A DNA stretch of 64,000 nt, from contig CAZUJN010000001.1 of the NCBI GenBank assembly GCA_964620475.1, positions 4,651 to 68,650 on the forward strand. Direction: 5' to 3'. Made by a program: the position numbers and the translations under genes. The notes beneath the pieces were generated by a model. That model made no database searches, was not told the DNA's origin, and saw only the letters and a list, made by a program, of their open reading frames with translations. Below are positions 1 to 64,000 of this stretch, in pieces. The stretch's first letter is position 1, and each line of letters starts with the position of its first letter. The stretch is from an uncultured Candidatus Saccharibacteria bacterium. GTDB taxonomy: Bacteria > Patescibacteriota > Minisyncoccia > Phycocordibacterales > CAIZLB01.

Positions 1-89
1 GGCTTTGTGATCTTCTTTTTCACAACTTTCTTTACAGGTTTTTTAATAGTCTTTTTGATAGTCTTTTTTACGGGTTTTTTCTTGGCCAT
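1..89 (-). CDS. Partial CDS (N-terminal 29 codons only), very lysine-rich basic protein (MAKKKPVKKTIKKTIKKPVKK...); continues beyond window start
   Basis: ATG at 87-89 on minus strand followed by open Lys-rich frame running off the window; not in ORF track because truncated. Function not assignable (histone-like/basic protein guess only). Confidence 0.3.
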   Translation of the reverse strand, partial: MAKKKPVKKTIKKTIKKPVKKVVKKKITK

Positions 90-121
90 AGTATAAATAT
101 AACATTTTTAAACAGAAAAAT

Positions 122-152
122 AAAAAACCCTATAATTAATAGGGTTTTTTAT
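122..152. terminator. Bidirectional rho-independent terminator hairpin (aaccctat-aatta-atagggtt flanked by A/T runs)
   Basis: Perfect 8-bp stem with T-run on both strands, immediately 3' of rplL (minus) stop. Confidence 0.6.
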
Positions 153-166
153 TGATGTTTGGAGTA

Positions 167-589
167 TTATTTTAATTCTACTGTACCACCTGCTTCTTCG
201 ATTTGTTTTTTCAAAGCCTCAGCATCTTCTTTTTTCATACCTGCTTTAACTGGTGCTGGTGCGCCATCAACCATATCTTTAGCTTCTTTTAGTCCAAGAC
301 CAAGAACCTCTTTGATAACTTTGATAACTGCTATTTTGTTAGCACCACCGTCTTTTAGAACAACATCAAATGATGTTTTTTCTTCGGCTCCGGCACCACC
401 TGCTGCTGGTGCAGCAACTGCTACTGCAGATGCTGATACACCAAATTTCTTTTCTAAGAATTTTACTAATTCATGTAGTTCTAGAACTGACATTTTCTCT
501 ATAGCATCAACAACTGTTTTGAATTGAGCTGGAGTTTCTATAACTTCCTCAACTGTTGTATCTACTGTGTTTGTTGTTTCTTCGTTCAT
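167..589 (-). CDS. rplL: 50S ribosomal protein L7/L12
   Basis: 140 aa; Ala/Gly-rich hinge ([16 protein letters not shown]) and C-terminal domain [16 protein letters not shown]...GGTVELK typical of L7/L12. Confidence 0.95.
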
Positions 590-632
590 AATTTTATTTT
601 TAAATTATTATTAATTAATGAGTTGAATGTAT

Positions 633-1121
633 TTAATTCTTCTTATCTGCAATTGCATTAAGAGCCAATACAAAGCGTTGTATAGGTGAATTGATAAGTT
701 GAACAAATTGAGCTTGTAATGTCTTGAAATCTGGGATAGAAGCGATTGACATCATTTCTTCTTTTGATTTGTATTCATTATCAAATATACCACCGATGAT
801 TGAAAGTTTATTTTTGAATTTCTTTGTAAAATCCAAAACTTCACGTGCTGGTGCTAATAAATCTGTTCCATATACAACAGCTACCTCACCATCAAGTGAT
901 GGTAATTCGCCATTTATACCTAGATCAGACAATGCTCTTTTGATCAATGTTTTCTTAGCAACTCTATAGCCTACGCCAAGTTTTCTAAGTGTGTTTCTAA
1001 CCTCACTTGTTTCAGTAACATTTAATCCATGAAAATTCACGAATACCAATGTTTTTGAATCCTTAGCTATATTTGCTATATCGCCTACAACTTCAACTTT
1101 TTTATTTTTTGAAATTGCCAT
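633..1121 (-). CDS. rplJ: 50S ribosomal protein L10
   Basis: 162 aa, directly upstream of rplL in conserved rplJ-rplL order; L10-like N-terminal region. Confidence 0.85.
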   Translation of the reverse strand: MAISKNKKVEVVGDIANIAKDSKTLVFVNFHGLNVTETSEVRNTLRKLGVGYRVAKKTLIKRALSDLGINGELPSLDGEVAVVYGTDLLAPAREVLDFTKKFKNKLSIIGGIFDNEYKSKEEMMSIASIPDFKTLQAQFVQLINSPIQRFVLALNAIADKKN

Positions 1122-1241
1122 ATATTGATTTATGTTAAGTTTCTTTTAATTAGGCCAAGCATCTGCATAGGGTTTATGGCTTCAACTCTCGTTTAGCGCC
1201 ACCTATGGTATCCGAGACCGTGACATTACATTAACATTAAT
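1122..1241 (-). promoter_or_regulatory. Candidate rplJ (L10) leader / 5'-UTR region, relatively GC-rich 120-nt intergenic segment
   Basis: Intergenic segment upstream of rplJ is noticeably more GC-rich (ggccaagcatctgcatagggtttatggcttcaactctcgtttagcgccacctatggtatccgagaccgtg) than surrounding AT-rich DNA, consistent with a structured autoregulatory leader; not verified by folding. Confidence 0.3.
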
Positions 1242-3536
1242 CTAAGATTTTAGCAATAAGGTATAAAGATATAAATACTCCCCTCTTATGTATGTATATT
1301 TTCTTTTTATCAACTCATTTTCTATAACGCTCTTTAAATAAGATTTGATTTTATTTAAATTTTCATTATTTTCTATTTTTCTAATATATCTATCTTTTAT
1401 AGGCCTACTTATACTTGATAATTTAATCTCAGTAATGATGTCTTTTTTGGTTGTTGTAGAATTTATATCATAGAATTTTACAGTCTTACCGGATTCTAAA
1501 AAAGTTAAATCTAGAGTCTTATCATTATTTAATGTAATAGACTCTGAAATATTTTTATATACCGGTATATTTTCATATTTATGAGACATACTTGGATTTG
1601 AATTATTTTCTATAAACTCAACATCTATCAATTCATCTTTATTTGAATCTAATTTAAGACTATTAATATTTTTAGAAAATAAATATATCTGATTATCTAA
1701 GACTTCAAACCTAGAATTATTATCTGTCGATGTTTTTATGAAATCACTATTATCAATTGATAAAAAATCATTATCAGTCTTAATGGAAATATTTAAATTT
1801 ATAGAATCATATATTATCTTTATAAGATTGCTATGTACAGCATTAATAATACTATTGTAATTAAGTCCATTAAATATTCTAATGTCTCTTTGTTTTAATA
1901 TGTTATTAATATTTGATATTACATCTGGACTATTCATCATATTGGCGTGCAGATAATCTGTATTATTTAAATCTATATATGTAGTTGTTCCAAACCTAAA
2001 ACCTTTCATGTCCTGAACCGTTCCATCACCTTCTTTATTATACAGAGGTATATATTTATCATCTTGTTTTTTAATATCATATACAGTATCAACCCCATAG
2101 CCAACTATTTGATAAATAGATAAGTTTTCTGGATATATAAGATTGTCTATCTTTTCATGAAAATCTCTAGCCTTATTAAGTAAATAAGTATTTAACTCCG
2201 GATAAAACCAAGAATTTATTTTTTTATAGGATAAATATTTATCTGATGGTAATAATATATACGCTGTATACATATTAACACCCAACTTTTTTGCTATTTC
2301 AGATTTTAAAATAAGACCAGAAAGAATAGATTGACTATGTCCATACATCAATGATGTTATAGCTTGCGGTGTTCCATACTCAGGCATTGCAACAAAAATG
2401 ATGTTATCTATCATATATGATAGATTTTGTCTTTTTAACTCTGTAATAATATGTTTTGCTATTAAACCTCCGTTACTATGTGTGATTATAGTCACCTTTC
2501 CCGTTTTAGATGTTTTCGATAAAGATATTATCTGATCCACGAGATTTAACTCATCGGTTAATCTCCAATCATAAGGTATAATTTTATAGTCATTTATATA
2601 ATGATTAGTCTTTAATCTGTTTAAATAATCAATAAATTCTTTATGAAGACTTTTATCTATATATGGTATAGATAAAAAAATATTGGTTATATCTATAATA
2701 TCTTTGGTGTAAATATTATATAAACTATTTCCAAAATTATCTAAAAATAATTTTTTAACATCGGCATTTCTATTTGGTTCCCAAAGTTGATTATTATCTA
2801 AATAAAGCCTACTAGACATAATACCTGGTATAAACATGATATTCGAACAACAACTTTTATCTAATATGTTTGAGCTTGAAGAAAATGAATTTATTTTAAA
2901 ATTACCAGAGATTTTATTTATACCTTGGAAATAATTATTCTCAGCATTTGTCTTCATTGAATTTGAATTTATTGCAACTTCATTATATTCAAAATCATTG
3001 TAATTTATCTCTGCAAGTTTGGATGAATTAATATTTACAGCAGTATCATTATTTTTAAAAAAATTATTCTTTAAATAAATGTTTCGGGTACCAAAAAAAT
3101 ATAAAGCATCTTTGTAACCCTCTATTTGAGATGAGGACATAAAAAAATTTGTACCAGAATTTACAAAGAAAAACATATTCGAATTGTTATCTACACTTTT
3201 CAGATTTTCTATATCGACATCACTCATAGATGTAGATATATAATGATCAAGATCAAATTCTGCATGACGAATAGTCAAGGTTGATCTTTCTATATTTATC
3301 ATCTTATTCTGAACTCTATTATATGTACCATGTAACACCGAATTGTTTATTTTTAAACTTCCATTATAAATATTTAAACAACCATTATCAAAAACCACCT
3401 CAGTATTATTTATGGTTAAATTATCACCGTTTAGATTTATACATTCTTTAATTATTTGTTTTTGATCCCAAATAATATTTTTTGAATATACTGGTATGTG
3501 AAATATTATAAAAAATAATAATAAAAACTTTTTCAT
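1242..3536 (-). CDS. Secreted protein: signal peptide + N-terminal parallel beta-helix (Asn-rich PbH1-like repeats) + C-terminal alpha/beta-hydrolase lipase-like domain (ITHSNGG nucleophile-elbow motif, LCAT/PGAP1-like)
   Basis: 764 aa; MKKFLLLFFIIFHIPVYS signal; repeated N-x-N/F strands; GxSxG-type motif THSNGG with downstream Asp/His candidates. Confidence 0.55.
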   Translation of the reverse strand: MKKFLLLFFIIFHIPVYSKNIIWDQKQIIKECINLNGDNLTINNTEVVFDNGCLNIYNGSLKINNSVLHGTYNRVQNKMINIERSTLTIRHAEFDLDHYISTSMSDVDIENLKSVDNNSNMFFFVNSGTNFFMSSSQIEGYKDALYFFGTRNIYLKNNFFKNNDTAVNINSSKLAEINYNDFEYNEVAINSNSMKTNAENNYFQGINKISGNFKINSFSSSSNILDKSCCSNIMFIPGIMSSRLYLDNNQLWEPNRNADVKKLFLDNFGNSLYNIYTKDIIDITNIFLSIPYIDKSLHKEFIDYLNRLKTNHYINDYKIIPYDWRLTDELNLVDQIISLSKTSKTGKVTIITHSNGGLIAKHIITELKRQNLSYMIDNIIFVAMPEYGTPQAITSLMYGHSQSILSGLILKSEIAKKLGVNMYTAYILLPSDKYLSYKKINSWFYPELNTYLLNKARDFHEKIDNLIYPENLSIYQIVGYGVDTVYDIKKQDDKYIPLYNKEGDGTVQDMKGFRFGTTTYIDLNNTDYLHANMMNSPDVISNINNILKQRDIRIFNGLNYNSIINAVHSNLIKIIYDSINLNISIKTDNDFLSIDNSDFIKTSTDNNSRFEVLDNQIYLFSKNINSLKLDSNKDELIDVEFIENNSNPSMSHKYENIPVYKNISESITLNNDKTLDLTFLESGKTVKFYDINSTTTKKDIITEIKLSSISRPIKDRYIRKIENNENLNKIKSYLKSVIENELIKRKYTYIRGEYLYLYTLLLKS

Positions 3537-3595
3537 GAATAAATATTTTACTCATGATATGTAAAATAAATCAGAAGAAATTATAAAAAACAAAA

Positions 3596-3640
3596 ACCCA
3601 TCATTAAGTTATAATGATTAGGGTTTTTGAGGATTGTGAA
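3596..3640 (-). terminator. Probable terminator hairpin downstream of pilin gene
   Basis: Imperfect hairpin ccc-atcatt...aatgat-ggg flanked by T-runs on the minus-strand transcript. Confidence 0.4.
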
Positions 3641-3651
3641 GTTAATTTATA

Positions 3652-4092
3652 CTAAAATCCACAAGTTGATCCACTTATAGCAGAAGATGTTGCCGCAGCA
3701 GCACCTGTTGAATCAACACAGAAGTTAGATTTACCGCCAATAGCATTCTTCAAAACAGCTGAAACAGCCCATGATGATGAAGCGGTAGCATAACAAGTAA
3801 CTGTAGTTTTTGATTGAGCTGATGTAATTAGAGGCTTAAGACCACCTGTACCAGAGTTATTGAATATACCCGCTGAACACGCTGTGGCTGTAGCACCATA
3901 ATCATTGTTCAATGAATAATATAACTCAGCCTGTGCTCTCATATTTGATAGGGTTGACTGTATAGCCGCATCTTCACCCTTACTTCTTGCTGAAGATAGT
4001 GAGGCTAACACTATACTTGAAAGTATACCGATGATAGCGATCACCACCAATAGCTCGATAAGTGTAAATCCTTTTTTGTAATTTTTCTTCAT
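3652..4092 (-). CDS. Type IV pilin / pseudopilin (prepilin-type N-terminal cleavage-methylation domain)
   Basis: N-terminus MKKNYKKG|FTLIELLVVIAIIGIL is the canonical class III signal (G-1, F+1, E+5) followed by hydrophobic helix; 146 aa, C-terminal Cys pair. Confidence 0.9.
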   Translation of the reverse strand: MKKNYKKGFTLIELLVVIAIIGILSSIVLASLSSARSKGEDAAIQSTLSNMRAQAELYYSLNNDYGATATACSAGIFNNSGTGGLKPLITSAQSKTTVTCYATASSSWAVSAVLKNAIGGKSNFCVDSTGAAAATSSAISGSTCGF

Positions 4093-4232
4093 ATTGTTGA
4101 AATTTAAATTTAAATTTTTAATTAGTTAAACAAATTAGCTAATATTGTCTTTTATTAATTTGTTAAAATAAAAGATACATATATTATACCCTATATAATT
4201 TTTTTGTGCAACTTTTTGTGTGTATAAATACT

Positions 4233-4973
4233 TTAGAACTCTTTACTTCTGACAATACTCATGGCAAAGCCACCTAATTCTCTTGCTAACACTCTCATAT
4301 ATGTACCGCTTTTACATTTAACCTTCAGATTCAAAATCAAAAAATTATCTTCATGAAGATTAAAAAAATTACTCCACGAATTTTTTATCTCATCTAATCT
4401 AAAATCACCATCCATCTCACAAGAATTTAATTTATCAAAAATTTTCTCTTTTATATTTTTATTTTCAATACTCAATAGCTCTATATCATATATATAACCG
4501 TTCTGTTTTTTATTCTCAAAATTATCACCCTCTAAAACTTTTTTAATATTAGGAGATGAATATTTTGGATAATCATATTCAAAAGGACCGACAAATTTAT
4601 CTAGAACACTTTTATCAAAAGTATCGACTTTTTTATAATCCTCTATTAAACCTAAAACATCATCTGTGTCTGTATTTACACCTAATACAAACTCTACCTG
4701 ATATTCTTTATCTAGATTCATTAAAACCTCTTTCTCTTTCATATCACCACTCCATAATAGATGTATATACCCTTCTGCCATAGGATCAAGCCTACCTGCA
4801 AATGTTATCTTGCTGGCAGATTCATTATCTAAGTATTGTTTAATTTCTTTCAAAACCTGAAGTGGGGTGAATCCAAGTCTCTTATATATCAAAATACAGG
4901 TTTCTGTAATAAACCTGTATTCTGTGTAAGTATGACCCGTCTCGGGTATATGATTATTTTGAAGCTTCTTCAA
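4233..4973 (-). CDS. truB: tRNA pseudouridine(55) synthase TruB-like
   Basis: GRLDPMAEG catalytic-Asp motif (cf. GTLDPLA), KRLGFTPLQVLKEIKQ N-terminal motif; start codon uncertain (possible later start). Confidence 0.7.
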   Translation of the reverse strand: MKKLQNNHIPETGHTYTEYRFITETCILIYKRLGFTPLQVLKEIKQYLDNESASKITFAGRLDPMAEGYIHLLWSGDMKEKEVLMNLDKEYQVEFVLGVNTDTDDVLGLIEDYKKVDTFDKSVLDKFVGPFEYDYPKYSSPNIKKVLEGDNFENKKQNGYIYDIELLSIENKNIKEKIFDKLNSCEMDGDFRLDEIKNSWSNFFNLHEDNFLILNLKVKCKSGTYMRVLARELGGFAMSIVRSKEF

Positions 4974-5400
4974 TCTCTTTTACAGCCTCCATATCTATAT
5001 CTTCTGGAGTATTATCTAATAAATCATTATCTGGAGCAGCTTTGTCAGGTCTAACCATTTGCATTTTTAGACGTTTGTTAATCTCTTTAACAGCTTTGTC
5101 TCTTATATAATATAGTTTTGCTCTTCTAACTTTTGATCTCTTTACAAGCTCTATCTTGTCTACAAGTGGTGAGTATAGTGGAAATATTCTTTCTACACCG
5201 TAACCATTTGCTGATTTTCTAACTGTTAAAGTAGCACCTGCCTCTGTTCCGTGTTTACGTGCAAGTATCATACCTTCAAAAACCTGTAATCTTGTCTTTC
5301 CTTTTTCTTGAATCTTTTGATGAACTCTTACAGTATCACCTGTTCTTAGATCAAGGTTTTTTCTTGAATTTTTGTCTACTGTCGATAATGTTATAGCCAT
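4954..5400 (-). CDS. rplS: 50S ribosomal protein L19 (with C-terminal acidic extension)
   Basis: VDKNSRKNLDLRTGDTVRVHQKIQEKGKTRLQVFEGMILARKHGTEAGATLTVRK is the L19 signature region. Confidence 0.9.
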   Translation of the reverse strand: MAITLSTVDKNSRKNLDLRTGDTVRVHQKIQEKGKTRLQVFEGMILARKHGTEAGATLTVRKSANGYGVERIFPLYSPLVDKIELVKRSKVRRAKLYYIRDKAVKEINKRLKMQMVRPDKAAPDNDLLDNTPEDIDMEAVKEIEEASK

Positions 5401-5413
5401 AATAGACTAATTA

Positions 5414-6136
5414 TTAACATATTTGTATTATTAAATCAAGTATATCTTGCCTTATATTAGACTCAAATTCTCTAGTTTTGCCATGTATATCGGTGAATAC
5501 TATCTTAAAAGCATGTAAAGCTTGATATTTAAGGTTAAAATCAGGATTATTGGGCATATAAAGCTTATCAGCCACTATACCATGATGTATATGCTTCATA
5601 TGAACCCTGATCTGATGTGTACGGCCTGTTTTTGGAAATACACTTATATATGACAACTTCTCTTTCTGAACAGATCCTTGATTTAATACTTCATAATATG
5701 TCTCAGCCGAGCGCAATTCACCCCTTGCATGCCTACCACAAACATATTTTCTAAAATCACTTTTACTCCTGCCTATAGGGTCTTTTATATAACCTTTATC
5801 AATTTTAAAATGACCATAAACTATAGCCCTATATTCTTTTTGAACTTCATGATTTTGAAATTGTGTTTTTAAAATATCATAAAATTTTTGAGTACGCGCA
5901 ACAATCATCACTCCCGATGTATCAGCATCAAGCCTATGTATTATCCCAGACCTCTCATATCTATCATCTTGCTCCCCTATTCCTTTTATATCAGGATAAA
6001 TATTCATAATCTGTGCAGCCACAGAATCTTTGTTATTATCTTTACCATCATTATGTGTAATCAAACCAGCTGGTTTATTTATGATAATAAAATCTTTGTC
6101 TTCATGTATTATATCTATCTTTGGAGTTTTTTCCAT
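5414..6136 (-). CDS. RluA-family 23S rRNA/tRNA pseudouridine synthase
   Basis: HRLDADTSGVMIVA catalytic motif, 240 aa. Confidence 0.85.
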   Translation of the reverse strand: MEKTPKIDIIHEDKDFIIINKPAGLITHNDGKDNNKDSVAAQIMNIYPDIKGIGEQDDRYERSGIIHRLDADTSGVMIVARTQKFYDILKTQFQNHEVQKEYRAIVYGHFKIDKGYIKDPIGRSKSDFRKYVCGRHARGELRSAETYYEVLNQGSVQKEKLSYISVFPKTGRTHQIRVHMKHIHHGIVADKLYMPNNPDFNLKYQALHAFKIVFTDIHGKTREFESNIRQDILDLIIQIC

Positions 6137-6157
6137 AAATTGATATTAACATATAAA

Positions 6158-6186
6158 ACAAAAACAGGCAGTTGCCTGTTTTTATA
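6158..6186 (-). terminator. Rho-independent terminator downstream of RNR gene (aaaaacaggcagttgcctgttttta)
   Basis: GC stem caggca/tgcctg with T-run on minus-strand transcript. Confidence 0.55.
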
Positions 6187-6195
6187 TTTTCTAAA

Positions 6196-8469
6196 CTATA
6201 TCTCACACATACCACCCGCACATGCCAACTCTTTCTTAACTTCTGTTTCATCTGATTTTTCATAAGTCATAATCTTTGAGAAATCTAGGTCACCCATTTG
6301 TTTTTTCATTTCATCATATCTTTGTTTATCAATCTCTTCATATGGAGCAAGTTTGTAAACGTGATTTGATCTTGGCAAAAATGATAGACCACCAACCAAA
6401 TCCCAGTTTTCAAATACCCAGTTAGCAACACCAATCCATTCATCCTCACCTACTGATATTGTTACTGATGGATTATGCTCTGTAAAATGTTTCTTAACTT
6501 TCTTCCAATGTTCTAATTGATCTATAGCTGTTAAATCTTTATTACAGATAGCACCGTTTGGTGATTTTACAGGGAATTCTAGAACTACTGTTGTTGCATT
6601 TTCATATGTTTGACCAACTTCTGGATAATAAGGAACCCCTTGATCTTTCAACATACGGAATAATGAGTCATTGGCTGAGATTCTAATTCTTCTTATATAA
6701 TAAGGAGCATAACGAGTATGCATGCCTGATGCACAATCCACTGTTTGCGATACTGTACCTGATGGTTTTACACAAGTAACACATGTAGATGCATTTACTC
6801 CAAACTTTTTAGCATATTTTTTATTAACCTCTATAGCATAATCTCTTAGTCTCTCTAGAACTTTTTCATCACGAGCAACTTTTGAATCCCATTGACCTGT
6901 TATTGATACACCCAAGAGTCTCTCTTGTTCACAGTTTTTCTTCCACTCTTTTGAAAGATATGGGAAATATGTAAGTGTTGATTGATATGTACCAAGTATT
7001 GCTGCAACTTTTATTTTCTTCATCAATGTCTCTTCTGTATCTTCTGCACGAGCTACAACTTCTGATAGGTTACAGAATTGTTTTGATTGTAGGATAATCT
7101 CTCCACAAGGATTTGTTCCCCATTGAGGATATATGCCGCCCTTGAATTGATCTAATCTTCTCTTTGGCAATGTTTTAGCTAAACCACCTCTATTGAATAT
7201 TCCTCTTTCACCTGACCCACTTTTTACAAGAGCAACCCATTCATCCATAAATTCTGTGACAGATGGTTTTTCATGATACACAGCTGAGTTATTGGCGAGC
7301 ATTCTTTGTGCCTCATTTATATAGAATGCACCTTTCTTAGAATCACGTATAGCTTCGTCATTTAGATCCGACAAAGATATCATGGCTGAACGTCTAACAC
7401 CTCCCGCAACAACACATTCACCTATCTTACATATAATGTCATGGGCATCTAGGTTTGTAAGATGTTTACCTTGTTTTGAAAGAATCTTTTCTCTTGTAAA
7501 TGTAAGAAGTGATATAAGTGGTTCTGGACCTGAAGCTTTACCACCCATAGTTTTTAGACGGGATCCTGCTGGACGTATAAGTGAATAATCAAAATCTATA
7601 TCACCTCCCTCAAACCAAGTCTTCATACCAAGTGACAATGCATCTGCCCAACCTTCTTTACTATCAGGCACAACATGTTTTGTTGGTTTTTTACCTGTTT
7701 GCTTTTGTATTTGAGGTAAAGCTTGTATATTTTCACTTTCTACAGCCCAACCCACACCGGTACCACACATAGATATGTACATGATCTCAGCAAAATCTTG
7801 GAAATTTTTAGGGGCTATAAATGAACAGTTATAGGCACATACATTTGTTTTCCTAGCTGCAGGACCCGCAAATTGTAGAAGTCTCATAGAAGGCATAGCT
7901 TCTTGTTTTAATATAGACTCTTTTATCTCATTATATTCAGCGTTTGTTAATTTTCCATTAACATTGTCTTTCATAAAATCAATATATCTTTCCACTGTCT
8001 CTATCCATGTCTCGCGACGACCTTCTTCTGGTATCCATTTTGCATAAGTACGATAATACACGAACTCAGCTAAAGAGTTTCTAAAGTATTGCTTTGACTC
8101 TTTAACCAACTCTTTCAACTCACGTGACACAGAACCAACAACTTGTCTAACCTTGGCTCTCTCATTTCTATACAATATGTATGATTTAGCTGTTTTAATA
8201 AAACCAGCTTTTATAAGCTCACTCTCGACAACATCTTGTATCATCTCCACTGTAGGTATAAAAACCTTTGATTTTCCAAGGTCTTTTATAGAAATAAGGG
8301 CGTCTACTACACCATGCATAACCTGCTCAGCTTCCTTATCAGCACCCTCACCTGTTTGTTGTAAAGCTCTAAAAACAGCTCTGATAATTCTTTTTTCATC
8401 AAAAGGTACAAGTGTACCGTCTCTTTTTTTGATTTGCTGCAATGATGCATATTTCTTATTTTTTGACAT
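6196..8469 (-). CDS. nrdJ: Ribonucleoside-diphosphate/triphosphate reductase, class II (adenosylcobalamin-dependent) with N-terminal ATP-cone
   Basis: 757 aa; ATP-cone at N-terminus (VPFDEKRIIRAVFRA), active-site NPCGEI motif characteristic of class II RNR (class I has SNLCxEI). Confidence 0.85.
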   Translation of the reverse strand: MSKNKKYASLQQIKKRDGTLVPFDEKRIIRAVFRALQQTGEGADKEAEQVMHGVVDALISIKDLGKSKVFIPTVEMIQDVVESELIKAGFIKTAKSYILYRNERAKVRQVVGSVSRELKELVKESKQYFRNSLAEFVYYRTYAKWIPEEGRRETWIETVERYIDFMKDNVNGKLTNAEYNEIKESILKQEAMPSMRLLQFAGPAARKTNVCAYNCSFIAPKNFQDFAEIMYISMCGTGVGWAVESENIQALPQIQKQTGKKPTKHVVPDSKEGWADALSLGMKTWFEGGDIDFDYSLIRPAGSRLKTMGGKASGPEPLISLLTFTREKILSKQGKHLTNLDAHDIICKIGECVVAGGVRRSAMISLSDLNDEAIRDSKKGAFYINEAQRMLANNSAVYHEKPSVTEFMDEWVALVKSGSGERGIFNRGGLAKTLPKRRLDQFKGGIYPQWGTNPCGEIILQSKQFCNLSEVVARAEDTEETLMKKIKVAAILGTYQSTLTYFPYLSKEWKKNCEQERLLGVSITGQWDSKVARDEKVLERLRDYAIEVNKKYAKKFGVNASTCVTCVKPSGTVSQTVDCASGMHTRYAPYYIRRIRISANDSLFRMLKDQGVPYYPEVGQTYENATTVVLEFPVKSPNGAICNKDLTAIDQLEHWKKVKKHFTEHNPSVTISVGEDEWIGVANWVFENWDLVGGLSFLPRSNHVYKLAPYEEIDKQRYDEMKKQMGDLDFSKIMTYEKSDETEVKKELACAGGMCEI

Positions 8470-8513
8470 GTTGTTTCTGTTTTGTTTATTTGTGTATTAA
8501 TTTATAATTTCTT

Positions 8514-8539
8514 GATAAAAATTTTATAAAATTTTTATC
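8514..8539. promoter_or_regulatory. Perfect 26-bp palindrome GATAAAAATTTTA|TAAAATTTTTATC about 45 bp upstream of nrdJ start; candidate operator
   Basis: Read directly: the two 13-nt halves are exact reverse complements. Confidence 0.3.
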
Positions 8540-8740
8540 TATTGAGGTTTAATAAGTATACAAATTAAAAATAAGATGAGGCAATTTTTGCGATAGGCAG
8601 ACCATAATTTTAGAACTTGTAAATTTTAATTCTAAATTAGCTTTTTATTTTAATAAATTTTAAAAGTAAAGATGTAAAAAAATTTACAAAACGAAAAATC
8701 ATTTTCACAAAGCATGTATGATGAAAAAATTTTTATCTCA

Positions 8741-11700
8741 TTATGTCAACTCTAAAGCAAGCCTTGACATCTTTTCATAACCTTCAGGTGCCATATTATA
8801 AACAAAATTTTCAACCTTTATACCTCCTCTTATATTTTGTCCAGCTGAAAATATTTTATATTTTCTCTTAAAATCTTCAAAAGATATTAGTTGTCCATTA
8901 TCATAAGCCACTTCTGCAAAATCTCTAAATGCCTTTATGGCATCACCGCCATTTTGTAGTATCCAATATTCTACACCTATACCACCAAGTCCACCTTGTT
9001 GACCATTTTCTCCTAAGCCTTTTTTATAGCACCCAGCTTCTTTAAGTTTTTTCTTAGCAAATCTTATATTTGTAAGCACATCTAACAGTTTTTCTCTGCC
9101 ATAAATCCTCTCTATCGAGTTATACTTTTCATGAAGACCACTATGAGCATCGAAGGTTGCAGAGTCAGATTTTTTGACGAAACCTATATCTACCGTCATC
9201 TTATGACCATCCATCTCTAATTCTTTAGATCTAAACATTCTCATGCCCTTATTTTCATAAGAATCATTCTTTTCAAATATTGATTCGATGCCAATTATAA
9301 GATTATTCACCTTACTCCAATCCTTATCATCTAATTTAACAGCAAAATCAAAGTCAAACTTTTCATCCAAAGCCGAACCTCTTCCTGTTGATCCTGTATC
9401 GGTTATAATAGCCCCAAGTAAACTATCATCATATTCTCCTTTATGGAATAAAATATTATTTTCCTCTAGTAATGATTTTATCTTATCTATTAACTTATCT
9501 TTGACTCTGGTAATAGACTCTATATTTCCTTCAGTTTGTTTAGATTCTAATATTTTTTCATGTTTTTTCCATTCATCAGATAAAGATATAACTTCTTTTG
9601 ACTTACGTGTTCCGGCAAAAGTTTTCTTATATCTATTAAAATCATCCAAGGTGAATGTAACTTTACCTTCTGCATTACATATTGGTATATAAAAACCTTT
9701 TTGAGCTATGAAATATTTTACATTTTCAAACCCCTCACCATCTATACATATAGCATCTATATTAGTGGAGCCGAAACCTGTTCTTATTCCATAATGTTTA
9801 TTATTAATAACTCCGGTTTTAAATATATCTAATTCATCTTTTTTAAATTGTTCTTTCTGCTTTAATATCAAATACATATCACCATAACCCGTAAAACCCT
9901 CTTTCAATGCTTCACTTTCAAATATAGATAAATCAGTATCAAAAGGGGTTGAATCACTAGATTTTGCAGTTGATTTTGCATTATCGGTTTCAGCACCAAT
10001 GAACTCAGGAGAATAAACACCTTTATCCAGATAAGTATCTATAAAATTAGAAGAGATACCTTTAATCATATCACCCTGTTTTATTTTTATAACACCTTGA
10101 CTTGAATTTAATATATTTCTTTGATGAGCATTTTGCTTATATTCATCCATCTTTTGCAAAGCTTGTTCAACTGAACCTATATCAACCCTTCTTAAAAAAG
10201 CCTGTTCAAACCTAGAAATAATATCTGAGCCTTCTTTTACACCAAAGGCTTGAGATATGGATTCCAATTCTGACTTTAGAGTGTTATCGGACAAATTATC
10301 TTCTATCTCTAAACTATATCTACCTATATGGCCAGATAATACATTAATTTTCTTTATGAAAAATTTAATCTTTTGTCTTTCTTCATCCGAAACAGATTCA
10401 CCTGATTGAAAGCGTGATATAACAGACCTATTTTCAGATAAAAATTGTAAATATGAATACAGGTTTTCATCGCAACTGGCTATATGTGATCTTAATAAAT
10501 CTTTAAATATAATCAATCTTCTCTTTGAATTATCTTTAACGTTTTTCAAAGATTCAACCTTTGATCTATTCACACCAAAGTCTAATTCTTTATCACCATA
10601 CATCAATTCAAAAACTTTATACTGTTTACCCACAAGAGGTATATTGTTAGACAGAAATATTTGTTCTATACCACCCAAAACCTTCTTTGCTTCTTCGATA
10701 TTTTTATATTTAGCTAGCATTGGTATTATCTGATCAGATAAATTTTTCAATTCAGCCGACTGTGATTCAGTCATAATCTTAAATAAATCAATATATCTTT
10801 GCTGTTCAGGAGTGAATGAAAAATCTTTCGAGTTTAAAAGATCTAGAGGACAAGACTGTATTGCTGAATTAAATAGATTATTCAAATCTTCTTCATCAAA
10901 AACATCAGAATATTTATTTCTTATAAAATATATATTAATCACACACCGTAAAGGTTCTTTTACGATTATAATATTTAAGGCCGATCTCTTTTGTTGTTTA
11001 TCTAAAGTAAATTCATATTCTTCTGTGAGGATATTTGGGTAACAATTTAAAACATTATTAAACATAATATTTTCTTCATCTTTAGAAAGTACTATACCTT
11101 TTTCAGATAAAACCTTAGAAACATAATTAAAATTTATGAATGAATTATTTATTATATTATAATTATTATTCATAATACCTTTTTTGATATCACCAATATC
11201 AAAAGTTTCTAAACCCCTAGATGTATTATTTCCAAAAGCTTTATTGGACAAGGTAATCAAGTCAATATCTTTATCTGAATTAACCCAATCAGAATAATCC
11301 TTGATTTTTTGTAAATAATCTTCAGAAGAACCCATTACTCTAATATTTTCATGTATATCTAATCTATTAATAATATCAATAAACCACTTATAATCATTCC
11401 CAAAACTTTTATATACAGTTTTAGATATTGACCTTATCTCATTGAAATTTATATAGATTTTATCTTTAAAACCTTTGAATATATCTATAAATATATTGAA
11501 CTCTGTTTCGCTCAAAGTGTTCAATTCATCAAGATAATATTCGAGATTTTTGTAGCCTAAACCCTCTAAAGAGTCTATCTTATAGATTAAATCATGATTA
11601 AATTTATCGATTTTCTTCAATTCATACGAATTAGTCATTCTAATATAACCCTTTTTGACTAGATAAATTAATAAATCTATTTTATTACCATCTAATGTAT

Positions 11701-12751
11701 TAAATGTTTCAAATACCTTATCATAAGAAAGATTATTGAGTGAATAATTTTTATTTACGAACTCTTCTTTTATTAAATCCTGCAAACGTATATCATAATT
11801 TGATATTTTATTCACAAATAAAATAAAATCATTAATTTTTACTTCTCTAATATTCTTAAAAAAGACTTGCGCTTTGATCAGATTCTCTTCATTTATAATT
11901 TTTACCAAATCTTTTAAATAGTAAAAATCATTGTTCTCGAACTTAAATTTTATATATTTATTATTTATTAATATTTTCAATTGTTCTGATGATATATCGT
12001 CTAGATTGTATAGACTAAATTCATTCATTTCTCTATATACACCAGATTTATCAATAATCCTTATTTTTTCAATAGTATTTTCATCCACTCTATCAAAATT
12101 AAAAGTATGACGTATATCAATTTTCATCAGACATTCTAGAGAGATATTATTTTTTTTATTAAAAGAGTAAATTTGATTAGTTTTTTTTATTAAATCTTCT
12201 ACACTATAAAAATATTTTAATTCCCTTTGTTTGGAAGAAACCATCTTTAACAATTTCGCACCCTCATCATTTAACGGAAACTCAGCAAAATGTACCCCCC
12301 ACAAGTTATGAGATACCTTTTTCTTCTCAAACTCAGCTCTTAAATCTTCTTTGTTTTCTATATCCAAATTATCCAATATAAACTCAATTGTCTTAACCTT
12401 TTTTCTGTTTTCACCAAATCTATCACTATATGATTCAATAGTACTATTTATTCCTTTAGCTACACCCTCTAAAACCCTCTCTCCAAGTTTTTTTAACCTA
12501 TCTTTAAAATTCAGAGTATCTTTTTTTATAAGATCAAATTCACGCTCATACCCTCTTTTCTCTTCTTCGGATAGGTTTTCATCATTCAACAATGACTCGA
12601 TCTTCTGATTTGTTCCCTCTATATCATCAATAGTATTTTCCAAACCTATCACTGACTCATGTAGACGATTATTTATCACATCAGAAGCTACCTCTTTTTC
12701 GGTATCATTTATTCCTGTCTCATTTTTAATTATATCTCTTTCATCCTTCAT
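8741..12751 (-). CDS. Giant (1336 aa) mostly low-complexity K/E/N/I-rich protein with C-terminal polymerase-beta-superfamily nucleotidyltransferase domain
   Basis: C-terminal region has hG[GS]...D.D motif (IITDTGSTGRGSALDEKFDFDFAV) and downstream third-Asp strand (KMTVDIGFV), followed by a helical domain (GGLGGIGVEYWILQNGGD). Confidence 0.6.
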   Translation of the reverse strand: MKDERDIIKNETGINDTEKEVASDVINNRLHESVIGLENTIDDIEGTNQKIESLLNDENLSEEEKRGYEREFDLIKKDTLNFKDRLKKLGERVLEGVAKGINSTIESYSDRFGENRKKVKTIEFILDNLDIENKEDLRAEFEKKKVSHNLWGVHFAEFPLNDEGAKLLKMVSSKQRELKYFYSVEDLIKKTNQIYSFNKKNNISLECLMKIDIRHTFNFDRVDENTIEKIRIIDKSGVYREMNEFSLYNLDDISSEQLKILINNKYIKFKFENNDFYYLKDLVKIINEENLIKAQVFFKNIREVKINDFILFVNKISNYDIRLQDLIKEEFVNKNYSLNNLSYDKVFETFNTLDGNKIDLLIYLVKKGYIRMTNSYELKKIDKFNHDLIYKIDSLEGLGYKNLEYYLDELNTLSETEFNIFIDIFKGFKDKIYINFNEIRSISKTVYKSFGNDYKWFIDIINRLDIHENIRVMGSSEDYLQKIKDYSDWVNSDKDIDLITLSNKAFGNNTSRGLETFDIGDIKKGIMNNNYNIINNSFINFNYVSKVLSEKGIVLSKDEENIMFNNVLNCYPNILTEEYEFTLDKQQKRSALNIIIVKEPLRCVINIYFIRNKYSDVFDEEDLNNLFNSAIQSCPLDLLNSKDFSFTPEQQRYIDLFKIMTESQSAELKNLSDQIIPMLAKYKNIEEAKKVLGGIEQIFLSNNIPLVGKQYKVFELMYGDKELDFGVNRSKVESLKNVKDNSKRRLIIFKDLLRSHIASCDENLYSYLQFLSENRSVISRFQSGESVSDEERQKIKFFIKKINVLSGHIGRYSLEIEDNLSDNTLKSELESISQAFGVKEGSDIISRFEQAFLRRVDIGSVEQALQKMDEYKQNAHQRNILNSSQGVIKIKQGDMIKGISSNFIDTYLDKGVYSPEFIGAETDNAKSTAKSSDSTPFDTDLSIFESEALKEGFTGYGDMYLILKQKEQFKKDELDIFKTGVINNKHYGIRTGFGSTNIDAICIDGEGFENVKYFIAQKGFYIPICNAEGKVTFTLDDFNRYKKTFAGTRKSKEVISLSDEWKKHEKILESKQTEGNIESITRVKDKLIDKIKSLLEENNILFHKGEYDDSLLGAIITDTGSTGRGSALDEKFDFDFAVKLDDKDWSKVNNLIIGIESIFEKNDSYENKGMRMFRSKELEMDGHKMTVDIGFVKKSDSATFDAHSGLHEKYNSIERIYGREKLLDVLTNIRFAKKKLKEAGCYKKGLGENGQQGGLGGIGVEYWILQNGGDAIKAFRDFAEVAYDNGQLISFEDFKRKYKIFSAGQNIRGGIKVENFVYNMAPEGYEKMSRLALELT

Positions 12752-12955
12752 TTATTTGTTTAAATTAGATCTTATCTTTTTAAGCTTATTTAATTCTATA
12801 CTTTTTCTTATCCTATTTAGTAAACTGACTTGACGAGACCTTAAAACCCCGATATCAACCCTGAGATCTTTCAATAATATTGATATTTTATCAAACTCTA
12901 AATTCATATATTTATATATACATATTATCATATTTGTTAATAAAAATTGATTCAC
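12752..12955 (-). CDS. Small hypothetical protein (67 aa) immediately upstream of, and abutting, the giant NTase gene
   Basis: ORF ends 1 nt before the giant gene start; no recognisable motif; may be a spurious AT-rich ORF. Confidence 0.2.
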   Translation of the reverse strand: MNQFLLTNMIICIYKYMNLEFDKISILLKDLRVDIGVLRSRQVSLLNRIRKSIELNKLKKIRSNLNK

Positions 12956-13012
12956 TCACGTATATAAGTTCAAAGGTATAACCTTTTATTAAAAATAAAC
13001 AAAACAAACATA

Positions 13013-13288
13013 ATGACAATAAAAGAATTTGCATATAAACATAGCCTGACCTTCTTTTGGTCTACTATAGTTTTGGCGATAATAATATTATTAATGCTAG
13101 TTGCCGGTCTTGACAGAAACAGATTTGAAAACAAAAGAGACTTTGGAAACAGAGACCTTGATAGACGTGGTGGACAGATGATGGACCGATACAATACACG
13201 CGGTCAATATATGAGAAATCAACCACCACAAAAAGAACAAGTATTGCCATTGGATAACACATCCTCATCCTCTTCACAAACACAATAA
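13013..13288 (+). CDS. Small membrane protein (one TM helix, Arg/Gln-rich tail)
   Basis: 91 aa, hydrophobic segment FWSTIVLAIIILLMLVAGL; followed by terminator. Confidence 0.35.
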   Translation: MTIKEFAYKHSLTFFWSTIVLAIIILLMLVAGLDRNRFENKRDFGNRDLDRRGGQMMDRYNTRGQYMRNQPPQKEQVLPLDNTSSSSSQTQ

Positions 13289-13314
13289 TTTATTGATATA
13301 ATATAAGCAACATA

Positions 13315-13347
13315 AAAACCGCTATTAAAATCTTTGCAGCGGTTTTT
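13315..13347. terminator. Bidirectional terminator (aaccgct-loop-agcggtt with flanking T/A runs)
   Basis: Hairpin between convergent genes 13013..13288(+) and 13352..13681(-). Confidence 0.55.
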
Positions 13348-13351
13348 ATTT

Positions 13352-13681
13352 TTATAAATATTTTTCTCCGTATTTCAATAGAGCATTAACTATTGTTTTT
13401 AAACCCCTACCCCTTTCTGTTAGAGAATATTCAACATGGGGCGGTTTAGCTTTATATTCAGTCCTGAGAACTAATTTTTGATCTTCAAGTTGCTTTAGCT
13501 TTTGAGTAATAGTCCTAGTACTTACACCCTCAAGGTGATCACATAGAACACCGAATCTCTTTGATCCATTTAAAAGTTCTTTTATTATTATGAGTATCAC
13601 AGTATCACCTACAAGATTGGCTGCTTTGGCTATGGGACAGCCTGTGCAGATCTTTTTTTGTTGTGATTTAGTCCTAAGCAT
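13352..13681 (-). CDS. HxlR-family (MarR-like wHTH) transcriptional regulator
   Basis: CPIAKAANLVGDTVILIIIKELLNGSKRFGVLCDHLEGVSTRTITQKLKQLEDQKLV matches HxlR/DUF24 core. Confidence 0.85.
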   Translation of the reverse strand: MLRTKSQQKKICTGCPIAKAANLVGDTVILIIIKELLNGSKRFGVLCDHLEGVSTRTITQKLKQLEDQKLVLRTEYKAKPPHVEYSLTERGRGLKTIVNALLKYGEKYL

Positions 13682-13745
13682 ATATATAAAATAACATTTT
13701 TTCTAATACTTTACAAATGAAAGTATAAAGACTATAATTATCTCT

Positions 13746-14378
13746 ATGACAAATATAATAGAATCATTAAATTGGAGATATGCCACAAAAGCATATGATT
13801 CAAGTAAAAAATTAACACAAGAACAAATTAACAATTTATTGGAAGTGATAAGACTATCCCCTTCCTCATATGGATTACAGCCATATAAAGTAATACACGT
13901 TAAAACTCCAGAGATTAGAGAAAAGCTAAAAGCTGCATCTTGGGGACAAACACAGATAACAGATGCTTCTGATTTGTTTGTATTTGCAGTACCCACAAAT
14001 CTAAATGATAAAGATGTTGATGATTTTATAAATCTTGTTGCTACAGTTCGTGGAGCACAAGCTGAACAATTAAAAGGTTATGCAGATATGATAAAAGGTT
14101 CTATAAACGGAAGAGATGACGCTGGTAGAGTTTCTTGGGCAGCAAAACAAGCATATATAGCACTAGGTTTATTATTGGAAGCTGCTGCTTTAGAAAAAAT
14201 AGATGCTACCCCTATGGAAGGCTTTGATAATGCACAATACAATGAGATATTAGGTTTAAATGAACAAAACCTAACATCTGTAGTAGTCGCAGCGGTTGGT
14301 TATAGATCAGAGACAGATGAATATATAAATCTAAAAAAAGTCAGAAAAGATATAAAAGACTTGGTTATAGAGAAATAG
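13746..14378 (+). CDS. Nitroreductase-family NAD(P)H flavin oxidoreductase
   Basis: N-terminus ESLNWRYATKAYD...SSYGLQPYKVIHV typical of the nitroreductase fold; divergent from the HxlR regulator (classic pairing). Confidence 0.85.
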   Translation: MTNIIESLNWRYATKAYDSSKKLTQEQINNLLEVIRLSPSSYGLQPYKVIHVKTPEIREKLKAASWGQTQITDASDLFVFAVPTNLNDKDVDDFINLVATVRGAQAEQLKGYADMIKGSINGRDDAGRVSWAAKQAYIALGLLLEAAALEKIDATPMEGFDNAQYNEILGLNEQNLTSVVVAAVGYRSETDEYINLKKVRKDIKDLVIEK

Positions 14379-14389
14379 CAAAAAACCAC

Positions 14390-14905
14390 CTATTGGTGGT
14401 TTTTTAAATAACATTCCCACAAATATTTTATTCCGCTTCTAGTCAAAGTTTCCATAACATCTCTTTTATCTACCCAAACAAAATCAGCGATAGCCTTCTC
14501 ATCTTCTGAAACATCGTCTTTTTCTAAATCCTTAAGTTGAGTAATAACTAAATGATAGTGAGCCAAACGATTAACATTTTTAACAGGATGAAAAAATAAT
14601 CCATGTGATACAAAATCTGTTTTTTGTATTTCTCCTACATTTTTATATCCTGTTTCTTCATGTATTTCTTTTCTAACCGTATCTTCTAATGTATCTCCTT
14701 CTTCTATACCGCCTGTGACAAAACCATTCCAGACAGATTGTTTCCATTTTGCTATAAGATAAGAATCTTCTGTTGGGTGTTTTATGATTATAGCTATAGG
14801 ATCACGTTCTATAATAGGTTTGCCTTCCTGAAATTGATCAGATCCACCTTCTAAGTTTATATCTATACCCGGATATTTTTGTCTAAATTCTTCTATGGTT
14901 GTCAT
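14390..14905 (-). CDS. NUDIX hydrolase
   Basis: Nudix box GGIEEGDTLEDTVRKEIHEETG. Confidence 0.85.
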   Translation of the reverse strand: MTTIEEFRQKYPGIDINLEGGSDQFQEGKPIIERDPIAIIIKHPTEDSYLIAKWKQSVWNGFVTGGIEEGDTLEDTVRKEIHEETGYKNVGEIQKTDFVSHGLFFHPVKNVNRLAHYHLVITQLKDLEKDDVSEDEKAIADFVWVDKRDVMETLTRSGIKYLWECYLKNHQ

Positions 14906-14932
14906 GATATGATTATAATATATAATGAAAAT

Positions 14933-15553
14933 ATGGAAAAACCTGAAACAGAAAACCTAGAATTACAAAGAGAAAAGGTTAAAAAATTATACGACAAAGC
15001 CGCACCTGTTTATGATGAGCGCTACGAAGGCGAAGCTGATTATCAAGTTCCTGGGATATTACAAGATTTTTACAAAGAAAATGGAATAGGATCTGGCTTA
15101 GTTTTAGATATAGGTTGTGGTACAGGAAGTATCATGAATTATCTTGGTGATAATTTTACATATAAAGTAATAGATATGTCCCCTGCTATGGCAATAGAAG
15201 CAAAGAAAAAAGGATTAGATGTTGAAGTTGGTCCCGTTGAGGATGTTATTAAAAGATTTCCGGATAAATCCGTCGATCACATAACCGCGATGAGTATGCT
15301 TTATTTTGTAAAAGATTTTGCAGGGTTGATGAAAGAGTTTGAGAGGGTGGCAAGAAAAAGTATTTTTGTTTCTTTAGATAATTTTGATGATGAGACTGTA
15401 GAGATGATGAGAGGTTTAGGTATAAATCTATATAATCATGATTCATCTCTGATAGATGATCCAAAAGAGGTTAAGAAAAATGTTTACCTGTGGTGCAAGC
15501 CAGAGAATAAAGAAAAGATTTACGGTGATGTTGTGTTTAAGAGGTTGGGGTAA
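14933..15553 (+). CDS. Class I SAM-dependent methyltransferase
   Basis: Motif I VLDIGCGTGSIM; start chosen at ATG 14933 (MEKPETEN...) rather than the ORF-track 14879, which overlaps the convergent NUDIX start. Confidence 0.7.
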   Translation: MEKPETENLELQREKVKKLYDKAAPVYDERYEGEADYQVPGILQDFYKENGIGSGLVLDIGCGTGSIMNYLGDNFTYKVIDMSPAMAIEAKKKGLDVEVGPVEDVIKRFPDKSVDHITAMSMLYFVKDFAGLMKEFERVARKSIFVSLDNFDDETVEMMRGLGINLYNHDSSLIDDPKEVKKNVYLWCKPENKEKIYGDVVFKRLG

Positions 15554-15653
15554 AACTGCGGAGAGTCTCGGGTTAGAACCGTTTGATGTTAAGACCGGTA
15601 AGGTTGGTTTAAAACAATAGACCGTTGTTTAATTAATAGGTCTCGAGTGTGAC

Positions 15654-16070
15654 CTATATCTTTCTTTTTCTTAAAAACATTTTTAATCCCATAACAACAG
15701 TCCATATAAAAACACCCAAAGACAATAGAGGGTAAACAAATGAGGCGGAGATAATAGCATCTTCAGGGTTATCTAAATCATAATAAACGATAACAGTTTC
15801 GCCAACAACATATTGGTTGGTTTTTATACTGTCGTGCTGTGTAAAAGTATGTGCAATATTATTGCTATCAACATATGAAACATCAACAGCATAATCACTT
15901 CCTGCCTTCCTGTATCCACCCGAGTTTTCTCGCCAATCAGTCACAGTACCTTGAGCCTGATTACCACATAAAATCAATAAAATATCATTCACGGAAAAAT
16001 AAAACGCGCTGAGAGATAGTAATCCGATAAAAATTAAAACAAATGGATGGTATTTTTTATTTTTTTTCAT
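15654..16070 (-). CDS. Membrane protein, DUF3592-like (N- and C-terminal TM helices flanking a beta-rich domain)
   Basis: 138 aa, two hydrophobic segments; no catalytic motif. Confidence 0.4.
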   Translation of the reverse strand: MKKNKKYHPFVLIFIGLLSLSAFYFSVNDILLILCGNQAQGTVTDWRENSGGYRKAGSDYAVDVSYVDSNNIAHTFTQHDSIKTNQYVVGETVIVYYDLDNPEDAIISASFVYPLLSLGVFIWTVVMGLKMFLRKRKI

Positions 16071-16125
16071 ATGTAAATTATAACTTGCAAATCCTCAAAT
16101 TCCTACATCTCGAGCATGCTCGACT

Positions 16126-16217
16126 TGGCGGAGACGGAGGGATTCGAACCCTCGGGACCCTTTTAAAAGCCCACCTCTTTAGCAAAGAGGCACATTCGAC
16201 CACTCTGACACGTCTCC
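16126..16217 (-). tRNA. tRNA-Ser (anticodon GCU), CCA encoded
   Basis: Reverse complement reads GGAGACGTGTCAGAGTGGTCGAA...CCTCT-TTGCTAA-AGAGG...long variable arm...GGGTTCGAATCCCTCCGTCTCCGCCA; 92 nt. Confidence 0.85.
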
Positions 16218-16320
16218 ATATACCTATATATAACACAAAACCCTGAGATTCAATAATTGATTTTCCAAAAATATATTGATATGATTAAATTATTAGCAGC
16301 TAACTATTTAAATCAAATTT

Positions 16321-16512
16321 ATGGAATTATTTGGACTAGGAGTACCTGAAATCACTTTAATATTAGTAGTCTTTCTGGTTTTTTTTGGAAAAGACAAACT
16401 TCCTGAACTTGCAAGGAGTATAGGAACATCTTTCAAAGAACTTAAGAAAGGTTTTAGTACAGAAGCTGACTCAAAAGAAAAGACTGATGACAATACAAAA
16501 AAATCAAAATAG
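16321..16512 (+). CDS. tatA: Sec-independent (twin-arginine) translocase protein TatA/E
   Basis: MELFGLGVPEITLILVVFLVFFGKDKLPELARSIGTSFKELKKG is the TatA signature. Confidence 0.9.
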   Translation: MELFGLGVPEITLILVVFLVFFGKDKLPELARSIGTSFKELKKGFSTEADSKEKTDDNTKKSK

Positions 16513-17221
16513 TGATTTGAGTATATTGGAGCATATTATAGAACTTAGGAATAGAATAATTCTATGCGTGCTAGTTATTATTATTGGTTCAGCTATCGCT
16601 CATTTTTTTCATGAACAAATTATTAGTTTTATTTTAAAACCTATCGATGGGCAAAAACTTGTATTCCTTTCCCCTCTTGATCCTTTATTTTTTATTTTGA
16701 AAATTGATTTAGTAGTTGGAATTTTAATATCATTACCTATTATAGTTTGGTCTGTATTTTCATATATAAAACCGATTATAACAAATAAGCTCAACTATTT
16801 GATACATGTTATATATTTATCATCAACCTTATTAGTTTTGACGGCTCTTGGTTATGCATATTTTATAATAGTACCGCTTATATTAAAGTTTTTATCATCA
16901 ATCACAATCCCTGGAATAGAAAGTGCTATTACAGCTCAAAACTATCTTAGTTTTTTTATTACACAAATACTCATAATCACACTTGTATTTCAAATTCCTT
17001 TATTTATTATTCTTGGAATTTATATAGGAGTTTTTAATACAAGATTATTGGGCTCAAAACGAGGTTATATATATGTTGGTATGACTATAGTACTTTCAAT
17101 ACTAACACCGACACCAGACATATTTAGTCTTGGTATTATTCTAATTCCCGCTTTATTTATATTTGAAATAAGTTTAATTATAGGTAGAATTGTAGAGAAA
17201 TTTAAGAAGAAGAAAATTTAG
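16487..17221 (+). CDS. tatC: Twin-arginine translocase subunit TatC
   Basis: 244 aa, six TM helices, LEHIIELRNR start typical of TatC; overlaps tatA end. Confidence 0.85.
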   Translation: MTIQKNQNSDLSILEHIIELRNRIILCVLVIIIGSAIAHFFHEQIISFILKPIDGQKLVFLSPLDPLFFILKIDLVVGILISLPIIVWSVFSYIKPIITNKLNYLIHVIYLSSTLLVLTALGYAYFIIVPLILKFLSSITIPGIESAITAQNYLSFFITQILIITLVFQIPLFIILGIYIGVFNTRLLGSKRGYIYVGMTIVLSILTPTPDIFSLGIILIPALFIFEISLIIGRIVEKFKKKKI

Positions 17222-17299
17222 ACCCAAACCACGCGAACAAAAAAAACAGCACTTACTCGAAGTGTTGTTTTTTTATTATTGATGAGACCTTGTTTATAA

Positions 17300-19234
17300 T
17301 TATCTACCAATAGCTGCCAAGAATGTATCAACCCGAGCTTTAAATGCAACAATTTCATCTGTTGTAAGCGTTGAACCCGCTGCTGCTATTTTCAAGTTTG
17401 CATTACTATAGTTCAATGTAGTTCCGTTTCCGTTCAATGCCAACAAAAACAGATTGTGTGTTGACCTCCCTGTTGGAACAGAAGCATAACTGTTTGTCCA
17501 AGCATTATGACCTGCCAGTGTGGTTGTTCCGTTAGTTATGTTTACATATGAATGTCCCGCAAAGTTTGATACCGGTTGTGTAAACGTTGAACCTGTATTA
17601 TTCTCGTTAGCTCTAAATCGTATGTATTCAGTTCCACCTGGCTTATAACTATCAATAATCGAACGAGCAACACCGTTAGTCACCGCCCCTATAAATACAC
17701 CATTATCGGTTGGATCAACTGTACCATTTTTTAGATAAATAAACTGATCGTTTGTCCCACCAAAATCTGATGGCTTAAGTCCTGTATTACCGTAGGCATC
17801 TGTACCGTTACCTGTCACACCATTCGCGTCGTGTGTTGGGTTACCGGACCAAGTTATGTTATAAACACCTTTCAAATCCTTGCTTTGTGTTGTTCCCGTT
17901 GTTCCTTCAAATGTCCATATAGCAGCCAGCTTTGACCAGAGCCCGTCAGTTTTAAGTCCTGTAACAAAGTTATTGTATGCTGTCTGTCTTGCTGGATCCG
18001 TAACACTTGCAGCAGAAATAAATGCTGCAGCATCAGAATCAACTGCACCAGTGTAATTTAGATTGGCTTTCCAATAAATATAACTACCGTCATAATACCA
18101 TTCTAGAATATCTACAGCATCCGGAGCAGAAGATAAAGTTATAATACCGTTTCCGCCGTTAGGTGTTTTACTTCCACCTGGTAGAGTTAATGTCCTTGAA
18201 CCGTTTGAGTCTTGTGTCACGATCAATTTTCCACTCATCCCCTCTATCAATCCACTGAATGTCAAAGTTCTATTTCCTCCAAGTGTCACTTTGGCATTTT
18301 GACTATTATGAAATTTAGTTACTACCCAAGTTATAACAATGTCATCTGTTAGTGTTTGAAATGATGGATTAGTACCATTTGACCAGACACCTCTCTTACT
18401 GAAAGTAACCATATCAGCACCAGTAATCACACCGTTAGTAGTATTGTAACCACCATTTGCACCAGTAACTGTTCCTTTATGAAAGAATCTTAACTCTGTG
18501 TCATCACCTGATTGGTCAACAGGTACTGCTTGCCACTGAATACTGTTATCAACTTCGATCAACCGTGTTGCTGTTCCTGTTCCGCTTCCTGCACCTGTTG
18601 CAACGAATCTAACCCCGACAGTGTTTGATGATGCACCGATCGCGGTGAAATCAGTTGTACCTATAGTTTTGATTATGTAAGTGTATGGTGTTGGTGGTGC
18701 AAAAACAAAACTACCAGCATTAACCGGAGAACCGGTCTCCACAAGCGACTTCGTCTGCATCGATATAGCTTTTGAAGTCTTTTTAGGGTCGGTCACACTA
18801 GTCGCACCAGACACCATATGCAAATAGTTAGCATCACGAACGGAAGCGTTGTTACCAAACTGAACAGGTCCAGGAGCGATGATAGCCATACGCCAAGCCA
18901 AGTTAAAGATTAACTCACCGCCGACACCATCGTGACCTTCCCACATATAGATGTTGGTACCGGGTGCTCCTGTTCTTGTCAACCAAGTTATACCTTGCAT
19001 ATCAGGTATGTATATATTACCCACACCACCGAAAGCAGCTGAGTTTTCTGGGTTAGTCCAATCACCTGTTATCAAATTCCCATCTGCATTAAATTGTGGT
19101 ACCTTTAATGAACCTCCGTTTTGAGAAATATCAAATTTAAGGGTACCGTCTGTGTTATGTGATACCGATAAATATTCATTTAGTATTCCTCCCCATGTTC
19201 CTGAATCATCTCCTACATTAGGTAGTCTTGGCAT
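17300..19234 (-). CDS. Gly/Thr/Asn-rich beta-rich protein, phage tail-fibre / receptor-binding-like; compositionally atypical (markedly higher GC than surroundings); no signal peptide
   Basis: 644 aa; GC visibly ~40+% vs ~28% background; repetitive TGT/NGT beta-strand motifs; C-terminal ...TTDEIVAFKARVDTFLAAIGR. Confidence 0.4.
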   Translation of the reverse strand: MPRLPNVGDDSGTWGGILNEYLSVSHNTDGTLKFDISQNGGSLKVPQFNADGNLITGDWTNPENSAAFGGVGNIYIPDMQGITWLTRTGAPGTNIYMWEGHDGVGGELIFNLAWRMAIIAPGPVQFGNNASVRDANYLHMVSGATSVTDPKKTSKAISMQTKSLVETGSPVNAGSFVFAPPTPYTYIIKTIGTTDFTAIGASSNTVGVRFVATGAGSGTGTATRLIEVDNSIQWQAVPVDQSGDDTELRFFHKGTVTGANGGYNTTNGVITGADMVTFSKRGVWSNGTNPSFQTLTDDIVITWVVTKFHNSQNAKVTLGGNRTLTFSGLIEGMSGKLIVTQDSNGSRTLTLPGGSKTPNGGNGIITLSSAPDAVDILEWYYDGSYIYWKANLNYTGAVDSDAAAFISAASVTDPARQTAYNNFVTGLKTDGLWSKLAAIWTFEGTTGTTQSKDLKGVYNITWSGNPTHDANGVTGNGTDAYGNTGLKPSDFGGTNDQFIYLKNGTVDPTDNGVFIGAVTNGVARSIIDSYKPGGTEYIRFRANENNTGSTFTQPVSNFAGHSYVNITNGTTTLAGHNAWTNSYASVPTGRSTHNLFLLALNGNGTTLNYSNANLKIAAAGSTLTTDEIVAFKARVDTFLAAIGR

Positions 19235-19486
19235 TTTTTGTGTTTTTTAAATTTAAATTAATATTTACTAATTATCTTAATAATACTTTATATTAAACCC
19301 TAAGGCAAACTTGTTTGCTCTGAAAATATATACCGTGATATACTTTTTATATGTTAGACAAAAAAATCACTCGAAAACAATTTATTTTATCCGGACTTTC
19401 ACTTTTTGGAATACTTTTGATGAATAAAATACCTAAAAACATTGTTACTAACAATAAAACAAATAACTCTTATGGGGTAAGTACAT

Positions 19487-20584
19487 ATGGTGGTAAATAA
19501 TTTTTTAAAAGTCTTTTTTATATCTCTTTGTTTTACAATATCTTTACCTGTATTTGCCGACACTTACGGGGAGGGTTTATATGGATCAGGTAGATATTCT
19601 GGAGACAATTCGACAACAACAGTACCGAATGCACCAACATCTGTTATTGCTACCGCTGGGAATTCTCAAGCAAGTATATCTTTTACACCACCAGCAAATA
19701 ATGGAGGGGCAGCTATAACATCTTACATCGTTACATCTTCACCTGGTAACACAACTGCAACAGGTCTAACCTCACCCATTATTGTCACAGGACTTACAAA
19801 TGGCACATCTTATACTTTTACAATAGTAGCAATAAACTCTGTAGGAACATCGTCACCTTCAGCTGCATCAAACAGCATCATACCCATTGTTCCATCCAAC
19901 ACACAGTCAAATAATTCAAGTTACGGTGGTGGCGGTAGTACATCTGGATCATCTTACAATGTTGCAACAAACGCTCCAACAACACCAGTAGTAGTTGATC
20001 AAACCGTTAATCAGGTGACACAAAACACACAAAACAATTTATCTATTTTTAATTCAAACCTAACATTTGGTGCAATAAGTACCGAGATTCAAAACCTACA
20101 AAAGTTTTTGAATAAAAACGGATTCACAATATCATCATCAGGACCTGGATCTATTGGAAATGAAACAAATAAATTTGGACCTGCAACAAAAGCAGCATTA
20201 ATAAAGTTCCAAATAGCTAATAAGATATCACCTGCAATTGGATATTTTGGACCTATTACACGAGCATTAGTAAATTCTATATTGGAATTGGATTTAAACC
20301 TTAAAAAACCAACAGATACACAGAGTACAACAGCACCTTTATATACAAGAGATTTGGATTTAAACACATTAGGTGATGATGTTAAAGCATTACAACAGTT
20401 TCTAAATAAAGAAGGTTTTCTTGTATCAATATCAGGACCTGGATCTATTGGAAATGAAACAAATAAATTTGGACCTGCAACAAAAGCAGCATTAATAAAG
20501 TTCCAAATAGCTAATAAGATATCACCTGCAATTGGATATTTTGGACCTATCACTAGATCTGTTGTAATAAATAAATCAAAATAA
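19487..20584 (+). CDS. Secreted protein: signal peptide + fibronectin type III domain + two tandem peptidoglycan-binding (PGBD-like) repeats
   Basis: FN3-like PNAPTSVIATAGNSQASISFTPP...GGAAITSYIV; two near-identical units ...LQKFLNKNGF...GPATKAALIKFQIANKISPAIGYFGPITR. Confidence 0.65.
   Translation: MVVNNFLKVFFISLCFTISLPVFADTYGEGLYGSGRYSGDNSTTTVPNAPTSVIATAGNSQASISFTPPANNGGAAITSYIVTSSPGNTTATGLTSPIIVTGLTNGTSYTFTIVAINSVGTSSPSAASNSIIPIVPSNTQSNNSSYGGGGSTSGSSYNVATNAPTTPVVVDQTVNQVTQNTQNNLSIFNSNLTFGAISTEIQNLQKFLNKNGFTISSSGPGSIGNETNKFGPATKAALIKFQIANKISPAIGYFGPITRALVNSILELDLNLKKPTDTQSTTAPLYTRDLDLNTLGDDVKALQQFLNKEGFLVSISGPGSIGNETNKFGPATKAALIKFQIANKISPAIGYFGPITRSVVINKSK
20140..20555. repeat. Internal tandem repeat: ~119-bp identical core (20140-20258 and 20437-20555), period ~297 bp, encoding duplicated PG-binding domain
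   Basis: Identical protein segments SGPGSIGNETNKFGPATKAALIKFQIANKISPAIGYFGPI in two copies; minus-strand shadow ORF also duplicated. Confidence 0.8.
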
Positions 20585-20602
20585 TCGTATATAATACTAC
20601 AT

Positions 20603-20998
20603 ATGTATAAAAAAATAATCATCACGATATTATCAATCGCAGTAATAATAGGATTAATATTATTTATAAATAAAAACAATCAAAACAAACAACCAGATAT
20701 AACAGAGGTTCCAAGTAGAAACGATACGGCTCTCATACCAGAATCAGAAGCTTCAACAACAAAAAGTTATACATTGGCTGAAGTTGGTGCGCATAATACA
20801 TCAACTGATTGTTGGATGGTTATAGAGGGTAAAGTTATAGACGCAACGGGTTTTATAGCATCAGGACAACACCCAAACAACAAGATAGTAAACGGTTGTG
20901 GTAAAGACGCAACAGAGATGTTCAACAATGTTAAAAAACACAGCGGACCACAAGCTAAAGAAATAATGATGAGATCACAAATAGGTGTGCTAGAATAA
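20603..20998 (+). CDS. Membrane-anchored cytochrome b5-like heme-binding protein
   Basis: N-terminal TM helix; b5 core YTLAEVGAHNTSTDCWMVIEGKVIDATGFI..QHP...GKDATEMFNNVKKHS with both His ligands. Confidence 0.7.
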   Translation: MYKKIIITILSIAVIIGLILFINKNNQNKQPDITEVPSRNDTALIPESEASTTKSYTLAEVGAHNTSTDCWMVIEGKVIDATGFIASGQHPNNKIVNGCGKDATEMFNNVKKHSGPQAKEIMMRSQIGVLE

Positions 20999-21002
20999 TC
21001 TC

Positions 21003-22175
21003 ATGGAAAATTTATTTTATGAAATAGGACAAACCTGCGGAATGATAGGTTTTGTTCTTCTGACATTATTAATATTCTCAGGTGATACAGCTCGTTTTTG
21101 GAATAGATATATAGGATTAGATAAGATTATAAAATTTCAAAGAAAATTCTCTTATTTTGTAATGTTCTTTGTCTTTTTTCATCCAATATTCTTTATGTTG
21201 TCAACCGGAACATACAAAGGTTTTATAGTTCCTGACTTTGCATATCTGCCACTTGCTATAGGTATTATTGCTTTCTATATATTAGTAGGTGTAATGATAG
21301 CATCTGCATTATATAAACGTATCTCATATAGAGTTTGGCAATATATACATGTCGTAACTTATATATTATTCTTCTTTGCATTATTCCATGCGGTACTTTG
21401 GGGATCAGAAACTGCCGAAAATATGCCTATATACATATTGGCCACATTACTTGTGACAGTAGGTATTGTATATAGAACAAGATATAAAATTATAGCAGCT
21501 AGAACAACAAGGTTTTTTGTGAAAGATGTAAAAATGGAAACAGCCGACACTTTCACTGTTACCATTAAAGGTAATAAGGAATTTCAGGCCGGACAATTTT
21601 GTTTTCTAAGACTTAATAAAAACAAACTTTATGCAAGACATCCTTTTACCATATCCTCTGCTCCAGGTGATGATTTTGCATTTACTATCAAGCTCGCTGG
21701 AAGATTTACACAAACAGCTAAAGAATTAAAAGAAGGTGATGAAATATTTATAGACGGACCTTTTGGAAAATTCATACCACAGCCTAACAAAAATCTAGTA
21801 TTTATAGCTGGTGGGGTTGGTATAACACCTTTTATGAGTATACTTCGTGATCATATAAAAAGAGGTGTGTCACAAAACATAACTTTGATATATGGATCGA
21901 GATCACAAGCGGATATCATTTTCAAAGATGAAATAGAATCGATCAATCAGCCTTGGTTTAAAAAAGTTTACATGTTAAATGATATAAGTAATATGACAAT
22001 ACAATGTGAACAAGGTTATATATCACAAGATATAATCAAAAAATATGTAACTAATCCAAATGATTCACTATACTATATATGTGGCCCAGAAAGAATGAAA
22101 GATACAGCTAAAAAAGTTTTAAAAGACATGGGTGTTAAGTGGAGAAATGTTTTCGTCGAGGATTTCTTCTGGTAG
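21003..22175 (+). CDS. NOX/ferric-reductase-family flavocytochrome (6-TM bis-heme ferric reductase domain + FAD-binding HPFT motif + NAD(P)H-binding domain)
   Basis: 390 aa; paired His 13 residues apart in TM helices (HVVTYILFFFALFH); HPFTISS FAD motif; GGVGITPF NAD(P)-binding motif. Confidence 0.75.
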   Translation: MENLFYEIGQTCGMIGFVLLTLLIFSGDTARFWNRYIGLDKIIKFQRKFSYFVMFFVFFHPIFFMLSTGTYKGFIVPDFAYLPLAIGIIAFYILVGVMIASALYKRISYRVWQYIHVVTYILFFFALFHAVLWGSETAENMPIYILATLLVTVGIVYRTRYKIIAARTTRFFVKDVKMETADTFTVTIKGNKEFQAGQFCFLRLNKNKLYARHPFTISSAPGDDFAFTIKLAGRFTQTAKELKEGDEIFIDGPFGKFIPQPNKNLVFIAGGVGITPFMSILRDHIKRGVSQNITLIYGSRSQADIIFKDEIESINQPWFKKVYMLNDISNMTIQCEQGYISQDIIKKYVTNPNDSLYYICGPERMKDTAKKVLKDMGVKWRNVFVEDFFW

Positions 22176-22183
22176 AATGAATG

Positions 22184-22274
22184 GCGGAAAAGTGCTAGAG
22201 AGGTTGAATAGGTCGCTCTCGAAAAGCGATATGGAGGAAACTCCATCGAGGGTTCGAATCCCTCCTTTTCCGCT
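22184..22274 (+). tRNA. tRNA-Ser (anticodon CGA) with long variable arm
   Basis: GCGGAAA acceptor / D-arm GTGCTAGAGAGG / anticodon stem-loop TCGCT-CTCGAAA-AGCGA / variable arm TATGGAGGAAACTCCATC / T-arm GAGGGTTCGAATCCCTC / TTTCCGC. Confidence 0.8.
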
Positions 22275-22393
22275 ATTTTTACAAAAATCTAGAATCAAAA
22301 AATCCGTAGGATTTTTGGGATTCGAAAAGGTTTTATGTATTTTCGAGAATTTGAAAAATTTAAGAAAATATAAAACCTATACTGACCTCGTAG

Positions 22394-22416
22394 AGGTCGA
22401 ATCCCTCCTTTTCCGC
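22394..22416 (+). repeat. Direct repeat: truncated copy of the 3' end of tRNA-Ser(CGA) (gaggtcgaatccctccttttccgc), 120 bp downstream of the intact tRNA; att-site-like scar
   Basis: 19-nt exact match cgaatccctccttttccgc plus flanking near-match to tRNA T-arm/acceptor. Confidence 0.7.
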
Positions 22417-22475
22417 AGTATAAATAAAATGTTAAAATATACATATAATTATAAAAACTAAATTTAAATAAAATT

Positions 22476-22910
22476 ATGTTAACAACAATAATATTATTAT
22501 CATTATTAGGCTCAGTTATAGCATCAGCAATAGGTACGTTTTGGTATTCACCTATTACACCTATGGGCAAATGGCATATGTCTTATATAGGTTTTGACAA
22601 ACTTTCAAAAGAAGAGCAAGAGAAAAAAATAAAAGAAGTTAAACCACATATGTGGAAAAGTTATCTTGGTCAATTTATACTTTCTTTCTTTACATCCATG
22701 TTTATAATTTTCGTTACATTACAAACATACAAAGCTGCATATGTATTTGTAACAATGATATGGATTGCATTTATAATTCCAAATATAGGTTCAGCATTGA
22801 TTTGGGGAAAATGTGACAAAAAATTGGTTTGGAAAAAATTCTTTTCTGACTCATTAAATAACTTAGTGACATATTTATTGATTGTGTTCATGACCACATT
22901 GTTTATGTAA
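22476..22910 (+). CDS. Hypothetical integral membrane protein (4 TM helices)
   Basis: 144 aa, hydrophobic segments; no motif recognised. Confidence 0.4.
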   Translation: MLTTIILLSLLGSVIASAIGTFWYSPITPMGKWHMSYIGFDKLSKEEQEKKIKEVKPHMWKSYLGQFILSFFTSMFIIFVTLQTYKAAYVFVTMIWIAFIIPNIGSALIWGKCDKKLVWKKFFSDSLNNLVTYLLIVFMTTLFM

Positions 22911-22917
22911 AATAAAA

Positions 22918-22953
22918 AGGACCGCCTCCCCTATGATGGGGTGGCGGTTTTTT
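22918..22953. terminator. GC-rich bidirectional terminator (accgcctcccc-tatga-tggggtggcggt + T7)
   Basis: Strong hairpin with T-run; overlaps the stop of the convergent minus-strand gene. Confidence 0.65.
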
Positions 22954-23503
22954 TCTTGCCGTATCGAGGAACAAGATTGCCGACTTGTGTTGAGATAAAA
23001 TTTTCAGTAACTTCATCATGTTTGGCTAATTGAAATTCCATCTTAACTCCAAGAGTAAGAACTTTAGGAAAGAAATACACGCGAGCTCTTCCACGCAAAA
23101 TCGCAGATTGATTGTCGAACTCAGGTATCTCCCTAAGTCGACTCATGATTTCTTTTACAGAAGATTTGTTTATACCCTGTATCTTATGCATGGCGGTCTC
23201 CGACAATATAGCCAACTGCCACAGACTATGAAAACCTGCAGACTGAAGAGTTTTGTTAACCCGTGAAGGGAAATTAAACCACAACAAAGAATCGAACAAA
23301 TGATCATCCAGAGTGGACAGACTCATTGCCTTGTCCAAGGTTGTACGCTTACCTTTTTTGGTTACACTGAATTCAACCTTGGCATCGCCGGTAGCGTCAG
23401 TCTTTATCCTTTTGATAGCAAGCTCATATCCAGGATTTAGATCTCCGGCAAGATAAACCGCGATCAGATTATTAAACACATGGTTTGGAATTGTTCTTTT
23501 CAT
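22931..23503 (-). CDS. Hypothetical protein, compositionally atypical (higher GC); possible helix-hairpin-helix DNA-binding segment; start uncertain (ORF-track start 23572, likelier Met at ~23503)
   Basis: LSETAMHKIQGINKSSVKEIMSRL resembles an HhH motif; no confident family assignment. Confidence 0.35.
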   Translation of the reverse strand: MKRTIPNHVFNNLIAVYLAGDLNPGYELAIKRIKTDATGDAKVEFSVTKKGKRTTLDKAMSLSTLDDHLFDSLLWFNFPSRVNKTLQSAGFHSLWQLAILSETAMHKIQGINKSSVKEIMSRLREIPEFDNQSAILRGRARVYFFPKVLTLGVKMEFQLAKHDEVTENFISTQVGNLVPRYGKKKTATPS

Positions 23504-23558
23504 ATAAGGGTGTGAATGTGCTACACATAAAAATACCACACCCTCACACAAAATCAAC

Positions 23559-24725
23559 CTACACCTTAACACTCATAGCCACTTTCTTCATCACCCTTTT
23601 ATCAAAAGGTTTTGGTATAACGTAGTCTGCTTTTAATTCTTTTTTATTTATCAAACTTGCCAATGCATAAGCTGCCTTTATTTTCATATCATCAGTTATA
23701 CTTTTTACACCAGCATCAAGTGCGCCACGAAATATTCCAGGAAATACAAGCACGTTATTAATCTGATTTGGATAATCAGATCTACCTGTGGCAAATATTT
23801 TTATGTCTGCTTTTTTTGCATTTTCAAAACTTATTTCTGGATTTGGATTAGCCATAGCAAATACTATTCTATTTTCATTCATGGTTTTAACCCATTCTAC
23901 TTTCAAGACATCAGCCTTTGACACACCTATAAACACATCAGCGTTCTTCAAAGCATTTTCTAATCCTCCTTTTATATTTTCTTTATTTGTTATTTCAGCT
24001 AATTCTAATTTATATTTATTTAAATCAGTTCTATCTTTATTCAAAGTATCCACAGAATCTAAGACAATCATCTTATTTGGATTCACTCCAGCTTTTATTA
24101 AAAGTTTTGCTATAGCTAATGCTGCCGCCCCTGCCCCGTTTATAACTATTTTTATATTTTTCAAATCTTTCTTAACCAACTTGAGCGAGTTTATAAGCCC
24201 AGCTAAAACTACTATAGCTGTTCCATGCTGATCATCATGAAATACTGGTATATCGAGTTCTTTCTTTAATCTCTCTTCTATCTCAAAACATCTTGGAGCA
24301 GATATATCTTCTAGATTTATACCACCGAAGACCGGAGCTATGTTTTTTATAGTTTTAATTATTTCTTCTGTATCTTGTGTATTTAAACATATTGGAAATG
24401 CATCTATGTTTGCAAAATTTTTAAACAAAACAGCTTTACCTTCCATAACCGGTATAGCAGCTTCTGGACCAATATTTCCAAGTCCGAGCACCGCTGAACC
24501 GTCCGAGATCACCGCAACAGTGTTAGCTTTTATGGTATGAGTATATACAGACTTTTTATCTTGATGTATAAGACGACATACTTCTGCAACACCTGGAGTA
24601 TATGCTACCGATAAATCTTCTTTGTTTTTAGTCTTTACTTTTGAGACAACCTCAAGTTTACCTTTATGTTTTTTGTGTAGACCTAGGGATAATTTTTTGT
24701 AGTTTTTTGAAGATTTTGTGGGCAT
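23559..24725 (-). CDS. NAD(P)-dependent malic enzyme (short form)
   Basis: LSVAYTPGVAEVC, dinucleotide-binding VINGAGAAALAIAKLL, 388 aa. Confidence 0.85.
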   Translation of the reverse strand: MPTKSSKNYKKLSLGLHKKHKGKLEVVSKVKTKNKEDLSVAYTPGVAEVCRLIHQDKKSVYTHTIKANTVAVISDGSAVLGLGNIGPEAAIPVMEGKAVLFKNFANIDAFPICLNTQDTEEIIKTIKNIAPVFGGINLEDISAPRCFEIEERLKKELDIPVFHDDQHGTAIVVLAGLINSLKLVKKDLKNIKIVINGAGAAALAIAKLLIKAGVNPNKMIVLDSVDTLNKDRTDLNKYKLELAEITNKENIKGGLENALKNADVFIGVSKADVLKVEWVKTMNENRIVFAMANPNPEISFENAKKADIKIFATGRSDYPNQINNVLVFPGIFRGALDAGVKSITDDMKIKAAYALASLINKKELKADYVIPKPFDKRVMKKVAMSVKV

Positions 24726-24733
24726 GGGTTTGA

Positions 24734-25456
24734 TTATAGCATATTCATACCTGTTGATTTCCTCAACCTCTCCATCGCATAACTATATGTTACTCTATGC
24801 ATCTTTTCTTTATTTTCTCTTATAAAACTTATGAGATCTAGCTCACTACATCTTTTACCAGATTCTCTAAGCATCCATCCTATCGCCTTATGTATAAGAT
24901 GATGTTCATCTTTAAAAAGTTTTTTGGAAATGTAAAATATCTCTTCGTTAGAATGATTTTTAATCTGATAAAATGAACTCACAACAATAACCCTTCTCAT
25001 CCACATATCTTTGTGATCAATACAACTATCTGTAAAATCTTTTAATTCTTTTTTATTCATATGATTATAAATATAATCCCCTGCTATATGATAAGCAGAA
25101 GTATCGACAAGATCCCAATTATTTATTCCCTTACCAAAACCAACATTGTCAATATATATATCAAATATTTTCTTTTTATCTTTTGAATTTTTATATAAAT
25201 GATGTAAGAAAAATAAAGCAATTAACCTTTCTTCATGATATTTACTTTTTAAAAGTTGTTGTACCTCTTTTAGGGTTATACCGTTTTTATATTTGGCAAA
25301 TATTTTCCTGGTGTCTGGTACTGTTACACCCATAAATATATCACCTTCCCCATAACCACCTTTATGTGTTTGGAAAAATGACTGACAGACGTCTCGTCGA
25401 GGTTTGGTTGAGAGTTTTTTTAAGTCTTTGGAGATGAGTTGAACTGTATTTTTCAT
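24734..25456 (-). CDS. DNA alkylation repair protein (AlkD/AlkC-like HEAT-repeat glycosylase family)
   Basis: INNWDLVD and IGWMLRE motifs typical of the DNA_alkylation family. Confidence 0.6.
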   Translation of the reverse strand: MKNTVQLISKDLKKLSTKPRRDVCQSFFQTHKGGYGEGDIFMGVTVPDTRKIFAKYKNGITLKEVQQLLKSKYHEERLIALFFLHHLYKNSKDKKKIFDIYIDNVGFGKGINNWDLVDTSAYHIAGDYIYNHMNKKELKDFTDSCIDHKDMWMRRVIVVSSFYQIKNHSNEEIFYISKKLFKDEHHLIHKAIGWMLRESGKRCSELDLISFIRENKEKMHRVTYSYAMERLRKSTGMNML

Positions 25457-25507
25457 GATCTATTTATAACATAAAAACCTCAAACCCATCATGCTATAAT
25501 ATACCCA

Positions 25508-27775
25508 ATGCTTCAAAAACCCCTTACAGACATTATCAAAAACATAAGTACAGCTCATAAAATAGCCTTGTCTAGACTGGGCATAAAAACTGTATCTGAT
25601 ATTCTATACCACTTCCCAACTCGCTATGGCGATGCTTTTAAAGCCACATACATCAAAGATATTATTCCGGACACAAACGTGGTTCTATATGGTGAGATCT
25701 ACAACATAGATTCTCAAAAGAGTTTTAAGACAAAAGTTTTAATGGTAAATGCAACACTTCGCGATGATACTGGTTCCATAAAACTAACTTGGTTCAATCA
25801 GATATATATAAGTAAAATGTTTAAGGACGGAGATATTGTAAAAATATCAGGCATAGCCAAAGAACAAGGTAAACAAAAAGTTATAGTAAACCCTCTCATA
25901 GAAAAAACCAAAGCAGACCCCATAGCACAAGGTACAAATCTTTTTGGTCAAAAAGAAGAAATATTATTTCAACCAATATATAAAGAAACAAAAAGTATTA
26001 CTTCAAAATATATTCATTCATTAATACAAAAAATATTTACACATCCTGATTTTAAAGACATAAAAGATAATATTCCAGAATCAGTCTTGAAAAAATATTC
26101 TCTACCAAACCTACATGATGCTTTGATCTATATACATACACCAAAAAAAGATCAACATGTTGAAGCAGCTAAAAAAAGATTTGCCTTTGAAGAAGTATTT
26201 TATATACAACTTCAAAATGCAAAAAGAAAAAAAGAAGCTTCCGAAGCCTTATCATATTCTTTTGTTGGTTTAGAAAATGCTTTAAAAGATTTTAAATCAC
26301 ATATACCCTTCACTCTTACTGATTCACAAGAAAATGCCATAAATTCTATATTGAATGATTTTAAAAGAACTCATCCTATGAGTAGACTTGTTGAGGGTGA
26401 TGTAGGTTCTGGTAAAACCGCAATAGCTGCTGCTGCGGCCTATGCTATAGTTGCCTCACGTGTAAACAGTATGAGATCACAGGATCAAAAGAACTCTCGT
26501 TTACAAGTTGCATATATGGCACCTACCGAGATACTCGCCAAACAACATTATGAATCATTTACACAGATGTTTGCCAAATTACCTATAAATATAGGACTAT
26601 TAACAGGATCAGGTTGTAAAAAATTCCCCTCAAAATCTTCTCTATTAACACAAAAACAAGGCACCGATATATCTAAGACTCAACTTTTAAAATGGATAGC
26701 ATCGGGCGATATATCTATAGTCATAGGTACTCATGCACTTATACAAAAGTCTGTAGTATTTCGTGATCTCGCTTTTGTTATCATCGATGAGCAACATCGC
26801 TTCGGTACAAAACAAAGACAAAAACTTGCAAACAAACATATAGCTGACGAAGAGATAAAAAGTAAACTTAAGAAAAAAGACACTTTGAGAATAAATAAAA
26901 AAGCATATATAGATAATAAACTCGATGAACCTAAAGAGAAAATAATACAAACACCACATCTTTTATCGATGACCGCCACTCCTATTCCCCGCACCCTGGC
27001 TTTAACACTTTATGGTGACCTTGATCTATCTGTTGTTGATCAAATGCCATCAGGCCGTAAACCAATAATCACAGAAATAATTTCCGAAGATAAAAGAAAT
27101 GAAATGTATGAAAAAGTTCATAAAGAACTTGAAGCAGGTAGACAAGCTTATGTTATCTGTGCTCGTATAGAAGACCCTGATCCAGATCTTATGAGTAAGT
27201 TAAATATCAAATCAGTCAAAGAAGAGGCCGATAGATTATCTCGTGAACATTTTAAAAAATATAAAATTGCTACACTTCATGGAAAAATGAAAACTGCAGA
27301 GAAAGATAAAGTGATGAAAGATTTTCTTGATAAGAAAATAGATATACTTGTAGCCACTTCTGTTATAGAGGTTGGTGTGAATGTTCCAAATTCAACAACT
27401 ATCATTATAGAAGGAGCAGATAGATTTGGACTCTCACAAATACATCAGTTACGTGGTCGTGTTATCAGAGGTACACATCAAGCTTATTGTTATTTATGTA
27501 CCAACAACGCCAGTGAAAAAACCATGGACAGATTAAAGGCTTTGAAAAATGCTAAAAACGGATTTGAGTTGGCGGAACTTGATCTGAAACTACGTGGTGC
27601 TGGAGAGTTATATGGTGATAAACAATGGGGTTTAAGTGATATAGGTATGGAAGCCATAAAGAATATAAAGATGGTTGAAGCAGCCAGAGAAACCGCAAAG
27701 GAGTTAGTTGATGAAGGATTGACACCTGAGTTGACAAAACTACTGGAGGAAAATGAAAAGGTTCATATGGAGTAA
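25508..27775 (+). CDS. recG: ATP-dependent DNA helicase RecG
   Basis: N-terminal wedge domain (LGIKTVSDILYHFPTRYGD), Walker A GDVGSGKT, DEQHRFG, helicase motifs through QLRGRVIRG. Confidence 0.9.
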   Translation: MLQKPLTDIIKNISTAHKIALSRLGIKTVSDILYHFPTRYGDAFKATYIKDIIPDTNVVLYGEIYNIDSQKSFKTKVLMVNATLRDDTGSIKLTWFNQIYISKMFKDGDIVKISGIAKEQGKQKVIVNPLIEKTKADPIAQGTNLFGQKEEILFQPIYKETKSITSKYIHSLIQKIFTHPDFKDIKDNIPESVLKKYSLPNLHDALIYIHTPKKDQHVEAAKKRFAFEEVFYIQLQNAKRKKEASEALSYSFVGLENALKDFKSHIPFTLTDSQENAINSILNDFKRTHPMSRLVEGDVGSGKTAIAAAAAYAIVASRVNSMRSQDQKNSRLQVAYMAPTEILAKQHYESFTQMFAKLPINIGLLTGSGCKKFPSKSSLLTQKQGTDISKTQLLKWIASGDISIVIGTHALIQKSVVFRDLAFVIIDEQHRFGTKQRQKLANKHIADEEIKSKLKKKDTLRINKKAYIDNKLDEPKEKIIQTPHLLSMTATPIPRTLALTLYGDLDLSVVDQMPSGRKPIITEIISEDKRNEMYEKVHKELEAGRQAYVICARIEDPDPDLMSKLNIKSVKEEADRLSREHFKKYKIATLHGKMKTAEKDKVMKDFLDKKIDILVATSVIEVGVNVPNSTTIIIEGADRFGLSQIHQLRGRVIRGTHQAYCYLCTNNASEKTMDRLKALKNAKNGFELAELDLKLRGAGELYGDKQWGLSDIGMEAIKNIKMVEAARETAKELVDEGLTPELTKLLEENEKVHME

Positions 27776-27779
27776 TAAA

Positions 27780-27802
27780 AAACACCCTCATCGGGTGTTT
27801 TT
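27780..27802 (+). terminator. Terminator after recG (acaccc-tcat-cgggtgt + T-run)
   Basis: Hairpin plus tttttcttt. Confidence 0.5.
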
Positions 27803-27805
27803 CTT

Positions 27806-27881
27806 TGGTGCAAGCACTAGGATTCGAACCTAGGACCGGTCGTGTATAAGACGACTGCTCTACCAACTGAGCTATGCTTGC
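27806..27881 (-). tRNA. tRNA with anticodon UAU as read (tRNA-Ile2-type), CCA encoded
   Basis: Reverse complement GCAAGCATAGCTCAGTTGGTAGAGCA-GTCGT-CTTATAC-ACGAC-CGGTC-CTAGGTTCGAATCCTAG-TGCTTGCACCA; 76 nt. Confidence 0.65.
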
Positions 27882-27921
27882 GATGCTATATAATATAGCA
27901 CTTTTTAGATTTTCTGCAATA

Positions 27922-28317
27922 TTACTCTTCCTCCCTGTTTATATATAACAATATAGGCAATTTCTTGGAAGGTGAATAAAAACCTATTTCACCTCTTCGG
28001 CAGGCTTTATCAAACCAAACATTAAACTCACCCTTACCTTCGGCACCTTTCAATTTAAAATATTCCTTAAAAGTTTTTTCAAATATCGGTAATGGCACAA
28101 CAACCTTTTCTAATGCTTCAGACATAACACCTGTTCTTTTTATGGCTAGTTTGAAAAATTCATCATAACTTGGTTTTTCTTTATCTTTAAAAGACAAACC
28201 CATAACTTCTAACATATCGGCAGGTTTCTCTATTTTCATCTTTTTAGGTGTTTCTGTTTCTGATTCAGATTCGTAATTTCCACCAGGCAATTGACTAAGA
28301 TCTTTGTATTCTTCCAT
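27922..28317 (-). CDS. Hypothetical protein (131 aa)
   Basis: ORF only; no motif recognised. Confidence 0.35.
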   Translation of the reverse strand: MEEYKDLSQLPGGNYESESETETPKKMKIEKPADMLEVMGLSFKDKEKPSYDEFFKLAIKRTGVMSEALEKVVVPLPIFEKTFKEYFKLKGAEGKGEFNVWFDKACRRGEIGFYSPSKKLPILLYINREEE

Positions 28318-28331
28318 ATATTTATATGATA

Positions 28332-30194
28332 TTATTTTTCTATATTTATCCCAAACCCTTTAACAATCTCCTCATACTCCGCCTGCTCTAAAGTCTCCTT
28401 CTCCATCAATGCGGCAGATATAGCATCTAGACAAGGACGATTTGTATTTATTATATCTTGAACTCTTTGATAAGCTTCATTCATTATTTTTGAAACCTCA
28501 TTGTCTATAAACTCATTTGTTTTTTCACTATAATTTTTAGATTCTACATTATTTCCAAACATTGCTCGGCCGCCGGCAGGCTCTAATGCTATAGGGCCAA
28601 CAGCATCACTCATGCCATATTTTGTTACCATGTCCCTGGCCAAAGCAGAGGCAACCTGAAGATCATTTGATGAACCTGTTGTAAGATCACCATATATAGT
28701 TTTCTCAACAACATAACCACCAAGTGACACAGCTATATCATCCAAGAATTCTAATTTTGATTGCATCTTCTTATCTTCGTTTGGAAGTTTTAGGGTGTAA
28801 CCTGCAGCACGACCACGAGATATAACAGATACTTTGTGTACAGGATCAGCATATGGAAGTATAGATGCAACTATAGCGTGCCCTGCTTCATGATAAGCGG
28901 TAAGTTCTTTTTCTTTTTTACTCATAACATGGGTTTGACGAACTGGACCCAACATAACTTTTTCTATAGACACAATAAGATCATTTTGCAATATCTCTTT
29001 TCTGTTATGACGTGCTGCCATGATAGCAGCCTCATTCATAATAGAGTGAAGATCGGCACCAGAAAAACCAGGTGTTCTCTCAGCCACAGTTTCAAGCCTA
29101 ACCTCTTTTGAAAGAGGCTTATTCTTTGCGTGAACTTTAAGTATCTCAAGTCTATCTTTTCTGTCTGGTAATTCAACATTTACCCTTCTATCAAAACGTC
29201 CAGGACGTAGAAGCGCAGGATCCAGAACATCTGGTCTGTTTGTAGCAGCCATGATTATTACGGAATCACTTGGCTCAAAACCATCCATCTCTACAAGTAT
29301 CTGATTAAGTGTTTGTTCTCTCTCATCATTACCACCACCCATACCAACACCACGTACACGTCCAACAGCATCGATCTCATCTATGAAAATGATCGCAGGT
29401 TGAGCTGCACGAGCAACTTTAAACATATCTCTAACACGTGAAGCACCAACACCAACGAACAGCTCCACAAACTCAGAACCAGATATAGAAAAGAAAGAAA
29501 CGTTTGCCTCCCCTGCCACAGCTCTCGCTAACAAAGTTTTACCTGTACCTGGAGCACCCATCAAAAGTATTCCACGAGGTATACGAGCACCTATTGATAA
29601 AAACTTTTTAGGATTTTTTAAAAAATCAACAACCTCTTCAAGTTCATGTTTTGCCTCTTTAACACCAGCAACGTCTTTAAAAGTAATCTTTTGTTTTTGG
29701 CCATCAGGATGCATAAGTCTAGCTTTTGAAGAACCAAAAGAGAAAGCTTGTCCACCAGCACCTTTCATACCACGAGATAAAAACCATATTATAAACACAA
29801 ATAATAATATAGGAAACAAAAACGGCAACAGACTAGCTGCTATATAACCTGCACTTCTATCGTCTTTTATTTCTATATTTGTTAAAGCAAGTTTGGTTTT
29901 ATCAACACCAAGATTTGAAAGTGTTTCGGTTAAAGATGATTGTGCTTCTTTTTTAGAAAATTTTACAGTTTCATCTTTATAGGTAACCTCTATTTTATCA
30001 TTAATGTTTTTGATATTAGAAACTTTCTCTAAATTTATATCATTTACCAATTCTGTTAAAGTTATATTTTTGTTTTCTGTGCTACCTTTATTTAAGTAAT
30101 CACTTATAGCAAATATTAATAAGAAAAATATTATTATTCCAAATATATTCTTTAATAAAATTGTTTTGAATCCACTCTTTTTTACTTTTACCAT
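28332..30194 (-). CDS. ftsH: ATP-dependent zinc metalloprotease FtsH
   Basis: AAA+ Walker [12 protein letters not shown] region, HEAGHAIV zinc-binding motif, N-terminal TM helices. Confidence 0.95.
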
Positions 30195-30238
30195 AAACTG
30201 ATATTAACATTATTTTATGGTATTATCTATATAAATAT

Positions 30239-31357
30239 ATGGCTATAATACAGAACAAAAAGGCTTATCATAACTATGAAATACTTGAAAAGATAGAGAC
30301 AGGTATGATTCTTTTAGGTTTTGAAGTTAAGGCTATAAGATCAGGTCAAATGACATTAGATGGTTCATACATAAAGATAGGTAAACATGACAGAGTTTTT
30401 TTGATAGGTGCCAATATAAAACCATTACAACAAGAAAATATTCCTGATTCATATTCGGAAACAAGAGATAGAGAATTACTGTTGACAAAAAAAGAAATAA
30501 AGCACCTAAAACAAAAGACTGAGACAATTGGTAATACTTTGATACCAATTTCCGTATATAATAAAGAGGGTTTGATAAAACTCGAGATAGCTCTCGCTCG
30601 TGGTAAGAAAAAACATGATAAAAGAGAAAGTATTAAAAAAAGAGAGGCCAACATAGAAATAAACAGAATGTTACATCACAAATCAAAATTCATATTTTTA
30701 CTATTAATATCAAGCCTGTTTGGTCTTTCAAACACAGTTGATGCAAAAGTATTATTAAAAGTTCCTTATTATCAACAACAATACACAAACAGTTGTGAAG
30801 CCGCTGCTACAAAAATGGTATTAGAATATCATGGTATTTATCTAGATGAAGATGAGATATTAAAATCTTTCAACTATAATCCCAGACAAAAAGATACAAC
30901 AAATAATGTATGGGATGATCCAAATGAAATGTTTGTTGGTTTTGTTGATAAAAAAGGACCAGAAAATGGATATGGTGTTTATGGCCCGGCGGTGGTTAAA
31001 GGTATAAAAAAGTTTGAGGTAGATGCAACACATCATGCAAGCTCAAGTATAAACCTGAAACTTATTGCACAAAGTATAAAAGATGATAAACCAGTTATAT
31101 TCTGGGGTTATACTTCCCTAACACAAAAACCATACACATGGAAAACAGAATCCGGTAAAACCATTAAGGCTTTTAGAGGTGAGCATGCACGTGTGGTGGT
31201 TGGTTTTGAAGGTACAGTAAATAACCCAACAGGATTTTATGTACATGACCCCATAAACGGTAAGAAAAACGAGTATTGGTCTAAAAATAAACTATTAACA
31301 AACCTGACTGCGGTACCAGATGTTACTGATCAATTGGTTATAATAGATTCAGATTAA
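30239..31357 (+). CDS. smpB: SsrA-binding protein SmpB (aa 1-~145) continuing in-frame, with no stop, into a signal-peptide/TM segment plus C39-like cysteine peptidase (Peptidase_C39_2/YvpB-like) domain; either a fusion or two genes (second start at ATG ~30665)
   Basis: N-terminus IIQNKKAYHNYEILEKIETGMILLGFEVKAIRSG is canonical SmpB; downstream MLHHKSKFIFLLLISSLFGLSNTVDA looks like a signal peptide; YYQQQYTNSCEAAATKMVLEYHG is a C39-like catalytic Cys motif. Confidence 0.75.
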   Translation: MAIIQNKKAYHNYEILEKIETGMILLGFEVKAIRSGQMTLDGSYIKIGKHDRVFLIGANIKPLQQENIPDSYSETRDRELLLTKKEIKHLKQKTETIGNTLIPISVYNKEGLIKLEIALARGKKKHDKRESIKKREANIEINRMLHHKSKFIFLLLISSLFGLSNTVDAKVLLKVPYYQQQYTNSCEAAATKMVLEYHGIYLDEDEILKSFNYNPRQKDTTNNVWDDPNEMFVGFVDKKGPENGYGVYGPAVVKGIKKFEVDATHHASSSINLKLIAQSIKDDKPVIFWGYTSLTQKPYTWKTESGKTIKAFRGEHARVVVGFEGTVNNPTGFYVHDPINGKKNEYWSKNKLLTNLTAVPDVTDQLVIIDSD

Positions 31358-31404
31358 AACTTGTTTATGTAATATATATAAAGTATACTCGTTTATATCA
31401 ATAC

Positions 31405-31791
31405 GGGGATGACCGGATTCGATATATAGAACTTTGACATGTATGCGTAATAGAGTATTCTCAAATCTCTTAAAACTTTGAGGAACCTTAAGTGCACAAG
31501 CACAAAAAGCTGTTGTATCGCCTTTCGCGTTCAACATGTCTTTCGCAACTGCTAGAGCATAACCTCTAGTCGCGCATCTTACTTTTATCTACTTTGTGTA
31601 AAAGATAGGGTGTAATATAGCAAAGTTGGATTAAGGTAGTAATCTTGATCCTTAATCGAGATAAAAGATTATATTATATGATGTTTCGATATATATTTTG
31701 AGTCATATAATGAATTTTAAAAATATATCTATATTACGTAGAGTTACATGTTTAAACTATATAGACGTGGGTTCGACTCCCACCATCTCCA
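31405..31791 (+). ncRNA. ssrA: tmRNA (ssrA), ~387 nt, immediately downstream of smpB
   Basis: 5' end GGGGATGACCGGATTCGA (cf. GGGGcTGAttctGGATTCGAC) and 3' tRNA-like end GTGGGTTCGACTCCCACCATCTCCACA pairing with the 5' GGGGATG to form the acceptor stem; candidate tag frame ...AFNMSFATARA-stop ending at 31562. Confidence 0.75.
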
Positions 31792-31796
31792 CATCA

Positions 31797-31830
31797 ACAA
31801 AAACCACCCTCGCAGGTGGTTTTTTGTTTA
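31797..31830 (+). terminator. Terminator after tmRNA (aaaaccaccctcgcaggtggtttttt)
   Basis: ccacc/ggtgg stem + T-run. Confidence 0.6.
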
Positions 31831-31832
31831 GA

Positions 31833-34800
31833 TTATTTTTCTTTTACATCTGGATTAACACGACAGATTATCGAGGTTGTTATCGGAGAAGGAACCAAAT
31901 TTGTTCCAGAACATTTTAATGTATACTTCTGATTTGTTGTTAAACCTGAAACAGTTTTACTTCCACCGCTGGCACCATCAGTAAGTGTTATTGGATAAAC
32001 AGTTGAATCACCTCCGCCAATATTTATATTCCAACCACTAAGATTACATGATGATCCTGAAGGGATGTTTGATATATCCCATGATATTGTACAGTTACCA
32101 TTTTTATTTAATGAAACTTTAGGGTCTTTAGATAGATTAATAACAGGAGGATTAACAACTGTATTATTACACTGAGGTGAAGTGTCCCCTGGCTGACAAC
32201 CTGTTACTGTTGTTGGAGTATATGAACATGTTTTAGAAACAATTTTTCCATCATATAAATCCTTAAGTTCAACAGTCATTGAATCACTTGTTGTTGGTAA
32301 TGCTTTTGTATATACATATGAACCATCTTTGTTTGTGGTTGCAACAAGTGTACCATCTTTCCTGTATTCAACATTACCCAACGTTGTTTTTCTGTCTGGT
32401 GTAAATGTATATGTTAGATTTGTATCACTTGAAGACATAACACAATATGCATTAAAAGCACAAGCAGGATCATTTGTAACTTTATTTACCTGAACACCAT
32501 TTTCTTTATAGACCATATCTCTACCTACACAAGAATTAGTTTTAGTCACCGTTGGGGGTGTACAGGTTGTTCCATCAAAATATCCCATCCAATCACCTGT
32601 TGGGTCTGAACATGTACCAATTGGTTTACATGTTTTACCTGCATCCATAAGATTCTTAAAGAAAGGTGCTATATTTCTGTATTTACCACCATCACTACCA
32701 CTAGGTATATTATATCGAGCTGCTGTAGGTGTGTAAGTACTATCATATCCATCTGAATCAATTTTTGACTGAAACTCAATCTGATAAGGTGAAATACCTT
32801 CCCCATCTAATTTGTACACACTCCAATCACTATTATTAGAAACAGTTGTGGGTTTAACAAGCTCAGGATCATAACAGGTTGCCTCATCAGTCAAACCAGC
32901 TTCTATTATCTTATAAGTTGATGTCCAGCTTTTAGTATCATCACCTCTATTATCTAATCTAAATGTTATAGTACAATTACCATCATATTTCATACCAGGA
33001 ACGTTTTCTTTTTTACCGCCATATCTATAAAGGTTTTTAGAAGCATATTCAGGTGTTAAACCACTTATATCACCATATATTCTATTATCCGGCTGACCAA
33101 ACATAAATCTAAATATTGGATATCTAATCATCTTCCATGAACCAAGTTGTTCAGCTACAACATAAAATCTTTTATTTTCTGTTATAGATGGTCTAGTATC
33201 AGATGTATAGCCAAGATATTTACATATATTTATACTTTTATCATGCCAAGCAGCCCTGTCTGTACCATCTATATTATAAAGAGGAGAAAAAACCTTAGAA
33301 CCAGCTATAAAAGTATTCCTAAGCTCTCCATCAGTACAAAAACTTCTGTCTAAGATAGAATCAACATTACTCTCAAAAACATCTCTTGTTGTAGCAACAG
33401 AACGACACACATCAGAAGACATCTTTCCAGCTTCTACTATTTTTAGATAAACTCTATCATAATCAGTGTCATCTCCTTGATATTTTGTATAAACAGTAAC
33501 ATTACATCCCCCATTATATGTCGCATAATTAACATTTCTCTTTCTTCCACCCGGGTCAAAAGTTATTGTTTTAGATTCATTTTTAACAAATCTATATATA
33601 TGAAATCTCTTATATGTCCAACCAGATCTACCAGAATCAGATATAACATAAAACGGTGATCCGTTGTCTATGGTACCAGCTATTGTTGAACATATATTTA
33701 TACTTGCACTTATAGGCCCACCTGTACTACCTGTACCAGGAGCAGTTATATCAACGACTTCACCAGAAGAAAAATATTTTTTTGCTCTAACATCTTCAAC
33801 AGTACAAGCGTCTCTCAAGAATCTATTACATGCCCATTTCTTAACAAACCACTCATTTGTAGCCGAATCTTCTATACACTCATTGGTTGGTTTAGTGCCA
33901 CACACCTCAACATCAGTAAGAGCTTTAACAGAATGAGCTCCAACAAAAGCAACCGAGGACATCAATAATATCATTAACATCATCAATGATTTTTGTTTTT
34001 TCTTTTTAAAAACCATAAACACTATTATTAGTAATAATATCAATACGGACAGGATCATATAATATATTTTATTTGAATTTACATGTGTAATGTTAACAGT
34101 TTTTGTTTTTGTTAAAATAATACTTCCGTCTTTATCAAGTATATCAACCTTTACCAAGACTTCACCGACCATATTTTTCAACACCTCAACTCTTTCATTC
34201 ACATTTATTGTACCTTCTTTATAAAAAGTTTTATCTATTTCCTTTTTAAAAATCTCTTTTTCATATTGAGAAACAGAAATAACAACTTTATTATTTTCTT
34301 CTTTTTCTAATTTTGATTCATATCCAATATTTGCATAAACATCTAAATCCTCAACCAATATTTGTGTATCAGTAAAATTATAAGCTGAATTAGATAATAT
34401 AAATTTATAATCAACAGATATCTTTGGATAATTAGTTGATGTTATTTTTAATCTATATTCTCCACCATTTATATTCAAAGGCACCTTAATATTCAACACG
34501 TTTTTGGTGAAAGAAACCGCTTTAAAAAAGTTTTTATTTTTTTCTAGATATTTATCAAACTCATCTGGTTGTTTTTGAGGATTTGGGGCCTTTGTCTTAG
34601 GACTAGATGCTGACCAAACGGTGTTATTTTGGACATCAAACACTTCTATATTCAACTCTGGCTCAACCACTTCATAATCAACCCCATCCTGAGCTATTAA
34701 TTTTACAAAAAGATTTGACCCTTTTATTAAATTTAATTTTTCATTAAAAGTAGTAAAGGAATCAGAACTTATTTCCATGTTATCAGTAGAGTACACAACA

Positions 34801-34877
34801 GACTCTTCTGCTTTAATGATTTTATTACCAATAAAAAAACTTAACAATAAAATCAAAAATAAAATATTTTTTTTCAT
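31833..34877 (-). CDS. Large (1014 aa) secreted/surface protein: signal peptide, ~240-aa domain, TM/second signal-like segment (~aa 275-320), then long Cys-rich Thr/Asn/Gly-rich extracellular region
   Basis: MKKNILFLILLLSFFIGNKIIKA signal; hydrophobic YYMILSVLILLLIIVFMVF-KKKKQKS-LMMLMILLMSSVAFVGAHS; many Cys in C-terminal 700 aa. Confidence 0.5.
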   Translation of the reverse strand: MKKNILFLILLLSFFIGNKIIKAEESVVYSTDNMEISSDSFTTFNEKLNLIKGSNLFVKLIAQDGVDYEVVEPELNIEVFDVQNNTVWSASSPKTKAPNPQKQPDEFDKYLEKNKNFFKAVSFTKNVLNIKVPLNINGGEYRLKITSTNYPKISVDYKFILSNSAYNFTDTQILVEDLDVYANIGYESKLEKEENNKVVISVSQYEKEIFKKEIDKTFYKEGTINVNERVEVLKNMVGEVLVKVDILDKDGSIILTKTKTVNITHVNSNKIYYMILSVLILLLIIVFMVFKKKKQKSLMMLMILLMSSVAFVGAHSVKALTDVEVCGTKPTNECIEDSATNEWFVKKWACNRFLRDACTVEDVRAKKYFSSGEVVDITAPGTGSTGGPISASINICSTIAGTIDNGSPFYVISDSGRSGWTYKRFHIYRFVKNESKTITFDPGGRKRNVNYATYNGGCNVTVYTKYQGDDTDYDRVYLKIVEAGKMSSDVCRSVATTRDVFESNVDSILDRSFCTDGELRNTFIAGSKVFSPLYNIDGTDRAAWHDKSINICKYLGYTSDTRPSITENKRFYVVAEQLGSWKMIRYPIFRFMFGQPDNRIYGDISGLTPEYASKNLYRYGGKKENVPGMKYDGNCTITFRLDNRGDDTKSWTSTYKIIEAGLTDEATCYDPELVKPTTVSNNSDWSVYKLDGEGISPYQIEFQSKIDSDGYDSTYTPTAARYNIPSGSDGGKYRNIAPFFKNLMDAGKTCKPIGTCSDPTGDWMGYFDGTTCTPPTVTKTNSCVGRDMVYKENGVQVNKVTNDPACAFNAYCVMSSSDTNLTYTFTPDRKTTLGNVEYRKDGTLVATTNKDGSYVYTKALPTTSDSMTVELKDLYDGKIVSKTCSYTPTTVTGCQPGDTSPQCNNTVVNPPVINLSKDPKVSLNKNGNCTISWDISNIPSGSSCNLSGWNINIGGGDSTVYPITLTDGASGGSKTVSGLTTNQKYTLKCSGTNLVPSPITTSIICRVNPDVKEK

Positions 34878-34918
34878 ATATATATTTTATATTAAAAAAA
34901 ATTCAAACACCAGAGATT

Positions 34919-35323
34919 TTACCTTATTTCAATCTTTCTGTTGTCTTTATCTATGTGTTCGAAATATATATTTATATCAGCTTCAAAATTATTATCATTT
35001 ATTAATTCAGGCCATTCTATAAAAATAAGATTATTTTGATCATTTAAATATTCTTCAAATTTTAATTTTTGTAAATCTTTATAACTATTTAACCTATAAG
35101 CATCTATGTGTATAAGGTTTTTAAATCCAAGATTATCAAAACCATATCTCTTTAAAATAACAAAAGTTGGACTTTGTATATCTATATTCATTTTTAAAAA
35201 TTCACAAAAGTTCTTTGTAAAAGTGGTCTTCCCTGCACCTAAATCACCAAATAAAAAAACAACAGTTGCTCTATTTGTATTTTTCTTGTCTTTAATCAAA
35301 TTAATAAAGTCATCAAAAATCAT
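34919..35323 (-). CDS. tsaE: tRNA threonylcarbamoyladenosine biosynthesis ATPase TsaE (YjeE)
   Basis: Walker A GDLGAGKTTFTK, SPTF motif, ~134 aa. Confidence 0.85.
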   Translation of the reverse strand: MIFDDFINLIKDKKNTNRATVVFLFGDLGAGKTTFTKNFCEFLKMNIDIQSPTFVILKRYGFDNLGFKNLIHIDAYRLNSYKDLQKLKFEEYLNDQNNLIFIEWPELINDNNFEADINIYFEHIDKDNRKIEIR

Positions 35324-35382
35324 ATATTAACAATAAACAAAAACACCCTATTTTACAAGGGTGCATTTGTTTTATTGAGTTT

Positions 35383-36600
35383 TTATGCAGTCATTAATCT
35401 TTTCTTTGATTGATAAACAAATGTTCCAACCGCAGTTAATATCAATACCATCGTAGCAACCATATAATGTATCCAAGATAGAGATAGACCTGTTGCAGGA
35501 AGATCTCCTAGATATACACCTGACACAGGAGTACCTGATGATATTTTTTGTGTAAATATACCTGATACTGGTGACCCTGATGATATAGAAGATGTATATC
35601 CTGAATAGTTATTTATGTAAGTTGAACAATTTGCTGTTGTTGATCTACCGTTTGAATATACTGTTACCTGTGCATTTTTAGCACCAGCATATGAATAGGT
35701 TTTGTTTATAGCCTGATCATTACCATATAAACTGTCTGTACCTGACCAATAATATGAATAGTTACCATTTCCACCATTCACATTAACCCTCCAAGTAACT
35801 GTTTGATTTATACCAGCATTTGATGGATTAGCATAACATGTTGCTGATAAATTATCATTATAATAATTATCGTTCTCAAATGTAACATCACATGTTTTTG
35901 TAACAGTCTCTTGACCTGATCTTATTGTAACAACAGCTGTTTTAGTACCAGTAGTATATGAGGTAAATGATGTAGCAGAATATGAAGAATAATTCACATC
36001 ACCACTCCAAGAATATGTATAGTTACCAACACCACCTGATGCATAAGCTGTAGCTGTAACAGTTTGACCAACTTTAGGGTTTGAAGGAACTATATTACAA
36101 TAACCAGTTAGATTTACGTGTGTTGGGTTATAAACAACGGCATTACCTCCTGGGTTTGTATAAACATAAACGTTGTTATTGTTAATGTTGTTGTTTATGT
36201 TTGTGCTTGAAGCAACAGCAGTAGCTGTGTTTTTATTATTATTTTTGTTGTTATTCTTATTATTGTTTTTTACAGAAGTGTTTGAATATGAAGGTGTTGC
36301 TGATGTATAAGGGTTATAACCTGAGTAACCAGCGTAATAAGAATATGGCATAGAATATGAACTATATGATGGGTATGAGTATGAGGAATATGAAGGATAT
36401 GAGTATGTAGGTGTGTATGAGTATGATGTATAAGGAACATAATCAGTATAACCACCAGAAGTAGTCCAACCAGAACCAGAATTCCAACTATCTGTACCAT
36501 ATGAACCTGTTGGTCCAGCAAAAGTAACAGTAGGAAACATAAATACAGCAAAAACCGCAGTAAATATTAGTTTTTTAGTTTGTGTGTTTGTTTTTAACAT
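35383..36600 (-). CDS. Cell-surface protein with N-terminal signal peptide, Tyr/Ser-rich (SYSYPSYSSYSYP) and (NNNK)n repeats, Ig-like repeats, and C-terminal LPATG sorting signal + hydrophobic helix + KKR tail (sortase substrate)
   Basis: C-terminus ...DLPATGLSLSWIHYMVATMVLILTAVGTFVYQSKKRLMTA. Confidence 0.7.
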   Translation of the reverse strand: MLKTNTQTKKLIFTAVFAVFMFPTVTFAGPTGSYGTDSWNSGSGWTTSGGYTDYVPYTSYSYTPTYSYPSYSSYSYPSYSSYSMPYSYYAGYSGYNPYTSATPSYSNTSVKNNNKNNNKNNNKNTATAVASSTNINNNINNNNVYVYTNPGGNAVVYNPTHVNLTGYCNIVPSNPKVGQTVTATAYASGGVGNYTYSWSGDVNYSSYSATSFTSYTTGTKTAVVTIRSGQETVTKTCDVTFENDNYYNDNLSATCYANPSNAGINQTVTWRVNVNGGNGNYSYYWSGTDSLYGNDQAINKTYSYAGAKNAQVTVYSNGRSTTANCSTYINNYSGYTSSISSGSPVSGIFTQKISSGTPVSGVYLGDLPATGLSLSWIHYMVATMVLILTAVGTFVYQSKKRLMTA

Positions 36601-36703
36601 GATGTATATATATTAGCATACTTGATACTATTTGTCAAGCACTTATATAACCCCAAAAGATAATACAAGTGACAAAAAGCCTTTATTTATATAAATAAAA
36701 TTA

Positions 36704-36723
36704 CCTCGGTGTTTCCACCGAGG
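36704..36723 (-). terminator. Strong terminator hairpin (cctcggtg-gaaa-caccgagg) followed by T-rich tract on minus-strand transcript
   Basis: 8-bp GC-rich stem 3' of the L,D-transpeptidase gene. Confidence 0.6.
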
Positions 36724-36759
36724 CTGTGCCAGATTTATACGTACCGGCTCAAAAAAACG

Positions 36760-37428
36760 TTAATTTTGAACAACTGTCACTTTTATGCCCACAGACACAA
36801 GACGAAACAATTGAACACCAGCGGGTTCAGACACCCTGATACAACCACGGGATGCAAAGGACAGGTCACCACAATGGATGTATATACCGCGATCTTTAGA
36901 TACAAGTAACGCTTTGGGCATTCTTGCACCTTTGATTTCACGAGATACATGTAGGGACTCCTTGTCGGAAATGGTATAATCTCCTGCACTGATCTGCCTG
37001 TGTTCACCCTCTCTCTCTGAGGTTTGGCAGCGAACCCTACCCATGATTTCACCTTTACCAAAACAGATGATTTCACCTTTTCCGTTGGTATCAAAGGAGA
37101 TTTTAAGGGTGTCAATCGCTGCACCGACAACAAAAAAGCTTGATTTTGTCGACATTGCCTTTGTCACAAGGTTTTTATCAACCTTCCACAGAAACTCTGC
37201 GAAGGTCTCTTTGTCGACCATTTCCTGGAGATCCAGTTTATCAACCTTACCCCAGTTCTTTTGGAGGATAGAGACAACAGCCTCTTTGGAATATTTTCCC
37301 TTGTCCTTTCCGGACCACCCCCACTCAGCTTCATCGCCACCAAAAGTGGAAACTTGTGCAAAACAAGAAGAGGCAAAGGCGGCAAAAAACATGAGAAAAG
37401 CGAACAGAAGTTTTTGAGATGTGTTCAT
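36760..37428 (-). CDS. Secreted L,D-transpeptidase (YkuD-fold) domain protein; GC-rich relative to genome
   Basis: Signal peptide; catalytic motif IYIHCGDLSFASRGCIRVSEPAG (His...Cys of L,D-TPase). Confidence 0.65.
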   Translation of the reverse strand: MNTSQKLLFAFLMFFAAFASSCFAQVSTFGGDEAEWGWSGKDKGKYSKEAVVSILQKNWGKVDKLDLQEMVDKETFAEFLWKVDKNLVTKAMSTKSSFFVVGAAIDTLKISFDTNGKGEIICFGKGEIMGRVRCQTSEREGEHRQISAGDYTISDKESLHVSREIKGARMPKALLVSKDRGIYIHCGDLSFASRGCIRVSEPAGVQLFRLVSVGIKVTVVQN

Positions 37429-37547
37429 GATTGTTGGTTGTTATTGATTGAAGTTTGACTTTTATATACTATCATATTTAACTTAAAAAGTCAATAGTGT
37501 TTATTTAAAATACCTATATTTAATATATATAAAATAAAAAACCCGCC

Positions 37548-37580
37548 AAAAAAGGCGGTAATTTTTTAGGATGTTTTTTT
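37548..37580. terminator. Bidirectional terminator (cccgcc-aaaaaa-ggcgg with flanking A/T runs)
   Basis: Hairpin 3' of 37593..38054(-). Confidence 0.55.
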
Positions 37581-37592
37581 CATCCCGAAGAC

Positions 37593-38054
37593 TCAATTGA
37601 GTCCAGGTTGGTACCTGGTTATTGCAAAACCACCAGGTTGACCGAAGCTAGAAGGCCTTAGGCTGCACCCTTGCTGAGAGTACAAACCCTGTGCGGCACT
37701 AGTCAGCTGACCCTGAGAAGGCCACCTTCCTGTGCGACGAAACACCCCCTCGGCATAATCTTCAAGCCCTGCCCTTACGTTGTTGGTGGCACCTTGTGGA
37801 GCATCGCCCGAAACCTCAATATAGGCACGGCGGTTCACGGTGTGGGCTTGGCGGGTATAACCGCTAACTTGAGGTTCACCCCCGCCATACGGGTTATACC
37901 CGCGGTAGGGGTTGTAACCCATATATTGTTGAGGGCCCTGGAAACCAGGATATGGAGGTTGTGCACCCACCGGACCATATTGGATCGGCGGCACACATGA
38001 AGTGGTGATGAAGGCAAACAGAGAGACGGCGATAGAGGAGACGATGGTTTTCAT
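37593..38054 (-). CDS. Secreted/lipoprotein-like Pro/Gly/Tyr/Gln-rich protein; GC-rich relative to genome
   Basis: Signal peptide with possible lipobox (ITTSC); no catalytic motif. Confidence 0.4.
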   Translation of the reverse strand: MKTIVSSIAVSLFAFITTSCVPPIQYGPVGAQPPYPGFQGPQQYMGYNPYRGYNPYGGGEPQVSGYTRQAHTVNRRAYIEVSGDAPQGATNNVRAGLEDYAEGVFRRTGRWPSQGQLTSAAQGLYSQQGCSLRPSSFGQPGGFAITRYQPGLN

Positions 38055-38225
38055 GATTCGATTGGATTGATTGTTGGTTGGTGCGTGGAACTCATACTTA
38101 TGAGTCCCTTACATGCTTATATATTAACATATTTGTAACCAAAAGTCAACCCTTATACTGCCCCACACAAACAACAAAAACACACACCCCTAGCACAAAA
38201 ACACATAAACATTTACAATTAGTAC

Positions 38226-39908
38226 ATGAATGTAATCTTTGATGAAGAAAAAAAGAATCAACAACTAAAACAAATGAGACAGGACGAAGATGAAAGACTT
38301 GTTCAGATGTTATCGGACAGATATTCTATACCCTATATAAATCTCTCTACTTTTTCTATAAACACAGACGCATTAAGATTATTAGATCAAGAAATAGCCA
38401 AAAAATCAGAATGTGTAATATTTGATATAGTTGGTAAAAAAATACACCTAGCAATATATAACCCCTCAAACGAGTCACTCGAGGATACAGTTGATGGACT
38501 AAAAAGAAAAGGATATGAAATAATTTTTCACATAGCTTCTAAGTTTAGCTTGGATAAAGCTTATGCTTTATACAAAGATTTATCTTTTGCTGTTGAAACA
38601 GAGGCTGGGTCTCTTGATATATCAGACGATGAAATAGAAGAACTTGTTGAAAAAACAGAAAACCTAGAAGATATAAAGAAGTTTTTAACAGAGGCATTAC
38701 AAGAAAAAAAGAGTCATAAACTTTCTAAGTTGTTAGCTGTTATAATGGCTGGAGGTCTTGCCACAAAAGCTTCTGATATACACATAGAAGCTGAAGATGG
38801 TTTCTCTAAGTTAAGATATAGAATAGATGGTGTTTTAATAGAAGCAACACAATTTGATTTAGATACATATCATTCATTGCTTTCTAGATTAAAACTTTTG
38901 TCAGGCTTAAAACTAAATGTAAAAGATAATGCACAAGACGGAAGATTTACTATTAAAATATACACAAATGATATAGAGATTCGTGTATCTACAATACCCG
39001 GATCATATGGTGAATCAATAGTTATGCGTATATTGAATCCAAAATCTATATCTTCAGGTTTAGAAGAACTTGGTTTTAATAAAAGACTTTACGATATAGT
39101 TATAAAAGAAATAAACAGACCAAACGGTATGATACTTTTAACAGGTCCAACCGGTTCTGGTAAGACAACAACACTATATGCTTTCTTAAAAAAGACAATG
39201 TCTCCTGAATATAAAATCATAACCATAGAAGATCCTGTTGAATATCATTTACCAGGTATAGTTCAAACACAAGTTGATGAGAAAAAAGGTTATACCTTTG
39301 GCGAAGGATTAAGATCTATAGTTAGACAAGACCCTGATATTATATTAGTTGGTGAGATTCGTGATGGAGAAACTGCTCAAACAGCAATACAGGCCTCACT
39401 CACAGGTCACCTTGTTTTTTCAACACTACACACTAACAACGCTGCCGGAACTTTTATAAGACTTATAGACTTAGGTGCTGATCCAAAAACACTCACCTCA
39501 TCCCTTCATTTAGCTATAGCACAAAGATTAGTAAGAACTCTTTGTCCAAAATGTAAACAATTAAAAGACATAGACGAAAAACAAAATAAAATAATACAAG
39601 AAACCATAGATTCACTTGAAGGATATGAGGAAAGAAGTGAGGTAACAGAGATACCAAAACAACTTTATGCCGCAGTTGGTTGTGCCGAATGTAACAACAC
39701 AGGATATAAAGGGCGTGTTGGTGTTCATGAAGGAATATTATCTACAGAAAAGATAGAACAAGTTGTATCATCAAACCCTAGTGAGAGAGAAATAAAAGAA
39801 GCTGCTTTAGAACAAAAAATATTAACAATGAAACAAGACGGTGTTTTGAAAATATTAAAAGGAATTACCACATTAGACGAGCTAGAAAGGATTGTTGATA
39901 TATATTAA
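38226..39908 (+). CDS. pilB: Type II/IV secretion-system ATPase (PilB/GspE family; type IV pilus assembly ATPase)
   Basis: Walker A LLTGPTGSGKTTT, Asp box, His box, CPxC...CxxC tetracysteine (CPKC...CAEC) typical of GspE/PilB. Confidence 0.85.
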   Translation: MNVIFDEEKKNQQLKQMRQDEDERLVQMLSDRYSIPYINLSTFSINTDALRLLDQEIAKKSECVIFDIVGKKIHLAIYNPSNESLEDTVDGLKRKGYEIIFHIASKFSLDKAYALYKDLSFAVETEAGSLDISDDEIEELVEKTENLEDIKKFLTEALQEKKSHKLSKLLAVIMAGGLATKASDIHIEAEDGFSKLRYRIDGVLIEATQFDLDTYHSLLSRLKLLSGLKLNVKDNAQDGRFTIKIYTNDIEIRVSTIPGSYGESIVMRILNPKSISSGLEELGFNKRLYDIVIKEINRPNGMILLTGPTGSGKTTTLYAFLKKTMSPEYKIITIEDPVEYHLPGIVQTQVDEKKGYTFGEGLRSIVRQDPDIILVGEIRDGETAQTAIQASLTGHLVFSTLHTNNAAGTFIRLIDLGADPKTLTSSLHLAIAQRLVRTLCPKCKQLKDIDEKQNKIIQETIDSLEGYEERSEVTEIPKQLYAAVGCAECNNTGYKGRVGVHEGILSTEKIEQVVSSNPSEREIKEAALEQKILTMKQDGVLKILKGITTLDELERIVDIY

Positions 39909-40171
39909 AAAAAAATTTTAGTCAATTGACTAATAAAAAAATAAAACATATCATAAAAAAAGAATGACCCTTTAAATCTCCAAGCAAAACTTTTTTAGTT
40001 AATAAAAAAGCTCAATATGTTTTCAAGGATAGCCTCAGGAATATAGTAAACTATACACCAAAGCGTCCTCTAACTCATACCAAAAACCCGGAGGGTTCAT
40101 TGCTTGGAGACTTAAAAAGTCATTACATCTTTATCAAATAACTAAGACTAGTATAGCACAATGCTACCCCT

Positions 40172-41179
40172 ATGTCAAGCGACCTAAATAACATCAAAAA
40201 TAAGGCTCCAGAAGACAAGGTTTTGGACCAAACACTCCGACCTTCTTCTTTTGATGAATATATAGGACAAGAAAATATAAAGAATAACTTAAAAATACTT
40301 CTTCAGGCTGCAAAAGGTAGAAACCATGCACCAGAACATATACTTTTTTATGGTTCACCAGGTTTAGGCAAGACAACTTTAGCTTATCTTATAGCAAAAG
40401 AATTAGGTGTTCAAATGAAAGTTACATCCGGACCGGCAATAGAAAGAGTTGGTGATCTTGCGTCGATATTAACAAACCTTTCACCGGGAGATATTTTGTT
40501 TATAGATGAGATACATAGATTAAACAAAGCTGTTGAAGAGATACTCTACCCCGCCATGGAATCAGGACAAATGGATATAATAGTTGGAAAAGGACCAGCA
40601 GCAAGAACAATACAATTAGAATTACCACCTTTTACATTAATAGCAGCGACAACAAGAGTTGCGATGATATCATCACCTCTTAGGTCTCGTTTTTCTGGTG
40701 GGGTTTTTAAATTAGAATTTTATAATAACAAAGAAATACAATCTATAGTAGAAAGATCTGCTAATATTTTAAATATAAAACTTGAAAAAAATGCAGCAAA
40801 ATACATAGCAGATAGAAGCAGAAAAACCCCAAGAACAGCAAACTATTTATTAAAAAGATGTCGTGATTTAGCTCAAGTTTATGAAAAAGATTTAGATGAA
40901 GATATAGTTATAGAAGCTTTAAACATGATAGGAACAGACAGTGTTGGTTTAAATAAATCAGATATAGATCTTTTAGAAATTATAATACACAAGTACAACG
41001 GTGGTCCTGTTGGTCTTTCAACTATAGCAGCCTCTTTATCAGAAGATGAAGCAACCATAGAAGATTTCAATGAACCATATTTAATACAGTTGGGTTTTTT
41101 AGACAGAACACCTCGCGGTCGTGTTGTAACAAAATCAGCTTATGATCATTTAAATATTACTTATACAAAAAATGATTAA
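40172..41179 (+). CDS. ruvB: Holliday junction branch migration ATPase RuvB
   Basis: LRPSSFDEYIGQE, Walker A GSPGLGKTTLA, DEIHRL. Confidence 0.95.
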   Translation: MSSDLNNIKNKAPEDKVLDQTLRPSSFDEYIGQENIKNNLKILLQAAKGRNHAPEHILFYGSPGLGKTTLAYLIAKELGVQMKVTSGPAIERVGDLASILTNLSPGDILFIDEIHRLNKAVEEILYPAMESGQMDIIVGKGPAARTIQLELPPFTLIAATTRVAMISSPLRSRFSGGVFKLEFYNNKEIQSIVERSANILNIKLEKNAAKYIADRSRKTPRTANYLLKRCRDLAQVYEKDLDEDIVIEALNMIGTDSVGLNKSDIDLLEIIIHKYNGGPVGLSTIAASLSEDEATIEDFNEPYLIQLGFLDRTPRGRVVTKSAYDHLNITYTKND

Positions 41180-41684
41180 AAATAACAAAAAAATAATTTT
41201 ATCTATTGATCCTGGTTTTGAAAGGTTAGGTATATGTATTTTGGAAAAAGATTATAGTTTATCAAACAAAAATATAAAAATTATTTATTCGGAATGTTTC
41301 AAAACATCAAAAGAATTGGTTTTTGAGGAGAGGTTGTTAAATATAGGTAAACACATAGAATCAATAATAAAAAAACATAAACCAACAGGTTTGGCTATAG
41401 AAAACCTTTTTATGACAACAAATCAAAAAACTGCCTTTAGGGTTTCTGAAGTTAGAGGTGTTTTATTATATATATCAAAAATCAATCAAATGAATGTTTT
41501 TGAATATACCCCTCTTCAAATAAAATCCGCCATAACAGGTTCTGGCAAAAGCGACAAAACGGCGGTTCAGAAAATGTTATTGATTTTATTACCTGAATTA
41601 AAGAATTCAAGCAAAAAAATAGATGATGAGTATGATGCCATAGCTTGTGGATTAACACACTTTGCATTAGAGAAAAGATTATGA
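41172..41684 (+). CDS. ruvC: Holliday junction resolvase RuvC
   Basis: IILSIDPGFERLGICILE N-terminal catalytic Asp region; 170 aa; overlaps ruvB stop. Confidence 0.85.
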   Translation: MIKNNKKIILSIDPGFERLGICILEKDYSLSNKNIKIIYSECFKTSKELVFEERLLNIGKHIESIIKKHKPTGLAIENLFMTTNQKTAFRVSEVRGVLLYISKINQMNVFEYTPLQIKSAITGSGKSDKTAVQKMLLILLPELKNSSKKIDDEYDAIACGLTHFALEKRL

Positions 41685-41699
41685 TTAAATATTAAAATC

Positions 41700-41981
41700 A
41701 TGCCAAAGAAAAAAGATCTAAATATACAACAACCAGTAGTAAACAATAACGAGGATGAGTTGCAAGATGTTTTGTCTTTAGGTGATTTAGGTATAGATTT
41801 AGGTGACGATGATTTACTCATAACAACAGAAGAAACAATAACTGTTATAACAGAGGAAGATGAAGAATTATTAGAAGATGAAGAATTTTTACTCGGCTAT
41901 AATAAGAAAAAAAATAAAAAAAACAGTTCTGAAGAAGACGATATAGAGGATTTTGATAGTTATTTTTATCAAGAAGAATAA
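41700..41981 (+). CDS. Small highly acidic hypothetical protein
   Basis: 93 aa, D/E-rich; no motif. Confidence 0.35.
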   Translation: MPKKKDLNIQQPVVNNNEDELQDVLSLGDLGIDLGDDDLLITTEETITVITEEDEELLEDEEFLLGYNKKKNKKNSSEEDDIEDFDSYFYQEE

Positions 41982-41997
41982 ATGTTACTATATATAC

Positions 41998-44445
41998 ATG
42001 TTAAAGAAAGTAAAAAAACTGGTTTATAAACTTGAGGATTTTTTGATTAATACTATAACTTATATAATTAGGTTTTTAAGGAAAAGAAAAAAAGGTTATA
42101 CAAAAACAGAAGATTTTATTTATAAAAGTTTTATTGTTTTATTATCTGTTTTTATGTTATCTGCTGGTGTATTCATGATATGGTTTTCGACTTTAAAAAC
42201 ACCGGATATAAACATGTTTGATGATAAACTTCTAGGTCAATCCGCAAAAATATATGATAGGACAGGTAACATCTTGTTATATGATTTAAGTCAAAAAGTA
42301 AGAAGATCTGTTGTGCCTTTGGATCAAATTTCTCCTTATATAGTAAATGCTACAATAGCTATAGAGGATAATGATTTTTATAATCATGATGGTATAAAAA
42401 TAAAATCTCTTTTAAGAGCTGTTTTAGCAAATGTTTTAGATAGAGGTTATAGTCAAGGTGGTTCAACAATAACACAACAAGTTGTTAAAAACTCACTATT
42501 AACAACCGATAAAAAAATAACAAGAAAAATAAAAGAGATTTTCCTTGCTCTTAAATTGGAAAGAAATTTAACAAAGAATGAAATTCTTACATTATATTTA
42601 AATAACTCACCTTATGGTGGAAACATATATGGTGTTGAGGAAGCAACACAATTATTTTTTGATAAAAAAGCTTCTGATGTTACCTTAGCCGAAGCTGCTG
42701 TTATAGCATCTTTACCACAAGCACCATCTAGATATAATCCGTATAGTGGAAAAAAAGAGGCTTTGTTAGAAAGAAAAAATCTTGTGTTAGCAAATATGCT
42801 TAGATTAAAAATGATTAATGAGGATCAATATAATCAAGCTAAAAACGAAAACATAGTTTTTCAACCAAGAAATCTAGGTTCAATAAAAGCGCCTCATTTT
42901 GTGATGTATATAAAAGATCAACTTGAAAAAAAATATGGGTTGGAAAAATTATCAGAAGGTGGTTTTAAGGTTATAAGTACAATAGATTATGATATACAAA
43001 AAAAGGGTGAGGAAATAGCCTCAAATTACATAAAATCAAATCAAAAACGCTTTAATGCAGAGAATGGTGCAATGGTTGCTATAGACCCTAAAACAGGGCA
43101 AATATTAGCAATGATAGGCTCTAGAGACTACTTTGATACAGACATAGATGGTAACTTTAATGTTGCTACCGCTTATAGACAACCAGGTTCTTCTTTTAAA
43201 CCTTTTGTTTATGCCGAAGCTTTTAATAAAGGCTTTTTACCTCAAACAATACTTTTCGATACACCCACAGAATTTTCTTCAGAATGTACACCATCAGGAA
43301 CACCAAAACACCCAGAAGCCGTGTGTTATAAACCTCAAAACTATGAAGGGGGTTATAAAGGTCCTATAACAATAAGATATGCACTTGGTGCCTCAAGAAA
43401 CATACCTGCTGTAAAAGCTATATATTTGGTAGGAATACAACCTGTTATAAATCTAGCAAAAATAATGGGTGTATCAAATCTAGAAGACGCATCAAAATAT
43501 GGTTTATCTCTAGCCTTAGGTTCAGCTGATGTTTCCCTTCTTGATATGACAAGTGCTTATGGTGTCTTTGCCAATGATGGTATAAGAAACAATGTTACAG
43601 GTATATTAAAAATAGAGGATGAGAATGGAAAAATTTTAGAAGAATATGAACCATCACCTAAAAAAGTATTAAACGAACAGGTGGCACGTATGATGAATGA
43701 TATTTTATCTGATCCCGCAGCAAGAAATTCTATTTTTGTTAAAAATTATTTCAAAGATGATATTGTTGCATTAAAGACAGGAACAACAAACAATTCTCGT
43801 GATGCTTGGACTATAGGTTACACACCAACAGTGGTTATGGGTGCTTGGATGGGTAATAACAATAATAAACCCATGTCACAAATAGCTTCTGCGTTGATAG
43901 TCTCACCTATGTGGAAACAATATATGGATTTTATATTAACAAAAGTTAATAAAGAAGATTTTATAAAACCAGACGAAATAACAGAAGATGTTAAACCATT
44001 TTTTAAAGGATCTTATAAAACAGCAGATGGTGTTGCACACAGTGAGTTGTATTGGATAGACAGAGATGATATATCAGGTGCACAACCATCCAACCCTGCA
44101 AAAGATCCGTTGTTTTATAATTTTGAAAATTCTATATACAACGATAGTCAAACTTTTAGTAGTGGTAATAATAATTCAGGATTATCTATAAGTTTATCAA
44201 ATAAAACATTAAATAAAAAAGATAATTTATCTATAACAGTTTCTGGTTATGATGAAAAAACAAGTAAAATTGATTATATTATTAATAATAATAAAATAGT
44301 TAGCTTAGGTAATCCTCCTTATAATTACACTGTTAATATTGGTTTATTATCAAACATAGAACCAGAAAACGAATTAAAGGTTGTTGAATATAGAAACGAT
44401 GGAACAACAAGAATATCCACATCATACTTTACAGTTCAAGAATAA
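41998..44445 (+). CDS. Class A penicillin-binding protein (PBP1A: glycosyltransferase + transpeptidase) with C-terminal extra domain; start probably ATG 41998 (MLKKVKK...) rather than ORF-track 41953
   Basis: GT51 motifs IAIEDNDFYNHDGI, RKIKE; transpeptidase SSFKP (SxxK), SRN, KTGT motifs. Confidence 0.9.
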   Translation: MLKKVKKLVYKLEDFLINTITYIIRFLRKRKKGYTKTEDFIYKSFIVLLSVFMLSAGVFMIWFSTLKTPDINMFDDKLLGQSAKIYDRTGNILLYDLSQKVRRSVVPLDQISPYIVNATIAIEDNDFYNHDGIKIKSLLRAVLANVLDRGYSQGGSTITQQVVKNSLLTTDKKITRKIKEIFLALKLERNLTKNEILTLYLNNSPYGGNIYGVEEATQLFFDKKASDVTLAEAAVIASLPQAPSRYNPYSGKKEALLERKNLVLANMLRLKMINEDQYNQAKNENIVFQPRNLGSIKAPHFVMYIKDQLEKKYGLEKLSEGGFKVISTIDYDIQKKGEEIASNYIKSNQKRFNAENGAMVAIDPKTGQILAMIGSRDYFDTDIDGNFNVATAYRQPGSSFKPFVYAEAFNKGFLPQTILFDTPTEFSSECTPSGTPKHPEAVCYKPQNYEGGYKGPITIRYALGASRNIPAVKAIYLVGIQPVINLAKIMGVSNLEDASKYGLSLALGSADVSLLDMTSAYGVFANDGIRNNVTGILKIEDENGKILEEYEPSPKKVLNEQVARMMNDILSDPAARNSIFVKNYFKDDIVALKTGTTNNSRDAWTIGYTPTVVMGAWMGNNNNKPMSQIASALIVSPMWKQYMDFILTKVNKEDFIKPDEITEDVKPFFKGSYKTADGVAHSELYWIDRDDISGAQPSNPAKDPLFYNFENSIYNDSQTFSSGNNNSGLSISLSNKTLNKKDNLSITVSGYDEKTSKIDYIINNNKIVSLGNPPYNYTVNIGLLSNIEPENELKVVEYRNDGTTRISTSYFTVQE

Positions 44446-44686
44446 TATCTTTGTTTAAAGATTTTAAAGATTGATTTAGTTTATTAAGATTTAGAAATAA
44501 AACAAACTTTTTATTAGAGTTTGTTTTTATTTTTATTTTATTTTTATTTAAAAATATCTCATTGCTATAAATATCTATACTAGTATTATTTTTAATAATA
44601 TTTAATATATCATTAATTAGTTTATCAAAATCTTTTTTTTGATTTTTAATGTCTAATATGTTTGATAAATCTTTTATATTCTTCAT
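44429..44686 (-). CDS. Small hypothetical protein downstream of dnaN
   Basis: 85-aa AT-rich ORF; weak. Confidence 0.2.
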   Translation of the reverse strand: MKNIKDLSNILDIKNQKKDFDKLINDILNIIKNNTSIDIYSNEIFLNKNKIKIKTNSNKKFVLFLNLNKLNQSLKSLNKDIILEL

Positions 44687-44694
44687 ATAAATAA

Positions 44695-45819
44695 CTATTT
44701 ATTCATAGGCATAACCATGTAAACATAACTATTATCATTCTTAGGTTTAATAACAGTAGGTGTTGTTTTTCCACTAATACCTATATTAACCTTATCTGAT
44801 TTTATTTTATTTAGGAAATCTGATAAATATCTATGATTATAGTTTTGTGTTATATTTTCACCTTTTTTAATTATATTTTTTGTTGAAAAAGTCTCACCTA
44901 TTTTATTGTTTTTAGAATAAAATTCTATATCATTATCTTTTATATCAACTTTAACATAGTTAAAATCATCAGAAAAAATATTAGATGCTTTTAAAGCATT
45001 AACAACATCATTTGTTTCAACTTCTATTTCAGTAATAAATTGGGTTGGTATTATTGCTTTATAATTAGGATATAAACCTGAAACAGTTCTAACACATAAC
45101 AAACTGTCGGATGTTTTTACACAAAATAAACCTTTTTCAAGAAAAATCGATATTGATATGTTTGAATATATAACTTTCAATAAATCATTTAATATTTTAG
45201 CTGATATAAGTATTTGTTTAAAATCTTCAATATTTTTGATATCATCTTTATTTATTTTTTTCTTTTTTTCAGCTAATCTAAAACCATCTGTTGCAACAAA
45301 ATATATAGTTTCATTGTCATAAGACATAAGAACACAAGATAGTTCTGGTTTTATACTAGATAGAGCAGCTGCAAAAGAAACTGATTGTATACCATCTATT
45401 AAAATATCCGAGTTAATAACCAAATTATTATCGTTATTTACATTAAAACTGGTCAAATTTGGATAGTTTGAAGCTGAAACGGTTTGTATATTAGATTCTT
45501 GGTTTTTAACCTTTATTTTAAGAGAATTTTCATTAAATTCTAAAATAACATTTTCATTTTTATCAAATAAGTTTAAATAACTTAAAATAATATTAGGATT
45601 TATACATATTTTTTTTGTTTTTCCTTCTGATAAGGTTTTAATGAAAACCTCTTGAGTATAAAATATATCTAGATTATAACTTGTTATCTTAAGATTGGAT
45701 GAATCAACAACTTCTAAAAGAATATTTTCTAAAATAGGTTGATTAGGATTCTTAATTGTTACCTTAGAAGCCTTACCTATTACATCTATTAATAATTCGT
45801 TTATTGTTTCTATCTGCAT
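44695..45819 (-). CDS. dnaN: DNA polymerase III beta sliding clamp
   Basis: 374 aa, position immediately downstream of dnaA; N-terminal pattern ...LENILLEVVDSSNLKITSYNLDI typical of beta clamp. Confidence 0.8.
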   Translation of the reverse strand: MQIETINELLIDVIGKASKVTIKNPNQPILENILLEVVDSSNLKITSYNLDIFYTQEVFIKTLSEGKTKKICINPNIILSYLNLFDKNENVILEFNENSLKIKVKNQESNIQTVSASNYPNLTSFNVNNDNNLVINSDILIDGIQSVSFAAALSSIKPELSCVLMSYDNETIYFVATDGFRLAEKKKKINKDDIKNIEDFKQILISAKILNDLLKVIYSNISISIFLEKGLFCVKTSDSLLCVRTVSGLYPNYKAIIPTQFITEIEVETNDVVNALKASNIFSDDFNYVKVDIKDNDIEFYSKNNKIGETFSTKNIIKKGENITQNYNHRYLSDFLNKIKSDKVNIGISGKTTPTVIKPKNDNSYVYMVMPMNK

Positions 45820-45925
45820 TTTTCTTTTTTTATTTAATTATACACAATACAGACTATTATGTCTGTGGATATCTTGATAACTGTATTATATGCATATAAC
45901 ACAAGGTTTTATTGTTTATAGATCA

Positions 45926-46082
45926 TGTGGATAATATTGTGGATATATGTGGATAAATAAGGTGTATAACTTTATATATGTGGATATATCTATATTAATT
46001 AACATTTTATACAGTATTTATACAAAGATATACAATATATATCAACATATTTATACATATATTATACACTTGATATCCACTT
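45926..46082. promoter_or_regulatory. oriC-like region: cluster of DnaA boxes (TGTGGATAA at 45926-45934 and 45948-45956; TGTGGATAt at 45938-45946 and ~45979-45987; aTATCCAC at ~46072-46080) with very AT-rich unwinding-element-like tract 45990-46070
   Basis: Exact matches to TTATCCACA consensus read on both strands, between dnaN and dnaA. Confidence 0.7.
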
Positions 46083-46097
46083 ATTTATACACAATTA

Positions 46098-47465
46098 TTA
46101 CATTCTTAACATTGATTTTATTTGACTTATTTCATCAAATAATGTCTGGTTTGAGGAAAGTTCATCCTTTATCTTTTCACAGGCATGCATGACTGTTGTA
46201 TGATCCCTACCCCCTAGTTTTTGACCTATATTTGATAATGAATAATTGAAATATTCTCTTAAAATATACATCAAAACCTGTCTAGGTTTAACAATCTCTT
46301 GTTTTCTGTTTTTTTCTATTAATAGTTTTTCATCTGTTTTATAAAAAGATGAAACTGCTTTAATTATATCTTTAAAAGAGGTATTTTCAGCTGTTTTTAC
46401 TATGTTTTTAGTCAGATTTTTAACTTCATCTAAAGAAAGTGTTCTACCTCTTATTTGAGATTGTATTGATATATTGTTTATTATACCTTCTATTTCTCTT
46501 ATACTACCATCTAACCCTTCAGCTAAATATTGTATAGTCTCTTGATCTAGTTTTGTATCACTTTGCTCTAGTTTTGACCTTATTATAGCTATTTTTGATT
46601 CAACATCTATTCTAGGTATATCTATGATCATACCTTGAGAAAACCTTGATTTTAAACGACTTTCTAGGTTTTGTAGATAATTTGGGTGTTGATCTGATGA
46701 AAAAATAATTTGTCTTTGATTATCATAAAGATGATTAAATAAATGAAATAATTCCTCCTGAGTTCTCTCTTTGTTTGATAAAAATTGTATATCATCCATT
46801 ATTAAAAGATCATATTTTTTATATTTTTCCTTAAAAACATTGGTTTTATTGTTTTGTAATGATGAAATATAGTCTGTTGTAAACCTCTCACTTGTTACAT
46901 AAAAAACCTTCTTATTAAGAGTGTTTTTATAATAATTACCAACAGCCTGCATAAGATGGGTTTTTCCTACCCCTGTACTACCATAGAAGAATAAAGGGTT
47001 GTAAAAACCAGGTTTTTTTATAATAGCTTGTGCCGAGGCATAAGCTAACTCATTAAAAGAACCAACAACAAAGGTATCAAATATGTATTTAGGGTTTAAA
47101 TTATCGTTTAAATCTATATAATTATCTTTTATAGGTAATTCATTCTTTTTATTATCATCTTTCTTGTTATCCCCTTCTTTTTCTTCGTTTTTTAATACTT
47201 TTTCTATTTTTGGAACAGATGGCAGTATAACAAATTCAACGTTTTTTATGTGTTCATTGTTTTTTCTTAAACTATTTAATATTTTTGTATAACATTTACT
47301 CTTAATCCAGTCTACAGCAAATGAGTTTTGAACCAAAACCTTAAAAACACCGTCTTCAAATGAGTCAACTTTGGTGTTTTTTAGCCAAGTATTATAACCA
47401 GATGGTGTAACAAAGGTTTTTATTTCCTCTAATGTTTTTTTCCAAATATTGTTATAAGCTTCCAT
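46098..47465 (-). CDS. dnaA: Chromosomal replication initiator DnaA
   Basis: AAA+ Walker A GSTGVGKTHL, LLIMDDIQFL, C-terminal DnaA-box binding domain (LGGRDHTTVMHACEKI). Confidence 0.95.
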   Translation of the reverse strand: MEAYNNIWKKTLEEIKTFVTPSGYNTWLKNTKVDSFEDGVFKVLVQNSFAVDWIKSKCYTKILNSLRKNNEHIKNVEFVILPSVPKIEKVLKNEEKEGDNKKDDNKKNELPIKDNYIDLNDNLNPKYIFDTFVVGSFNELAYASAQAIIKKPGFYNPLFFYGSTGVGKTHLMQAVGNYYKNTLNKKVFYVTSERFTTDYISSLQNNKTNVFKEKYKKYDLLIMDDIQFLSNKERTQEELFHLFNHLYDNQRQIIFSSDQHPNYLQNLESRLKSRFSQGMIIDIPRIDVESKIAIIRSKLEQSDTKLDQETIQYLAEGLDGSIREIEGIINNISIQSQIRGRTLSLDEVKNLTKNIVKTAENTSFKDIIKAVSSFYKTDEKLLIEKNRKQEIVKPRQVLMYILREYFNYSLSNIGQKLGGRDHTTVMHACEKIKDELSSNQTLFDEISQIKSMLRM

Positions 47466-47492
47466 GTGGATAAATTATATACCTGTGGATAA
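47465..47492. promoter_or_regulatory. Two DnaA boxes (TGTGGATAA at 47465-47473 and 47484-47492) in dnaA promoter/upstream region
   Basis: Exact 9-mers read from sequence. Confidence 0.65.
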
Positions 47493-47540
47493 CTTTTTTT
47501 ACCTTGTTTTTTTTATAAAATAATGTATATTGTTTATATT

Positions 47541-47693
47541 ATGTCAGTAACATATCAACCTAAAAAAAGAAAAAGAGCAAAAAAGCATGGTTTTCTATCT
47601 AGAACAAAAACACATGGCGGAAAGAGGGTTTTGCAAGCTAGAAGAAGAAAAGGTAGAAAAGATCTATCAAAAGTTGTAAAAAAAGTTAAATAA
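47541..47693 (+). CDS. rpmH: 50S ribosomal protein L34
   Basis: 50-aa [53 protein letters not shown], too short for the ORF track; canonical rpmH-rnpA order. Confidence 0.85.
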
Positions 47694-47728
47694 TTCAATA
47701 AAACCTTATAAAATAAGGATTTTAAGTT

Positions 47729-48007
47729 ATGTTATACTCAATAAAAACAATAAATCAGAAAGAAAAGTCTGGTTTTTTTGTTTATTTTGTGGCCAAAAAG
47801 AAGGTTTTTAAAACAGCTGTTTTAAGAAATAGAGCTAAAAGAATAGCAAGACATGGTTTTTATAAAGCAAAAAAAGACTTAATTTCAGACATTTTTCCTA
47901 ATAAACAGGTTATTTTCTTTCTAGAAAATGGTATTATTCAAGAGTCATTTGAAAATGTTGTAGAATCTTTTAAAAATGATTTATTAAAGATAATAAATAA
48001 AAAATAA
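47729..48007 (+). CDS. rnpA: Ribonuclease P protein component
   Basis: RNR motif AVLRNRAKRIARH; 92 aa; follows rpmH. Confidence 0.85.
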   Translation: MLYSIKTINQKEKSGFFVYFVAKKKVFKTAVLRNRAKRIARHGFYKAKKDLISDIFPNKQVIFFLENGIIQESFENVVESFKNDLLKIINKK

Positions 48008-48021
48008 ACTATAATTTATAT

Positions 48022-48756
48022 ATGTTCCACACATTATTTTATAAACCAATGTATAATGCATTGATTTTTATATTAGATATTTTACCTAACCACGATGTAG
48101 CTATTGCGGTAATAATTTTAACTGTTTTTATTAAAATTGTATTATTACCCCTTTCTCATAAAATGTTTAAAACACAAATATTACAAAGAAAGGTTCAACC
48201 TATAATATCTAAAATTCAAGAGGAATATAAAGATAATAGACAGATGCTTGGTATAAAATTATTAGAGGTTTATAAAGAACATAAACTAAACCCCTTCTCT
48301 TCTATATTGTTAATGTTAATACAAATACCTATAGTATTTGCTTTATATTTTGTTTTTTATAAAGGTGGTTTACCAAACATAAACACCATAGATCTATATA
48401 GTTTTACACCTTTTGTTAATAATGTTAACCATATATTATTTAATGTTGATTTTACAAAAGCAAATAGCTTTGTTGGATTGGTTGCTGCTTTGTTTCAATA
48501 TGCTCAAATACGTTTATCTCTTCAAAACATACAAACAACAGATAAACCTATTAATGAATTAAAACCTGAAGAAATAATGCAAAAACAAATGAGTTTTATG
48601 ATGAAGTGGTTTATACCGGTTTTGATCTTTATAGCCTCTTTAAAGGTTTCCGCAGCTGTAGCGTTGTATTGGATAGTCTCTTCTGTTTTTATGATAATAC
48701 AAGAATTATATTTTAGAAATAAATATAAAGAAGAGTTATTAAGCTTGAAGAAATAA
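48022..48756 (+). CDS. yidC: Membrane protein insertase YidC/Oxa1 (short form)
   Basis: 244 aa multi-TM protein immediately after rnpA; conserved synteny; hydrophilic-face TM pattern. Confidence 0.65.
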   Translation: MFHTLFYKPMYNALIFILDILPNHDVAIAVIILTVFIKIVLLPLSHKMFKTQILQRKVQPIISKIQEEYKDNRQMLGIKLLEVYKEHKLNPFSSILLMLIQIPIVFALYFVFYKGGLPNINTIDLYSFTPFVNNVNHILFNVDFTKANSFVGLVAALFQYAQIRLSLQNIQTTDKPINELKPEEIMQKQMSFMMKWFIPVLIFIASLKVSAAVALYWIVSSVFMIIQELYFRNKYKEELLSLKK

Positions 48757-48775
48757 TGAATTGTATCTAATAATA

Positions 48776-48812
48776 AAAATAAATCCATACTTTTTCGTAT
48801 GGATTTATTTTT
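48776..48812. terminator. Bidirectional terminator (aaatccatac-ttttc-gtatggattt)
   Basis: 10-bp perfect stem with T-runs, between convergent yidC and 48817..50130(-). Confidence 0.65.
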
Positions 48813-48816
48813 GGAA

Positions 48817-50130
48817 TTAGATTTCGTATTTCCACAAACTTAAAGAGTTTTTATCTTGAAACAATAAGTATTTGTTTGTATTTGATATTTTAATTTTATA
48901 TATATCTATGGAATTACTTACCATGTCTTGTAATGGAATTATTAATTTAAACTCACCGTTTACTGGATTTATTGACCAGATATTATCTGTAAATTCTATA
49001 TTATTTTTATACCAAGCCTCTGGGTAAGGTGCTTGATATAGTTTTTGTGGTATACCACAGAAAATAAGTTTAGAGTCGTTTGACCAAACACATTTATCTA
49101 CTATTGTTGCCTGTGATAAATATGTGTTTGTTTTTGATTTTATATCATAAATAAACGTTTCCAATGTGTTATTTATTATTTCATTATATATAACCTTTTT
49201 ACCATCAGGAGATACTAATGTATTAAATCCATACTTCTCACCTATTATATAAGTGTTTTTACCTTTACCATCAGGGTTTAAAAAGAATAAATACCCAGGA
49301 AAATAAGCACTTGGTTTTGTTGTTAAAGCTATTGTTGTTTTGTTTACATATTGAGATAACCACTCTGATAATACAGTATTTAATACATTTGTTCTTACTC
49401 CACCATCAAAACTAGATAATACACCTGTACCGGTATTATTTATAAAATAAAACAACCTTTTTGTTTCTTTTGATAAAGATAAGTTTGATGAACTTATATT
49501 AATATTACCCACATTTGCATTATATAAAGTTGAGGTTGCTGTATCTTTTATTAGTTTTAAATATGTTGTTGATATTGTCTCGTTGTCATCAGAAACCTTT
49601 CTGATTATTGCTGATATATTGTCTATAAACAAAACTTCTTCTGCCCCTATGAGTGTGAAGTAGGATAGCTTGTTTAAATCTGTTGTAGAGGCCAAATTTT
49701 CGTAAATATTACCTGTTTTCCTATCCCATAAGTATATGAATTCTTGATTCTTATAAATTTTTTTGTTTTTTATAGCCTGAATTACACTTGTTGTGGAATT
49801 ATTTGTGGAGGTAGCGACTTCTTCTATATCTTTATAAACAAAATCAAAACCACTAACAGGTTCTTTCCATATTTGTACTAATTTAGTTTTTGTTGTGTTA
49901 GTTGTTGGATTTTCTACAGATTTTTCATCACCTTCTTGTACATCATTTGACTGTGTTGATGTTGAGACTCTGGTTTGAAAAGGTGTTCTTGTTGGGTTTG
50001 TGTTTGTAACAGTGTTGTAATCAGATAAGTCACCTTGTGACACTTTATAGAATTTATATCCAAAATAAACTCCAAGACCAAATATGATTATAATTAATAT
50101 TATTATTGTTTTTTTGATTATATTTTGCAT
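48817..50130 (-). CDS. Membrane-anchored (N-terminal TM) beta-propeller-like protein (TolB-like PDGK repeats); last gene of the T4SS-like locus
   Basis: 437 aa; N-terminal TM IIILIIIIFGLGVYFGY; repeated ...PDGKxxxY... motifs. Confidence 0.4.
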   Translation of the reverse strand: MQNIIKKTIIILIIIIFGLGVYFGYKFYKVSQGDLSDYNTVTNTNPTRTPFQTRVSTSTQSNDVQEGDEKSVENPTTNTTKTKLVQIWKEPVSGFDFVYKDIEEVATSTNNSTTSVIQAIKNKKIYKNQEFIYLWDRKTGNIYENLASTTDLNKLSYFTLIGAEEVLFIDNISAIIRKVSDDNETISTTYLKLIKDTATSTLYNANVGNINISSSNLSLSKETKRLFYFINNTGTGVLSSFDGGVRTNVLNTVLSEWLSQYVNKTTIALTTKPSAYFPGYLFFLNPDGKGKNTYIIGEKYGFNTLVSPDGKKVIYNEIINNTLETFIYDIKSKTNTYLSQATIVDKCVWSNDSKLIFCGIPQKLYQAPYPEAWYKNNIEFTDNIWSINPVNGEFKLIIPLQDMVSNSIDIYKIKISNTNKYLLFQDKNSLSLWKYEI

Positions 50131-50147
50131 TTTATGTTTTTATTATA

Positions 50148-51341
50148 TTATGGATTTGAAATCTGCGCCCTTGCGGTTCCAAATGTTATATTCCATTGAC
50201 CGGCCGGTATGTTCTTTAAGACACTATTACTACCTATTGTTCCGTTTTCATCGTATATGTCTATTGTATTTGCAAACATTATTCCGTTATAAGAAGAGGC
50301 TGTTGCGTCTTCATAAAAACCAACACATGTTCCGTTTATAAAAACAGCTTGACCTGTTGATGGTCTGTATTTTGATATTAAATCAGGTGAAAGAGCTACT
50401 GAACCTTCTCTTAATAAATTATTTGCATTACCTCTTCTTTGTGCTGTGTTTGAATCCGTAATCGAATCTTTTGTTGCACTATACACAGTAACAACAAGTC
50501 TACCATCTGTTGATCTTACTCCGTTTGGTAAGCTTCTTATAAAATTTTCAGCACCAGATTCGGTCCAGCCAAAAACTGAGTTAAACATTGGGTTGTCTGT
50601 AGGGTTTCCTGTGTAAGGTATATTAGGTATTCCGTTGTTTGGAAAACTCCACCCAGGATTTTGATTTAAAACAGCATCTATACCACTAATGTTCCCTACC
50701 CAACTTGATGTTGCTACTGTTAAAACCTGATTTATACCTTTTTGTATTGATTTATCTACATCTATCTCAGATGGATTAAAATCAAACTCAACAAGCTTTT
50801 TATTAACTGTATACAATATTGTGTATGACAACAGACCTAAACCTAAAGCAATGAAACTGTTTGTTAATCTCTTCTTGGCCGCACCTTTTTTACCTACAGC
50901 TTCCTCTGTCATGTATTGTATACCTGATACAGCTATACTTATTACTGTTAACATTATTATTACAGTTATACCAACAGTAAAAAGCATTTTAACTATATCT
51001 TCTGTAGCGTTTGATACATTAACACAGGTTACATTTGGATTCTGTTTACTTTTTGTTAAAGATGAACCTATACCAGGAAAAGAGGTGTCTATACCTGAAA
51101 AAGGTTGATATTGCTTATCTTTTACATAATTACAATCTTTAGATGTAAACAACATTTGAACCAAAGTTTTTTGTTGTTCTGGTGCTGTTGGTGTTATGGA
51201 TGATCCTGGTGTTGTGGCAGGTTGAAGATTTGCAACACCACCTGGAATATTGGTGTTTGTTGGAAGATTAACAGCCGCTGAAACAGATATTGTTGTTAAA
51301 AATATTAGTATATATACTAGAGTGAATAATTTTTTATTCAT
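50148..51341 (-). CDS. Cell-wall hydrolase paralogue A: shared N-terminal module (signal peptide + two TM helices) + C-terminal 3D/MltA-like (Asp-rich double-psi beta-barrel) domain
   Basis: N-terminal 233 aa identical to next gene; C-terminal VALSPDLISKYRPSTGQAVFINGTCVGFYEDATASSYNGIMFANTIDIYDENG resembles 3D-domain motif. Confidence 0.55.
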   Translation of the reverse strand: MNKKLFTLVYILIFLTTISVSAAVNLPTNTNIPGGVANLQPATTPGSSITPTAPEQQKTLVQMLFTSKDCNYVKDKQYQPFSGIDTSFPGIGSSLTKSKQNPNVTCVNVSNATEDIVKMLFTVGITVIIMLTVISIAVSGIQYMTEEAVGKKGAAKKRLTNSFIALGLGLLSYTILYTVNKKLVEFDFNPSEIDVDKSIQKGINQVLTVATSSWVGNISGIDAVLNQNPGWSFPNNGIPNIPYTGNPTDNPMFNSVFGWTESGAENFIRSLPNGVRSTDGRLVVTVYSATKDSITDSNTAQRRGNANNLLREGSVALSPDLISKYRPSTGQAVFINGTCVGFYEDATASSYNGIMFANTIDIYDENGTIGSNSVLKNIPAGQWNITFGTARAQISNP

Positions 51342-51342
51342 A
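50641..51342. repeat. Copy 1 of ~702-bp direct repeat (identical 5' gene module)
   Basis: Identical translations in two frames (main ORF and shadow ORFs 50821..51108 / 52109..52396) imply nucleotide identity. Confidence 0.85.
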
Positions 51343-51378
51343 TCTAGATTATATCAAATTATTATGAGAGTTTGTATT

Positions 51379-52629
51379 TTATACTTTCTGACAAGATCTA
51401 TAAACATAAGTTTGTAGTCTCTTTTGTAGGTTATAATAACTAAACCACGATTGTGGTGTGAAGTGATCATCAACCATAGCCTGAGATGAACTGTTTGAAA
51501 CTATTTTACCTGTGCTTGTGTATATACCAACATGACCATGATTTGTTCCAACTGTTGGTGAGATTATTATATCTCCTGGTGTTGCTGCTGAAGGGTCTTG
51601 GCTCACCATACAAAAATAAATACTTGATGATAATGCATTGTTCATATCTATGGTGCTTTTTCCGTATGTATCCTCATCTCTTGTTATTGGCATACCCAAA
51701 GCTTTGTTTATAATATCATTCACAACAAAAGCACAAGCTAAAGCGCCACCAGATGTACCAGTATAATTACATGTCTTTGTACCAAGCATGTCTAAGGCCT
51801 CTTGATTTATTCTTTGGGCTGCCAATGTGTTTATTGATCCAGAACCAAAACCTGCTGTTGGTATTCCTCCTGAAAATGGATTGTTCGGGTTGGTTATTGA
51901 ACCTGGTGTTGTCGGTAAACCTCCTGAAGGAAAACTCCACCCAGGATTTTGATTTAAAACAGCATCTATACCACTAATGTTCCCTACCCAACTTGATGTT
52001 GCTACTGTTAAAACCTGATTTATACCTTTTTGTATTGATTTATCTACATCTATCTCAGATGGATTAAAATCAAACTCAACAAGCTTTTTATTAACTGTAT
52101 ACAATATTGTGTATGACAACAGACCTAAACCTAAAGCAATGAAACTGTTTGTTAATCTCTTCTTGGCCGCACCTTTTTTACCTACAGCTTCCTCTGTCAT
52201 GTATTGTATACCTGATACAGCTATACTTATTACTGTTAACATTATTATTACAGTTATACCAACAGTAAAAAGCATTTTAACTATATCTTCTGTAGCGTTT
52301 GATACATTAACACAGGTTACATTTGGATTCTGTTTACTTTTTGTTAAAGATGAACCTATACCAGGAAAAGAGGTGTCTATACCTGAAAAAGGTTGATATT
52401 GCTTATCTTTTACATAATTACAATCTTTAGATGTAAACAACATTTGAACCAAAGTTTTTTGTTGTTCTGGTGCTGTTGGTGTTATGGATGATCCTGGTGT
52501 TGTGGCAGGTTGAAGATTTGCAACACCACCTGGAATATTGGTGTTTGTTGGAAGATTAACAGCCGCTGAAACAGATATTGTTGTTAAAAATATTAGTATA
52601 TATACTAGAGTGAATAATTTTTTATTCAT
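51379..52629 (-). CDS. Cell-wall hydrolase paralogue B: shared N-terminal module + C-terminal CHAP (Cys/His-dependent amidohydrolase/peptidase) domain; VirB1/PrgK-like function inferred
   Basis: C-terminal TGTSGGALACAFVV...GDIIIS...GHVGIYTSTG is a CHAP-domain pattern (catalytic Cys then His). Confidence 0.6.
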   Translation of the reverse strand: MNKKLFTLVYILIFLTTISVSAAVNLPTNTNIPGGVANLQPATTPGSSITPTAPEQQKTLVQMLFTSKDCNYVKDKQYQPFSGIDTSFPGIGSSLTKSKQNPNVTCVNVSNATEDIVKMLFTVGITVIIMLTVISIAVSGIQYMTEEAVGKKGAAKKRLTNSFIALGLGLLSYTILYTVNKKLVEFDFNPSEIDVDKSIQKGINQVLTVATSSWVGNISGIDAVLNQNPGWSFPSGGLPTTPGSITNPNNPFSGGIPTAGFGSGSINTLAAQRINQEALDMLGTKTCNYTGTSGGALACAFVVNDIINKALGMPITRDEDTYGKSTIDMNNALSSSIYFCMVSQDPSAATPGDIIISPTVGTNHGHVGIYTSTGKIVSNSSSQAMVDDHFTPQSWFSYYNLQKRLQTYVYRSCQKV

Positions 52630-52630
52630 A
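51929..52630. repeat. Copy 2 of ~702-bp direct repeat
   Basis: See copy 1; 586-bp unique spacer between copies. Confidence 0.85.
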
Positions 52631-52633
52631 TTC

Positions 52634-53635
52634 TTATTTGTTTGTGTCTATGATATACAATATGTCTTTTGATTGTAGTATTGAGTTTTGGTTTTTTATT
52701 TTTATAGAAAGTTTAGATAATTCATCATCCTTCTTTTTTCTAAAAGATAACTCATTTGATGAATTTTTTATTTGTACATCATTTATATACCAACTATATA
52801 TTGTTGCTAAAGTTGAGTTTATTCCATAATAGAATGGATATGATACTATGGTTGCTTCGTTTTTACTTAATCTAAATTGAGGCTTGATTGTTTTGTTGAA
52901 TAATATTCCTAATAAAGGACTTTTTTCATAACTAATAATTTCTGTATCTAATGTTGGTATTCTTAATATAGCCTCATTGTTGTATGTTTTTGTTACAGTA
53001 TCTTTGTATGAATTTAATGCTGAAACAACCACACTAAATAAAGGCTCTTTTTTTAAGATATCACCTTTGTATGAAAAAGATGAATAACCAGCACCCGAAA
53101 CACTTCCTTTAACAACACCATCAACGCTCCACTTATAATTATTATATGTGTTTGTTAAAGGATTTTCTTGATCAAGGTTTATGGCATTTAGAATAATAGA
53201 TGATTCTGGTGTATACATTGATTTTCCTTTATAAAAAGGTGGTGTATAAGTTCTTGATTCCCATATTAATATAATTTTTTTAGGATCAAATACGAATTGT
53301 TTTTGTATTTTTGAACCATAATTTGTTGTAATCTCTAAATCAACCGTACTTTTTTTATCCAACACAAAATTTATTTTATTTAAACCCACACCAGATTTAA
53401 ATGATTTGTTGTTGATTTTCCAATCAAAAGCGGAATCAGAAATATTTGTACCATACATTTCTGCTGATATTGTGATTGTGTCACCTATGTTTGGTCTTTC
53501 TGGGTAAATATTAAAATATGTTTTCTCTTCTAATTCTGAAAAGTTTTCGGGCCCTGTTGCAGCATATGTATTTGAGGTTAAAAAATAGAAAAAAACTATT
53601 ATAAATATAAGTATAGATTTATAATTTAAATTCAT
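52634..53635 (-). CDS. Secreted hypothetical protein of the T4SS-like locus
   Basis: 333 aa; signal peptide SILIFIIVFFYFLTSNTYA; beta-rich. Confidence 0.4.
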   Translation of the reverse strand: MNLNYKSILIFIIVFFYFLTSNTYAATGPENFSELEEKTYFNIYPERPNIGDTITISAEMYGTNISDSAFDWKINNKSFKSGVGLNKINFVLDKKSTVDLEITTNYGSKIQKQFVFDPKKIILIWESRTYTPPFYKGKSMYTPESSIILNAINLDQENPLTNTYNNYKWSVDGVVKGSVSGAGYSSFSYKGDILKKEPLFSVVVSALNSYKDTVTKTYNNEAILRIPTLDTEIISYEKSPLLGILFNKTIKPQFRLSKNEATIVSYPFYYGINSTLATIYSWYINDVQIKNSSNELSFRKKKDDELSKLSIKIKNQNSILQSKDILYIIDTNK

Positions 53636-53654
53636 AAATTAATTATAACAGACT

Positions 53655-54029
53655 TTAATCTGAATAATAAGTAAAAAACACATTTGCTGTTATACAAGGT
53701 AGATTTCCTATAACTGGTATACCCTCCCCTAATGCAGTAAACGCCATTGATGTTATTTTTGTTAAATCACTAACTTTTAAAATACCAGAAAAAGCAAACC
53801 AAGGTATAAAAATTACTAAACTTAATATAGAGAATGCTATACCAACACCCGGAATCTCACTTAAAAAGAAACTAAACAAATCTAAAACAACAGCAACTAA
53901 AACCATACATATAAAATTTAATGTCACCCCTTTTTTTAAAAGGTTTTGACCTGCATTTACTGCTTGGGTTGCTTTGTTTGCTGGGTTTAATCTCTCTACC
54001 CTGCTTGGTGTTGCTAATTGTGTAGCCAT
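53655..54029 (-). CDS. Small membrane protein with two hydrophobic helices (VirB2/VirB3-like candidate)
   Basis: 124 aa; overlaps VirB4 stop by 16 nt; no motif. Confidence 0.35.
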   Translation of the reverse strand: MATQLATPSRVERLNPANKATQAVNAGQNLLKKGVTLNFICMVLVAVVLDLFSFFLSEIPGVGIAFSILSLVIFIPWFAFSGILKVSDLTKITSMAFTALGEGIPVIGNLPCITANVFFTYYSD

Positions 54030-55837
54030 TCTTTATTTTTGTCTTTATTAGCATTAGCTAATAATTCTTCTGGGTTAGATGTAATAATGTCATGTTCTGT
54101 TCCTGATGATACAACTTTTAATGCGACGTGTTTTTGACCGGCGAAGAATATACCCTCTCCAACCCCGGACTCCAATAATAAATATTTTTCCTCATCTGTA
54201 AGATTGAATGTCTTTTGAACCATATCTATGGATGAAGGTGATTGTTTTAAAAGAAATTGCATAGATGAGTTTGTTATGATTGGTAGACCATAAGGAGATC
54301 TCAAGAAATCTTCAACATCTTGGGTTATTGTTGAAATACCTAAATAGTATTTACGACCTCTTTTTGCCAATCCAAACAAGAACGAGGCTGTATCTTCAGA
54401 TTTCATCATATACCATGCCTCATCAACAACCAAAAGCCTCTTTTTCAACTCTTTTCTAACAAGATTCCATATGTGATGCATAACTATATACATAGCCACA
54501 GGTTTTAATTCTTCTTCCATATCTCTAAGTGAAAAAACCACAAGCTTTTTGTTTATGTCTAGGTTAGATGGTTTATTTATAAAGCCAGACCAAGTACCTT
54601 TTGTATATTTTGTAAGCCTTTGTACAAGCGACTCTCCTCCCTCCATACCAGCTAATACAAGTTCAAAATCAGACATAAGCGGTGGTTCTATTGCAGCAAA
54701 ATTTGATTCTGGGGTTATGTCTTTAAGTGCATATGTTTCTGTTATTGCTCTATCTATAACAGAATCCTCTTCTGGTGTAAGTCCTCCAAGCATAAGCCTA
54801 AACAACCCTACTAGATTTACTATATGTGATCTTAAAACATCTGCTGGAGACTCATCTTCTCTTGGTACAGGAAGATCGAACGGGTTGATGTGGTTTTCTG
54901 AAGTAAGTGATATGTTAAAATATCTACCACCAAGTGTTTCGGTCATTCTCTCATATTCTCTTTCGGGGTCTAGAACTATAACATCAACATCAAACATTAA
55001 AGATCTCAATATTTCTAATTTTGTTGCGTATGATTTACCTGAACCAGACTTTGCAAAAGTTACTGAGTTGTAGTTTTCAAGCGAAAATCGATCAAATAAC
55101 ACTAAACCGTTGTTGTGTCTGTTTAAACCATATAAAATACCTTTATCTGATGTTAAATCAAAAGATATAAAAGGAAATATACTTGATAATGGTGCAGAAT
55201 TTAGTTTTGAATGCACAGCCATCTCATCAGTTGCTACAGGTATAGTTGTTTTGAAACCTTGTTCTTGTTGAAATAGTGATGGTTTTATAAATACAAGTGA
55301 AGCCTCAAGTGTTGATTTTATTTCTGATTCAACTTTGTTTAATTCTTCTTCGCTATCACCGTATACTGATATATATATTCCCACATCAAATATTTTCTCT
55401 TGTGCTTGTTGTAAATTATCACGCAGCTGCTCTAAGTTTTGATAAGATGCATCAAGTTGAGGGTCACGAACCAAACCTTTTTCCTCTCTATCGTTTATTT
55501 GACTTTGAACTTCTGCAACTTTCTTTTTGAATTCGTTTAATATAACTGATGTATCTATAGGGTGTACAAATATAGAAACATCAAAAGCTTTATCTAGATT
55601 TATTATAGGAGAAAACCAAGAGTCTGAAAGGTATTTTGGGTATGACATGACGAAGAAGCTTCTAACTAGCTTCTCCCCTAAATTAAGGGTCTTGGGACTT
55701 ATTTTTAGTGCAGAGGGTGCGATAATGTCTTTTAATTCTAATACCGCAGATCTATAAATATCTTTCGGTAATATAGAAGTTATTTGTTGAGTTTTGTTTG
55801 TGTTGTTTTTTGGTTTTAAAAAATCTAGAAATCCCAT
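54014..55837 (-). CDS. VirB4/TrbE/PrgJ-family type IV secretion ATPase
   Basis: Walker A FAKSGSGKSYAT, Walker B LLVVDEAW, length 607 aa typical of Gram-positive VirB4. Confidence 0.85.
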   Translation of the reverse strand: MGFLDFLKPKNNTNKTQQITSILPKDIYRSAVLELKDIIAPSALKISPKTLNLGEKLVRSFFVMSYPKYLSDSWFSPIINLDKAFDVSIFVHPIDTSVILNEFKKKVAEVQSQINDREEKGLVRDPQLDASYQNLEQLRDNLQQAQEKIFDVGIYISVYGDSEEELNKVESEIKSTLEASLVFIKPSLFQQEQGFKTTIPVATDEMAVHSKLNSAPLSSIFPFISFDLTSDKGILYGLNRHNNGLVLFDRFSLENYNSVTFAKSGSGKSYATKLEILRSLMFDVDVIVLDPEREYERMTETLGGRYFNISLTSENHINPFDLPVPREDESPADVLRSHIVNLVGLFRLMLGGLTPEEDSVIDRAITETYALKDITPESNFAAIEPPLMSDFELVLAGMEGGESLVQRLTKYTKGTWSGFINKPSNLDINKKLVVFSLRDMEEELKPVAMYIVMHHIWNLVRKELKKRLLVVDEAWYMMKSEDTASFLFGLAKRGRKYYLGISTITQDVEDFLRSPYGLPIITNSSMQFLLKQSPSSIDMVQKTFNLTDEEKYLLLESGVGEGIFFAGQKHVALKVVSSGTEHDIITSNPEELLANANKDKNKEWLHN

Positions 55838-55847
55838 AATGTATATA

Positions 55848-56465
55848 TTACATCTTTATTGGTTTTTCTGCATCTCCTGGATTAAATATTCTATAAAACA
55901 ATTCAACCAATTCCTCACTTCCTAGTCTTGCAACTTTAACACCACATCTTGCTAAACCTTGTTCAACCACAGATATTCTTTGTTCTAGCTGACTCTTTAT
56001 TTCTTCAAACTCATCATTTTTGTTTTTTGTTTCGTCTTTGTCTTTTTTTAGTATATTTGCAATTCCTTTTGTTGGACTTGATACAGGGTCATAAGGAATA
56101 ACCAAAAAGAAACTCTTTGTCATAATATTTGAACCTTCTGTTAAACCTTTAATGAACATTATGTATTCACTAATTTGTATTTTCATCAAATCACTGGTTT
56201 GAGCCTTTAGTCTCTCCTCCAATAATGCTATATAAGGTCTAATATCTAATTTTCTTGATTGTACATATATTTGTACTGAAAAATCCAGAGAGTTCAAGAA
56301 GTTTTGAAATTGATATATAACAGATTCTTGTTCCTCTGTTGATTTTAATGCAAAGTTTATTGACGTAGCCAATACAACCGCTCTCATAGAGCCATCTTTT
56401 AAGATCATAATACCTTCACGTATTTCATTTATAGGTACAAATTCTTGTGATGGGTTTATTGCCAT
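55848..56465 (-). CDS. Hypothetical protein (205 aa), possibly VirB4 N-terminal-domain-like, 10 bp upstream of VirB4
   Basis: EIREGIMILKDGSMRAVVLATSINFAL resembles the VirB4 N-terminal consensus (..tkdGsl.a..ev.gi.f..); weak. Confidence 0.3.
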   Translation of the reverse strand: MAINPSQEFVPINEIREGIMILKDGSMRAVVLATSINFALKSTEEQESVIYQFQNFLNSLDFSVQIYVQSRKLDIRPYIALLEERLKAQTSDLMKIQISEYIMFIKGLTEGSNIMTKSFFLVIPYDPVSSPTKGIANILKKDKDETKNKNDEFEEIKSQLEQRISVVEQGLARCGVKVARLGSEELVELFYRIFNPGDAEKPIKM

Positions 56466-56537
56466 GGGCGACTAGAGAGAATCGAACTCTCGATACAGGA
56501 TCCACAAACCTGAGTTTTGCCACTAAACTATAGTCGC
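56466..56537 (-). tRNA. tRNA-His (anticodon GUG) with genomically encoded G-1 opposite C73; CCA not encoded
   Basis: Reverse complement G-GCGACTA-TA-GTTT-AGTGGCA-AAAC-T-CAGGT-TTGTGGA-TCCTG-TATC-GAGAG-TTCGATT-CTCTC-TAGTCGC-C; one U-U mismatch at 31:39. Confidence 0.8.
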
Positions 56538-56578
56538 CATGCTTGTATTTATATCATATATACAAGCTTTTTTCAATT

Positions 56579-57001
56579 TTACTCTTTATTGGTTGGGTAG
56601 ACATTTTTGTTAACATCCAAACTCCAAGCCAAATCTTTTAACTTACTTTGTGATAGTGAAGGTGCAATTATTGAATCAATACTCTTTGTTTCAATTTCTT
56701 TCTTCTCTGCTGTGACTGGTTTATCTATTTTTTTCCATATATATAATTTTGATTTTGTTACATAAGCAAACCCTGCTGCCAAAATATCAACAAAATCTTT
56801 ATTATTTATTTTTACAAAAGCCAATGAACCTGCTAAGATCCACAAAACTATCATTAATATTATTCCAGGAAAGAAGCCTAATATTTTGTATATTATATAA
56901 GTACCACCTAATCCACCTAATATATAGATAAATTGCTTAAAACTAAATGGTCCTATTATTTTACTATCGAATTCTATAAATTGTGGTACTTGATATCTCA
57001 T
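56579..57001 (-). CDS. PrgI/VirB3-like small membrane protein of Gram-positive-type T4SS
   Basis: MRYQVPQFIEFDSKIIGPFSFKQFIYIL N-terminus resembles the PrgI family; two TM helices; 140 aa. Confidence 0.45.
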   Translation of the reverse strand: MRYQVPQFIEFDSKIIGPFSFKQFIYILGGLGGTYIIYKILGFFPGIILMIVLWILAGSLAFVKINNKDFVDILAAGFAYVTKSKLYIWKKIDKPVTAEKKEIETKSIDSIIAPSLSQSKLKDLAWSLDVNKNVYPTNKE

Positions 57002-57002
57002 A

Positions 57003-57755
57003 TTATTCTATTGGTTCTCTATATATATCGTTTAGGTTTATATTAATTGGTTTTTTAATTTCTGACTGTGTTTTGGTTTCGGATTCCTTAACAATTTTTT
57101 CTTCATGAAATGGTGTCTCTAGCTCTTTGTTTTGTAGTTGATGGTCTGGTTCTATTGGTTTTATTTCTGGTTGTGGGGCTGTAAATTTAATCTCGGTCTC
57201 CACTCTAGGTTTTACTGGTTCTGGTGATTCTATGGCTTTTAATATATCATCTTTTTCTTGATCTATATTTTCAGGTATTTCTTTTATCTCTTCTTTTACA
57301 GGTTCTTTTGCTAATTCCTCTTCTACTTCTTGGTTTATTTTTTCAGCTTCTTTGTAGAATTGTGCATAGGTCTCTGCTTCCTCTTTTTGTTCTATTTCTT
57401 CTTCAGACATAAGCGCTTTTTCAAACTCTTCCTCCTCTTCTTCACTTTTTTCCATCGATTCTAGTCGTTCTCTTATTTTTTTTAATATTTGCATATCAAC
57501 ATCTAGCAATATATCAGCGGCTGTTTCAGAGTTTACGTGTCCGTTGTTGAACATGTTTGAGATAAAATCAGGGGCATCTATATCACCAAACATAAGTTTA
57601 ATAACTGAATCCTCTAAGACTTGTGTCTGGTCTATGTGCAATTTATATTTGTTTTGTATATTAATTAATGATTCCTCCCAATCGGACATCATTACTGCAT
57701 ATTGTAAGTTTTCGGGTAGAGTTTTTAATTTTTCTTCGTAATATGTTTGATTCAT
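57003..57755 (-). CDS. Acidic Glu-rich hypothetical protein
   Basis: 250 aa, E/K-rich coiled-coil-like. Confidence 0.35.
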   Translation of the reverse strand: MNQTYYEEKLKTLPENLQYAVMMSDWEESLINIQNKYKLHIDQTQVLEDSVIKLMFGDIDAPDFISNMFNNGHVNSETAADILLDVDMQILKKIRERLESMEKSEEEEEEFEKALMSEEEIEQKEEAETYAQFYKEAEKINQEVEEELAKEPVKEEIKEIPENIDQEKDDILKAIESPEPVKPRVETEIKFTAPQPEIKPIEPDHQLQNKELETPFHEEKIVKESETKTQSEIKKPININLNDIYREPIE

Positions 57756-57775
57756 TTTTTTTGTTTTTTTACTTT

Positions 57776-60748
57776 CTACTTATTTTCTTTTTTTGCATCT
57801 TCTATTTTTTGTAGATGTTCGCTTAATTTCATCTTTTTTTCTATTAACTCTTCTTCATGTTTGTTTAATTTCTCTATGTACTTATTTTTTGATTCTTCAA
57901 GATTATCTTCTAGTTTTTTGATTGCTTCAGGACTGATATTACCTCTTTTTTTGGCTGATTTTAGGTATATTATGTTTTTATTTATTTCTTTTATTTCATC
58001 TGTATTGTCACCGTCTCCAACATATTTACTGTCTTGTGATATACATTCTTTTATTTTGTCTTCTGTAGGCAGTTTACTTAATTTAGATTCTATTGTCTTT
58101 ATATCTTTTTCATATTTTTTCGTCCTATCCTCGTTTCTTTGTGTTGAAGCTGTGGTGCTCTTACTGTTTTTTATTTTAGATGATATTGCTGTGATTCTTG
58201 CTTTTGCTTTTTCATTCTTTCTTCTAAATGTTTCTAATGCCCTCTTTTGATCATTGGTTATATCAGCACCATTTTGTGCCCCTTCGCCATCTGTGTGATA
58301 TTTAACAACGTTTTCTAATTCGGTGTGCATTGCATGCTCGTTTAATCTTACTGTTATTTTCTTGTTACCTTGATCGTCTGTTGTTTCTGATTTTATAACA
58401 GCTGCTCTTCTTATATTATCTAGATGTGATAATGCATTACCTTTATCATCTTTTTTGCCTGAGTTTATTTGTACGACACCTTTGCCAAGTAATGCTGATG
58501 ATCTATCTTCTATTAATTTATTTAGATAGTTTTCATAATCATCTGTGGTTTTGTTTTTATTTTTCTTCATCCATTCATCTTGTGACATAGCTTTGTATTT
58601 TGCGTCTATTGCATCATATACAGCATCACGTGTTTCTTTAACACCTTTATCTCTTCTTTCGTCTGCTTGTTTTCTTGTCTCGCCAGCAGAGTTTTTAGGA
58701 TCTTTGAGTTGTGTTGCCATTTTTGCAGCTCTCTCCCCTAATATATTATTTGGATTGTTTGCTGCTATAGATCGGGCAAGATCTCTCATACCTTCTTTAA
58801 CAGTTATGCTTGGATTATAAAAACCTTCACTAAATGTTTTACCTCTCAGTTTACTTAATCCACCTGTTGCTGTTCCTGCTGTCAACTTGGCCGCACCTAT
58901 ACCAACACCGGCCGCTGCTGATGATGATTTCTCCCAAGTTTTTTTGGCTAAGCCTTTTGTGGCTGCATCTTGCCAGCTGCCAAATTTATTTGCAACACTT
59001 TGGCTCCATTTGCCCCCAATGGTCTCACCTGTTCCTGCTGCGTGTTTAACACCATAACTTATAGCTCTCATCATAAATATAATGACTATGACAAATACAG
59101 CAAATACTGATATGGTCTCAGTAGACATACCGCTCGTACCAGCTGCCGGCGGCTGACATATTATCTGTAAGAAGCTTGTTCCGTTTGCTCCTGATCCTAA
59201 TTTTTCAAATATTATAATAGCTACCAACATCCAAAAAAGATATGCTATTGGAAATGTTAATACATGCTTCATTTCTGCCCACCAACTGTCTTTGAACTTA
59301 GAAACATGCGGGTTGTTTGGTAACACATAACCCCAAACCCATAAAGGTGATTTTATAAACAATACTATTATGTTTACTAATCTGACCAAAAACAATACCG
59401 CTGCCAAACCTAAAGCCAAACACAATATAACTAAGAATATTGAACCCAGAACAGATATTGTTATCAATGCCCCAGGATTATTTGCACAAGCGTTTGTACC
59501 AGCCAGACCGCTGTCGGCAAATATTTGGTTTATGTTATATAAAGCAGATAGACCAACAGTGTTCATTACTCTAGCTGATATAGAAGCTGTTGCATCCTGT
59601 GTGCTGCTTGCTTTCATTGTCTCGTATATTTTCAGGGATACTATGTTTGAACCATCAACCATAATCTTGGCCGCAAATAAACTGAAGTTTATTAATATGG
59701 CAACAACCACAACATTCATCAATACTTTTTTTGCATTGTATTGAGCTTCATTACCTATCAATATCTGTATAGCTGCCCACAACAATATAAATATAAAAGT
59801 TATATTTAATATATCCCTTAGAAATGTCCATGTAACCTCTATCACACCAAGTTTTTTGAAAAATTCTGCTGAGTTTATAGAGAGCTCTAATGAGTAGTCA
59901 AACAATACTCCGACTATATATGTGATAAAAGACATCAACTTGAATATGATGTTTGTGCCTTGTGCAACTAACCACATCATACAGTGTGGGGTGAACATAC
60001 TTAAGACAGTGCTGCATTGTGTTTGTGAAGCCTGCCAACCTTGTGTTTGATTGATCTGATTTTCTATTCCAGCCAGCTGACCTCCAGCCTGAACAACCGC
60101 CCTACCGGCCTCATCCGCTGCTTGTCTTGCTGTTCTTGCTGCTGTTATGGCCTGGTCTATTTGGGCCTGTGTTGCATTAGGATCGTTTTGTAATGTTGCA
60201 GCTTCCTGCTCTTTCTGTTTTGCTATTTCTGCTAATCTGTCGTACTCATTTTGTTTTTCTTGTTTTGCTAATTCTGCATTATATCTTTCGTTTTTTAGTT
60301 TAACTGTGGTGCCAGGCTCTAGTCCCTGAGCTTTATCAACTCGATCAAAAAACCCCTCAGCCTCTTTAGATTCTTTGTACATATTAGGATCTTCTGGAAC
60401 AAACATATAGTCTTTTGTTCCATCTTTTTCTTGCACCATTGTTCCTAATACAACAGCATCTCTATTTTTTGTGTTTTCAGGGGTCGGGTCATATATAAAG
60501 ATGTTGTTTTGACCTGTATTAATTCTATAAACATTGTTTGTGTTCCACTTAGCTTCTCTTACATTAAATTTTGAATTAGAAGCCTCCAGTCTTTCTTGTA
60601 ACATTGATAGTTGATAAGGTGCTAGTTCAGAAACTGTCCTATCACCAGAGTATAAGTTCTCTGCCTTTATGGATGTTACTGGTACCAAAAAAACACACAA
60701 GAAGATTATTCCTAAAAAAATATTTTTTATAGATTTATACATATGCAT
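57776..60748 (-). CDS. VirB6/TrbL-like polytopic membrane protein (990 aa): signal peptide, ~250-aa extracytoplasmic domain, 6+ TM helices, long charged/coiled-coil C-terminal tail
   Basis: Architecture matches TrbL/VirB6 and Gram-positive PrgH/TcpH; multiple long hydrophobic helices aa ~250-620. Confidence 0.5.
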   Translation of the reverse strand: MHMYKSIKNIFLGIIFLCVFLVPVTSIKAENLYSGDRTVSELAPYQLSMLQERLEASNSKFNVREAKWNTNNVYRINTGQNNIFIYDPTPENTKNRDAVVLGTMVQEKDGTKDYMFVPEDPNMYKESKEAEGFFDRVDKAQGLEPGTTVKLKNERYNAELAKQEKQNEYDRLAEIAKQKEQEAATLQNDPNATQAQIDQAITAARTARQAADEAGRAVVQAGGQLAGIENQINQTQGWQASQTQCSTVLSMFTPHCMMWLVAQGTNIIFKLMSFITYIVGVLFDYSLELSINSAEFFKKLGVIEVTWTFLRDILNITFIFILLWAAIQILIGNEAQYNAKKVLMNVVVVAILINFSLFAAKIMVDGSNIVSLKIYETMKASSTQDATASISARVMNTVGLSALYNINQIFADSGLAGTNACANNPGALITISVLGSIFLVILCLALGLAAVLFLVRLVNIIVLFIKSPLWVWGYVLPNNPHVSKFKDSWWAEMKHVLTFPIAYLFWMLVAIIIFEKLGSGANGTSFLQIICQPPAAGTSGMSTETISVFAVFVIVIIFMMRAISYGVKHAAGTGETIGGKWSQSVANKFGSWQDAATKGLAKKTWEKSSSAAAGVGIGAAKLTAGTATGGLSKLRGKTFSEGFYNPSITVKEGMRDLARSIAANNPNNILGERAAKMATQLKDPKNSAGETRKQADERRDKGVKETRDAVYDAIDAKYKAMSQDEWMKKNKNKTTDDYENYLNKLIEDRSSALLGKGVVQINSGKKDDKGNALSHLDNIRRAAVIKSETTDDQGNKKITVRLNEHAMHTELENVVKYHTDGEGAQNGADITNDQKRALETFRRKNEKAKARITAISSKIKNSKSTTASTQRNEDRTKKYEKDIKTIESKLSKLPTEDKIKECISQDSKYVGDGDNTDEIKEINKNIIYLKSAKKRGNISPEAIKKLEDNLEESKNKYIEKLNKHEEELIEKKMKLSEHLQKIEDAKKENK

Positions 60749-60787
60749 ACTTACATATAGTATACTATATTAATTTAATAAATTAAA

Positions 60788-62053
60788 TTAATACCCTGTT
60801 TGATTTTGTTGCAACACTCTTCCTAATGCTTGATTTATAAATTGATTAACCAAAGCTGTTACAACTTGATCGAATTTGTCTGCGAAAGCTAATCTTTGTT
60901 TTGGTAAATTAAGTGTTGATTCAAGTTGTCCTTGTATAACTCTTCCTGGTGTTATTGTCTGACAATCTTTTTTATTTGTCTTTGGATTATTTGTACAGGT
61001 TGTGTAATTTAAGAATCCACTGTTCCAATTTAAATCTCTCATTTGACTATTTTGACTAGCGACTATAGCCCCTGTTAATCCACTTGTAGTTCTAAACAAT
61101 GTGTCATACGGATTACCTTGTTGTGTTTGTGTGATATTATACCAAGAATTCCAGCCACCACCTTGTATAAAGTTTCCTTGCATAAAACTATTTAGTTGTC
61201 CTGGGTTTTGATCAAAAGTACAACCAAGGAATCCGTTGCTTAAACCCCTGTTTACGTATCCACCTGTTTGATATCCATATCCATAAGGCTGATTTGCTCC
61301 GTATTGAGCCAATGTTGCCCTAACCATAGCTTCCCTGTATACATCACATACATTTGTCCCACCTGATAAACCATAAGCCAGATTCTGTATAAAAGATGCC
61401 GCTTCTTCATCAGCCAACTGTTTGAAGAACATGTCAGGATTATTTAGAAAGGCCGGGTTTCCGTCAAAACCTGTGTTAATCCATAATATTGTTGAATCAG
61501 CTATGTAACCAATCATTGAATTTACTATACAATATGCTACAGAATCCCAACTGGGTAATGATAAGACACCGCCAAGACCTACTGTACCAACAGATGCACT
61601 TGTCTGGGCTTTTATATTTTCTCCAACAACACCTTGTTCGGATGTTGGAACTAGCGTTAATGATCCGGCAATATTTTGTGTTGCTTTACCTAAAGCTTTA
61701 GATACACTACCTGTTATAAGGTTTGATAAGACTTGTCCGGCACCGCAACCACCCACTTGTGCAGCTATTGATCCTGCTGCGCCAGTACCTGTTGAGGTTG
61801 CTGTTGATGTTGCGTTCGCAACTATCCCACTTATTTGATTTTGTACATATGCTGAGTTTAGAAAAGGGTTACCAGATGTTTGATAAGGATTATATGTGTT
61901 ATAAGCATTTTGGTTATATACTCCTGTATTGAATCCATTAACTGTGTTTAGGAGTTGTTGATTTTGTATTGTTGTGGTTGGATAATCAATAGCAAAAACC
62001 GACAAAGGTCCAAAAATAATAGTTAGAATTAAGAATATGTTTATTGTTTTCAT
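60788..62053 (-). CDS. Secreted Gly/Asn/Gln/Thr-rich hypothetical protein (T4SS-like locus)
   Basis: 421 aa; signal peptide INIFLILTIIFGPLSVFA. Confidence 0.4.
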   Translation of the reverse strand: MKTINIFLILTIIFGPLSVFAIDYPTTTIQNQQLLNTVNGFNTGVYNQNAYNTYNPYQTSGNPFLNSAYVQNQISGIVANATSTATSTGTGAAGSIAAQVGGCGAGQVLSNLITGSVSKALGKATQNIAGSLTLVPTSEQGVVGENIKAQTSASVGTVGLGGVLSLPSWDSVAYCIVNSMIGYIADSTILWINTGFDGNPAFLNNPDMFFKQLADEEAASFIQNLAYGLSGGTNVCDVYREAMVRATLAQYGANQPYGYGYQTGGYVNRGLSNGFLGCTFDQNPGQLNSFMQGNFIQGGGWNSWYNITQTQQGNPYDTLFRTTSGLTGAIVASQNSQMRDLNWNSGFLNYTTCTNNPKTNKKDCQTITPGRVIQGQLESTLNLPKQRLAFADKFDQVVTALVNQFINQALGRVLQQNQTGY

Positions 62054-62057
62054 TTTT

Positions 62058-62891
62058 TTATTCTATTTTTATGGTTTCATTATTTATGTTATTGTTAGTC
62101 CAAATCATCCCAGGATCATCTGCTGTGTAACTTACTTTATTAAGTATAATTGTTTTTCGGATTTTTTCAAAACCGTTTGTTAATTCAGTGGTAGCTGTTT
62201 GTAAACTGTTTATTCCTAAGAGAGCTCTTGCTGGGTCAGAGTTTTGATACTCTAATAGAGACATGCCTTCTGAATATTTTATATATCCGTTCACAATCAA
62301 TAAATGATTTTCAGCCAATATGTCTGGCACGACAACAGTTTTTAAGACATCTGCCGCGCCCCTATATGCCGCAGCCACATAAGGTGTTTTATCTTTTTTT
62401 GTGTTGATATTTGATATGACCTTAGTTAAGGCATCTTGAACTATAGCCAGGTTTGTACCATATATTTTTAAATTTTCTACACTAGATGATGTTGTTTTTA
62501 TCTGATTTATTGTTATTGTGTTGGCCGATTGAATCTTATTTTTCAATAAATCATTAGTCATTTTCGCTATCTCGTCGGTTTTTATCTCGCCAGAGGTATT
62601 GTATTTTATGTATTGTGTAAAAACATCCTTAGATAGACTATCAGTCAGATTATCGCTACTGTTTTTTTGAAAAGATTTTGAAAATTTTTGAAAGTTTTTG
62701 ATGTTTTCTTCTGTCACTGTTGCTAATATGTTTTCTTGATATCTATCTGCTTTAGTTACAATCTTTCCGTTTTCATCAACAACTATGTTGTCGGAGAATT
62801 TGTCTATTAATTTATCTTTTTGGGTAATCGAAAAAACTATTATAAGAAGAAAAACGCAAACCGCTGCTATGTTTAAAGTATGCTTATTCAT
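62058..62891 (-). CDS. Membrane-anchored/secreted hypothetical protein (first gene of T4SS-like locus)
   Basis: 277 aa; N-terminal hydrophobic LNIAAVCVFLLIIVFSI. Confidence 0.4.
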   Translation of the reverse strand: MNKHTLNIAAVCVFLLIIVFSITQKDKLIDKFSDNIVVDENGKIVTKADRYQENILATVTEENIKNFQKFSKSFQKNSSDNLTDSLSKDVFTQYIKYNTSGEIKTDEIAKMTNDLLKNKIQSANTITINQIKTTSSSVENLKIYGTNLAIVQDALTKVISNINTKKDKTPYVAAAYRGAADVLKTVVVPDILAENHLLIVNGYIKYSEGMSLLEYQNSDPARALLGINSLQTATTELTNGFEKIRKTIILNKVSYTADDPGMIWTNNNINNETIKIE

Positions 62892-63669
62892 TAATGTTAT
62901 TATATAACAATTCTGTTATATAAATCCAATCAACAGGTTTTAACTCTTCTGGTCTTCTGTTTTTATATTTTTCATCTTTTATTTTTAGTGTAGATCCGAG
63001 CTGCTTTCTTTTACTATTGAACGCTTTTTTTGCTATGTCCCAATATTTTTTCTCAAAATCTGTGTTTTTGTTTAAGAATAGATTTCTATTTATATTTTTT
63101 ATTATCATAACCACCGAATCTACATTTGGTACAGGGGTAAAGTTGCCACGAGATACTTTTAAAAAATTATATGATTCGCCATATGTGTTTATCCCGAGAG
63201 AAAACAGGCTCTTTTTGCTATCTTTTGCTCTGTCACCTATTTCTTTCTGTACCATCAGTATCATGGATTTTGGTTGATTTTTTGATTCCAGGAACTGTCT
63301 TATGATATATCCTGTAAGATAATAAGGTATGTTTGCAATTATTATATAATCTTTTATGTCTTTTTCTGTGTCTATATTAAACCCTCTTATATCTCTATGT
63401 ATTATTTTTAGGTTTTTGTGGTCTTTTTTAGGAAATCTGTCTTCTAGTATTGGTATTGCCCTGTCATCGGCCTCTATGCATATAACCTTATTTTCTTTAC
63501 ACTTCTCTAGTATCTCTGCGGTTAATTCACCTGTTCCTGGTCCTATTTCTAATATTTGTGTATTTTTATCTATATATTGCAAAGATTCTTTAACTATTTT
63601 TTGTATAATCGTTTTGTTACTCAGAAAATTTTGGCCCAGTGATTTTTTTGCTTGCAATATATGTTTCAT
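62884..63669 (-). CDS. rsmA: 16S rRNA (adenine1518/1519-N6)-dimethyltransferase RsmA/KsgA
   Basis: LGQNFL motif, SAM-binding EIGPGTGELT, NIPY motif. Confidence 0.9.
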   Translation of the reverse strand: MKHILQAKKSLGQNFLSNKTIIQKIVKESLQYIDKNTQILEIGPGTGELTAEILEKCKENKVICIEADDRAIPILEDRFPKKDHKNLKIIHRDIRGFNIDTEKDIKDYIIIANIPYYLTGYIIRQFLESKNQPKSMILMVQKEIGDRAKDSKKSLFSLGINTYGESYNFLKVSRGNFTPVPNVDSVVMIIKNINRNLFLNKNTDFEKKYWDIAKKAFNSKRKQLGSTLKIKDEKYKNRRPEELKPVDWIYITELLYNNINE

Positions 63670-63679
63670 TGATATTGTT

Positions 63680-64000
63680 TTACCAATCTATCTCTGATAA
63701 ATCAAGTAAATCCCTTTTTCCATTATTATTATGCTGAGGTTTATTTGAATAAAAGCTTGTATTGTCTGTATAGTCCAATAACTCGTCACCGATATCTTTT
63801 ATAAAACCTGATATAGTCCTGATCTGTCGGGCCCCAAATATTGTTCTCATCACCGCGTTTGATAAATGTAATTTTCTTTTTGCTCTTGTTATGGCAACAT
63901 AAAACAGTCTCCTCTCCTCCTCTTCGTCGGTGTCTGTGTTATTTTCTCCGGCTCTTTCGTATGGAAATAGACTCTCCTCCATTCCCACTATGAATATATA
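63680..64000 (-). CDS. Partial CDS: C-terminal end of a UvrD/PcrA/Rep-family helicase (continues beyond window end)
   Basis: Motif VI region RRLFYVAITRAKRKLHLS. Confidence 0.6.
   Translation of the reverse strand, partial: YIFIVGMEESLFPYERAGENNTDTDEEEERRLFYVAITRAKRKLHLSNAVMRTIFGARQIRTISGFIKDIGDELLDYTDNTSFYSNKPQHNNNGKRDLLDLSEIDW

Follow-up and report, generated by a model that had tools for sequence, protein, structure and literature searches.

In an ultra-small bacterium of the Patescibacteria, two adjacent genes on the minus strand of the window (the whole 64,000-nucleotide stretch of DNA that was analysed) encode proteins that begin with the same residues and end in two different putative wall-cutting domains (table 1). 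The genes, geneB and geneA, lie within a chromosomal type IV secretion system (T4SS) operon adjoining dnaA, the operon structure being read from gene spacing; a promoter and terminator scan of 48700-54100 gave no difference from shuffled sequence. Two conserved proteins flank the pair, and VirB4-, TrsD/TraC-N- and PrgI/VirB3-like genes lie further upstream. Beyond these, a fast-evolving 990-residue protein, for which domain searches returned no family match, is assigned to extended VirB6 by its position.

Table 1. Coordinates of the gene pair, its parts and the surrounding T4SS genes in the window.
Feature	Position	Strand	Basis or remark
p437, conserved membrane-anchored protein directly downstream of geneA	48817..50130	-	syntenic in all related loci
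geneA, 397 aa, slot 2: anchor, linker, MltA-like T0	50148..51341	-	ORF, AF2 model, fold searches
T0 domain, geneA aa 258-397, modelled double-psi beta-barrel	50151..50570	-	invariant Asp345, Asp361, Asp364
Direct repeat copy 2 (geneA 5' end)	50641..51343	.	exact 703-bp match to copy 1
VirB2-type hairpin, geneA (predicted)	50808..50996	-	identical to geneB hairpin
Antisense shadow ORF (twin 52109-52396)	50821..51108	+	opposite conserved hairpin-coding sequence
Predicted Sec signal peptide, geneA counterpart	51273-51341	-	same N-terminal residues as geneB
Spacer geneB-geneA, 37 nt, unique sequence, no ORF	51342..51378	-	geneB 3' end to repeat copy 2
geneB, 416 aa, slot 1: anchor, Gly/Pro/Asn-rich linker, NlpC/P60	51379..52629	-	ORF, Pfam
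NlpC/P60 domain, geneB aa 289-389, candidate catalytic Cys299 and His366	51463..51765	-	Pfam NLPC_P60
Direct repeat copy 1 (geneB 5' end)	51929..52631	.	exact 703-bp match to 50641-51343
VirB2-type hairpin, geneB (predicted)	52096..52284	-	Pfam T4SS_pilin aa 125-177, hydropathy, AF2 of P0030
Predicted Sec signal peptide, geneB aa 1-23	52561..52629	-	hydrophobic N-terminal segment
p333, conserved secreted protein, 4-nt gap upstream of geneB	52634..53635	-	syntenic in all related loci
VirB4-like T4SS ATPase, 607 aa	54014..55837	-	NCBIfam conju_CD1110, E 8e-110, 368 bits, cut-off 325
TrsD/TraC-N-like protein, 205 aa	55848..56465	-	own ORF in every relative
PrgI/VirB3-like protein, 140 aa	56579..57001	-	Pfam PrgI, E 3.3e-5
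990-aa protein, extended-VirB6 position	57776..60748	-	synteny; about 40% identity to relatives

The repeat and the shared anchor module

The two copies of the repeat form a single exact run at an offset of 1288 bp, with no mismatches over 703 bp and random-looking sequence on both sides; in a window with 31.6% GC, such a match cannot be chance. The run includes 2 nt upstream of each ATG, and the 702 bp given in an earlier note on this DNA is its coding part. Residues 1-234 of the two proteins are identical and the divergence follows immediately after ...NQNPGWSFP, just as that note had described. It had also taken the twin shadow ORFs as a sign of nucleotide identity, correctly, as their translations are the same and the repeat is exact. 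The shadow ORFs themselves are rejected as genes, being antisense by-products of the repeat over hairpin-coding sequence.

The 234 shared residues comprise a signal peptide, a spacer, a Cys-pair motif and a predicted two-helix hairpin of the VirB2 type. The Sec signal peptide is predicted as MNKKLFTLVYILIFLTTISVSAA, with a cleavage site placed from the sequence. The geneB hairpin consists of TM1 (aa 116-141), a basic loop (aa 142-160, QYMTEEAVGKKGAAKKRLT) that is evident on inspection, and TM2 (aa 161-178). Only the signal peptide and TM1 pass the hydropathy threshold; TM2 is suggested by an AF2 model of the homologue P0030, which has long helices at 98-134 and 139-169 (pLDDT 60-69). With this model, the module would have the signal peptide, the two hydrophobic helices and the short basic loop of a VirB2 pilin, and it has the T4SS neighbourhood of one, VirB4 being 1.4 kb upstream. 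Pfam PF18895 (T4SS_pilin) scores the window proteins at 20.5-22.4 bits (E 1.3e-4 to 5e-4), below its cut-off of 26.6 but within the looser criterion of PMC12102498 (i-E < 0.001, coverage > 50%), and the family is matched by 11 of 21 homologous anchor modules (best E 4.1e-7). The VirB2-like hairpin proposed earlier therefore holds as a topology, through the homologue's model for TM2, while the family match stays sub-threshold. At 397 and 416 residues, and with C-terminal enzyme domains, the proteins are unlike a small stand-alone pilin.

The two enzyme domains

The geneB product (database protein P0002) had been read as a CHAP hydrolase. A peptidase-type domain is indeed indicated, and NlpC/P60 is the better match: PF00877 scores 25.4 bits on the C-terminus alone and 23.3 bits at full length (cut-off 23), whereas CHAP (PF05257) reaches 14.8-16.6 bits, under its cut-off of 26. 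The two are related papain-like peptidase families. Cys299 (LACAF) and His366 (GHVGIY), the candidate catalytic residues, are invariant in five homologues; around the His motif, a profile of the domain weakly matches CwlO and MepS, and the domain matches a PHROG endolysin (E 8e-5).

The geneA domain T0 is modelled as a double-psi beta-barrel, for which fold searches with the AF2 model give MltA as the best structural match. Asp320 is nearly invariant, beside the three invariant Asp residues of table 1. The fold thus speaks for the 3D/MltA-like domain of the earlier note, while sequence models do not: the geneA C-terminus matches no Pfam family at E <= 10, PF06725 included, a T0 profile finds only noise among PDB sequences (FtsA, designed proteins), and ten distant relatives carry no known barrel-family or 3D/MltA annotation. 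Accordingly, no Pfam or PDB sequence similarity was detected to MltA, YuiC (3D-domain lytic transglycosylases) or bacterial expansins. The T0 family is small, numbering 180 clusters in a set of 1.84 billion representatives. Outside these genes, T0 occurs on phage proteins of the tail and baseplate, which attack walls from the outside.

Two slots in related genomes

The same arrangement recurs in related Parcubacteria-like genomes, with a peptidase-type domain in slot 1 (NlpC/P60 or Tlde1-like) and a barrel-type domain in slot 2 (MltA-like or expansin-like); within each slot, enzyme families have been exchanged between close relatives. The alternative domain of slot 1 shows a weak resemblance to the type VI secretion (T6SS) effector Tlde1. 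A conserved membrane-anchored protein of 181-193 residues always follows this variant and is absent where NlpC/P60 fills the slot (7/7 loci). A 79-aa ORF after the NlpC/P60 gene of L004 proved to be the 5' end of the second anchor gene, which masked bases interrupt, and was rejected as an immunity gene. Searches of PDB sequences gave no match for domain T2 and only spurious beta-trefoil designs for domain T1, so that both assignments draw on weak Pfam or Foldseek evidence, and profile-profile comparison (hhalign) of the two barrel-type domains, T0 and T2, found no relationship (probability 3.9%). Neither orphan enzyme cassettes nor a conserved junction motif were seen. The anchor and neighbouring surface proteins evolve fast. 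Across the phylum, fusions of a pilin hairpin to a hydrolase recur with NlpC/P60, C39-like, GH18, M23 and lysozyme-like domains.

A candidate wall-cutting module

We consider it likely that geneB and geneA form a pilin-docked, two-enzyme module that cuts the wall for the T4SS, and that they are an ancient pair with anchors kept identical by gene conversion. Each protein would be exported by its Sec signal peptide and held in the membrane by the hairpin, with its Lys/Arg-rich loop in the cytoplasm between TM1 and TM2, and the flexible linker would display the enzyme outside the cell. There, the Cys-His peptidase of geneB would cut peptide stems and the MltA-like barrel of geneA glycan strands. 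Through the pilin-like module, the two enzymes are probably docked at one and the same T4SS site, or else co-assembled into a pilus-like structure. At the point where the machine passes through peptidoglycan, both kinds of bond, glycan and peptide, would then be cut jointly, as by VirB1-like enzymes with two domains in Gram-positive conjugation. The wall in question may be the cell's own or that of a host.

A weapon directed at the host, in place of a housekeeping VirB1 counterpart, is conceivable but doubtful. Here, the enzymes would be effectors displayed on a pilus or its tip that breach the host wall where epibiont and host touch, with cassettes exchanged to match the chemistry of that wall. 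Such a role would suit the swapping of slot families between close relatives, the fast evolution of anchor and surface proteins, the use of T0 by phages and the resemblance of the alternative slot-1 domain to Tlde1, its small partner recalling an effector-immunity cassette; T4SS effector delivery in Patescibacteria has also been proposed (PMC11665869). In the window, however, no immunity-like ORF follows geneB or geneA (the spacers are 37 nt and 17 nt), the lack of orphan cassettes also counts against it, and the two TM helices that would hold each protein in the membrane speak against its release. Furthermore, the locus contains no other VirB1-like gene and the organism makes peptidoglycan (a PBP gene lies at 41953-44445), so the pair may serve the cell's own wall.

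The wall-cutting module can be taken a step further, though only tentatively: the T4SS 'pilins' of this clade might be enzyme carriers, forming or tipping a pilus-like drill through host peptidoglycan from glycan- and peptide-stem-cutting subunits. If so, gene conversion would keep the polymerisation or docking module identical for both drill enzymes to co-assemble, slot-wise cassette exchange would adapt the drill to host walls, with the Tlde1-like cassette bringing its immunity-like partner, and the essential, functionally unexplained T4SS of Patescibacteria would gain a concrete job at the epibiont-host interface.

Origin of the identical anchors

Within genomes, the two anchors are 99.2-100% identical in six of eight assemblies (seven lineages) and 77.5% and 79.6% identical in L004 and L006, while between genomes the identity is about 50-60% in protein. 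One pair of assemblies, L001 and L008, is the same strain (99.987% identical) and is uninformative for concerted evolution. In a neighbour-joining tree, anchor copies cluster by genome (7/7 genomes), whereas the catalytic domains group by type and are orthologous by type. Informative sites divide 125 : 3 : 2; those that keep orthology lie at the extreme 5' end, which is unconverted, and the identity tracts differ in extent between genomes. Since anchors group by genome and catalytic domains by type, these patterns indicate concerted evolution and not recent duplication: judged from the sequences, this is an old gene pair kept anchor-identical by repeated gene conversion.

The earlier note had favoured recent domain shuffling or cassette exchange on a duplicated module. 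A one-off tandem duplication after which the 3' domain was swapped, identity then being a mark of youth, would explain the absence of differences over 703 bp and the differing C-terminal types of close relatives, yet it is quite improbable. The layout is common to genomes whose housekeeping neighbours are just 73-80% identical in protein, and L004 and L006 have it with diverged copies. L006 and L002 are each nearest to the other, sharing 78-85% identity in their orthologous C-terminal domains, and still their anchor pairs differ (79.6% against 99.7%). Residual orthology is also kept at the extreme 5' end. A young duplication would require at least six independent recent duplication and fusion events, all giving the same architecture.

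In the mechanism that we prefer, intrachromosomal gene conversion would repeatedly overwrite one anchor copy with the other, hence the 703-bp identity, and leave the non-homologous, enzyme-coding 3' halves untouched. Occasionally, the same repeats would recombine and delete the geneB enzyme domain, giving a single anchor-barrel gene. This product, a deleted form of the kind that the earlier note proposed looking for, is found in several relatives.

The repeat might also be collapsed or chimeric, or two strain alleles stitched in tandem, since the contig is metagenome-assembled, exact repeats that exceed the read length are frequently resolved wrongly, and related contigs (L044, L047, L053-L055) have breaks or Ns within the anchor. 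In a short-read assembly, a tandem repeat may collapse to one graph edge and lose a few true differences, so the '100%' anchor identity is safest read as at least about 99%. An artefact of the whole arrangement is nevertheless very improbable. The unique 37-nt spacer joins the geneB stop to copy 2, and alleles would give a bubble, not a loop. The layout is unambiguous in L004 and L006, where the copies are clearly diverged, and independent projects and assemblers recover it with one to four retained mismatches (L002, L003, L008 and L009). A strain 99.7% identical to the window (L046) has the same geneB C-terminus, spacer and geneA. The exact repeats here do break or mis-scaffold metagenome assemblies.

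A programmed switch between two hydrolase specificities, also raised earlier and invited by long perfect direct repeats and by one- and two-gene forms in nature, is barely credible, as both genes are complete, in one orientation and in one operon with neither silent, direct repeats delete one way, the locus shows no inverted repeats or recombinase gene, and the single-gene forms come from separate lineages, at a divergence of about 5% or more, and not from sub-populations within one strain.

Comparison with known systems

CwlT of ICEBs1 is a VirB1-like T4SS hydrolase of Gram-positive bacteria. Others are TraG of pIP501, PrgK of pCF10 and Orf14 of Tn916 (PMC12857230). The window proteins, as predicted, share the features listed for this class: a membrane anchor, extracellular wall-cleaving domains and a place in a T4SS locus (PMC12857230). 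Like the Gram-positive enzymes, which join a glycan-cleaving domain to a CHAP or NlpC/P60 peptidase, the pair would cover both bonds, but each activity has a protein of its own. In place of one N-terminal TM helix, each of these proteins has a signal peptide and a VirB2-type hairpin as its anchor, glycans would be the target of a modelled double-psi beta-barrel and not of an SLT or muramidase domain, and the anchors of the pair undergo concerted evolution.

Among Patescibacteria the T4SS is widespread, and it is essential in the only species tested; its role has been called completely unknown (PMC11665869, PMC12857230). VirB2-like pilin arrays in this phylum are tandem PF18895 genes, essential in Southlakia epibionticum (PMC12102498; Wang et al. 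2023, PMC10633639), a species that is also reported to depend on homologues of peptidases and lysozyme encoded downstream of virB4 (PMC12102498). The present pair has the same phylum, the same T4SS context near dnaA and likewise tandem genes that match PF18895, here below its cut-off. The reported arrays are divergent, however, with a mean of 25% and a maximum of 54% identity, presumably over whole proteins (PMC12102498), whereas the two pilin modules of the present pair are identical in DNA and both bear an enzyme; hydrolase fusions and homogenised modules are not described there. In the literature at large, of which coverage was incomplete and which is thus no proof of absence, we found no description of either. 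Identity statistics for pilin arrays, if whole-protein as assumed, would hide such mosaics. One large clade appears to have no VirB2-like proteins other than anchors for two complementary wall-cutting enzymes, and the fusions across the phylum point the T4SS at peptidoglycan and supply testable enzymes.

Polymorphic toxins (CdiA-CT, Rhs, MafB) likewise join C-terminal enzymes that can be exchanged to an N-terminal delivery module that stays constant, and the Tlde1-like variant in relatives is also followed by a dedicated small protein. Here, in contrast, there are two fixed slots with putatively complementary activities, not one variable tip, and the window lacks an immunity gene. In known gene conversion between bacterial paralogues (PMC6053082), as at this locus, the paralogues of one genome resemble each other more than orthologues of different genomes do, a pattern seen repeatedly in separate lineages. 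What differs here is that conversion appears to affect a single module of the two mosaic genes, the other halves being non-homologous, and that it coexists with recurrent repeat-mediated deletion. The locus thus offers a clean natural case of module-restricted concerted evolution in bacteria, with the predicted repeat-deletion product found in nature.

A repeated 5′ module in two neighbouring genes

The window contains a single exact direct repeat of 703 bp, the two copies of which are offset by 1288 bp and align with 0 mismatches, a 100% identity that is best taken as at least about 99% because an assembler can pass a tandem repeat as one graph edge. Identity ends sharply on either side. Each copy comprises 2 nt 5′ of the ATG and the first 234 codons of one of two neighbouring minus-strand genes, geneB and geneA. 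The 5′ ~700 bp of the two genes, described in an earlier note as apparently identical, are thus an exact match; the plus-strand shadow ORFs cited there do have the same translations and are antisense by-products.

Features of the locus and of the shared module (aa, residues of the module)
Feature	Position	Strand	Remark
dnaN, dnaA, rnpA, yidC	44695-48756		operon flank
p437	48817-50130	-	without family assignment
geneA	50148..51341	-	397 aa
Repeat, geneA copy	50641-51343
Spacer geneB/geneA			37 nt, unique sequence
geneB	51379..52629	-	416 aa
Repeat, geneB copy	51929-52631
p333	52634-53635	-	without family assignment
p124	53655-54029	-	without family assignment
VirB4 function (two ORFs)	54014-56465	-	205 aa, TrsD/TraC-N-like; 607 aa, ATPase
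p250	57003-57755	-	without family assignment
VirB6-position protein	57776-60748	-	990 aa; without family assignment
ksgA	62884-63669		operon flank
Hydrophobic signal peptide	aa 1-23
Thr/Pro/Gly-rich spacer	aa 24-60 (52450-52560 and 51162-51272)		after signal peptide
Conserved motif	Cys70, Cys106		two invariant cysteines
Hairpin	aa 116-141 and 161-178		two hydrophobic helices, Lys/Arg-rich loop between
Helical segment			ends at ...NQNPGWSFP

A type IV secretion locus at the replication origin

Within a minus-strand type IV secretion system (T4SS) operon the two genes are the final enzymes; the operon reads KsgA, two unknowns, a VirB6-position protein, p250, a PrgI/VirB3-like protein, a TrsD-like protein, VirB4 (conju_CD1110, E 8e-110), p124, p333, geneB, geneA and p437, and is followed by yidC, rnpA, dnaA and dnaN. 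The operon sits at the replication origin, as dnaN, dnaA, rnpA and yidC lie on one flank and ksgA on the other, a placement reported in many Patescibacteria, and its T4SS is the origin-proximal, MPF-FATA-like one known from that group (PMC12102498). Among genomes, the closest relatives bear the label Candidatus Parcubacteria or Nomurabacteria. A class A PBP is encoded, so the organism has its own peptidoglycan.

The VirB4 function is divided between two ORFs in all related loci (L001, L002, L004 and L047, from other assemblies, included); a frameshift was rejected as the cause, since conservation in every related locus indicates a genuine two-gene arrangement. The five proteins of the locus that lack a family assignment (p124, p333, p437, p250 and the VirB6-position protein) are likewise conserved.

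The shared anchor

The module common to geneA and geneB, termed the anchor, carries a hairpin that matches Pfam T4SS_pilin with E 1.3e-4 to 5e-4 (20.5-22.4 bits, short of the cut-off of 26.6 bits) and the NCBIfam Mbov_0395 pilin-like conjugal transfer family with E 1e-4. T4SS_pilin is matched by 11 of 21 homologous modules (best E 4e-7), and the AF2 model of a homologue has two long helices at the hairpin positions. By the positive-inside rule the loop would be cytoplasmic, placing both termini, and hence the C-terminal domains, outside the cell. A clade-specific HMM of the module matches geneA and geneB alone within the 64-kb window.

The low-complexity surface spacer changes length fast: L043, L045 and L047, a ~95%-identical single-gene lineage, carry 27 additional residues there, and this spacer-length difference separates their 424 aa from the 397 aa of geneA.

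Catalytic ends and the two-slot layout

The C-terminus of geneB passes the curated cut-off for NlpC/P60 (25.4 bits against 23) and falls short of that for CHAP (16.6 bits against 26). Cys299 and His366 are invariant across five homologues; at the His motif the domain profile weakly matches two DL-endopeptidases, CwlO and MepS, and an endolysin family of PHROG is matched with E 8e-5. The family of the barrel domain of geneA, termed T0, is small, with 180 clusters at E <= 1e-3 in 1.84 billion representatives. Outside pilin fusions, in the database proteins P0054 (635 aa), P0106 and P0129, T0 forms the C-terminal part of a phage tail protein (phrog_350, E 8e-27), or is found adjoining a CHAP/NlpC-P60 domain, or adjoining a Phage_base_V baseplate-spike OB domain. 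All three settings are typical for wall-degrading domains, and T0 appears to be an unannotated family of these. The earlier description of the two ends as 3D/MltA-like and CHAP therefore holds at the level of fold or superfamily, not of family membership.

A search with geneA recovered 65 homologous proteins, many of which pair up through identical N-terminal stretches of 81-275 aa with differing C-termini. The C-termini cluster into four types on the same anchor. T0 is that of geneA and T3 that of geneB. T1 has weak Tlde1_dom matches in 3/3 members (E 0.02-0.09) and an invariant RIHPDG...GC motif, and T2 has bacterial expansins as its best, though weak, Foldseek matches (E 0.05, probability 0.8). 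Independent assemblies yield syntenic loci with the order p333, slot 1, slot 2, p437, yidC. T1 or T3 occupies slot 1, T0 or T2 occupies slot 2, and each of the four combinations is represented; no T1+T3 or T0+T2 pair was found among the syntenic loci compared. In 7/7 loci T1 is followed by a conserved membrane-anchored protein of 181-193 aa (L001:9414-9983, L002:7426-7983, L003:4108-4689, L006:3356-3937, L009:4520-5065; also L053 and L054), which is absent when NlpC/P60 fills the slot, T3 being followed directly by the next gene. The 181-193-aa protein has a TM helix at its N-terminus, then a low-complexity spacer and a conserved C-terminal domain of ~100 aa with the ending ...NQYNQLK; it has no Pfam match and is a candidate immunity or regulatory partner of the Tlde1-like gene.

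Concerted evolution of the anchors

Nucleotide identity between the two anchors within one genome was compared at eight loci, which represent seven lineages since L001 and L008 are one strain (99.987% identical). Identity is 100% in the window (703 bp aligned) and L001 (848 bp), 99.9% in L008 (848 bp), 99.7% in L002 (742 bp), 99.2% in L003 (627 bp) and L009 (526 bp), 79.6% in L006 (466 bp) and 77.5% in L004 (520 bp). Protein identity between genomes is 47-55% for the anchor, 90-96% for VirB4, 76-81% for YidC and 75% for the T0 domain. Neighbour-joining places the two anchor copies of a genome together in 7/7 genomes, the two with diverged copies included; across genomes, C-terminal domains group with others of their own type (T1 46-78%, T2 68-85%, T0 74%, T3 56%).

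The closest relatives, L002 and L006, have orthologous T1 (78%) and T2 (85%) domains, yet their anchor pairs are 99.7% and 79.6% identical. Between them 125 informative sites favour within-genome pairing, 3 orthology and 2 the third grouping; the three orthology sites fall in the first ~25 nt, just beyond the identity tract of L002. Tract ends vary among genomes; the start lies anywhere between 23 nt 5′ of the ATG and about 185 nt inside the gene. It follows that the gene pair is old and that homogenisation of the 5′ module has been repeated and independent. Anchor identity thus very probably reflects gene conversion, and the recent duplication or domain shuffling proposed earlier gives way to an ancient pair. 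Both window copies carry all 28-30 differences from a ~5%-diverged lineage, so homogenisation in the lineage of the window last took place after that split.

L001 and L008 differ by one base over 7790 aligned bp, within anchor copy 2 (gene position 794). Contigs L044, L053, L054, L055 and L047, from several metagenomes, start, end or have N-gaps within the module, which points to near-identical anchor pairs as a regular cause of broken assemblies at this locus; such pairs may be under-counted in MAG surveys.

Deletion products and strain variants

The recombinant or deleted forms that the earlier note proposed to look for do exist. L043 (SPAdes) and L045 (MEGAHIT, from another sample) are 91-95% identical in nucleotides to the window; L045 reads VirB4-p124-p333-[anchor-T0, 424 aa]-p437, and the shorter contig L043 p333-[anchor-T0] only. 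Both have the same p333/anchor and anchor/T0 junctions as the window, exactly the form that recombination between the two repeats would produce. Two lineages at a greater distance (L048/L049 and L050) have single-gene forms as well, and all retain the slot-2 barrel domain, as deletion between direct repeats requires. Deletion is the parsimonious direction because outgroups have two genes, with the caveat that coverage is low in some contigs (1.9x in L043). L047 has a 100-N gap within the anchor, leaving its form ambiguous. The reading in the earlier note is partly upheld: its modular architecture, hydrolase assignments and recombination potential are borne out, with one-way deletion in place of the switching it had envisaged.

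The tandem form is also that of L046, which is 99.7% identical to the window. Of the 2709 bp compared (window 49190-51898), 8 positions differ, all in a cluster within or next to anchor copy 2 (51366, 51349, 51334, 51327, 50850, 50847, 50846 and 50834), and the ~2 kb of unique sequence has 0 differences; recombination may have left a patchy footprint here, or the pattern may be assembly noise, whether cross-strain or from low coverage (2.9x).

Proposed function

GeneA and geneB probably serve the T4SS as a wall-cutting module of two pilin-anchored enzymes whose anchors evolve in concert. Both proteins would be exported, anchored through the pilin-like hairpin and displayed outside the cell on flexible linkers, where peptide stems would be the substrate of geneB and glycan strands that of geneA. 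That their anchors are identical suggests a single T4SS docking or polymerisation interface into which both have to fit. Divergence between species is fast in the anchor and likewise in its surface neighbours p124, the VirB6-position protein and p333; no gene of the locus evolves faster than those for p124 and the VirB6-position protein (~40-47% identity, against > 90% for VirB4). The substrate may be the cell's own wall, in keeping with a locus that holds no other VirB1-like gene. The swapping of cassettes, the relatives of T0 in phage tails and the cassette of a Tlde1-like gene with its partner favour the wall of a host cell, which we nevertheless consider an unlikely target.

Comparison with known systems

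In Gram-positive T4SSs both activities reside in one membrane-anchored VirB1-like protein (TraG, PrgK; PMC12857230), whereas geneB and geneA together would supply them on two proteins. Paceibacteria have VirB1 homologues associated with VirB4, and in S. epibionticum the genes downstream of virB4 include essential homologues of peptidases and lysozyme (PMC12102498). Published Patescibacterial VirB2-like arrays are described as sequence-divergent, with a mean identity of 25% and a maximum of 54%, presumably over whole proteins (PMC12102498), a measure that would hide a DNA-identical module because over the full length the window pair shares about 56% identity. Neither fusion to the pilin hairpin nor homogenisation is described in that paper. 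The pilin-enzyme fusion architecture seems phylum-wide, as distant Patescibacterial loci (L014, L015, L017, L022, L033) carry a T4SS_pilin hairpin fused to Peptidase_C39_2, NlpC/P60, GH18, SLT_3 (lysozyme-like) or Peptidase_M23, the hairpin being placed mid-protein in some proteins of 500-900 aa; tandem paralogues there share only ~70-77% nucleotide identity over aligning stretches. The finding falls within what is known of T4SS wall hydrolases, of pilin arrays in Patescibacteria and of concerted evolution in bacteria, as a variant rather than as a category of its own.
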